Part shown: one piece after another, positions 1-36,524 of the stretch
Layout: each line of letters opens with the position of its first letter
Numbering within the stretch: the first letter of the stretch is position 1
The notes under the pieces: model-generated
What the model was told of the DNA's origin: nothing
Database searches by the model: none
Seen by the model: the letters and a program-made list of their open reading frames with translations, nothing else
Position numbers and translations under genes: made by a program
Assembly (NCBI GenBank): GCA_964363335.1
Contig: CAYIHW010000002.1
Coordinates: 1-36,524, forward strand
Source: an uncultured Candidatus Saccharibacteria bacterium
GTDB lineage: Bacteria > Patescibacteriota > Doudnabacteria > UBA920
Length of the DNA stretch: 36,524 nt
Direction: 5' to 3'

Positions 1-2
1 CT

Positions 3-437
3 ATGTACTATTTTGCCTATGGCTCGAATATGAATTTGGAACATATGCGCCGTATTTGCGGCTGGCATTTTACTGTGCTTGGAGGGGTGATTTTAGAAGA
101 CTATCAATTCGGCCCCGATACCCGCGGCTATGCTAATATCCGTCCCGCTCCGGGGCAAAAAGTATATGGCCTGGTTTACGAAGTGGACCAACACTGTATT
201 GATTCATTGGATGAATTTGAAGGCTACCCGACAGTCTTTGGTCGGGCAGAAGTGGTAGTTAAAGATTTTGACGGCGATGAATATAAGGCTTGGGTGTATT
301 TGGAAGCGCCGGAATATTTTGGCGAAGATGAAATAAAAGAAGATTATTTAAAACGGGTTTTAATCGGCGCGCGGGAAAACCGCTTGCCGGAAGAATGGAT
401 TAAGTTTTTAACCGGGTTTGAAAAAACCAAAGTTTAG
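3..437 (+). CDS. gamma-glutamylcyclotransferase family protein (AIG2/GGACT-like)
   Basis: 144-aa ORF with the N-terminal YFAYGSNM motif and a downstream LDEFEGYP motif, both typical of the GGCT/AIG2 fold. The ATG is at nt 3, so the gene is probably complete. Confidence 0.85.
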   Translation: MYYFAYGSNMNLEHMRRICGWHFTVLGGVILEDYQFGPDTRGYANIRPAPGQKVYGLVYEVDQHCIDSLDEFEGYPTVFGRAEVVVKDFDGDEYKAWVYLEAPEYFGEDEIKEDYLKRVLIGARENRLPEEWIKFLTGFEKTKV

Positions 438-445
438 TTTATTGG

Positions 446-612
446 CGACGTAGAGCGGGGCTTAAGCCCTTTGCGGCAAAGAGCTGGACGAGTCCGCCTC
501 AGGCGGGAGCTAATACAGGTTTAAACCTTGTCAGCTTATGCTCCGAAATGTTAGCGGTTCTTTTGCAGTAATACCTCGGTAAGCTTATGCCGTGAGGAGC
601 CTTTATTTACAA
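446..612 (+). ncRNA. candidate structured RNA or attenuator-like element (unassigned family)
   Basis: GC-rich island in a 232-nt intergenic gap. Local hairpins are GGGCTTAAGCCC (458-469) and CCGCC-TCA-GGCGG (494-506). A terminal hairpin CCTCGG..CCGTGAGG (574-597) is followed by CTTTATTT. It shares a 13/15 match (GCAGTAATACCTCGG, 565-579) with 9548-9562. No promoter was recognised, and strand and extent are uncertain. Confidence 0.25.
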
Positions 613-669
613 TTAAGTTTTCCCTTAAACGTTTACAGGCGTTTGGAATTGGAAGATGGTATACCGGGT

Positions 670-942
670 ATGAAAAAACATTTATACATTAAAATTTCCG
701 GTCCGCGGGTACAGGGTATAGGCTTTCGTTGGTCGGCCTATGAAAAATTTGTGGAACTGGAACTGCAGGGCAAAGCGGAAAATAGTGCCGATGGCAGTAT
801 TACAATAAACGCGGAAGGGCCGGAAGAAGTTTTGGCGCAATTGGTGGAGTGGTGCCACCAAGGTCCAATGGGCGCTAAAATTTCCAAAGTGGAAACAGCG
901 GAACCGGCTGAGCCTTTTGCGGCAAAAAATGTTAAAAGTTAA
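670..942 (+). CDS. acyP: acylphosphatase
   Basis: The 90-aa product starts MKKHLYIKISGPRVQGIGFRW, matching the acylphosphatase signature (V-x-G-x-VQGVGFR), and continues through GSITINAEGPEE...GP..A.I. I used the ATG at 670. The track ORF from GTG 592 adds 26 residues that overlap the structured intergenic island. Confidence 0.85.
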   Translation: MKKHLYIKISGPRVQGIGFRWSAYEKFVELELQGKAENSADGSITINAEGPEEVLAQLVEWCHQGPMGAKISKVETAEPAEPFAAKNVKS

Positions 943-971
943 GACTTGCCCCTCTCGGATAATTTGTTTAA

Positions 972-1538
972 ATGAAAAAATATTTTTTAGTTACTATTTT
1001 AATTTTATTACTGGCGGCCGGGGGAGGGTTTTGGTGGCTTAAGAGCAGGCCGGCTTTGCCGACGGAGCCGCCAATAAAAAGACAAACAAAAAATATGCAA
1101 CTAACCAGCTCCGTTTTTTTAAACAACCAAAATATTCCCAGCAAGTACACTTGCGACGGCGACGGGGTTAATCCGCCGCTCGGGTTTAAAGATGCGCCTA
1201 AAGAAGCGGTAACTTTGGTTTTAATTGTGGATGATCCGGATGCGCCGGCTGGGACTTGGGTGCACTGGACGTTGTGGAATATTGACCCGGCCACAACATC
1301 AATCGTGGAAAATTCCACACCGCCTAAAAGTATTGCCGGACAAACCAGTTCCGGACAAAATGTTTACGGCGGGCCGTGCCCGCCTTCCGGTATGCATCGC
1401 TACTTTTTTAAGTTATACGCCCTAGATAATAAACTTTCCCTCTCCTCCTTTTCCTTAAAAGAAGAATTAGAGAAAGCCATGCAGGGGCACGTGATATTGC
1501 AGGCAGAATTAGTCGGGCTATATAGCAGAGAAAAATAG
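972..1538 (+). CDS. YbhB/YbcL-family PEBP (Raf kinase inhibitor-like) protein with N-terminal signal/TM segment
   Basis: Motifs NIPSKYTCDGDGVNPPL, LIVDDPDAP.GTWVHW and GPCPPSGMHRYFFKLYALD are characteristic of bacterial PEBP/YbhB proteins. The N-terminus is hydrophobic (LVTILILLLAAGGGFWW). Confidence 0.85.
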   Translation: MKKYFLVTILILLLAAGGGFWWLKSRPALPTEPPIKRQTKNMQLTSSVFLNNQNIPSKYTCDGDGVNPPLGFKDAPKEAVTLVLIVDDPDAPAGTWVHWTLWNIDPATTSIVENSTPPKSIAGQTSSGQNVYGGPCPPSGMHRYFFKLYALDNKLSLSSFSLKEELEKAMQGHVILQAELVGLYSREK

Positions 1539-1545
1539 CATTTTT

Positions 1546-1599
1546 AAAATCACCCGGCTCTTTTCCGCCAGTTGGCGGAAAAGGGCGGGGTGATTTTTT
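1546..1599 (+). terminator. rho-independent terminator after the PEBP gene
   Basis: 24-nt arms (1546-1569 and 1574-1597) around an AGTT loop, with one mismatch and one U-G wobble that pairs only on the + strand. The hairpin runs into a T-tract at 1594-1599. Confidence 0.8.
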
Positions 1600-1614
1600 A
1601 TTTTTGCAAATAAA

Positions 1615-1623
1615 TGGTATAAT
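1615..1623 (+). promoter_or_regulatory. extended -10 promoter (TGgTATAAT) for the pilin-like operon
   Basis: TG-n-TATAAT lies 45 nt upstream of the ATG at 1668 and directly after the upstream terminator. No good -35 is present at 17-nt spacing. Confidence 0.5.
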
Positions 1624-1667
1624 AAATATGATAATTCGAGCAGTTTTGAAATCAAAAATTATCAATA

Positions 1668-3491
1668 ATGAAGCAAAAAGAAAAATCTAACAAAGGTTAT
1701 ACACTTATTGAATTGCTGGTCAGCGTGGCGGTTTTTGCTATTTTAACTTCGGCATTTTTAGCCGCCTACTCCGCGTTGGCCAAAAGCGTTAAACTGGCCA
1801 GGGAAAAAACTATTCTTTCGGCCATGGCCTCTCAGTATTTGGAAATTGTGCGCAACTTGCCGTTTAGCCAAGTGGGTACCGTTCATGGCGTGCCTGTGGG
1901 ATCATTGCCGGATGAGGTTTCGCCGATTGTCATAACATTGGCCCCGATAACTTATAAAATTTATTACGAAGTGACATGGACTGACGACCCGGCCGATTTG
2001 ACAGCGCTAACCGGCGATGCTTATCCAACTGACTATAAGCAAGTAAAGATGAAAGTTTTAAATACTGTTACGGGACAAATTACCGCTTTTACTACATCGG
2101 TGGCGCCGAAAGGTTTAGAAACCCCAAGTAATACCGGAGTTATGCAAGTTCAGGTGTTTAATTCCACTGGTCAGCCACTGGCCGGAGTAGATGTTTCAAT
2201 TACCGGCGTCTCTAACGGAGTGGCTTTGAATGTATTAACCAATGCGGCCGGGGAGTGGGTGCAGGTGGGTTTACCACCCGGTACTAACGCCTACCATGTA
2301 GTAGCAAGTAAAAATGGATATTCCACCGATCAGACTTATCCGCTTACTGTAGCAAATCCTAATCCCACAAATCCAGACCCGACTATTTTAGCCGGCGTGG
2401 TTACTAACGTGCCCCTGCAGATAGATTTATTAAGCAATTTAACCATTAAAACTCTGGATAATTTTTGCCAGCCAATAAACGGCATCGGGGTGCAAACTAT
2501 TGGTGCCAAAACTATTGGCACTAACCCGACGGTTTATAAGTTTGACCAGACCAATACTTCCGGCCCGGCCAGTTTTCCGGCCGGACAAATTGTATATAAC
2601 AATATTGAATGGGACACTTATACGCCGGCGTTAACCACTTCGACTTTGCAAACCTATAATATTAAAGGAACTTCGCCGATTCAAAAAATAGATGTGCTTC
2701 CCGCTACCGCTCAGACTTTTTCCATAATTTTAACCCCGTCTTCGAACAATAGCTTGTTGGTAATTGTAAAAGACGCCACGACGAAAGCGCCGCTTGAAGG
2801 AGCGACGCTGCAATTGCAAAAAGGGGGAGCCGTGCCGCAAAATTATTTTGGTTCAACCGGAGGCAGCGTCTGGGCGCAGAATGACTGGACAGGGGGAGCG
2901 GGTTTTGCTAATTGGAGCAGCAGCACGCCGACCACTTATTGGGTGGCTGATCCGAATATTTATATAAATAACGGCTCCAACAATATTGAGCTGTTAAAAA
3001 CCGCCGGCAAATATCCCGTTAATGCCACGACCACTTTGGAATCTTCCACTTACGATACAGGAACCGCGGCTAGTGCTTTTACCACTTTAACATGGACGCC
3101 CATTAGCCAGGACGCCTCCACCACCATAGCCCTGCAGTTGGCCGCCAACAATGATAATGCCACTTGGAATTATGTCGGGCTCGACGGGACGAATCAAACT
3201 TATTATATGGTTGCCGGAACGAACATTAATGCAGTTTTGAATAACAAGCAGTATGTGCGCTATAAAGTTTTTTTACAAACCCAGGACGATAGGAAGACCC
3301 CGGCACTGAGTTCCATTAATATTAATTATGTATCCGGCTGTTTTACTCCCGGACAGTATTTGTTTGACAATGCCACTCCCAGCAATGGCGACGCTTACAC
3401 TCTTACTGTTAGTTTGCCCGGATATACGACATTTATTGATAACTATTCAATGGGCGGCAATGGGACAGTTGAAGTTTTATTGAGTAAGTAA
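1668..3491 (+). CDS. large type IV pilin-like protein (prepilin-type N-terminal cleavage/methylation domain plus CarboxypepD_reg-like beta-sandwich repeats)
   Basis: The N-terminus KG/YTLIELLVSVAVFAIL has Gly at -1, Glu at +5 and a hydrophobic helix. Internal segments such as VQVFNSTGQPLAGVDVSITG...NAAGEWV...ASKNGYS resemble carboxypeptidase-regulatory-like domains. Length 607 aa. Confidence 0.8.
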   Translation: MKQKEKSNKGYTLIELLVSVAVFAILTSAFLAAYSALAKSVKLAREKTILSAMASQYLEIVRNLPFSQVGTVHGVPVGSLPDEVSPIVITLAPITYKIYYEVTWTDDPADLTALTGDAYPTDYKQVKMKVLNTVTGQITAFTTSVAPKGLETPSNTGVMQVQVFNSTGQPLAGVDVSITGVSNGVALNVLTNAAGEWVQVGLPPGTNAYHVVASKNGYSTDQTYPLTVANPNPTNPDPTILAGVVTNVPLQIDLLSNLTIKTLDNFCQPINGIGVQTIGAKTIGTNPTVYKFDQTNTSGPASFPAGQIVYNNIEWDTYTPALTTSTLQTYNIKGTSPIQKIDVLPATAQTFSIILTPSSNNSLLVIVKDATTKAPLEGATLQLQKGGAVPQNYFGSTGGSVWAQNDWTGGAGFANWSSSTPTTYWVADPNIYINNGSNNIELLKTAGKYPVNATTTLESSTYDTGTAASAFTTLTWTPISQDASTTIALQLAANNDNATWNYVGLDGTNQTYYMVAGTNINAVLNNKQYVRYKVFLQTQDDRKTPALSSININYVSGCFTPGQYLFDNATPSNGDAYTLTVSLPGYTTFIDNYSMGGNGTVEVLLSK

Positions 3492-3495
3492 TTTT

Positions 3496-4140
3496 ATGGT
3501 AAAAAAAAATTCAGGAAAAAAGTTGGAAAGGTTAAGCGGCGGTTTTACGCTAATTGAAGTTCTTATCGCGATTTTTATTTTTTCCTTAATTAGCGTGGGG
3601 ATAGTAATGACTGTGTCAAATTTATTTTCCGCCGCTACCAGGCAAGGGGGGCTTTTAGCCGATCAAGACCAGGCCAGAAAATTAATTTTTCAAGCAACCA
3701 ATGAATTAAGAAACTCGGTGGCCGGAGCAAACGGCGCCTATCAGCTGGAGTCAGTCGGAAATCAGCAGTTAATATTTTTTACCAACGCGGATCCATCTAC
3801 CGTAACCACCGAACGGGTGCGGTATTATTTGCAAAACGACAAAATATATAAAGGCATAACTAAATATTCCGGAGGAGTTTATAACACTTCCACCGAGCAA
3901 ACATTATTGATGCAAAATAATATTGCCAGCAGCACCGCGCCTTTATTTTATTATTATGACGGCAATTACATAGGCTCCAGCACGCAAAGCGCGCTTGTCC
4001 AGCCGGTTAGTGTAGCCAGTGTTAAATTTATTAAGATGGATGTGCGAATTTTTAACAAAGCCGGAGTGCAAAATCAAAATTCTTATTCGGTTACCGGCGG
4101 AGCCGCGATCCGCAGTGTAAAAAATAATTTAGGACAATGA
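3496..4140 (+). CDS. type IV pilin-like / pseudopilin (prepilin-type N-terminal domain)
   Basis: The N-terminus has SGG/FTLIEVLIAIFIFSLISVGIV with Glu at +5. Length 214 aa. It starts 4 nt after the previous stop. Confidence 0.8.
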   Translation: MVKKNSGKKLERLSGGFTLIEVLIAIFIFSLISVGIVMTVSNLFSAATRQGGLLADQDQARKLIFQATNELRNSVAGANGAYQLESVGNQQLIFFTNADPSTVTTERVRYYLQNDKIYKGITKYSGGVYNTSTEQTLLMQNNIASSTAPLFYYYDGNYIGSSTQSALVQPVSVASVKFIKMDVRIFNKAGVQNQNSYSVTGGAAIRSVKNNLGQ

Positions 4141-4141
4141 T

Positions 4142-5584
4142 ATGGAAATTTTTAATTTTAAATTTTTAATTTTTAAATCCAAACAAACCAGCCAGGCGGG
4201 GTTTTCTATTGTTTATTTGGTGGTGGCAATTTTTATATTTTCCTTGGTGTTACTTTCCATATTGCAGTATGCCGTAACCCAGTTAAAAGTAGTCCGGTCC
4301 ACGGCAAACCGGGAACAGGCTTTCCAAATCGCCGAAGCGGGAATTAATTATTATCAGTGGCATTTAGCCCATTTTCCTTCCGATTACTGGGATGGCAATG
4401 CCAGTACAACACCCGGTCCCTACACTCACGATTACACCGACTTTGACCAGCAAACTGTTTTGGGCAAATATGAAATTACCGTAACGCCGCCGCCGGTAGG
4501 TTCTACGGTTGTGATTATTAAATCTAAAGGCTATACCAGCAGCAATCCAAAGCAAGCCAGAACCATTACTGTGAGGTACGGCATCCCGTCCCTGGCTAAG
4601 TATGGATTTTTAACTAACGAAAGCGTGTGGATTGGCGGGGACGAAAGTATAAGCGGACAAATGCATTCCAATGGTGGGATTAGATTTGACGGTACCGGTA
4701 ATGCGCCTATATCTTCGGCAAAATCAACCTATACTTGTCCGGGCTGGTCGGGTTCGCCTTGCCCTGCCAATAAACCGGGCATCTGGGGGGCAGCTCCGGC
4801 ATCTACAAAGACATTTTGGCAATTTCCAGTACCGAGCATAGTGTTTTCCAGCATGACCACCAATTTAAATAATATGAAAAGTATTGCCACTGCTGACGGC
4901 GCGCCGGCTTATTTGGGCCCTTCCAATAACAAAGGTTATTCTTTGGTATTTAACGCAAATGGCACCGTGGATATTTATATTGTAAAAAGATTGACTAATG
5001 CCCCGAGCAATACCTACGATGTGAATGGGGTTCCAGTTAGTCAATCTATAGATTATGATCCAAATGCTTCGCAAAGGCAATTAATTTATGATGATACCTC
5101 TATTCCGGCTAACGGCATATTTTTTTTCCAGGACCACGTTTGGGTGGAAGGAACGGTGAGCGGCAGAGTAACAGTGGTCGCCGCTGTTCCCGGTGCCACA
5201 AGTAACTATCGTAATATTATAATTGCAAAAAATATTTTGTATGGCGGAACCGGCGACACCTTGGGATTAATTGCCCAGGGTAATGTGTTGGTGGCTTATA
5301 ATGCCCCGACGGATTTAACAGTTAACGCCGCCATGATTGCCCAAAATAGCAGTGTTCAGGTCTATCGGTATCCAAGCTATACCAACGTAAAAAATAGTAT
5401 TACTGTAAACGGGAGTTTGGCCTCCTACGGTCTATGGACTTGGACATATGTTAGCGGGAGTAATGTGATTTCTGGCTTTCGCAATACTTATACCAATTAC
5501 GACGGTAATTTATTATATTCCCCGCCGCCGAGCTTCCCGCTGAGCACAGACGGGTATCAGCAAATTAGTTGGACAAGCGACTAG
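4142..5584 (+). CDS. PilX-like minor pilin / pilus-associated protein
   Basis: QAG/FSIVYLVVAIFIFSLVLLSIL is followed by REQAFQIAEAGINYYQWHL, which is PilX N-terminal-like. Position +5 is Tyr rather than Glu. The start is 1 nt after the upstream TGA. Length 480 aa. Confidence 0.65.
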   Translation: MEIFNFKFLIFKSKQTSQAGFSIVYLVVAIFIFSLVLLSILQYAVTQLKVVRSTANREQAFQIAEAGINYYQWHLAHFPSDYWDGNASTTPGPYTHDYTDFDQQTVLGKYEITVTPPPVGSTVVIIKSKGYTSSNPKQARTITVRYGIPSLAKYGFLTNESVWIGGDESISGQMHSNGGIRFDGTGNAPISSAKSTYTCPGWSGSPCPANKPGIWGAAPASTKTFWQFPVPSIVFSSMTTNLNNMKSIATADGAPAYLGPSNNKGYSLVFNANGTVDIYIVKRLTNAPSNTYDVNGVPVSQSIDYDPNASQRQLIYDDTSIPANGIFFFQDHVWVEGTVSGRVTVVAAVPGATSNYRNIIIAKNILYGGTGDTLGLIAQGNVLVAYNAPTDLTVNAAMIAQNSSVQVYRYPSYTNVKNSITVNGSLASYGLWTWTYVSGSNVISGFRNTYTNYDGNLLYSPPPSFPLSTDGYQQISWTSD

Positions 5585-5614
5585 AATAGCATCAAGAATT
5601 AAGAATTTAGAATC

Positions 5615-6007
5615 ATGAATAGAATTTTTAAAGGTATATTTTTTACTAGCGCCGGAATATTTTTATTAATTACCCCCTCGGTTCAGGCGGCAACCAAATA
5701 CGTGCCTACGCCTCAGCAGTTGCAGCCGCCCCCGGCAAATGTTCAGCCGAATTTGTCCGGTAATATAAATTATGTTGACCCGTCCGGGCAGGGTGTTGAT
5801 GATCAAAAAAACAGCGGTAGCGCCGGTAACCAAATTTCTGAACCAGTCGCCGGGGCGAAAAAAACCCCTAAACAGTCGCTGGTTGAGAATATTATTTTAT
5901 TGCCGGCACAAAATAATGTTGCCGGCAAAATCGCCTGGTGGGTGATAGTTTTAGCTTTAGCCGGGGCGGGGACATGGTTGGTAAAGAAACGGTATGACAA
6001 AAAATAA
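5615..6007 (+). CDS. small secreted Pro-rich protein with C-terminal TM anchor and basic tail
   Basis: The signal peptide ends in SVQA/A and is followed by a P/Q-rich stretch. The C-terminus reads LLPAQNN...IAWWVIVLALAGAGTWLVKKRYDKK. Confidence 0.6.
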   Translation: MNRIFKGIFFTSAGIFLLITPSVQAATKYVPTPQQLQPPPANVQPNLSGNINYVDPSGQGVDDQKNSGSAGNQISEPVAGAKKTPKQSLVENIILLPAQNNVAGKIAWWVIVLALAGAGTWLVKKRYDKK

Positions 6008-7259
6008 TTGTTCTTTTTGCGGAAACAACCAAGTACCACATAGGATTAATTGGTATTTCGAAAGTTTAAATATTCTTCTGACTCCGGTGCGCCAGTTGGT
6101 GCTTTATAATCCCGCTACCAGGATGGCCGCGCGTTTTGGCTGGGGCGGAAAGCTTGTAAAGGCCGTTTTGGCTCTTGGACAGACTCTCAAAATTATTACC
6201 AGCCAGCCGGATAGAAAAAAATGCAAAGTCCGCCGAGCGCAGGTGCTGTGGGAAGAAGCGGAGAAGCGCGGAATTTTAATGAAAGAGCTTTTATTGTTTG
6301 GCAAGCCGTTTGATTGCTATGTTGCGGAGAAGCAACATCCTTCATCGTCAAAAATCAAGGATGAAGGATCAAGGATAATTTTTTCCGGGTTGCCCAGGCC
6401 GGCCGGTTACATTAACCCATGGCTGGATTTAATGGATGACAAATGGTTATTTAAGAAAAAGCTGATGGCAGAAGGTCTGCCGGTGCCAATCGGAGCCAGT
6501 TGCAGAAGTTGGGGTCAGGCTAAACAGATTTTTGATAAGATTCAGCACCAACATAAAAATGAAGGTAGTGTCGGCGAATCGGCGAATCGGCGAATCGGAC
6601 TTCCTGTTTCCGTTATTGTTAAGCCTCGAGCCGGCAGCCGCGGCAGGCATAGCACTACTTTTGTTACTTCCCTGGAAGAGTTAAAAATTTCGTTTCGTAT
6701 TGCTAAACAACTATGTTATTGGGTAATGGTAGAGCAGCAGCTTATGGGTCCGGTTTATCGGGGCACGGTAATAAATTTTGAACTTGCCGGCGTACTGCGA
6801 GGGGATGCCCCCCAAATTATCAGCGATGGCGAGAATGTCATAAATAAATTGATTGAGTTCAAAAACCAAGAACTTTGTCCGGGAGTAAAAAATATTCAGG
6901 CCGATCAACAAATGGAAAGGTTTTTGGGCAGACAAAATTTAACTCTAACCTCGGTTCTCCCGGTTGGGCAGACAATTTATCTTTCGGAAAAAATTGGAGT
7001 GAATTATGGGGGTTCTTCCAGTGAAGATTTTGCAATTTGCCATCCGGACAATCGGGAGTTGTTTGAACGCGCCGCTAAAGTTTTGGGTGATCCGCTGGCG
7101 GGGTTTGATTTTATTATTCCTGATATTGGCAAATCGTGGCGGGAACAAAAGTGCGGATTTATAGAAGTGAATTCTTTGCCGTTTATTAACCTTCATCACG
7201 ATCCGCTTTTGGGCGCTCCCCGTAATGTCGCGGGAAAAGTTTGGGACATGTTGGACTAA
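5994..7259 (+). CDS. cyanophycin-synthetase-like ATP-grasp protein (N plus ATP-grasp domains only, no Mur-ligase-like domain)
   Basis: VIVKPRAGSRGRH...LMGPVYRGTV...ISDGENVINKLIE and HPDNRELFERAAKVLGDPLAGFDFIIPDI...GFIEVNSLP...GAPRNVAGKVWDML parallel the CphA ATP-grasp region. Length 421 aa. It overlaps the upstream gene by 14 nt, and the start codon is uncertain. Confidence 0.7.
   Translation: MTKNNCSFCGNNQVPHRINWYFESLNILLTPVRQLVLYNPATRMAARFGWGGKLVKAVLALGQTLKIITSQPDRKKCKVRRAQVLWEEAEKRGILMKELLLFGKPFDCYVAEKQHPSSSKIKDEGSRIIFSGLPRPAGYINPWLDLMDDKWLFKKKLMAEGLPVPIGASCRSWGQAKQIFDKIQHQHKNEGSVGESANRRIGLPVSVIVKPRAGSRGRHSTTFVTSLEELKISFRIAKQLCYWVMVEQQLMGPVYRGTVINFELAGVLRGDAPQIISDGENVINKLIEFKNQELCPGVKNIQADQQMERFLGRQNLTLTSVLPVGQTIYLSEKIGVNYGGSSSEDFAICHPDNRELFERAAKVLGDPLAGFDFIIPDIGKSWREQKCGFIEVNSLPFINLHHDPLLGAPRNVAGKVWDMLD
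6571..6598 (+). repeat. 8-nt tandem repeat (TCGGCGAA) x3.5 inside the ATP-grasp CDS
   Basis: Read directly from the sequence: tcggcgaa tcggcgaa tcggcgaa tcgg. The unit length is not a multiple of 3. Confidence 0.9.
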
Positions 7260-7264
7260 AAAAA

Positions 7265-7293
7265 TTGACATTCACTACAATACTACATATTAT
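7265..7293 (+). promoter_or_regulatory. sigma70-type promoter (TTGACA-17-TATTAT) upstream of the yerC-like gene
   Basis: TTGACA at 7265-7270, an exact 17-nt spacer, and TATTAT at 7288-7293. Confidence 0.6.
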
Positions 7294-7299
7294 TATAGT
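7274..7299. promoter_or_regulatory. operator-like 26-bp motif, copy 1 (ACTACAATACTACATATTATTATAGT)
   Basis: It overlaps the promoter spacer and -10 and matches the palindrome at 8014-8039 at 22 of 26 positions. Confidence 0.45.
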
Positions 7300-7302
7300 A
7301 AA

Positions 7303-7464
7303 TAGACTTGTTGCTTAATAATTTTTCGAAGCAAAATATGATATTTCAGACAAAACCGCAGTTTATAAATTTTGATGTTTAACCATAGTTAAGCGGAGAA
7401 ATTTTTAACAAGGTTTTGGCGAAAGAGCATATTTTGGGCGAAAAATTATTAAGCAACAAGTCTA
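7303..7464. repeat. long inverted repeat / about 160-nt extended hairpin (MITE-like or structured 5' UTR)
   Basis: A perfect 26-bp inverted repeat (7303-7328 with 7439-7464) is extended by 8 bp (aaaatatg/catatttt, 7333-7340 with 7428-7435) across a small internal loop. An inner pair, caaaacc (7351-7357) with ggttttg (7413-7419), adds further stem. Confidence 0.8.
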
Positions 7465-7489
7465 ATGGCTAAAATAAGAAACAAAAATT

Positions 7490-8023
7490 ATGGGAAAGTA
7501 CACTAATGTTGACAGACTCTCAAAAAAAGAACAGGATGAGCTGTTTTTAGATTTTGTCAGATCCATTTCTTCTTTGCGCAGCAGTATTGAGGCTGCTAAT
7601 TATATTAAGGATCTATTGTCGGAGTCTGAAGTTTTGATGCTGGCCAGGAGACTTCAGATAGCAAGACTGCTTAACGCGGGAAATACATACGAGCAAGTTA
7701 ACAAAATTACCAAAGCCAGCTATACCACCGTTGCCAAAGTACATTGGTGGTTAAAACTTTATGGTGATGGTTATCGCACGGTTCTAAAACGAGCCAAAAA
7801 CGAGCCAAAAGAGGAGAATTTGGAATGGAAGCAGTTGAAACGCAAGTACCCAATGTATTTTTGGCCCCAGATATTATTAAACGAAATAGTAAAATCAGCA
7901 ACTCATAAAGAAAAGAAAAGGTTGGATAGCGTAATTCGGCAATTGAAAGACAAATCGAGATTAAGTAAAGAGCTTGAGAAAATTTTGAGACAAGATTTTA
8001 ATAATAGCCAAATACTACAATAA
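7490..8023 (+). CDS. YerC/YecD-family TrpR-like DNA-binding protein
   Basis: ELFLDFVRSI...EAANYIKDLLSESEVLMLARRLQIARLL..GNTYEQV.K.TKASYTTVAKV matches the Trp-repressor-like YerC/YecD pattern. Length 177 aa. Confidence 0.85.
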   Translation: MGKYTNVDRLSKKEQDELFLDFVRSISSLRSSIEAANYIKDLLSESEVLMLARRLQIARLLNAGNTYEQVNKITKASYTTVAKVHWWLKLYGDGYRTVLKRAKNEPKEENLEWKQLKRKYPMYFWPQILLNEIVKSATHKEKKRLDSVIRQLKDKSRLSKELEKILRQDFNNSQILQ

Positions 8024-8039
8024 TATGTATTATTGTAGT
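8014..8039. promoter_or_regulatory. operator-like 26-bp palindrome, copy 2 (ACTACAATAATA-TG-TATTATTGTAGT)
   Basis: Perfect 12-bp arms with a 2-nt spacer. It spans the yerC-like stop codon (8021-8023) and ends just before the glycerate kinase start. It could also act as an AU-rich terminator hairpin. Confidence 0.5.
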
Positions 8040-8053
8040 ATTTGGCGTTTGAG

Positions 8054-9376
8054 AAAATGATTCAAGTTATAAAAAATTTCCAACAATTAGCAACTTCGGC
8101 GTTAAGGAAGCAGGCGCTTTTAATTGCCGAGGAGGGGTTTGAAGCGATTAATACAAAGAAGGCCGTGGAGAAGAATTTTTTGTATGAGCCAAAAAAGCAA
8201 CAATTAATAATTTTTAATCAAAAGTTCGCGCTCGGCCAGTTTAAAAGAATAGTCTGTATTGGGTTTGGTAAGGCGGCGCTGGAAGCTGTAACCGCCATTC
8301 AACAGATTTTAAAAGATAAAATCACTTGTGGCTACGTGCTGGATTTAAAAGAAGGATCTTTAGGCAACATTGTTTGCCGCGTTGGCACGCATCCGCTTCC
8401 CACCAAGGTTAACATTGAAGCCACCGAAGAACTGGTGGCTATGTTAGAGGCTTGCGGGGAGGAAGATTTGGTAATTTGCGTGGTTTCTGGTGGCGGGAGC
8501 GCTTTGCTGTGCCGGCCGCACGATATGACTTGCGAAACAGAAAGCGCCCTAACGTCCGCGCTAATGGTTAAAGGCGCCGGCATCCAAGAATTGAATACCG
8601 TACGCAAGCATATTAGTTCGGTAAAGGGGGGTAATTTGGCAAAAATAATTTATCCGGCCACGTGTATTTCGTTAATTTTTTCCGATGTTCCCGGGGATGA
8701 TATTTCCATGGTGGCTTCCGGCCCCACGGTGAAGGACGCCACTACCAACCGCGATGCCGCGGAAATTTTGCAAAAGTATGATGTGCTGGCAATGTGCGAG
8801 TTGCCGAGTTGCAAGCTGTTAGAAACGCCGAAAGAAGAAAAATACTTTAAAAATATCCATAATATTTTATTTGTCTCGGCCAAGCAGGCTCTTACTGCCA
8901 TGAGCGAGCGGGCGGAAGAGTTAGGTTTTACGGTAAAAATATTTTCTCCTGCCTACCAGGGAGAAGCGGGGAAACTAGCCAAAGAAATAATCAGCGAGTC
9001 AAAAAAAGGCCAATGCCTGCTGGGCGCGGGGGAAAGCACGGTAAAAATTAAGGCACCCGTTCGGCTTGGCTCAGGGCGCCTTTCAGGCGAAGGTAAAGGC
9101 GGACGAAACCAGGAAATGGCTTTAGCGGCGTTATCAATCATCCAAGACAATCAAGTATTACTCTGCCTGGCGTCTGACGGGCGGGACAATACCGAGGCGG
9201 CCGGCGCAGTGGCCGATGCCAGTGTGGCGGCCAGAGCCAAAGTTTTGAACCTGGAGCCGGAAAAGTTTTTAGCCAATAACGACAGCTTTACTTTTTTTGA
9301 GAGCCTTGGCGAAAGCATAATTACCGGCCCCACCGGGGCGAATGTTTCCGATTTTTTTGTCATGCTCCAGCAGTAA
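8054..9376 (+). CDS. glycerate 2-kinase (DUF4147/MOFRL family)
   Basis: GFGKAA, VSGGGSALL, KHISSVKGGNLA, SDVPGDD..ASGPT, GGRNQEMALAA, ASDGRDNT.AAGA and TGPTGANVSDF are the conserved blocks of MOFRL-type glycerate kinase / hydroxypyruvate reductase-like proteins. I used the ATG at 8054; a TTG at 8042 is an alternative start. Confidence 0.85.
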   Translation, partial: KMIQVIKNFQQLATSALRKQALLIAEEGFEAINTKKAVEKNFLYEPKKQQLIIFNQKFALGQFKRIVCIGFGKAALEAVTAIQQILKDKITCGYVLDLKEGSLGNIVCRVGTHPLPTKVNIEATEELVAMLEACGEEDLVICVVSGGGSALLCRPHDMTCETESALTSALMVKGAGIQELNTVRKHISSVKGGNLAKIIYPATCISLIFSDVPGDDISMVASGPTVKDATTNRDAAEILQKYDVLAMCELPSCKLLETPKEEKYFKNIHNILFVSAKQALTAMSERAEELGFTVKIFSPAYQGEAGKLAKEIISESKKGQCLLGAGESTVKIKAPVRLGSGRLSGEGKGGRNQEMALAALSIIQDNQVLLCLASDGRDNTEAAGAVADASVAARAKVLNLEPEKFLANNDSFTFFESLGESIITGPTGANVSDFFVMLQQ

Positions 9377-9383
9377 CTATTCG

Positions 9384-9392
9384 TGATATAAT
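9384..9392 (+). promoter_or_regulatory. extended -10 promoter (TGaTATAAT)
   Basis: TG-n-TATAAT begins 8 nt after the glycerate kinase stop. The predicted transcription start is near 9399. Confidence 0.5.
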
Positions 9393-9398
9393 GAAATA

Positions 9399-9612
9399 GA
9401 TTTCCGCTAAAGCTTTGCTGCGGGGTGTGTCCTGTGTCCATCCCGACCGACGAGTGCCTCCGAGGGGTGGAGGGATCTGTTAAAGTAATAGATTCCTCGA
9501 CTCGTCCTCAGATGCATTCGGACTCGTTCGGAATGGAACACTGTAGTGCTGTGATACCTCGGAGATCTGCTTCGGGGAGATTCATTTAAAATATAAATTA
9601 AAATCAAACCTC
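9399..9612 (+). promoter_or_regulatory. structured about 210-nt 5' leader (candidate riboswitch/attenuator, unassigned)
   Basis: Helix GACGAGT (9449-9455) with ACTCGTC (9500-9506) encloses two hairpins: CCTC-CGA-GGGG, and GAGGGATCT (9470-9478) with AGATTCCTC (9490-9498). A second ACTCGT (9522-9527) offers an alternative partner. A terminal 8-bp hairpin pairs 9557-9564 with 9570-9577. Confidence 0.4.
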
Positions 9613-10611
9613 ATGAAAATTGTATTTATTGAAACAGAAAATTGGGAACAGGAATATTTAACCGCCAAATTTACCGGTCACGAGCTGGTGTTTAGAAACC
9701 GCCCGGAAATTTTGCCCGAAGACGAAGACGCGGAAGTTCTGTGCGCTTTTTTGGGCTGTCCCATTGACAGTGCGGTAATCAACAGAATGAAAAATTTAAA
9801 ATACGCGGCTACCCGCAGTACCGGCTATGACCATATTGATTTAAAGGCCTGCGCGGAAAAAAACATCAGCGTATCCAATGTGCCAACTTACGGAGAAAAT
9901 ACCGTAGCAGAATTTACTTTTGCTTTGCTTCTCGCGCTGGCCAGAAAAATGTATCAAGGCATTAAGCAGGTGAAAGACCGGGCCTCGTTTGACACCAAAG
10001 AACTTCAGGGATTCGATTTAAAAGATAAGACTATCGGTATTGTCGGCGTTGGACATATTGGCATCTACGTGGTAAAAATTGCCAAAGGTTTTGGTATGAA
10101 AGTCCTCGCATATGACCCTCATCCTAAAGCGGAATTTGCCAAAGAGTATGGGTTTGAATATTCTGAATTAAATAATTTATTTGCCCAATCCGACGTAATA
10201 ACTTTACATGTGCCGTATATGCCGGCCACGCATCATTTGATCAATAAAGAAAATTTAAAAACTTTTAAAAAAGGCAGTGTGCTCATTAACACTGCCCGTG
10301 GCGGTTTGGTGGAGACCGAAGCTCTAGTTTGGGCCCTAAAGGAAGGGATTTTGGCTGGAGCGGGACTGGATGTTCTGGAAGAAGAAGGGTTTATTAAAGA
10401 AGAATTGCATACTATGCTTAGTGGCCACCCAAATCAAGATCAGTTAAAAATCGCCCTTTCGGACCACGAACTTATGCATATGGAAAATGTGTTAATCACC
10501 CCGCACAATGCTTTTAACAGCAAGGAAGCGGTTATGCGAATTTTGGACACCACAGCGCAAAATATTACCGGTTTTATTAACAATCAACCGACTAATTTAG
10601 TAAAGTTATAA
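9613..10611 (+). CDS. D-isomer-specific 2-hydroxyacid dehydrogenase (NAD-binding)
   Basis: GIVGVGHIGIYVVKIAKGFGMKVLAYDP is the Rossmann GxGxxG motif. INTARGGLV and TPHNAFNS are the catalytic Arg and His blocks of the family. Length 332 aa. Confidence 0.9.
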   Translation: MKIVFIETENWEQEYLTAKFTGHELVFRNRPEILPEDEDAEVLCAFLGCPIDSAVINRMKNLKYAATRSTGYDHIDLKACAEKNISVSNVPTYGENTVAEFTFALLLALARKMYQGIKQVKDRASFDTKELQGFDLKDKTIGIVGVGHIGIYVVKIAKGFGMKVLAYDPHPKAEFAKEYGFEYSELNNLFAQSDVITLHVPYMPATHHLINKENLKTFKKGSVLINTARGGLVETEALVWALKEGILAGAGLDVLEEEGFIKEELHTMLSGHPNQDQLKIALSDHELMHMENVLITPHNAFNSKEAVMRILDTTAQNITGFINNQPTNLVKL

Positions 10612-10628
10612 CCATCAATTTTCATCAA

Positions 10629-11921
10629 GTGGAAAATATTTTTAGCAAAACATTGTCCGGCGGAAATAATTTGTCAATGCTAAAAACCTGCAAGTTGGCG
10701 GTTATTATTCCAATTTTTGACGAAACTCCGGGAATGCTTTTGCGTCCTTTGCAGTCGCTAGTCAGGCAAAAAGGCGTGGAGTTTCAGGATTTTGAAGCGG
10801 TTTTCGCGATAAATAATGCAAAAGCGGATGCTGTAAATAAGTCTCCCGCTTTTTTTGCTAATCAACAGACAATAAAAATTTTAAATTATTTAAGCGGTCA
10901 AAGTTCAGTAGCTTTTCCAATTGAGGCGGAAAAGTTTCGGGTAGACTTGGAAGAAATTAGGGATAGCGGCCTGCAAATAAGGGTTATAGACAAAAGCACG
11001 GAGGCAAAAGCGGAAATTCAAAATACCGTTGGTCTGGCGCGAAACTTTGCCGGCAATGAAGTATGCAGAAGTTTTTTAACCCAAACCGCAGTTAAAGAAA
11101 ACGGCATCCTTGTGTCCACCGATTGCGACTGCCGGTTTTCGGAAAATTATGTTTCCGGCATTATTAATAGTTTTGCCAATTATCAATTAATCAGCTTGTC
11201 CGGCAGTTTGGAATTAGAGGCTGATCCCGCTCAAACTTTTGGAAGTGATGTTTTAACTGCCACTAAGTTGCATTTAAATTGGCATTTAATTAAACCGGCC
11301 GGCGCGCAAATTTCCTTTTATAGTCAAGATGACGGTGAAAAGCTAAACAGACTGGCTACCGTGAATATAGCGGTAACAGTAAAGGCTTGGCTGGCGGCCG
11401 GCGGGGTGCCGAGTATGCATAGTCTGGAGGATTTATTTTTTTGTAAAAAAATTTTCGGGTTGCCGGGGAATTTCGCCAAGTCCCCGGAATTTTCCGTCTC
11501 CATTTTAAATCGCATTTCCCATAGGGCCGGCGCTTTAAGTTTGGGCCGGCGGGTTGGGGTAATAAATTTGGCAGTGGAAGAATATAGAAAAGGAAATAAT
11601 CAAAAAATGTTGGTGCCGGATATTTTGTGGCTATCACGGTTTTATTTAATGCTGACTCGTGCCATTGAGTTAAAAAGTTTAAACGCGGAATTGCTGAAAT
11701 GGCTAATGGAGGAGAATCATTTTAAAAACTTGGGTGATATCAAAGTAAGAGAGTTAGAGTTTGTCGCGGGTTTAATTCAAAGTATTAGCCGCAAGTCCAA
11801 AACACCGGATTATGTGGGAATAGAGAACATTTTTGTTAAGCATTTGTTTGCTTTTTTGCCCCAAAAAGATATTGCCGAGGAATTTAACAACCCCAGCGGG
11901 CGTATATTGGACAAAGTTTAA
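10629..11921 (+). CDS. glycosyltransferase family 2-like protein (divergent)
   Basis: The N-terminal LAVIIPIFDE......LQSLVRQ pattern and a later STDCDCRF (DxD-like) motif resemble GT2 folds, but the rest is unrecognised. The track start is a GTG; an ATG at 10677 is an alternative. Confidence 0.5.
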   Translation: MENIFSKTLSGGNNLSMLKTCKLAVIIPIFDETPGMLLRPLQSLVRQKGVEFQDFEAVFAINNAKADAVNKSPAFFANQQTIKILNYLSGQSSVAFPIEAEKFRVDLEEIRDSGLQIRVIDKSTEAKAEIQNTVGLARNFAGNEVCRSFLTQTAVKENGILVSTDCDCRFSENYVSGIINSFANYQLISLSGSLELEADPAQTFGSDVLTATKLHLNWHLIKPAGAQISFYSQDDGEKLNRLATVNIAVTVKAWLAAGGVPSMHSLEDLFFCKKIFGLPGNFAKSPEFSVSILNRISHRAGALSLGRRVGVINLAVEEYRKGNNQKMLVPDILWLSRFYLMLTRAIELKSLNAELLKWLMEENHFKNLGDIKVRELEFVAGLIQSISRKSKTPDYVGIENIFVKHLFAFLPQKDIAEEFNNPSGRILDKV

Positions 11922-11977
11922 AAAAAATGATTTAATTAATGTGAGATAGATACTTTTCAGAAATCAAAAATAGTCCT

Positions 11978-14900
11978 ATGGTTATGGGCAAAACAAAGAA
12001 AAAACTTATGAAAAAGGTGGTCATAAAAAGAATTAAACGTACAAAGCCAAAACTTAGCACAAAGGCTAAGGTTTTGGCGGGTTTGGGCTTGGGGACAACT
12101 TTGGCCGGGTTTGGCGCGGGCGGCACGGGTGGAAAGGCGACCAATATCAAGCCAATGGTCAGGGTACAGACCCAAAATAAAGATTCTAAAACCGGTAAAA
12201 TAAAAAAACTTTTAACGGATACTTTTGGCGTTCCGGAAGCTAAAGCTTGGTATACAGACGGAAGCGCGGCCAGTAATCCATTTTATGGACTCGGAGGCGG
12301 GTATTGGAGTGGCGGCGGAAGCAGTGGCGGCGGAGGTGGGGTAGGTTATGGCGCCGGCGGAGGATATGTTAGCCCGTTGTCTTTTACCACAGAGACAATG
12401 ACGCCAAATTATAATAACTTTGCGTCTAATGCTTTGAGAAACTTGGAGGGTCAAGCGTCGGCTCAAAGTCAGACACAAAACCAAGGTGGACAAACCGGTT
12501 CCGGAGAAGCGGGTCCAGAAGGCTCTGCGTTGCCCACCAGTGGACAAAAGGAAAGTTTAGGCGAAGGTTCCGGGGAAGGATATTTTCCTCGGGTGCCGAC
12601 AGCCCCGGTGCCTTGGATAATTCAACAGCAGATGAATGAAATATACAACGCCCCGGCTCCGGCATTGGTGGCGCAAATTGCTAACGGTACGCAAATTTAT
12701 AATAATAACGGCAACTATCAAGATTATAACGGCAACCCTTACCTTTGGAGCGATACTCAAAAAACCTATGTGCCGGGAGCGGCGGTAGAAGAGCCTAATA
12801 TTCCGGTTGCCATAAATAATGTGCCGAATGTCAGCTTGCCATCGTACGTGTTAGGTATTCCGGTAACACCAGCCGCGGAAAAGCCAACGGCAACCCCGGA
12901 CGGGTTTCCTATTAAAGAATGGAATGGAAATGTGGTGACAGATGAAGTGGGTAAAACTTGGCTTTGGGATGGGCAAAATTTAAATCAGCAACCGGAAAAT
13001 ATTGATTCAAGCGGGGGAATAAAAATCGCTGCCGATGGCTCAACTCCGCTTACCCAGGTAAATGGTACATGGTATAATTTACAAACTAATACCCTATATG
13101 ATGAGCAGGGATACCCTAAAGTTGCGGAACAACCGGTAATAATAAATCCGATAACCATAACTCCATCAATGGCTTACGGCGGCGCAGGTACATGGGATGA
13201 AGTGGTGGCTTGGTCCGGCGGAACTGCCGGAGCGAGTTATGTTGTTGTAGCAGGAAAAGTTTATACCCGCCAGCAGTGGGAAAGCGGACTAGTGCCAGGA
13301 CAGCAAGGTCCGGTTATATCAACAGTTACGCCGGAAACTCCGTTTATAAATGTGATTACAGATGCCACACCGGTGGAATACGCGCCGGCGGTTTATGATG
13401 CCTGGGGGAAAAGGACGGATAATCTGCAAACGGACGGATCAACGAGCCGGAGTCCCGGCATAAGTATTGGCACCTCCGTGACACCTAAGTCGGCGGACAG
13501 CACTTCCGGCACAAGAGTTGACGTGGTTAATCAAGCAGGACTTGGTAATTTTGTCCCTAAAGGTTTAGAAAATATCACTGCCACGCCCGGAGGATCGCCG
13601 ATTGTTGAATGGAAAGATGGCTACGCGATTGCCGCTAATGGCGAAACTTGGCGAGCCGATAGACTGGCCGAAGCTTATGGAATGGATTATGAAAGCGTGG
13701 TTCGGCCACTTTTCATAGCTATTGACAATGCCAAACAATTGGTAAAAGGCATACCAGACTCCAGCAGTTACAATGTCTTTAGGATTAATCAGGATGACGA
13801 TGGAAAAGCCCCCACAGGTGATTATGCTATGAGCTCCAGTATTTTTTTGGATGGCAGAATGACTTTCATAAGCGGAACTGATGATGGCGGTTATTTGGTC
13901 AGACGGGGAGAAAATGACCCCAACCCTAAATATTACACAGCCGAGGAATGGTATAAAACAGTGGTTGGTCAAATAGGCCGGGAGGGTAAACCAGAAAGGG
14001 ATATTTTTACCAGAGACATGGTGTTTGGAAAGGTTTTGGAAGGGTATGATTTGAATTTAAAAAATGGAACTATAATGCAAGTCCAACCGCAGACCGACGG
14101 GACGTTTAAAGTTAGATTTCCCGGCGAAGCGGGGCAAGTCCAAACTTTGAGTTATCAAGATTATTTAAATTTACTTATAAATGAAGCAGGCAACGGCAAA
14201 TATGCTTATAATAAATCCCCAGATGTTCTTCCAACAGGAGTTGTTCAGGAATTTCTTACACCAAACGGGCAAAGGGCTTTGGTAACCAGGACCGGCGACA
14301 ATTCTTATACAGTAGTGGTAAATCCCCAAACCGCTGAACAGCAAAAAACCGCAAATTTGTCTATAGATGAAGTAAAAAGTTTGGTTTCCATTCCGGAGCA
14401 TGTGTATGTTACTTTGCCGTCTGTGCCGGTTGGGGTTTATCAAAACAACGGTAATCAAACTGGTAATATTGCCCAAGACAGTACCAGTAGCGCCAGTCGC
14501 GGTTTGGTCAGTAATGCGCAACAAAATGCTACCAGCCCTTCAATACAAGAGCAATTGGCTAAATATCAAAACAAACAGGTGGACCCTGTTTATTCTGAGG
14601 TCAGTGCAACTTTAAATTTTACCCCGCTGATTTTAGCGGACGGCACAAAAGTTACTACCACAAATGGGGTAGATTATAAAGACGCGGGTGGAAATTCTTA
14701 TTTTTACGTAGGCGTACAGGGGCAGGATTTAATGAAATATGATTCTAAGGCAAGAGAATTTGTTAGTGTTAGTGCCGTTAATCCTAATAGCTCGTTAATA
14801 AATCAAGTCCAAAGTAGAATTACCGATTTACAAGATAAGGCTAGTAGCGGAATTAGTGCCGGAATTGGAGCAATTACAGATAAAATTAGGGGAGATAAGG

Positions 14901-15196
14901 CTGATAATTTAAATTTAGATTCTTCCAAATTAAAAACCTTTAGCAGGCTTGCAGTAATGGGTGGGGCTTCTATGGTCGCAGGTCCGGCTGGGGGAATGGT
15001 GGCAGGGGTTATCTCCGGCTCGCCAGTGAATTGGGACAGGCTGGTAGATTGGGCAACAGACCCGAAAAACATCGGCCGCCCCGGTACGGTTACTTGGACC
15101 GATCCAAACACTAAAGAAAAACTTTCTATATCAAAAAGTGATGTCCAGGCCGCTCTCGCGGTAATCCAAGCCAATGGTAATAATATTAACCCCTAA
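11978..15196 (+). CDS. giant secreted or surface protein (1072 aa), function unknown
   Basis: Uninterrupted 1072-aa ORF with a Lys-rich N-terminus, then the hydrophobic LAGLGLGTTLAGFG segment, then Gly-rich and Q/N/T-rich regions. Its N-terminal roughly 90 aa are homologous to those of the next gene. Confidence 0.8.
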   Translation: MVMGKTKKKLMKKVVIKRIKRTKPKLSTKAKVLAGLGLGTTLAGFGAGGTGGKATNIKPMVRVQTQNKDSKTGKIKKLLTDTFGVPEAKAWYTDGSAASNPFYGLGGGYWSGGGSSGGGGGVGYGAGGGYVSPLSFTTETMTPNYNNFASNALRNLEGQASAQSQTQNQGGQTGSGEAGPEGSALPTSGQKESLGEGSGEGYFPRVPTAPVPWIIQQQMNEIYNAPAPALVAQIANGTQIYNNNGNYQDYNGNPYLWSDTQKTYVPGAAVEEPNIPVAINNVPNVSLPSYVLGIPVTPAAEKPTATPDGFPIKEWNGNVVTDEVGKTWLWDGQNLNQQPENIDSSGGIKIAADGSTPLTQVNGTWYNLQTNTLYDEQGYPKVAEQPVIINPITITPSMAYGGAGTWDEVVAWSGGTAGASYVVVAGKVYTRQQWESGLVPGQQGPVISTVTPETPFINVITDATPVEYAPAVYDAWGKRTDNLQTDGSTSRSPGISIGTSVTPKSADSTSGTRVDVVNQAGLGNFVPKGLENITATPGGSPIVEWKDGYAIAANGETWRADRLAEAYGMDYESVVRPLFIAIDNAKQLVKGIPDSSSYNVFRINQDDDGKAPTGDYAMSSSIFLDGRMTFISGTDDGGYLVRRGENDPNPKYYTAEEWYKTVVGQIGREGKPERDIFTRDMVFGKVLEGYDLNLKNGTIMQVQPQTDGTFKVRFPGEAGQVQTLSYQDYLNLLINEAGNGKYAYNKSPDVLPTGVVQEFLTPNGQRALVTRTGDNSYTVVVNPQTAEQQKTANLSIDEVKSLVSIPEHVYVTLPSVPVGVYQNNGNQTGNIAQDSTSSASRGLVSNAQQNATSPSIQEQLAKYQNKQVDPVYSEVSATLNFTPLILADGTKVTTTNGVDYKDAGGNSYFYVGVQGQDLMKYDSKAREFVSVSAVNPNSSLINQVQSRITDLQDKASSGISAGIGAITDKIRGDKADNLNLDSSKLKTFSRLAVMGGASMVAGPAGGMVAGVISGSPVNWDRLVDWATDPKNIGRPGTVTWTDPNTKEKLSISKSDVQAALAVIQANGNNINP

Positions 15197-15213
15197 TAAA
15201 TTAAAATGGGTTT

Positions 15214-18200
15214 ATGAAAAAAACTAAAAAATTTAAAAAAACTTCTCAAACAATTAAATCCGCGATTATGGACAAAGTCAAAATCAAGCGCGTAAAGCGC
15301 GAAAAGAAAAAAGTTAGCACGAAGGAAAAAATTCTCGCCGGTATTGGCGTGGGTTCCACGCTTTTGGGCGCGGCCGCGCCGTTCGCGCCAAAAACTTCCC
15401 AGACTCAGTTTGTCCGCACGCAGAGCGGGCAAAAAACTTCCACCGCGGCCGGTAAAGTGAAGGCGGCCTTGTCGCGGTTTTTTGGCGTGAGTACAGCCAA
15501 GGCCTCGGTTACCCGGGAATATTTAGACACTTTGGGCGCGGACGTAACGGCGGCCAAAACTGCCTTGGCGAGTTTTGACCAGTGGGTAACAGAGGCTACG
15601 GCGGACTCGGCTAATTTTGGCACTCAGGAAGAAACTGATGCTCGTCTGGCTGAAATTCAAGCAAAAGTAGACACTGAGCGCCCAAGTTTGGTGACAGCGC
15701 AAGAGGCGGCCGAAAGCGCGTACAGCAGCGCGGCGGATGAATTTATTATCCAACAAAAAGTACCTCCTCCGGCTCCTGCGGATACCGGCCCAAAGATTAA
15801 TGATGTAAGGAAAAATTCCGAAGGGTATAATGAAATATTTACCGGATCTGTCTGGATGTTACGAGACGGCCAAGAAAAATTAGTCAGTGGGACTTTATAT
15901 AGGAGCAGTAATGGCGTGTGGATAGAGCAGCAAGCAAGTGGCGGTGCCGTAGCTCATACTTATACTATTACCACCGGCGCTTCAAGTATGTCCGTAGACC
16001 AGGGTACTTGGGGAGGCATGACTTTTAACATAGTAGATGAAACCGGCAGTCCGGTTTCCTTGGTTGGCGCTTCGGCGCAGACCTCAAATAGTAATATAGT
16101 ATTGGCACAGATTGAGGGAGATAAAGTTGCTGTCCGGGGTATAAACGAAGGTGATGCTAAAGTAACAATTAGTTACGGCGGAACATCTGTCACTTTTAAT
16201 GTGACTGTAAATCAGGTCGCGGAAAAAGTTGTAGAGGAAAAAATTATAGACAATACTCCAACAGAAGGAGCAACTCAAACTATAGATGAGTTGCCTCAAA
16301 TTTTTCATAACAATCACTGGGTGGTTGTGTCAGGAAAAGAAGTTACCAACCCTAATACTTTTATTTATATTGCAGATGGCGAGGGCGGATGGACCTTAAA
16401 AGACGGACAAACAAAAACTGAAATTGGCGGGATTGTTTACGTATCAGCAAGCGGAGAATGGGTTCGCCAAAATACTAATACTCAAACCCCACCTCCTACC
16501 GCGGTTGCACCAAAAATTACAGCCGGTGATTTGCAAAATCTTGAGGTGTATAAATATGGGACCCAGCTGGCTTCCTATATTGGCGGAGGAGTTCAAAAAA
16601 CTGTCTACATTGGGGTAGGCGGCAAGCTGTATGATTTTAATGATAATTCATTATTGAATTTAACCGCGGAAGAATCCGCTTTAATTATTAATGCCATGGA
16701 AGCGCAGGTGCCGAACAAAGGCGGGGAAGTTTTGCATACTTATTCCATTAGCGCTTCTTCAGCAACGGTTAAAGCCGGCGCTAGTACGGAAGTTTTATTT
16801 ACAGTGACTGACGAATCCGGCAATATTGTAACCCCAAGCACCTCAAGAATTAGTGGAAATATGGCAACAGTTGCCTCCTCAGATTCTTCTATAGCGACCG
16901 TAGCAATAGTTTCCGGAAATAAATTGAAAATTTCCGGTGAGAGTGTTGGCACCGCTAATATTACCATTAATTACGGTACCGCTTCGGCCAATTTTGAAGT
17001 GATTGTGGAGGCTCCGGACAGTGTGGGGGCACCAGCGGCAATGGTTAATGCCGATGAATTGGAAACTCTGACAGTGTACCGTACGGAAAAAGGCTTAGCG
17101 GCTTATGTGGGAGGCGAAGTGAGGCAGACGGTTTATATCGGCGCGGATCAGAAACTGCATAATTTTGAAACCGACGCGGTTATTGAACTGGCTCCGGGGT
17201 CTTTGGAAAATATTCAAAAAGCTTTTACCGAACAGGCTCCGAAAGAAGGAGAAATTATTTCCGAATTTTCCATAATTTCCGCCGGGCAAAACAGTCTTCC
17301 GGCCAAGGCCGGCGATTACAGAGAATACCGTTTTCAGGTTATTGGCAATAAAGACCAAATACTGGACGCCGGAAATTATACTTGGAGTATGGAAGGCGAA
17401 CTGCCGCCGGGGATGGAATTTAACGCGGCCGATGCCGGAACAATTTTTGGCATACCCGCCGGCGAGACTGCCGGCAAGGAGTATAAAGTTACTGTAAAAG
17501 CAGATGATGGCACAACGGAAAAAACGGTTGAACTGACCATAAAAATTAGTTCAGCTGAGGCAGGAGTTGTGGCTACAATTGAAACAGTCATCGAAAAAGC
17601 CAAAATTACTCCATGGGCTGGTCTTACCGCGGAAGAAAAACAATTATTTACCGATTATTTTATAACATCAAGTCAAAATTTAGACAAGATCCCCTCAAGT
17701 TTTGCCCAAGAGAGCACTTTTGCCACGGCGCTGAAAGATGTTTTAGCGGCTAAAACTTTAATTAACGGCCTGCTGTATACTTTAACAAACGGAGTTTGGA
17801 CCGGCCAAGCGCCTGTTACTGTCGGGCAAGCAATTGGACAAGCCGCCTTTGCCAAAGCGGACGGTGCTTCGGCAACCAACATGAAAGTTGGCGATGTTTG
17901 GAAAATCAGCATTACCGGCGCTAAACCTAACGCCGAAGTAACGGTTGGAACCGAACAAGTATTGCCGAATGGGCAGAAAAAAGTCGGCATCCGCGTTTTA
18001 GGGACAACTGACGCGCAAGGACGGCTAACTGTTACAGACACCGTGCTAGCCGAGCATGTTGGCAATTGGGGTATGCGGATAAAAGTAGGCGGCCAGGATA
18101 TGGGCGTTGCCATAAATTTTGCCATTACCGCCCTTGCTACAAATGTTCCTTTTGATTCAGACAACATTTTAAAGAGCGGATGGAAAATTTACACGGTTAC

Positions 18201-20124
18201 TGTTTATTACAACGACCAGTTAAAAATATATTCCAATAGGTCGGGAACTGTTCAGGGTAAGACTTATGAGGAGGTTAGGGATGGAATAATCAAACAGGGG
18301 TTAGGACTAGGTTCTTCCGCCCCGGTTTTTCTGAGTAATGTTTATTTATATAATAGTATTGATAAAACATTAACTCCGCGCCGTACCGACAACCACGCGA
18401 CTTTGGAAGTCGCCCAAAAAATTGCCCAAGCGCTGGGTGGAGTAGTAGAGGTTAGCTATTTTGGCGCCGGCGGCGGTTCGCCTGTTGTGGAAGTGCTTGG
18501 AAATAAAGCACCTACCTCAAACGCGGATTTAGCGCCTACGTATGGTATAAGGGTTGGTAATGTTTTAATTGACGCGGGTGATTTTGCCAATAAAATAGCA
18601 ATGTATGGCTTGGAAGGCGCTATTGCTCAATTAAAACAGGGGCTGGCGGATGAGGCTCGCCCGGGCAACACCGGTTTGCCTAATAATCCGGGAGTCGGTA
18701 CTAATCTTGGCGGAACAACAACCGGAGCGTTTGTTTTGAACATTGCCAGTGTGTCCGCGCGAAATTTAAAAGCAGGGGATACGTTAACCATAACCGGCCA
18801 GGGGATTACGGCCGGCAATGTTGCCGTAGAGCTGATAAATTCAGCGGGAAATGTTTTGGGTTTTCAAACACTGCCGCAATTTGGTTCCGGAACCGTATCG
18901 GTGGTACTGCCGTCAAATATAGCCACCGGACAATATTCGGTAAGGTTGAAATATGTCGGGACGGGAGTTAATTTTGGTAAAGTATCAAATACAGAGACAA
19001 TTAATGTTATTGCCGGAGGCGTGGTAGCGACGGATTTTGGCAGTGATATGGTATATGAAAATGCCCCGGTAATTACTCAGCTTTCCATAACATCAGTTAG
19101 CAGAAGCCAATTGGCAAATAACTATCGGATGGCCATTGTCGGCAGTAAGTTTAATTCCGAGTTAGCCAAAAATTCCGTGGAAATTGTAAATAGCTCCGGC
19201 GCCGTAATTCACAGAATCACCCCCAATATGGTCTTAGGTCAGGGTTTAATATTTACCTTGCCAAGTAACCTCGCGGTGGGCAGTTATAAAGTTCAGGTCA
19301 AGAATTTATTAGGCATACCTAGGGTTTCTAACCAATTATCTTTTATAGTTACCGACTCCGTAGTTTCCAATGATGATTTGGATTTGACTGATGGAGCTGG
19401 TGGCGGTATCGTATCATTTACCGATAGGTATGGGGGCGTGGCTGGAACTGGAACCACGACAGGAACGACAGGAACGACAGGAACGACAGGAACGACTTCT
19501 TCCTCGGATCAGTTAATTATTAGCCAATTACAAAGCCAAATTTCCCAACTGCAAAACCGAATAGATGCTTTAAATACCGCTTTAGCAAACAGGAGCGGGA
19601 CGAATACCGTAACAGTGATTGATTCCGGCACTACCGCGCAAATTGTTGGCTTGCAATCCCAAGTTCAACAGCTAAATAATTTGATCTCGCAATTACGCGC
19701 CTCCACCGGCAATACCGTAACCACCTATGGTGCCGTGCAAGGATCCGGCTTTAATGGGCCATCAGGTTTGCAGATGCCGCAAAATTACAGAGATATGAGC
19801 GGAACTTATGCCAATGTTAACGGGACAATTTATAACAAAAATACCGGCAAAGGGTTTTCCACTGCCGCGGAATTTTTTGCCGAAGCCGGTGTGAGTTCTT
19901 TTGACGGCTTAGAGTTTGACTCTAGTTGGAGGCCGGCGGCTGTGTTGGGCGCGACAACCATGGCAACTTACAAAGTTAAGAAGGGTGACACGCTGTGGGG
20001 AATTTCTAAAAAATATTACGGGGACGGGACAAAATGGAGAAAAATTTTGGAAGCCAATACTGACAAAGTCAAGAATCCCAAAACCATGAAAGTCGGGATT
20101 GAGTTAACCATTCCAAATTTGTAA
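15214..20124 (+). CDS. giant surface protein (1636 aa) with Ig-like (Big_2 / IPT-like) repeats, coiled coil and C-terminal LysM domain
   Basis: Repeats such as YTITTGASSMSVD...VAVRGINEGDAKVTISYGGTSVTFNVTV are Big_2-like. ITSVS...L.I.G..F.....V.. segments are IPT/TIG-like. There is a TTG(TTG)n linker and heptad-like QLQSQISQLQNRIDALN. The C-terminal YKVKKGDTLWGISKKYYGDGTKWRKILEAN......IELTIP (19969-20121) is a canonical LysM. Confidence 0.85.
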   Translation: MKKTKKFKKTSQTIKSAIMDKVKIKRVKREKKKVSTKEKILAGIGVGSTLLGAAAPFAPKTSQTQFVRTQSGQKTSTAAGKVKAALSRFFGVSTAKASVTREYLDTLGADVTAAKTALASFDQWVTEATADSANFGTQEETDARLAEIQAKVDTERPSLVTAQEAAESAYSSAADEFIIQQKVPPPAPADTGPKINDVRKNSEGYNEIFTGSVWMLRDGQEKLVSGTLYRSSNGVWIEQQASGGAVAHTYTITTGASSMSVDQGTWGGMTFNIVDETGSPVSLVGASAQTSNSNIVLAQIEGDKVAVRGINEGDAKVTISYGGTSVTFNVTVNQVAEKVVEEKIIDNTPTEGATQTIDELPQIFHNNHWVVVSGKEVTNPNTFIYIADGEGGWTLKDGQTKTEIGGIVYVSASGEWVRQNTNTQTPPPTAVAPKITAGDLQNLEVYKYGTQLASYIGGGVQKTVYIGVGGKLYDFNDNSLLNLTAEESALIINAMEAQVPNKGGEVLHTYSISASSATVKAGASTEVLFTVTDESGNIVTPSTSRISGNMATVASSDSSIATVAIVSGNKLKISGESVGTANITINYGTASANFEVIVEAPDSVGAPAAMVNADELETLTVYRTEKGLAAYVGGEVRQTVYIGADQKLHNFETDAVIELAPGSLENIQKAFTEQAPKEGEIISEFSIISAGQNSLPAKAGDYREYRFQVIGNKDQILDAGNYTWSMEGELPPGMEFNAADAGTIFGIPAGETAGKEYKVTVKADDGTTEKTVELTIKISSAEAGVVATIETVIEKAKITPWAGLTAEEKQLFTDYFITSSQNLDKIPSSFAQESTFATALKDVLAAKTLINGLLYTLTNGVWTGQAPVTVGQAIGQAAFAKADGASATNMKVGDVWKISITGAKPNAEVTVGTEQVLPNGQKKVGIRVLGTTDAQGRLTVTDTVLAEHVGNWGMRIKVGGQDMGVAINFAITALATNVPFDSDNILKSGWKIYTVTVYYNDQLKIYSNRSGTVQGKTYEEVRDGIIKQGLGLGSSAPVFLSNVYLYNSIDKTLTPRRTDNHATLEVAQKIAQALGGVVEVSYFGAGGGSPVVEVLGNKAPTSNADLAPTYGIRVGNVLIDAGDFANKIAMYGLEGAIAQLKQGLADEARPGNTGLPNNPGVGTNLGGTTTGAFVLNIASVSARNLKAGDTLTITGQGITAGNVAVELINSAGNVLGFQTLPQFGSGTVSVVLPSNIATGQYSVRLKYVGTGVNFGKVSNTETINVIAGGVVATDFGSDMVYENAPVITQLSITSVSRSQLANNYRMAIVGSKFNSELAKNSVEIVNSSGAVIHRITPNMVLGQGLIFTLPSNLAVGSYKVQVKNLLGIPRVSNQLSFIVTDSVVSNDDLDLTDGAGGGIVSFTDRYGGVAGTGTTTGTTGTTGTTGTTSSSDQLIISQLQSQISQLQNRIDALNTALANRSGTNTVTVIDSGTTAQIVGLQSQVQQLNNLISQLRASTGNTVTTYGAVQGSGFNGPSGLQMPQNYRDMSGTYANVNGTIYNKNTGKGFSTAAEFFAEAGVSSFDGLEFDSSWRPAAVLGATTMATYKVKKGDTLWGISKKYYGDGTKWRKILEANTDKVKNPKTMKVGIELTIPNL
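19459..19494 (+). repeat. 9-nt tandem repeat (ACAGGAACG) x4, in frame (Thr-Gly-Thr linker)
   Basis: Four perfect units read directly, with degenerate units just upstream (19444-19458). Confidence 0.9.
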
Positions 20125-20150
20125 AGTTTCATAAATATCAGTTTTTTAGA

Positions 20151-20184
20151 AGATAACCGTCCCGATTTGTCTGGACGGTTATCT
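20151..20184 (+). terminator. hairpin after the LysM giant gene (probable terminator)
   Basis: Perfect 12-bp stem AGATAACCGTCC / GGACGGTTATCT with a 10-nt loop. The T-rich tract is not immediately adjacent (gtctgccgattttgtatttt). Confidence 0.5.
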
Positions 20185-20214
20185 GTCTGCCGATTTTGTA
20201 TTTTAAGTTTAAGG

Positions 20215-20223
20215 TGCTATTAT
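20215..20223 (+). promoter_or_regulatory. extended -10 promoter (TGcTATTAT)
   Basis: TG-n-TATTAT lies 55 nt upstream of the ATG at 20278. Confidence 0.45.
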
Positions 20224-20277
20224 TAGTAAATAATTCATAATTTAGAATAGGGGCAATTGTCCCGTAAAGGAACTGCT

Positions 20278-21081
20278 ATGGAAAATGAATCACACAAGCA
20301 TATCCATGATGAGAATTGTAATCATGGATATAGCCCGCCCACAATAATTGCAGGCAGTATAATAGCCGCCGCAGTCATAATCGCGCTTAGTATCTTTTAT
20401 AATACTAAGCTAATTTTGAATAATTCCGGCAACTCCGGAGGCTTGGTCGCTCTACAAGGAAACTCCGCTAAAGGCGCTGCTGTTCCCAACCAGCCTTCGG
20501 TTCCCAGCCAGCCAACCGGGCCGGTTAAGGTGAACGAAAGAAAGAGCGCTCCGGTTTTGGGAAAAAGCGATGCTAAAGTGACGATTGTGGAGTTTTCCGA
20601 CTTTCAGTGCCCTTTTTGTAAACAATTTATAGACCAGACATTCGCGCAAATTAAAAGCACATATATTGATACCGGTAAAGTTAAACTGGTATTCAGGCAT
20701 TTCCCATTGCCCTTTCACGCAAATGCCCAAGGGTCCGCTGTGGCCGCGGAGTGTGCAAACCAACAAGGGAAATTTTGGCAGTATCATGATTTATTGTTTA
20801 AAAACGGCAAAGCCGATGGTATAGGTTTAGCGACTGAGGACTTAAAAAAATACGCAGATAGTTTAGGCTTAAATAACGGCAGTTTTGGTTTTGGTAAAAA
20901 TAAATTTAATCAATGCCTCGACTCCAACGTAACTTTAAGTATTGTGCAGGGTGACCAAAAAGACGGCCAGGCCGTCGGAGTATCCGGCACCCCGACATTT
21001 AATATTAACGGCAAGCAACTGGTTGGTGCTCAACCTTTTAGCGCATTCCAACAGGCAATAGATGAGGCGTTGGGTAAGTAG
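20278..21081 (+). CDS. DsbA-family thiol:disulfide oxidoreductase with N-terminal TM anchor
   Basis: VTIVEFSDFQCPFCKQF contains the CPFC active site, and the later GTPTFNING block is DsbA/thioredoxin-like. A TM helix reads IIAGSIIAAAVIIALSIF. I preferred the ATG at 20278, which has AGGA 6 nt upstream, over the TTG at 20257. Confidence 0.85.
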   Translation: MENESHKHIHDENCNHGYSPPTIIAGSIIAAAVIIALSIFYNTKLILNNSGNSGGLVALQGNSAKGAAVPNQPSVPSQPTGPVKVNERKSAPVLGKSDAKVTIVEFSDFQCPFCKQFIDQTFAQIKSTYIDTGKVKLVFRHFPLPFHANAQGSAVAAECANQQGKFWQYHDLLFKNGKADGIGLATEDLKKYADSLGLNNGSFGFGKNKFNQCLDSNVTLSIVQGDQKDGQAVGVSGTPTFNINGKQLVGAQPFSAFQQAIDEALGK

Positions 21082-21086
21082 ATAGT

Positions 21087-21118
21087 AAAAGCCCGCTCCG
21101 ATATCGGAGCGGGCTTTT
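21087..21118. terminator. bidirectional rho-independent terminator (perfect 32-nt palindrome)
   Basis: AAAAGCCCGCTCCGAT|ATCGGAGCGGGCTTTT carries an A-tract and a T-tract on either side. It sits between convergent genes. Confidence 0.8.
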
Positions 21119-21135
21119 ACCCACGCACCAGAAAG

Positions 21136-21157
21136 CCCCGCCCTTCCTTGGGCGGGG
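21136..21157 (-). terminator. GC hairpin downstream of the PaaX-like gene
   Basis: CCCCGCCC-ttcctt-GGGCGGGG lies 15 nt past the minus-strand stop. The U-tract is weak (CUUUCU). Confidence 0.45.
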
Positions 21158-21171
21158 AGTTTCACTATCTA

Positions 21172-21663
21172 CTAAGATACCGGAAACATTTTTTCTAAGT
21201 CATCAACTCGGTTTATATCTTTGACTTTTATTAGCCGGACAAAGAATCTTTTTGCCAACTGGTTGAATTCATCTTCAATATCCGCGTCCAGGGTAAAGGG
21301 CGATATCCAAATACTATTCTGCCATTTTTTAAAATGCAGCTGTTTTAATTTTGCCCGCAAAACGGCACGGATTTTTTTTTGTTTTTCCGGAATGTCAAAA
21401 ATAACCAGCTTCCACACCCCGTCTTTTTCCGGATTATTCCGCAAGAGTAATTTTTTACCATCGCCGGTAATTTTCGCCACTAATACGCCCACATCGCGCG
21501 TTTTTTCTACCAGTTCCAGCTTTTCCAGGCGGAACATAATGTTATAAAAAAATTTATAGGGCTTTTCCGGACAGGCGGCTTTATGGAGTCGTTTGTAATT
21601 CTCCGGATTTTTTTTCAGTAAGCCTAGAATTTTTATGGTTATGGGGTCAAATGGTCTGGACAT
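21172..21663 (-). CDS. PaaX-like transcriptional regulator (wHTH plus PaaX middle domain)
   Basis: The N-terminal winged-helix-like segment is followed by GVWKLVIFDIPEKQKKIRAVLRAKLKQLHFKKWQNSIWISP. This fits the PaaX-family pattern W..v.fdiPe..r..R..lr..L...gF..l..svWisP. Confidence 0.7.
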   Translation of the reverse strand: MSRPFDPITIKILGLLKKNPENYKRLHKAACPEKPYKFFYNIMFRLEKLELVEKTRDVGVLVAKITGDGKKLLLRNNPEKDGVWKLVIFDIPEKQKKIRAVLRAKLKQLHFKKWQNSIWISPFTLDADIEDEFNQLAKRFFVRLIKVKDINRVDDLEKMFPVS

Positions 21664-21852
21664 ATAAAGAGGTTAAGGGGGGTGGAAACGATAACAAGAA
21701 CGATAACGTAAGTTTGATGGATGCCTATCTCCTATAATGATACTATTAACCACATAGTTTCGTCAAATATAAAAAGTAATTGTTAATTGGACAAAAGTAA
21801 ACTATTATTGTTTGGTTAAAAGCAATTGTGGATAAACAAACTTGCTGAAATG

Positions 21853-21861
21853 TGCTAAAAT
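21853..21861 (+). promoter_or_regulatory. extended -10 promoter (TGcTAAAAT)
   Basis: TG-n-TAAAAT lies 21 nt upstream of the ATG at 21882. Confidence 0.45.
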
Positions 21862-21881
21862 ATTAAGAGACTGTATTTCTT

Positions 21882-22484
21882 ATGAAAGCAAAAATTGTGT
21901 TTAAAAATTACCTGTGTTTATTATTAATTGTGGTTTTTGGCATTGTTGGCCCACTTAATAATATTGCCGGGGCAAAAAGCTCTGGCAGTGATTTTAGCAA
22001 TTCCGTAGCGGCTTATTCGGTCAGAACCATTCAGGTGGTTGAAGTGGCAAATACTGCCCCGAATCACACGATGGTCAGCGTAGCTAATTCTGAAAATGCA
22101 AGTGGGGCAGTTGGTTGTATGACAGCTAAATTTTACGGTGATAACTCTGTTCAGGGCCAGTCGATCATGAACCTAAACCAGCCTGCCTCATGTTTTAGGC
22201 TAGTGGCAGGATTTTCCAATAGTACTCAAAAAGTATCTGTGACAACAGTATCGCTGATAAAATCAATGGTCGTAGTTGCCACTTGGCCGGTTCAAACAAT
22301 TGTTTCTTTCAGGCTAAATTCAGCTCCTGCCCAGCCGGTTCCCTCTATTCCCACCCAGGCTTATGTTTTTATTGTTGTAGTGTTAGCGGGTTTTGGGGTT
22401 AAAAAATTAGCCCGGAAAATTAATCAAAAATCTTCTTTTGTTAATATGCAAAATTTTGGTTTGCTGATGGTTATGAGGTGTTGA
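21882..22484 (+). CDS. hypothetical secreted protein with C-terminal TM anchor
   Basis: The signal peptide is MKAKIVFKNYLCLLLIVVFGIVGPLNNIAGA. The C-terminus has PSIPTQAYVFIVVVLAGFGVKKLARK. No recognisable domain. Confidence 0.55.
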   Translation: MKAKIVFKNYLCLLLIVVFGIVGPLNNIAGAKSSGSDFSNSVAAYSVRTIQVVEVANTAPNHTMVSVANSENASGAVGCMTAKFYGDNSVQGQSIMNLNQPASCFRLVAGFSNSTQKVSVTTVSLIKSMVVVATWPVQTIVSFRLNSAPAQPVPSIPTQAYVFIVVVLAGFGVKKLARKINQKSSFVNMQNFGLLMVMRC

Positions 22485-22539
22485 AATTATCAAGTCTCTT
22501 TAACAAGTTACAGATTAATTAATAAATAAATATAAATTT

Positions 22540-23109
22540 ATGTCAGACGAAATAAAGATAAACAGGCCGGTAGTCGCCGCGCAAAATGTCGCGGTAGAAC
22601 CAGCCCCAACTTCCAAGATGCCATGGATTATTTTAGCGGTAATCGTGGTTGTTTTGTTGGTAGTGGGTGTGCTGTTCCGCGACAAATTAATGGGTAAGTC
22701 AACCAAAGAGGCTGCCAAAACTGTGAGTATTAAATCTTCAGCTTATAACGCGGTCTTTTTGACTAACGGCCAAGTTTATTTCGGTAAAATGTCCGAGGCT
22801 AGCGACGGGTACACAACCTTAAAAGACATTTATTATCTGCAAGTGGTTCAACAGCCTGGCTTGCAAGGCAGCGGACAAACAGAACAGCAACAGCAAGCTC
22901 AGTCGCAAATTTCCTTAGTTAAGTTAGGCAACGAACTTCATGGTCCGGTAGATGAAATGAAAATTTCCAAGAGCCAAATTTTGTTCTACGAAAGCATGAA
23001 AGAAGACAGCCAGGTAGTACAAGCGATTAATAACTACAAGGCCAACCCACAAGGAACCGCCGCTCCGGCTGCTGCTCCAGCCCCAACAGCCCCTGCGCCG
23101 GTTAAGTAG
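22540..23109 (+). CDS. hypothetical membrane-anchored protein (N-terminal TM, Q-rich linker, A/P-rich C-terminus)
   Basis: 189-aa ORF with TM helix WIILAVIVVVLLVVGVLF. No recognisable domain. Confidence 0.6.
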   Translation: MSDEIKINRPVVAAQNVAVEPAPTSKMPWIILAVIVVVLLVVGVLFRDKLMGKSTKEAAKTVSIKSSAYNAVFLTNGQVYFGKMSEASDGYTTLKDIYYLQVVQQPGLQGSGQTEQQQQAQSQISLVKLGNELHGPVDEMKISKSQILFYESMKEDSQVVQAINNYKANPQGTAAPAAAPAPTAPAPVK

Positions 23110-23123
23110 TAAGTAGTAAGTAG
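23103..23123 (+). repeat. heptamer tandem repeat (TAAGTAG) x3 at the CDS end
   Basis: Read directly from the sequence. Because 7 is not a multiple of 3, the repeat places TAA/TAG stops in all three forward frames. Confidence 0.9.
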
Positions 23124-23124
23124 T

Positions 23125-23156
23125 AAAAGCCCGCTCCAATGTTGGAGCGGGCTTTT
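23125..23156. terminator. bidirectional rho-independent terminator (paralog of 21087-21118)
   Basis: AAAAGCCCGCTCCAATGTTGGAGCGGGCTTTT has the same stem as the 21087 element with one compensated pair near the loop. It sits between convergent genes. Confidence 0.8.
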
Positions 23157-23191
23157 GTCTTTGAAAGTCAAAATTAGCTGTTGTTGCCAGC

Positions 23192-24469
23192 CTACCGAAC
23201 GTAGCTGTTTATTTGCTCATCGGCCAATTTTTTAGGAACAGCGTAAGCGAGCTGGTTAATTAGCCGAATTTGGAGGCCGTTTTGGGCTTGGGTTTCGGCG
23301 GAGGGAGGAAGGCTTATTCCGGAAAAGGCTTCGCTGGTCTTGCCGTCAATCATCAGTTTAATGTAAAAATTGAAACGCGGCAGGCCTAAAAAATCTTCTT
23401 TGGTCATGGGGTAAAATTCCGCTGACAACCTTTCGGCATCTTCAATCCCCACCTCAAACGCCACCATTGTGCCCACATTTCCTAAAATGGCGTTTTGGAT
23501 TTTTTCCGGCAGCTGCGCGAAGTACTGGTTAGTCAGGTGGATGCCAAGGCCGTATTTCCGCGATTCGGAAAGCAGGCTGGCAAATGTGTTGGTAATTAAA
23601 TTTTGAAACTCATCCACGTACAGATAAAACGGATATCTTTTTTCCTGCGGGGTGCTTGCCCGTTTAAGTACCGCCGCCTGAAGTTTGGAAATAAAAATCA
23701 AGCCGAGCATCTGGGCGTTAATTTCGCCAATTTTTCCTTTGGACAAATCCACCAGCAGAATTTTTTCCTGGTTTAATATCTGGTCAAAATTAAAAGCCGA
23801 TTTCCTTTGGCCGATTATATTGCGCATAAGCCCATTGTTCATAAAGTGGCCAAATTTTGAAGTAAAGTAGTTAAGCATTTCAGACTTATGGAAATCCGAA
23901 GTATTTGCCATCTGCTTTGTCCAAAAATCTATAACCAAAGGATCTTTTAGATACTTTCGCTTTTTGGCTTCAAAACGCTTATCCATAAATAGTTTGGGAA
24001 TTTCAATTAAGCTTCCGCCTTCGGGTCCGGCCATTACTGTTAACGCCGCGCATCTTAGCCAATGCTCAAATTGCGGGCCGATGATGCCTGTTTTTTCCGG
24101 ATCGAATAATTTGTAAAATATTTCAATGGTTTGCGCCACCAAAAAATCTTTTTCATATTCATCTTTTGATTCCAGAAGATTTAAACCGAATGAATATTCG
24201 GCATCCGAAGGGTCAAACAAAATTACGTCTTCCAGCCGGTTTTTTGGTATCCGTTCCAGAATCCACTTTATGGATTCGCCGTGGGGGTCAATAAAGCAGA
24301 CGCCGTGCTGGTTTAAAATATCCTGCAGGCACATATTTTGGAAAATGGTGGATTTTCCCACGCCGGTTTTACCCAGCATATACATATGGCGCAGGCGGTC
24401 GGCGTTTTTAAAAATTATAGGCGTTTGTTTGTCTCTAAAGATATTTTTACCAATGGTTATGTAAGGCAT
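23192..24469 (-). CDS. TraD/VirD4/TraG-like (FtsK-HerA superfamily) P-loop ATPase, soluble form
   Basis: The Walker A motif is MLGKTGVGKST, followed by CFIDPHGE. The Walker B motif is FYLYVDEFQNL, followed by SESRKYGLGIHLTNQYFAQL. This layout is typical of T4SS coupling-protein-type or DUF87-type ATPases. No N-terminal TM helices are present. Confidence 0.75.
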   Translation of the reverse strand: MPYITIGKNIFRDKQTPIIFKNADRLRHMYMLGKTGVGKSTIFQNMCLQDILNQHGVCFIDPHGESIKWILERIPKNRLEDVILFDPSDAEYSFGLNLLESKDEYEKDFLVAQTIEIFYKLFDPEKTGIIGPQFEHWLRCAALTVMAGPEGGSLIEIPKLFMDKRFEAKKRKYLKDPLVIDFWTKQMANTSDFHKSEMLNYFTSKFGHFMNNGLMRNIIGQRKSAFNFDQILNQEKILLVDLSKGKIGEINAQMLGLIFISKLQAAVLKRASTPQEKRYPFYLYVDEFQNLITNTFASLLSESRKYGLGIHLTNQYFAQLPEKIQNAILGNVGTMVAFEVGIEDAERLSAEFYPMTKEDFLGLPRFNFYIKLMIDGKTSEAFSGISLPPSAETQAQNGLQIRLINQLAYAVPKKLADEQINSYVR

Positions 24470-24480
24470 AGGCGCGGTTA

Positions 24481-24795
24481 TTAAACTTCAACTCCAAAAA
24501 ATTTTTGTTCAAAATAGTAAGGATTCAATACAAAAGAGTAATGGGATAAGGCTTCGTCTCTGGCATCTTGCCAGTTGAGCAGCTGCTCAAATTGCCATTT
24601 TTCGTTTTCCAGTTTTTCGCTGATGTCATTATAGAACTTCAGGCAAACCAAGGAGCGAATTTCCTCCAAGCGGTTTTTCCTGTCTTTGTAAATGGTTTCC
24701 ACTTCGGCTTTGGTAATAGAGCCGGCGCCGGTTTGCCCCTCTCCAATATCGGCAGTATGGGTTTCGGCTGGTTTTAAAGTTTCTTTTGTTTGCAT
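24481..24795 (-). CDS. hypothetical small protein (104 aa)
   Basis: The ORF is tightly packed between the two ATPase genes (4-nt and 11-nt gaps). No recognisable motif. Confidence 0.6.
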   Translation of the reverse strand: MQTKETLKPAETHTADIGEGQTGAGSITKAEVETIYKDRKNRLEEIRSLVCLKFYNDISEKLENEKWQFEQLLNWQDARDEALSHYSFVLNPYYFEQKFFGVEV

Positions 24796-24799
24796 AAAA

Positions 24800-26467
24800 T
24801 TAAGAAGCTAATAATTTTTGAGTAATTAGGTTTTCGCAAGTGGTCTCGACAAACCGCTTAACCGGCCTGGCTCCAAAACGGGGGTCGGACAAAGTTTTAA
24901 TTTTGCCGATTAAAATATTCTGATCAATTTTAAATTTTACTTTGTGCCTGGCCGCTCTTGCCTCAATCTTTTTAATTTCCAACTTTGCTACTTCCAATAA
25001 ATTCTGCTCTGTTAAAGGATTAAAAACTAAAATTGCGTCAAAACGGTTTAAAAATTCCAAACGAAAAGCGCCTGAAAGCGCCGGGATTAGTTTTTCTTGA
25101 AGGAATGCGTCGTCGTTCATGTCTTCTTGGCCGTTAAAGCCGTTAATAATTTCCGAAACGCCCAAGTTGGATGTGGCCATAATTATGGTCTGGGTAAAAT
25201 CAATTGTCTCGCCTTGGCCGGAGGTTAGGCGGCCATCGTCCAGAATCTGCAAAAATACGTCGAATATTTTGGAATGCGCCTTTTCTATTTCATCCAGCAG
25301 TACCAAGCTAAAGGGCTGTTGTTTAATGGCATTGGTCAGGCCGCCGCCGGCATCAAAACCCACATAGCCGGCCGGAGAACCTATAAGCCGGGCGACGGTA
25401 TGAGCTTCGGCGAATTCCGACATGTCAATCCGCACAAAACTTTCTTTTTTGCCGAAAACTTTTTCCGCCACCAGCTTGGCGGTTTCAGTTTTGCCGACGC
25501 CGGACGGGCCGAGGCATAAAAAGGAGCCTAAAGGGCGGTTGGGGTTTTTTAAGCCCAAACGCGCTCGTTTAATGGCAGAGGTTATTTGCGTTAAGGCTTG
25601 CCTCTGGCCGATTATTTTCGTATTCAATTCCGTCTCCAAATTGTTCAACAATTCTTTGTCGGAAATTTTTAGCTGCTGGAGCGGTACTCCCGTTTTGTCC
25701 GAGACTACCCTTAAAATATCTTCCTCGCTGATATTTTGAGAATTTTTTACTTGCGCTAAAGCCAAAGATTCATCGAGTATGGCAATTCCCGCGGCCGGAA
25801 GGTGTCCGAGAGCGGGAAAACGTTCCGCCAACTGAAGGATTAAATCCAGAGTATCCGCGCCGGCGGTTATATGAGTTTTTTTGTTAAACTTGTTTAAAGC
25901 CTGTTCTAATATTAATAGTTGTTCTTGTTTTGGCTGGGCTGTGATATTCAGCGTTTCAAAATAATTCAAAAAATTTGGCTGCTGGCTTTCCAGCCATTTA
26001 AATTCTTTGGACTCCAGGCACAGCATTAATTGGACTTTGCCGGTTTCAGCCAAGGGTTTGAGTAGTTGAGTTGCGTAGTTTAACGCCCACGGTTTATTGT
26101 GAACCAGTTGGCCAAAATCATCTATAAATAAAATACACTTCGGCAGGCTTTCCATCGCTTCTTTATATTTTTGCAAAGGTACCGGGCCGCTTGAATTTAA
26201 AGCGTCAAAACTTTCCGCTGACAGCGCGATAACGGGCGGTAATTTTTGGCCGCCGGCGTGGCCTGAGATTTGTTTAATCCAACCCAAGACCAGACTGGTT
26301 TTACCAACCCCGCTTGAGCCGACAATCAGGCAATTGTTATGAATGCGGCGGCCCAAGACTCTGCCCATTCTTGACATTTCATCGTGCCTGCCGACAATAT
26401 TTTCAAGCCGGCCGTTTAAAGCCTCTAATTTTAGGTCATAGTATGCGATTTTTGAAAATTCCGGCAT
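24800..26467 (-). CDS. Hsp100/Clp-family AAA+ ATPase (two rings, no N- or M-domain, degenerate D1)
   Basis: D1 has IVGRHDEMSRMGRVLGRRIHNNCLIVGSSGVGKTS (Walker A) but ILFIDDFGQL (DD instead of DE). D2 is canonical: IIGQRQAL, LGPSGVGKTE, LVLLDEIEKAH, ATSNLG, EFLNRFD. GGAGG lies 10 nt upstream of the ATG. Confidence 0.85.
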   Translation of the reverse strand: MPEFSKIAYYDLKLEALNGRLENIVGRHDEMSRMGRVLGRRIHNNCLIVGSSGVGKTSLVLGWIKQISGHAGGQKLPPVIALSAESFDALNSSGPVPLQKYKEAMESLPKCILFIDDFGQLVHNKPWALNYATQLLKPLAETGKVQLMLCLESKEFKWLESQQPNFLNYFETLNITAQPKQEQLLILEQALNKFNKKTHITAGADTLDLILQLAERFPALGHLPAAGIAILDESLALAQVKNSQNISEEDILRVVSDKTGVPLQQLKISDKELLNNLETELNTKIIGQRQALTQITSAIKRARLGLKNPNRPLGSFLCLGPSGVGKTETAKLVAEKVFGKKESFVRIDMSEFAEAHTVARLIGSPAGYVGFDAGGGLTNAIKQQPFSLVLLDEIEKAHSKIFDVFLQILDDGRLTSGQGETIDFTQTIIMATSNLGVSEIINGFNGQEDMNDDAFLQEKLIPALSGAFRLEFLNRFDAILVFNPLTEQNLLEVAKLEIKKIEARAARHKVKFKIDQNILIGKIKTLSDPRFGARPVKRFVETTCENLITQKLLAS

Positions 26468-26493
26468 AAACTTTTTGCCTCCATGTTGGGGCT

Positions 26494-26539
26494 GTTGCCA
26501 TATAGCATCCGCCCGAGGCGGATGAGCTTGTTTGGCAAC
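26494..26539 (-). promoter_or_regulatory. intercistronic stem-loop between the acidic-protein gene and the Hsp100 gene
   Basis: The outer 7-bp stem is GTTGCCA/TGGCAAC and the inner 8-bp stem is CATCCGCC/GGCGGATG (26506-26524). No U-tract follows on the minus strand. Confidence 0.5.
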
Positions 26540-26552
26540 AGTCCTATGTTAA

Positions 26553-29117
26553 TTAGACTGCTAATTCAAATTCGGGAATGTAAACTCTAGGAGTTTCATT
26601 TACTATTTCATCGCCGCCGGCAATTATCGCCGGCTTGGAGGTTAATATTTTATTTATCAGTTCCGCGGGCCTTAAAGGCAGAGAAGTTTTTTGTGAAAAT
26701 TTAACGGTTACCGGTTTCGCGGCCTGCCCATTAGGCGCGGGTTGGGGAATTTTAGAGTTAAATTTTAGAGTGTCGGTTGTTGCTCCGGCCGCGTTAAAAT
26801 TTTGCTTGGCTTGAAAAGCCGGAGCGGTTTTAAGCTGTTCCCGCGAAATGGCCGATGTAAATGCGCGCCGTATTGGCTCCATATAATGCCGGGCATGATT
26901 GTCATTTTTCGCGGATCTGTTTTTAACAACTTCAACTTCTGCCGATTTCGTTGCCGCTTGAGCGGGTTCTTTTGCCTCGGGCTTGGCCTCTAATATCCTC
27001 GCCGCGGTTTCGGCTGCCCCCCGATCGGTTTTACTGGCTTCCGGTTTGAAAATAGCCGCTTCCAATTTTTGCGGTTTTACTTGAATTGGCTGCTTAGTAT
27101 TTTTAGGTATTTGGCGCGGGTTATGCTCATGCACAGGGGGAGCGGGGATAGCTCTATTACTTTTTTCCGCGGATTTGACTAGCCGGATTGTTTCAATTCC
27201 AATACCAGAACCGTTTTCTTTAGAAATACCTGCTGATATTGGCTGTTTTGCCGCAGTTTCGTGCCTTTTATTGTCTTCTTTGGGTAAATACCCCGTAGCT
27301 CTGCTTCGGAGGTTCCCTGCAGTCCCTCCTCGCCCCGAGTGCATCCGAGGGGAGAGGATTGAGGTGAGGGTGCAGTTTGCATCTGCAGTTGATACCTCGT
27401 CAGCTCTGTTGCGAGGTATTTCATTTATCAGGATATCTTCGACTTGGGCTAGGGCAATGCCTTCGGGTCCAAATATTGATTTTTTAGCGGGCTTTAAATC
27501 TAATACGCTTTCATCCTCCCTGACCGTAGCGAGAGTTATATTTGCATCAATATTTATTTTTTCCGCAAATGCCAGCCGCGGTCTTAACGCCGCTTCCGAC
27601 CTCTTGTCTTCAATTTTGCGAATTATGGTTGGATGTTCCTTAAAAATTTCAATAATGTCCGGTTTAATTTCCCTGGCTTTTCCGACAAATTTTGTTGGCT
27701 CACTTTCCCCGTCGTCCATTAAAGATATGCCGGCAGTTTCAGTCAGTTTAACTGGCTGTTGCCGCGCGGGCTTCAAAATCGCCGTGATATTTGCTGGGGG
27801 TTCTGAAATTTCTTCTAATTCCAAGCCGCCAGCCAGCATATCAATCAACTCAATTCCGCCGGTTTTTTTCAATATTTCGGCTGTCGGTATGGTTACAGGA
27901 GACCGCGCCGCTTCAATAACCGCTTCCCTTTTAAATTCAAAAGTTTCCGTTTTGGTTTTGTCGCCGGCTGTCTCAAAATCATTGTCTGTCTCTTCGGCAA
28001 GACTAATGCCTTCAAGTGAGCCAGTAGCAGTGTTAATCTCGGCTCGCGAAAATGGGATTAATTCCGCCTGTTCTTGTTGGCCTGCGAAAATTTCATAGGC
28101 TGGCAATTCGGGGCGCGGTGCCAAAAAGTCCGGTTTTGGATTCGCCGCGAATGTTTTTGCAGGTTTAGGAATATTATCGGGCCGGCTTGCTTCAACTCCC
28201 GGCGTCTCATCGTCGTAGTCTCCAGTTTCAACGGCAGATGTTACATCCACGGACTGCTCCAAACTTAATAAAGTTTCAACAGGCGATAAATTTTTATCCA
28301 AGATTGTTAAAACTTCCGTCTGGGCGCCGGTCGTAATGGTTTTGTCCGAATTTGAATAACTATTATCAAAATTTCGCAGTTCAATTCCGCTTGGGCGCGC
28401 TTGGGTTTCGCCGGCAATGCTTTCCGCCTTGGCAGTTTCTTGGTTCCCGGCCGTCGATTGCGCGGTTAGGCTATTTTCCGCCTCGAAAATTTTAAAGTTC
28501 TGAGCCGGAAGAAGACCGCTGTCATTATAATCGCCGTTAAAAAAATCAAAAATTTCAGAAGGGGAAGCTATGGCTTCCGATTCGGTTTTAAGACTGTATA
28601 CCTCGTAGCTAATGTTGCCCTTTTCATCCGCGAAATATATTTCACGCGCCATCACATCGCTGTTCGGTTTTTGAAATTCCGACACAGAAAATCCTTGCGA
28701 GTAAAGATCTTCCAAAATTTGTCCTTGGCGCTCCGCGGTATCCCCGCCTCGCATGACAGAAGTTTCTTTGCCGCCTTCTTCTTTATATACCCATTCCTTA
28801 ACGCTTCTTTTTAAAATATCTCCGCCTGTAGAGACGGCGACTTTTTCCCAGCCCTCTGCAGAGCCTAAAGACTCAGCCACTTCCGCCAATGAACCAAATT
28901 GAAATTGCTGTTCCTGTGTTTTACCGTGTTGATCCTCGGGCCCTTCGTGTTTTTGACCCGCTTCCGAATTAACAACCTCTGAATTTATCTGTCGGCTATC
29001 CCACCGTTCGGCATCCGGTTTTTCAAGAACATCATCAACCTTCGAATCCTCAATGTGCAAAGATTCGTCTAAGTCATCTGCTGTTATTTCGTGCGTGGTT
29101 GTCTCCGCTGTTCGCAT
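26553..29117 (-). CDS. large acidic low-complexity protein (854 aa), function unknown
   Basis: Uninterrupted 854-aa ORF with GGAG 8 nt upstream of the ATG. It is E/D/T/A/P-rich and I recognise no motif. A 307-aa antisense ORF exists but is much shorter and has a biased composition. Confidence 0.7.
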   Translation of the reverse strand: MRTAETTTHEITADDLDESLHIEDSKVDDVLEKPDAERWDSRQINSEVVNSEAGQKHEGPEDQHGKTQEQQFQFGSLAEVAESLGSAEGWEKVAVSTGGDILKRSVKEWVYKEEGGKETSVMRGGDTAERQGQILEDLYSQGFSVSEFQKPNSDVMAREIYFADEKGNISYEVYSLKTESEAIASPSEIFDFFNGDYNDSGLLPAQNFKIFEAENSLTAQSTAGNQETAKAESIAGETQARPSGIELRNFDNSYSNSDKTITTGAQTEVLTILDKNLSPVETLLSLEQSVDVTSAVETGDYDDETPGVEASRPDNIPKPAKTFAANPKPDFLAPRPELPAYEIFAGQQEQAELIPFSRAEINTATGSLEGISLAEETDNDFETAGDKTKTETFEFKREAVIEAARSPVTIPTAEILKKTGGIELIDMLAGGLELEEISEPPANITAILKPARQQPVKLTETAGISLMDDGESEPTKFVGKAREIKPDIIEIFKEHPTIIRKIEDKRSEAALRPRLAFAEKINIDANITLATVREDESVLDLKPAKKSIFGPEGIALAQVEDILINEIPRNRADEVSTADANCTLTSILSPRMHSGRGGTAGNLRSRATGYLPKEDNKRHETAAKQPISAGISKENGSGIGIETIRLVKSAEKSNRAIPAPPVHEHNPRQIPKNTKQPIQVKPQKLEAAIFKPEASKTDRGAAETAARILEAKPEAKEPAQAATKSAEVEVVKNRSAKNDNHARHYMEPIRRAFTSAISREQLKTAPAFQAKQNFNAAGATTDTLKFNSKIPQPAPNGQAAKPVTVKFSQKTSLPLRPAELINKILTSKPAIIAGGDEIVNETPRVYIPEFELAV

Positions 29118-29150
29118 AAATCTAGCTCCGAAATTATCCCCCTTATATTT

Positions 29151-29174
29151 AAAAAACCGCCCACAAGCGGACGG
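29151..29174 (-). terminator. intrinsic terminator immediately upstream of the operon RBS (leader terminator)
   Basis: The minus-strand RNA reads CCGUCC-GCUUGU-GGGCGG followed by UUUUUU. The stem contains a U-G pair that would be an A-C mismatch on the plus strand. The hairpin ends about 33 nt before the ATG at 29117. Confidence 0.65.
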
Positions 29175-29477
29175 TAAAGTATTTTGAAAATTTAGTCCGC
29201 CAACTAACGGACCAAAATAAAATAATTCCTGCTCGGGATATTCGCCAAGTTGGCGAATTGCAAAATTTATTTAGCGACCAGACTTAGGATCACAGATACG
29301 CAGATAAAAAACAGATTACACAGATGAATGCATTACTGCAGTATCTGCGCTATCTGTGTCATTAGTGCATCAGTGATCAATTACTGTTGCGGCACAGTGG
29401 AGGAATTATCCCAGCCTTAGGCCGGGACTCACCTCGCTTCCCTAAATAAATTGAATTGTTAAATTACTGAAAGCTTA
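29151..29477 (-). ncRNA. about 330-nt structured leader RNA or sRNA (unassigned family)
   Basis: It is bounded by the consensus promoter and the leader terminator. Minus-strand helices include CCCGGCC-UAA-GGCUGGG (G-U pair valid only on the minus strand), a long imperfect hairpin over 29288-29378, a 9-bp palindrome AAUUCGCCAA/UUGGCGAAU, GUCCG/CGGAC, and a long-range pair AGGAAUUAU (29401-29409) with AUAAUUCCU (29222-29230). Confidence 0.5.
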
Positions 29478-29483
29478 TTTCAA

Positions 29484-29512
29484 ATATTACTACCTCGTAC
29501 TAAATCTGTCAA
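29484..29512 (-). promoter_or_regulatory. near-consensus sigma70 promoter (TTGACA-17-TAATAT) on the minus strand
   Basis: The reverse complement of 29507-29512 is TTGACA, the spacer is exactly 17 nt, and the reverse complement of 29484-29489 is TAATAT. The predicted transcription start is near 29477. Confidence 0.65.
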
Positions 29513-30244
29513 TGGAGAACCTAAATATGTTAAAAACAGTGTGGATAAGTAAATACTTTTCAGTTGCCTGATTTAAGGTTTTTGACAAAAGTCATGCAAA
29601 ATGGCATAAATTTTTTTTACAACAAAATATAATCAAATTAAAAATGGCTATATATAAGAGAGAATAAATACGTGCAACAAATTCTATAATTTTTTTAAAT
29701 TAAAATAATATAGCTTGTTTCACTTCAATTATATGCGCATTGTTCCATAAATTTAGGTTTTAAATACTTTTTATTTCATTTGAAAATAGCAGATAAAAAG
29801 TATATTGTATTTGAAATTCATTTAGTTTAAAAATTATTTGAGGAATTTATAAATTGTTTCAAAATAAATAGTTTTTAAAATAGCAATGTTTAACAAAAAT
29901 TCTCAAATATAATAATTCCTGAAAATTTTGCTTGCTAAAACAGTTAAAAATAAGTTTTAAAAATCCCCAGTAAATCGGCAGTATTTTTTGTATTAAATTT
30001 CAGTATTTTTTCAATAAAATGAAACATCCTGATAACTCAAATTAAAGCAGTTTGGGGCGTTTCATCGGCCGTGTTTTCTGTATAGAAATTTTCCTAAAAT
30101 TTTTAGCCATTAAATTTTAAAACAGATATAATGTATTTAGATATCGCGTATCCGATATATGGCAAAAAAGCCTAAAACTATAAGAAAATTTTAAAACTAC
30201 AATTTAAATATCGGATAGCCGAGTTTACAAATATACACTAAAAA

Positions 30245-33200
30245 GTGGACGAAACAGAAGAACAAAAAAATATCATTTCAAATATCCCTAAAGATCCCGG
30301 GCAAGACTTAACTTCCGGGGTAGGGTTTTTTGCGCCAAAAGCCATAAGCGAACCGGATGCAGTAAGTGAAGATTTTCTGTCACTTGCCGAAGCCGGAAAA
30401 GTTACCGGTTACCACCAAGACTATCTTGGCTTTTTATGCCGGACTGGTAAGCTTAAAGGTTTCAAGATTGGCAGAAACTGGGTTACCACTAACAGTGCGT
30501 TAGAAGAGTTCTTAAAAAATTACAAAAACGGCGTTTCCGAAATAACCGACGAGTCCGGCCGGAAAATCCAAGTCCATGTGGAAAATGTTAGACAGCAGGT
30601 AAGCCCGGTAAGTCAGAATGCAAAATTGCATACGCCTTCAACATTAAACCAGAAACCGGCGCCGGCAGTTTTGGCCAGTTCACAAATTAGCACGAACTCA
30701 GTCAGCCAGAGCCCGGATCAAATACTCCAGCTGACTAAATTGAAAAGAGAAATTTTTAACGAGTTAGAAAACCGAATTGAAAGTTTGAATTTAAACCTTT
30801 CCAAACTGGAAAATAAAGTAGCCGGCGCCAAAACCACTGAAGCCGTTTTAGAAGAAAAAGGTGTCAAAGATAAAAATGCCTTGGCGGAAAAGGTTTATAT
30901 TTTGCCTCCGACTGTTTCTCCAAGGTTTGAAAGAAATGAACTTTCAGAAAAATTCATTTCCAATTTCTCTTTGGATAAATTATCCGAGGACTTTAATGCC
31001 GCTCCTGTTGTTGCGCAAACAAAGTTTGCTTTGACTAAAGAAAAAGTTAAAGATTTATATAAGAGTTTTGCAGTTCCGCAGCAGAAAAATTTACCGGTGG
31101 TGTTTGCCAGCTTGGCAATTGCCTTGCTTGGGTTGGTAGGTTCTTTGCTCTGGTCCAATATTTCCACCCAAACTCAAGTTTCGCAAAAGCCGGATGTAAC
31201 GAAGTATGTGTATGAGCAGAAAGCAAATAGCATAGAGCATATAGCAGACAGCGAACAGAATGGCACAACAATTGTAAATAATAATATTGCCAACCAAGTA
31301 ATTAATAAAGTTTTGGGTTTAAGTGAATCTCAAGTTTATTCATTCATTGACCAGCGCTTAAATAAATATTTAGCGGAAGGAAAATTTAAAGGCGATAAGG
31401 GCGAGACCGGCGCGACAGGAATTTCCGGAACTTCCGGTGGCGTCTCTACTATTACTTACATTCAGCCAAATCCTTCCACCGGCAACGGTGGTGGCAGTAT
31501 GCTCGGCATAACATATTTGTCATCGCAAAACTTTACTACAAACAATGCCAGTGTAAATAATTTATTAACGGTCAGCGGGACGTCTAATTTTACCGGCGCG
31601 GTTACAATGTCCGGGCCGACAACTTTAAACGGCACTACGACCATTGCCAGTTTGAATGTTACAAACATCAACCCAAACTTTACGGCTGGCAGTGTAGTGT
31701 TTCAGGGCGCCAGCGGACTCGCTCAGGACAATGGGAATTTCTTTTATGACCAAACCAACAAGCGGTTTGGGATAGGTACTTCTACTCCGCTAGCGACGAT
31801 TACGGTGCAGGGCAGTCCGACATCCACGCCGTTGATAGTTGCTTCTTCCACTGGCGCAACGATGCTGTCTTTGCTCTCTGGCGGACAGCTGACCATTAAT
31901 ACTTCCTCGCCGCTTGGCAATTTGACCGTTAAACAAATTAACAATGGCGATACAATTTTTTACGCGCAAAGAAAGACGGACCTGGTTCCGGCCGGGGATT
32001 TTATAAATTACACCAACGCGGCGGGAACAAGTTTATTCAGGGTGGATAATGGCGGAAATATAACCGCACCGGGAGTTGTTACCTCCGGCAGTATGACAAT
32101 AACTTCCACTTCAACCCCGCAACTTACGGTTCAGTACGACGCGCAAAACCAGTGGTCGGCTTCCACCAGTCCGGGCGGCATAACCACTTTTGCGTTTAAC
32201 GGCACGTCCACGCCGTCGGCCGTTTGGTTGCCGCAAACCAACAGCGTGAACACTTTTTCTTTCCAGACCGCTTCGTCGTCCCCGGTTTTGTCTGTTGATA
32301 CTTTAAACCGCCGCGTAGGAATAAATATATCTACGCCACAGCAGACTTTATCTGTCATTGCCCAGGGCGCGGCCGATCCGTTTGATGTAGCTTCCAGTTC
32401 CGCCGGCTCTTACCTGCGCGTAACTGCTACGGGCAATGTTGGTTTGGGAACCACGACTCCGGGAAGCAAATTGGTCGTGGTTGGCAATGAGTTGATAACG
32501 GGCAATTCATCGGTCATCGGCAATTCAACAATTACCGGGGCCTTAACAGTAAGCGCGACTTCCACATTGGCCACAACCACAATTATCCAACTCACAGTTA
32601 GCGGACAAACTAATTTGGCCGGCGCTTCATCTACCGCGCTAACTGTAAGCGGTCCGCTGTTTGTAACGGGCACAACCCAGCTCGCCACCACCACGCTGAC
32701 GGTTTTAACGGCCAACGGCGCGGCGACTCTAAATTCCACGCTCACCGTAAACGGCGTTTCAACTTTGGCCACCACAACAATTGCGCAACTCACGGTTACT
32801 GGGAATTCATCAATCGGCGGAAATCAAACCGTCAGCGGCAACGCCACAACAACCGGCAGTCAGAATGTCGGGTCCAATTTAAGCGTTGGAGGAAATACAT
32901 CAATCACTGGCAACACTACAATCGGCGGAAACGCCACGGTAACGGGTAATTCCGTAATCAGCGGCAACCAGACAATCACCGGAACACTTGGCGTTACCGG
33001 GCAGTCTACTTTTGTGAATGCTTCAGCGACCAACGCCAGCATCAACAATAATTTTTATGTGAACGGACAAACTTCTTTGCAAAACGCTTCATCTACCGCG
33101 CTAACTGTAAGCGGGCCGCTGTACGTAAACGGCCAGTCCACATTAGCTACAACAACTATAAGCCAGTTAACGGTTTCCGCGTCCACGACTTTTTCAAGCC

Positions 33201-36200
33201 TGACACAAGGTTCAATTTTATTTGCCGGATCGGGCGGCGCGCTTAGCCAAAACAACAGCAACTTTTTCTGGGACAACGCCAATAACCGTTTGGGAATTGC
33301 TTCTGGTACGCCGGGTTACAATTTGTCGGTCAACGGCACTTCCAACATTACCGGTGCGGCGCTGTTTGGCGGTACGGTTAATGTGAGCGGCGCGGTCACC
33401 TTGGGCGGTAGTCTGGCCGTAAGCGGTTTGTCCAATTTGGCCACTTCCACCATTGCTCAGTTAACTGTTACCGGCAACGCCACCACCACCGGCAACCAAA
33501 TTATTGTGGGCGCGCTTAACGTGAGCAATGTTTCCACGCTGGCTACCACAACCATTGCGAACCTTACCGTTACCAACACCACCACGCTGGCCAGTAACAT
33601 AAATTTAACCGGCACGAATCCGGTTATAGATTTAAATACCGCCTCCACTTTAAATATCAACACTGCCAATAACCGGCCCATTACCACCGGCAGTGGCTTG
33701 TTCACTTTAGGCGGAAATTTGACGGTGCAGGGTACGGCTATTTCTTTGGCTTCGGGCAGTGTGATAGATACCGCGGGAGGCACGCTAGGCATTAACACCA
33801 CGACCAACCGGCCGGTAACTTTTGGCAGTGGCCTGACCACGTTCGGCGGCAGTATTTTGGTTACGGGCAACGCGACCACCACGGCCAATCAAATAATTTT
33901 GGGAAATTTGTCTGTTGCCGGAACTTCCAACTTGGCCACTACGACAATTGTGTTGCTGACAGTCACTGGGAATTCCCAGGTTAATGGAAATGCCACCATA
34001 ACCGGTAATTCCGTAATCAGCGGCAACCAGACAATCACCGGAACACTTGGCGTTACCGGGCAGTCTACTTTTGTGAATGCTTCAGCGACGAATGTTTCTG
34101 TTAGCAACAATTTGAATGTGGTAGGCCAGTCAACGTTCGCGAATTCCTCAACAACCAACGCGACAATAAATAATAATTTTAATGTAATTGGTCAGACAAC
34201 TTTGGCCAATGCTTCGGGCACTTCGCTTTCCTTGTCGTCAAATCTCTACGTGTCAGGCCAGTCGAGCCTGGCCACCACATCGGCGACACAGCTTACCGTT
34301 ACGGGAACATCCACACTCGCGAATTTAACTGTGAGCGGGCCAACATTATTCTCCAGCCTTACTCAAGGCAGTGTGCCGTTTATTGGCGCAAACGGACTGC
34401 TTTCGCAGGACAACAGCAACTTCTTCTGGGACGTTACCAACAAGCAATTAGGCGTTGGCACTAAAACGCCGACATCAACTTTATTTGTGCAGGGTAGCGG
34501 CGCGGTAAATCCGTTTGTGGTGGCATCTTCCACAGGCACACAGCTGTTTTCCATAAATACTTTTGGCGCGGCGCTGTTTAATAATCAGGCCGGAGCGGCA
34601 GGGACAATTTTACAGAGCAACGGTTCCTCGGCCAGCCCGACCTGGATTTCAACTTCCACGCTTGTGGGTGGCTTGGCTTATGTGCAGGGCGGCAACAGTT
34701 TTGGCGCCACGGCCACGCTCGGCACCAACGACAACAATCCTTTAAATATCCGCACCAACGGCGCTACGGCTATGACTATATTAGCAAACGGCAACGTCGG
34801 CATCGGGACGACGAGTCCAGGGGCGAAGTTGCAGATTTATCCGAACGCTAACACGACCAAAGGGTTAATTGTGCAAGGGGACAATAACGGTTCAGCAAAT
34901 GTTCAAGAATGGCAAACTAGTGCGGGAACGGTGCAGGCAAAAATTTATCCAACTGGAGGTTCTGGCGGAATGTCATTTGGTGTTTATGACGGATATAATA
35001 ATCTAAGTGGCATTACAGATATTGGCGGGGGCAGCTATGGGCTTAAGCTCACCAATTCAGGGGGCAACCTAAGTGTTGTCTTAGGTGGCGTTATAACGGC
35101 ATCGAACTACATTATGCAACCTTTGGGCATCGGTTATTCTGACCCTGGGACAGCGAAATTAGCAATAAACGGCAACGTCGGCATCGGGACGACGAGTCCA
35201 GCGGATAAACTGGATGTGAACGGAGGCATAAGAACTAATAGCGGATTTATTCTTAATACGACTGGCAATAGCCAAGTCTCGAGCGCAGGTATCTTACAAC
35301 TTTATGGTACGAATACTAAATTGCGATTCACCTATCCATCGGTTAATGATATTGATTTTGCAATTAACAGTTCAGGAAATCTAGGAATAACCGGCGGCAA
35401 CGTCGGCATCGGGACGACGAGTCCTGGTAGTAAACTTGATGTCTGGGGAAATTTGAATGTCGCGACATCGTCTAATTCCACATTGTTTGTAAAAACTGCC
35501 CTTTCCAGAGTAGGAATAAACACATCCACTCCAGCCTCCACTTTTGTTGTGGCCGCCAACTGTGCCGGCATTACCGGAAATCCCGGGTCCTGTTCCGACT
35601 ATGCCGAACTTTACCCTTCAAGCGAAGACGCGCAAGCCGGCGACGTGGTGGTAATTGATACTTCGGCTGTCGCTACTGCCGTCAGGTTAAGTACTTCTTC
35701 TTATGACTCTAATTTATTGGGAGTGGTTTCCACTAATCCGGCCATGGTTATTGAAGGCAACTCCGTGCAGTTTATGAATGGTAACTACCAAAACAATCCG
35801 CGCCATCCGGCTATTGCCCTGGCAGGAAGAGTGCCGGTTAAAACAACCAACGAAAACGGCAACATTAAACCCGGAGATTATCTTACTTCCTCGGCTAAGC
35901 TCCCTGGATACGCGGCTAAAGCCACGCGCGCCGGATCGGTGATTGGCCAAGCGCTGGAAAGCTTTAATTCATCTTTTGCCAATGCCACCGGCACGGTTAT
36001 GGTATTTATCAAACTAACGCAATATACGCCTAAAGTTGCGGATTTATTGCAAACCGGGATAAATTCTGATGAGCAGGTGTGGCTCCAGTCTTTGACTAAC
36101 CTGAATATGACCAATGCCGCGGTGTTTGGGGACATTGCGGTGCAGGGGAGCGTAGCCGTGCAAAAAGATTTACATGTGGGCGGGGTAATTTATGGTGCGG

Positions 36201-36478
36201 AATTAATTGCCAACACAGTCACAGCCAAAGAAAAGCTTTGTGTGGGACAAACTTGTGTAACTGAAGATCAGCTAAAGGCTTTATTAAAACTCTTGGAGGG
36301 CGGGCAGGGGAGCGTAGCGGGTGCTGCTACCGAACCTCCGGCACCGGTTGTAGACCCGCCGGTTGATGCTCCGCCTATTGTTGAACCGTTAATTATTGAA
36401 CCTACACCAAGCGAGTTGCCACCGACGGAAGTTTTACCGATTACACCGCCTGAACCAATTCTTGCGCCAGCAGAATAA
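30245..36478 (+). CDS. giant membrane-anchored fibre protein (2077 aa): N-terminal excisionase/MerR-like HTH, coiled coil, TM helix, collagen-like triplets, beta-helical repeats, tail-fibre / Peptidase_G2-like C-terminal module
   Basis: LSLAEAGKVTGYHQDYLGFLCRTGKLKGFKIGRNWVT is HTH_17-like (about 30374-30520). The TM helix is LPVVFASLAIALLGLVGSLLW (about 31091-31162). GDKGETGATGISGTSG is collagen-like. Long T/S/G/N repeats follow (LTVSG..., NATITGNSVISGNQTITG) with GNVGIGTTSPG x3. CSDYAELYP...GDVVVID...LGVVSTNP resembles the phage tail-spike Peptidase_G2-type module. The tail is Pro-rich. The start is a GTG with no clear SD. Confidence 0.85.
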   Translation: MDETEEQKNIISNIPKDPGQDLTSGVGFFAPKAISEPDAVSEDFLSLAEAGKVTGYHQDYLGFLCRTGKLKGFKIGRNWVTTNSALEEFLKNYKNGVSEITDESGRKIQVHVENVRQQVSPVSQNAKLHTPSTLNQKPAPAVLASSQISTNSVSQSPDQILQLTKLKREIFNELENRIESLNLNLSKLENKVAGAKTTEAVLEEKGVKDKNALAEKVYILPPTVSPRFERNELSEKFISNFSLDKLSEDFNAAPVVAQTKFALTKEKVKDLYKSFAVPQQKNLPVVFASLAIALLGLVGSLLWSNISTQTQVSQKPDVTKYVYEQKANSIEHIADSEQNGTTIVNNNIANQVINKVLGLSESQVYSFIDQRLNKYLAEGKFKGDKGETGATGISGTSGGVSTITYIQPNPSTGNGGGSMLGITYLSSQNFTTNNASVNNLLTVSGTSNFTGAVTMSGPTTLNGTTTIASLNVTNINPNFTAGSVVFQGASGLAQDNGNFFYDQTNKRFGIGTSTPLATITVQGSPTSTPLIVASSTGATMLSLLSGGQLTINTSSPLGNLTVKQINNGDTIFYAQRKTDLVPAGDFINYTNAAGTSLFRVDNGGNITAPGVVTSGSMTITSTSTPQLTVQYDAQNQWSASTSPGGITTFAFNGTSTPSAVWLPQTNSVNTFSFQTASSSPVLSVDTLNRRVGINISTPQQTLSVIAQGAADPFDVASSSAGSYLRVTATGNVGLGTTTPGSKLVVVGNELITGNSSVIGNSTITGALTVSATSTLATTTIIQLTVSGQTNLAGASSTALTVSGPLFVTGTTQLATTTLTVLTANGAATLNSTLTVNGVSTLATTTIAQLTVTGNSSIGGNQTVSGNATTTGSQNVGSNLSVGGNTSITGNTTIGGNATVTGNSVISGNQTITGTLGVTGQSTFVNASATNASINNNFYVNGQTSLQNASSTALTVSGPLYVNGQSTLATTTISQLTVSASTTFSSLTQGSILFAGSGGALSQNNSNFFWDNANNRLGIASGTPGYNLSVNGTSNITGAALFGGTVNVSGAVTLGGSLAVSGLSNLATSTIAQLTVTGNATTTGNQIIVGALNVSNVSTLATTTIANLTVTNTTTLASNINLTGTNPVIDLNTASTLNINTANNRPITTGSGLFTLGGNLTVQGTAISLASGSVIDTAGGTLGINTTTNRPVTFGSGLTTFGGSILVTGNATTTANQIILGNLSVAGTSNLATTTIVLLTVTGNSQVNGNATITGNSVISGNQTITGTLGVTGQSTFVNASATNVSVSNNLNVVGQSTFANSSTTNATINNNFNVIGQTTLANASGTSLSLSSNLYVSGQSSLATTSATQLTVTGTSTLANLTVSGPTLFSSLTQGSVPFIGANGLLSQDNSNFFWDVTNKQLGVGTKTPTSTLFVQGSGAVNPFVVASSTGTQLFSINTFGAALFNNQAGAAGTILQSNGSSASPTWISTSTLVGGLAYVQGGNSFGATATLGTNDNNPLNIRTNGATAMTILANGNVGIGTTSPGAKLQIYPNANTTKGLIVQGDNNGSANVQEWQTSAGTVQAKIYPTGGSGGMSFGVYDGYNNLSGITDIGGGSYGLKLTNSGGNLSVVLGGVITASNYIMQPLGIGYSDPGTAKLAINGNVGIGTTSPADKLDVNGGIRTNSGFILNTTGNSQVSSAGILQLYGTNTKLRFTYPSVNDIDFAINSSGNLGITGGNVGIGTTSPGSKLDVWGNLNVATSSNSTLFVKTALSRVGINTSTPASTFVVAANCAGITGNPGSCSDYAELYPSSEDAQAGDVVVIDTSAVATAVRLSTSSYDSNLLGVVSTNPAMVIEGNSVQFMNGNYQNNPRHPAIALAGRVPVKTTNENGNIKPGDYLTSSAKLPGYAAKATRAGSVIGQALESFNSSFANATGTVMVFIKLTQYTPKVADLLQTGINSDEQVWLQSLTNLNMTNAAVFGDIAVQGSVAVQKDLHVGGVIYGAELIANTVTAKEKLCVGQTCVTEDQLKALLKLLEGGQGSVAGAATEPPAPVVDPPVDAPPIVEPLIIEPTPSELPPTEVLPITPPEPILAPAE
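32945..33030 (+). repeat. 86-bp perfect intragenic direct repeat, copy 1
   Basis: Identical base for base to 34004-34089 (ggtaattccgtaatcagcgg...gcttcagcgac). Confidence 0.95.
34004..34089 (+). repeat. 86-bp perfect intragenic direct repeat, copy 2
   Basis: Identical base for base to 32945-33030. Confidence 0.95.
34789..35424 (+). repeat. three identical 30-nt segments (cggcaacgtcggcatcgggacgacgagtcc) encoding GNVGIGTTSP
   Basis: The copies are at 34789-34818, 35170-35199 and 35395-35424, and were read directly from the sequence. Confidence 0.9.
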
Positions 36479-36524
36479 AAGTTTTTGGAACAAGTCTTGA
36501 GAATCAAATAAAATCGTTCAAAGG

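Follow-up and report, generated by a model that had tools for sequence, protein, structure and literature searches.

The locus and its gene cassette

The window analysed here, a stretch of 36,524 nucleotides, originates from Hainich groundwater metagenomes, and the organism that carries it is an ultra-small bacterium of the Patescibacteria (CPR). On the minus strand, where all features described below also lie, domain searches delineate a four-gene cassette (23192..29117), the order of which is constant in every close relative even though the genomic neighbourhoods differ. The first gene (26553-29117) encodes an acidic, largely disordered protein of 854 aa, the second (24800-26467) a ClpB/ClpA-like double AAA+ protein of 555 aa that is devoid of N and M domains, the third (24481-24795) a protein of 104 aa, and the fourth (23192-24469) a VirD4/TraD/HerA-like ATPase of 425 aa. 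Homologues that share 68-91% identity with the VirD4-like ATPase are labelled with the names of CPR groups (Doudna-, Magasanik-, Falkow- and Pacebacteria), and no PDB sequence matches it at E <= 0.01.

The product of the first gene has no sequence match in Pfam, NCBIfam, PADLOC or PDB. Its N-terminal domain (~aa 50-200) and its last ~90 aa are conserved, whereas the long acidic part between them is variable. A word-index search with the N-terminal domain yielded no match, and an exhaustive search of 1.84 billion representative proteins recovered only 31 clusters. AlphaFold gives a confident alpha/beta model for this domain (pLDDT ~90 or more over approximately residues 31-140), to which no PDB structure shows a significant fold match (best E = 0.045, TM <0.3).

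Loci of relatives that were compared with the window are designated by L-numbers (L011, L091, L172 and so on). Ten contigs of the same population, L001-L010, share more than 99.9% identity with the window and are consequently of no use for covariation analysis.

The leader upstream of the cassette

The cassette is preceded by a leader of ~327 nt, in which the ORF list of the window places no ORF of appreciable size. At its upstream end is a sigma-70-type promoter (29484..29512), composed of a -35 element TTGACA (29512-29507), a 17-nt spacer and a -10 element TAATAT (29489-29484), from which transcription is predicted to start near 29477, ~25 nt upstream of the closing helix P1 described below. 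Promoters of the form TTGACA-N16-18-TAnnnT are also found 44-80 nt 5' of P1 in six relatives (L011, L172, L175, L176, L180 and L181). The downstream end is an intrinsic terminator (29151..29175), the stem of which reads ACCGTCCGCTTGTGGGCGGT in the DNA and ACCGUCCGCUUGUGGGCGGU in the RNA and is followed by a run of T (U). Beyond it comes the translation start of the first gene (29115..29129), with a Shine-Dalgarno sequence GGAG at 29129-29126 and the ATG at 29117.

The sequence-only reading from which this work departed had described just such an arrangement, a minus-strand promoter, a GC-rich and strongly structured leader, and a terminator in front of the ribosome-binding site, and had interpreted it as a cis-regulatory RNA with the architecture common to riboswitches, T-boxes and attenuators, or else as a stand-alone sRNA with read-through. 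These elements are borne out. The GC content is 0.38-0.48 inside the leader versus 0.15-0.31 upstream, and five terminator-like sites occur in the region where 1.4 are expected. Folding of the 333-nt RNA gives -113.8 kcal/mol, as compared to -77.9 +/- 4.9 kcal/mol for shuffled sequences (z = -7.36), and none of 100 shuffles equals it. The riboswitch architecture itself, with own promoter, aptamer and terminator 5' of the start codon, is likewise found, as detailed in the following sections.

Assignment to the cobalamin clan

At Rfam gathering thresholds, the window copy of the leader matches no family. The family with the lowest sub-threshold E-value is Cobalamin (RF00174), which scores 15.5 bits against a threshold of 31.5 (E = 0.077 for a 381-nt stretch), and in this match the conserved core is aligned. 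A single-sequence nhmmer search produced weak matches only (E = 0.18-3.3), but these, in L091, L093 and L011, each lie directly 5' of the gene that opens the cassette. When the gathering-threshold test was run on leaders lying 5' of the same cassette or in related CPR loci, several of them exceeded the thresholds of families in the cobalamin clan: L091 (40.1 bits), L012 (40.6 bits), L172 (42.0 bits) and L033 (46.1 bits) match RF01689, L181 (67 bits), L179 (60.5 bits) and L182 (58.2 bits) match RF01482, and L180 (52.2 bits) matches RF00174. The window copy is missed by the database thresholds because of two large insertions, one of which, a 96-nt extension of helix P6, splits its match to the Rfam models and to our own covariance model.

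The sequence-only reading had associated the leader with no known family and had named a match to an Rfam family as evidence against its view. This part of it has to be revised, since orthologous leaders attain gathering scores and the window copy can be aligned to them helix by helix; thus a known family is present in substance, by way of the orthologues, with the window copy itself remaining sub-threshold at 15.5 versus 31.5 bits. Judged by these comparisons, the leader is genuine and conserved as a cis-regulatory RNA, and it belongs to the riboswitches of the cobalamin clan (Rfam CL00101).

Leaders and non-coding RNAs of other kinds were considered as well. The RNA is long and highly structured, and its GAGGUGAGUCC string and long central hairpin could recall a T-box, a protein-dependent attenuator, RNase P RNA, tmRNA or retron RNA. 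However, no Rfam match to such an RNA appears even at E = 10, RNase P and T-box being at most at chance level, and the cobalamin model accounts for every conserved feature, so that an RNA of another kind is highly improbable. The resemblance of GAGGUGAGUCC to CR-I of RNase P, which had been remarked upon earlier, turns out to be a coincidence, as the string is the GGGAAG-nGAGGUGA core of the cobalamin aptamer.

Individual candidates were also rejected. Rfam matches to RNase P, T-box and the sRNA families MicF, RyhB and Hrs13 were at most chance-level and driven by the terminator, and no tmRNA or tRNA-like RNA was detected. A retron msr/msd, brought to mind by the long central hairpin and flanking repeats, was dismissed after a scan of the cassette proteins and other ORFs of the window, in which no reverse-transcriptase domain was present.

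The aptamer core and its insertions

The cobalamin-type aptamer comprises 189 nt (29264..29452), as delimited by two core alignments, A4 and A7 (described below), by covariation and by the partial alignment to the Rfam Cobalamin model. It is closed by P1 (29452-29442 / 29274-29264), which co-varies in relatives, and continues with the junction GGAAG (29441-29437), P4 (29436-29432 / 29403-29399), the loop L4 of which has the form UGA..AAUU, the short hairpin P5-L5-P5 (29396-29388), in which L5 is GCC (29393-29391), and P6 (29386-29384 / 29281-29279). The 3' side contains a B12-box-like sequence, AGUCUGGUCGC (29284-29274), that includes the joining segment J6/3 (29278-29275).

The conserved junction sequences of the group, namely GGGAA, GGUGA..AAUUCC in L4, ACUGUGCCGCAAC and the B12 box AGUC.G..GC, are all present in the window between 29441 and 29274; their columns are invariant or nearly so in both alignments and can be aligned to the Rfam consensus. 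The leaders of relatives follow the same order of P1, GGGAAG, a P4 hairpin capped by GUGA..AAUUCC, ACUGUGCCGCAAC and a variable P6 hairpin, and then AGUC.G..GC, the return strand of P1, UCC-CGAGCA-GGA and the terminator. Each consensus pair tested is a standard pair in the window copy.

The window copy is further characterized by two insertions within this core. The first is a 21-nt hairpin, GUCCCGGCCUAAGGCUGGGAU (29408..29428), that sits in L4 between GGUGA and AAUUCC and folds on its own with -14.7 kcal/mol; the UGA and AAUU flanks are retained on either side, and the tertiary contact made by L4 might be disturbed by the inserted hairpin. Insertions of 17-148 nt at the L4 site also occur in L093, L176, L133, L173 and L175. 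The second is the variable extension of P6, an imperfect long hairpin of 96 nt (29285..29380; -38.3 kcal/mol alone). The distal part of P6 ranges from 1 to 96 nt among relatives and is not conserved in sequence. Insertions at these two sites are also seen in five other lineages, all of which retain the core. Downstream of P1, the J1/13 linker of the window forms a hairpin, GCAAUUCGCCAACUUGGCGAAU (29240..29261; -9.5 kcal/mol), and in L091 the linker likewise contains a hairpin; in other relatives it is short.

Covariation among homologous leaders

Covariation was assessed in two hand-trimmed alignments. A4 contains 13 distinct leaders, from which the L4 and P6 insertions and the linker were excised and in which N serves as a placeholder for single-base length differences; A7 is a core alignment of 26 sequences. 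In the course of the trimming a few N placeholders and some single loop bases were taken out as well. These were used in place of the MAFFT alignments A1-A3, which had register problems, and the covariance-model alignment A5 was left out of the counts because several P13 loops in it were mis-registered.

In A4, 85.7% of the cells are paired, in comparison to 73.2% in shuffles, and two-sided changes are seen in 20 pairs; covariation scores 0.406 versus 0.166, and pairing falls to 31-49% when the partners are slid against each other. The corresponding values in A7 are 88.9% versus 73.2% for pairing and 0.447 versus 0.147 for covariation. In neither alignment does any of 500 shuffles score as high, a significance that is overstated by the shuffle controls because many of the sequences are related. 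Within A7, the middle pair of P6 is UA in 12 sequences, GC in 10, AU in 2 and CG in 2, the pairs of P4 each occur as four pair types, and in P13 the three loop-proximal stem pairs co-vary. Helices P1, P4, P5, P6 and P13, together with the kissing loop between L5 and L13, are therefore supported by covariation in 13 and 26 sequences. Such covariation in homologous leaders upstream of orthologous operons had been proposed as a check in the sequence-only reading, and it is present.

A covariance model built from A4 (CM R1) identified 15 further copies outside the seed, in other CPR loci. On the window its match is confined to two pieces, one covering 29370-29445 (24.6 bits) and the other P13 (13.4 bits), and the 96-nt P6 insertion was not bridged by this model even with filters off.

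P13 and the L5-L13 kissing loop

The kissing loop of class II cobalamin riboswitches is formed by L5 and by L13, which has to be presented on a stem-loop further downstream, and it leaves one or more purines of L13 without a partner (PMC5028336). In the window, this hairpin is P13, UCC-CGAGCA-GGA (29227..29238), the loop of which (L13, CGAGCA, 29235-29230) is both the partner of L5 and complementary to the 5' arm of the terminator. The P13 motif is conserved in 13/13 leaders parsed through P13, and L13 is CGAGCA in 21 members of the 26-sequence set, the rest having a co-varying variant. The pairing would join GCC of L5 with G2, G4 and C5 of CGAGCA and leave A3 unpaired. Where L5 G faces L13 C, 21 sequences have G:C and four have A:U instead: L179 and L182 (ACC with CGAGUAA), L045 (ACC with CGAGUCA) and L056 (ACC with CGGGUGA). 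The A:U variant is limited to two separate lineages. Outside A7, L031 combines UUC with CGAAUAA.

An earlier proposal had been that a long-range helix, 29401-29409 with 29222-29230, closes the structure. This 9-bp complementarity does exist, between the 3' side of L4/P4 and the 3' strand of P13, but the closing helix that is conserved is P1. The complementarity between L4/P4 and P13 amounts to -11.5 kcal/mol in the window, -7.6 kcal/mol in L176 and -7.5 kcal/mol in L175, and differs little from shuffles in most of the remaining ten leaders. As it is strong in the window only, it is not a feature of the family, and it might represent an extra ligand-free fold of the window copy or have arisen by chance.

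This pairing bears on whether the window copy is still functional as a B12 sensor. It is conceivable that it represents a decayed or re-purposed cobalamin-like aptamer, in which the insertions have abolished B12 binding, leaving a leader that attenuates constitutively or responds to some other ligand or factor; the low Rfam score of 15.5 bits, the insertion within L4 and the 13-bp, window-specific L4/P4-P13 complementarity, which could hold the aptamer in a different fold, would agree with such a fate. Yet all core pairs and junction nucleotides are retained, the five lineages with insertions at the same two sites preserve the core as well, and the family structure, when forced on the window RNA, costs only 3.4 kcal/mol over the minimum-energy fold. 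Decay of the aptamer thus appears unlikely, and the leader is very probably a compact kissing-loop cobalamin riboswitch, one that most likely serves as a transcriptional OFF switch for the cassette.

Proposed coupling of the kissing loop to a terminator

The leaders that share this aptamer employ two types of expression platform. In the first, represented by L057, L136, L123, L133 and L031, P13 provides the Shine-Dalgarno sequence (AGGAG) with its own 3' strand and AUG follows 5-8 nt later, a known class II arrangement (PMC5028336). In the second, to which the window lineage, L033, L036, L048, L118, L109, L152, L045 and L056 belong, P13 is followed by an intrinsic terminator. In most copies of the terminator type, CCCGAG of the L13 region is complementary to CUCGGG of the terminator, with lineage-specific versions consisting of GAGCAGG and CCGCUU (window, L093 and L181), CUCGAGUA of the L13 region and UACUCGAG of the terminator (L182), UCGAG and CUCGA (L045), and CGGGUGA and UCACCCG (L056). 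These sequence pairs show that the two complementary segments change together between lineages.

The duplex between the P13 core and the terminator is more stable than the mean of shuffled terminators in 13/13 leaders, with a mean z of -2.5; the margin of the window copy over shuffles is modest (z = -1.1). If the window RNA is truncated so that it lacks the 3' arm of the terminator, the most stable predicted structure contains the candidate antiterminator, in which GAGCAGG is paired with CCGCUUG. A second spacer hairpin, UUUGGUCCGUUAGUUGGCGGACUAAA (29191..29216; -12.5 kcal/mol), is located 3' of P13 and 5' of the terminator and is not conserved in relatives.

From these features a mechanism can be proposed, which is drawn entirely from comparative evidence. 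The aptamer (29452-29264) would assemble P1, P4, P5 and P6 around the conserved junctions and would tolerate the L4 hairpin and the long P6. Upon binding of B12, L5 (GCC) would kiss L13 (CGAGCA, with the A bulged) and thereby lock P13. Because B12 would stabilise the L5-L13 contact, and hence P13, the terminator (29175-29151) would be free to form, and RNA polymerase would stop before the ribosome-binding site, corresponding to the OFF state. If no B12 is bound, the weak P13 would open and GAGCAGG would pair with the 5' arm of the terminator, CCGCUU(G); with this arm sequestered, no terminator would form and the operon would be transcribed. Early termination, in other words, probably switches the conserved downstream operon off. 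B12 as the ligand, OFF as the direction and both transcript ends are inferred.

Some riboswitch-terminated transcripts also act in trans as small RNAs. Having its own promoter and a strong terminator, the leader could likewise yield a terminated transcript of ~327 nt with such a role, in addition to rather than instead of that of the riboswitch, and this short RNA would be the main product under B12-replete conditions. A trans-acting function is nevertheless quite improbable, for outside the riboswitch elements there is no conserved single-stranded seed region and the spacer hairpins are not conserved. No observation favours a stand-alone sRNA.

Relation to known cobalamin riboswitches

Among known families, one close likeness is to RF01689 (AdoCbl-II, formerly AdoCbl-variant; class II, for example env8HyCbl). 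Both have a compact four-helix core, the GGGAA junction and an GUGAAAUUC L4, and in both a short P5 is capped by an L5 that kisses the L13 loop of P13 further downstream and leaves a purine of L13 unpaired. The 21-nt hairpin in L4 and the 96-nt P6 set the window copy apart. Moreover, the ribosome-binding site of the window lies outside L13, and regulation is assigned to a downstream intrinsic terminator, the 5' arm of which would compete for the L13 region; in most members of this CPR group, L13 is CGAGCA.

With RF01482 (AdoCbl) and RF00174 (Cobalamin), which include class I and other aptamers, the leader has clan CL00101 and the core motifs in common, but a conserved P7-P11 peripheral domain is missing, and the long P6 of the window copy is a plain variable hairpin. 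The translational class II switches of CPR loci (L057, L136, L123, L133 and L031) are identical in kind with respect to the aptamer and P13/L13 (CGAGCA-GGAG). In those, however, the Shine-Dalgarno sequence coincides with the 3' strand of P13, AUG follows after 5-8 nt and there is no terminator, whereas the window lineage retains P13 and has in addition a terminator and a separate ribosome-binding site.

Links to B12 metabolism in related loci

Many CPR bacteria carry a B12-dependent ribonucleotide reductase, and CPR bacteria are not known to make B12. The cassette of the window is not known to have a role in B12 metabolism; the window itself has no homologue of nrdJ, pduO, DUF4430 or DUF6580, and no recognisable B12 gene was found there. 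In relatives, on the other hand, nrdJ and/or pduO are present in the riboswitch locus in at least 14 cases. L033 and L118 share the order nrdJ (class II ribonucleotide reductase), riboswitch, DUF4430, DUF6580 and PduO-type adenosyltransferase, and then two more genes, for a protein of ~155-165 aa and a VirD4-like protein of ~790 aa with an N-terminal membrane helix. Loci of the L045 type have nrdJ and pduO upstream of the riboswitch, and downstream of it encode a protein of 600-840 aa, one of ~150 aa and a VirD4-like protein of 782 aa; the 600-840-aa protein, acidic in L045, gave no family match where it was scanned. In L109, pduO is downstream of the riboswitch, and in L175 the cassette is followed by NrdR, NrdJ and CobA/BtuR. 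The nrdJ-pduO pair also adjoins a VirD4-like gene in loci where the covariance model finds no riboswitch. DUF4430 is a domain shared with transcobalamin-type B12 binders (PMC4350170). A literature search returned no paper on a cobalamin riboswitch in CPR/Patescibacteria or on one tied to VirD4-like genes, and nothing relevant on DUF6580.

The form of the ATPase differs among these loci. Some lineages have a membrane-anchored version of 780-790 aa, encoded beside nrdJ, pduO, DUF4430 and DUF6580, and the window lineage has a soluble version of 425 aa, accompanied by a ClpB-like unfoldase, a protein of ~100 aa and a fast-evolving acidic protein.

Implications

The RNA described here is of a kind already known, a cobalamin riboswitch, and the window holds an insertion-bearing copy that falls below standard thresholds. 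It illustrates how a genuine riboswitch can escape standard annotation, two lineage-specific insertions having halved the score, while eight orthologues pass. Compared across lineages, it is also a clear case of a kissing-loop B12 switch that is wired to a terminator rather than to a ribosome-binding site.

The presence of a B12 riboswitch 5' of the ClpB-like/VirD4-like cassette in many lineages suggests that the proteins of this cassette help obtain or handle the vitamin. More tentatively, and with greater doubt than confidence on our part, the riboswitch may mark a so far unrecognised system of cobalamin acquisition or handling in CPR/Patescibacteria, built around a type IV coupling protein-like ATPase and turned on only when B12 is scarce. 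A ClpB-like/VirD4-like cassette under the control of B12 would be a more interesting lead than the RNA itself, and the idea is directly testable.

Complementarity within the leader

Two distant segments of the cobalamin riboswitch leader, 29401-29409 and 29222-29230 in the window, which the sequence-only reading had joined in a long-range closing helix, are complementary over 13 bp, wobbles included, at -11.5 kcal/mol, and through them the 3' side of L4/P4 could pair with the 3' strand of P13, the downstream hairpin whose loop pairs with L5. This complementarity is strong in the window specifically, being weaker in L176 and L175, two relatives that carry the same cassette and also have L4 insertions, and, in most of the remaining relatives, hardly different from shuffled sequence. 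An alternative fold or mere chance may account for it.

The first cassette gene

The first gene of the cassette (26553-29117, minus strand) encodes an acidic, mostly disordered protein. Conservation is seen in an N-terminal domain at about residues 50-200, for which a search of the entire library of representative proteins gave 31 clusters, and in the C-terminal ~90 residues, while the middle differs greatly in length, giving proteins of 600-1021 aa overall. The N-terminal domain was modeled with confidence, yet no fold match was found in the PDB. In two contigs from the same population as the window, gene calling breaks the equivalent of this 854-aa gene into two ORFs of 616 and 193 aa (L001) or into short fragments (L004), and these split calls are frameshifts at the population level or assembly variants.

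Neighboring genes and elements

On the other side of the leader, a very AT-rich spacer of ~0.7 kb (29520-30245; 15-32% GC), with several promoter-like sites on both strands, separates the riboswitch promoter from a divergent ORF of 2077 aa (30245-36478, plus strand). This ORF has matches to BspA-type leucine-rich repeats and HTH_17, both weak, and contains a 107-nt direct repeat (32927-33033 and 33986-34092) of about 95% identity. A 163-aa protein with a PaaX_M / Cas2-like domain is encoded at 21172-21663 on the minus strand; in L181, the closest syntenic relative, its homologue (3070-3591) lies directly upstream of the riboswitch and cassette. L181 also has an Rfam match to a group I intron, with 72.8 bits (15227-15532, plus strand).

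The VirD4-like ATPase and B12 genes

Across CPR lineages, the B12 genes nrdJ, pduO, DUF4430 and DUF6580, together with the same riboswitch, are linked to a VirD4/TraD-like ATPase, as seen at L033, L045, L048, L056, L057, L109, L118, L133, L136, L152 and other loci; the window cassette (23192-29117, minus strand) has the ATPase downstream of the riboswitch. The long form of the ATPase has 780-790 aa, with an N-terminal membrane helix predicted in L045 and L033; the window lineage has a soluble 425-aa form that adjoins the ClpB-like AAA+ protein.

Model R1, the covariance model built from 13 cassette leaders, identified further cobalamin riboswitch copies in CPR contigs, all on the minus strand, at L051 (8399-8488), L095 (20676-20755) and L036 (19920-20014). 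The L095 copy lies upstream of a DUF6580 gene and the L036 copy between nrdJ and pduO, which shows that classical B12 genes, too, are under the control of this aptamer type.
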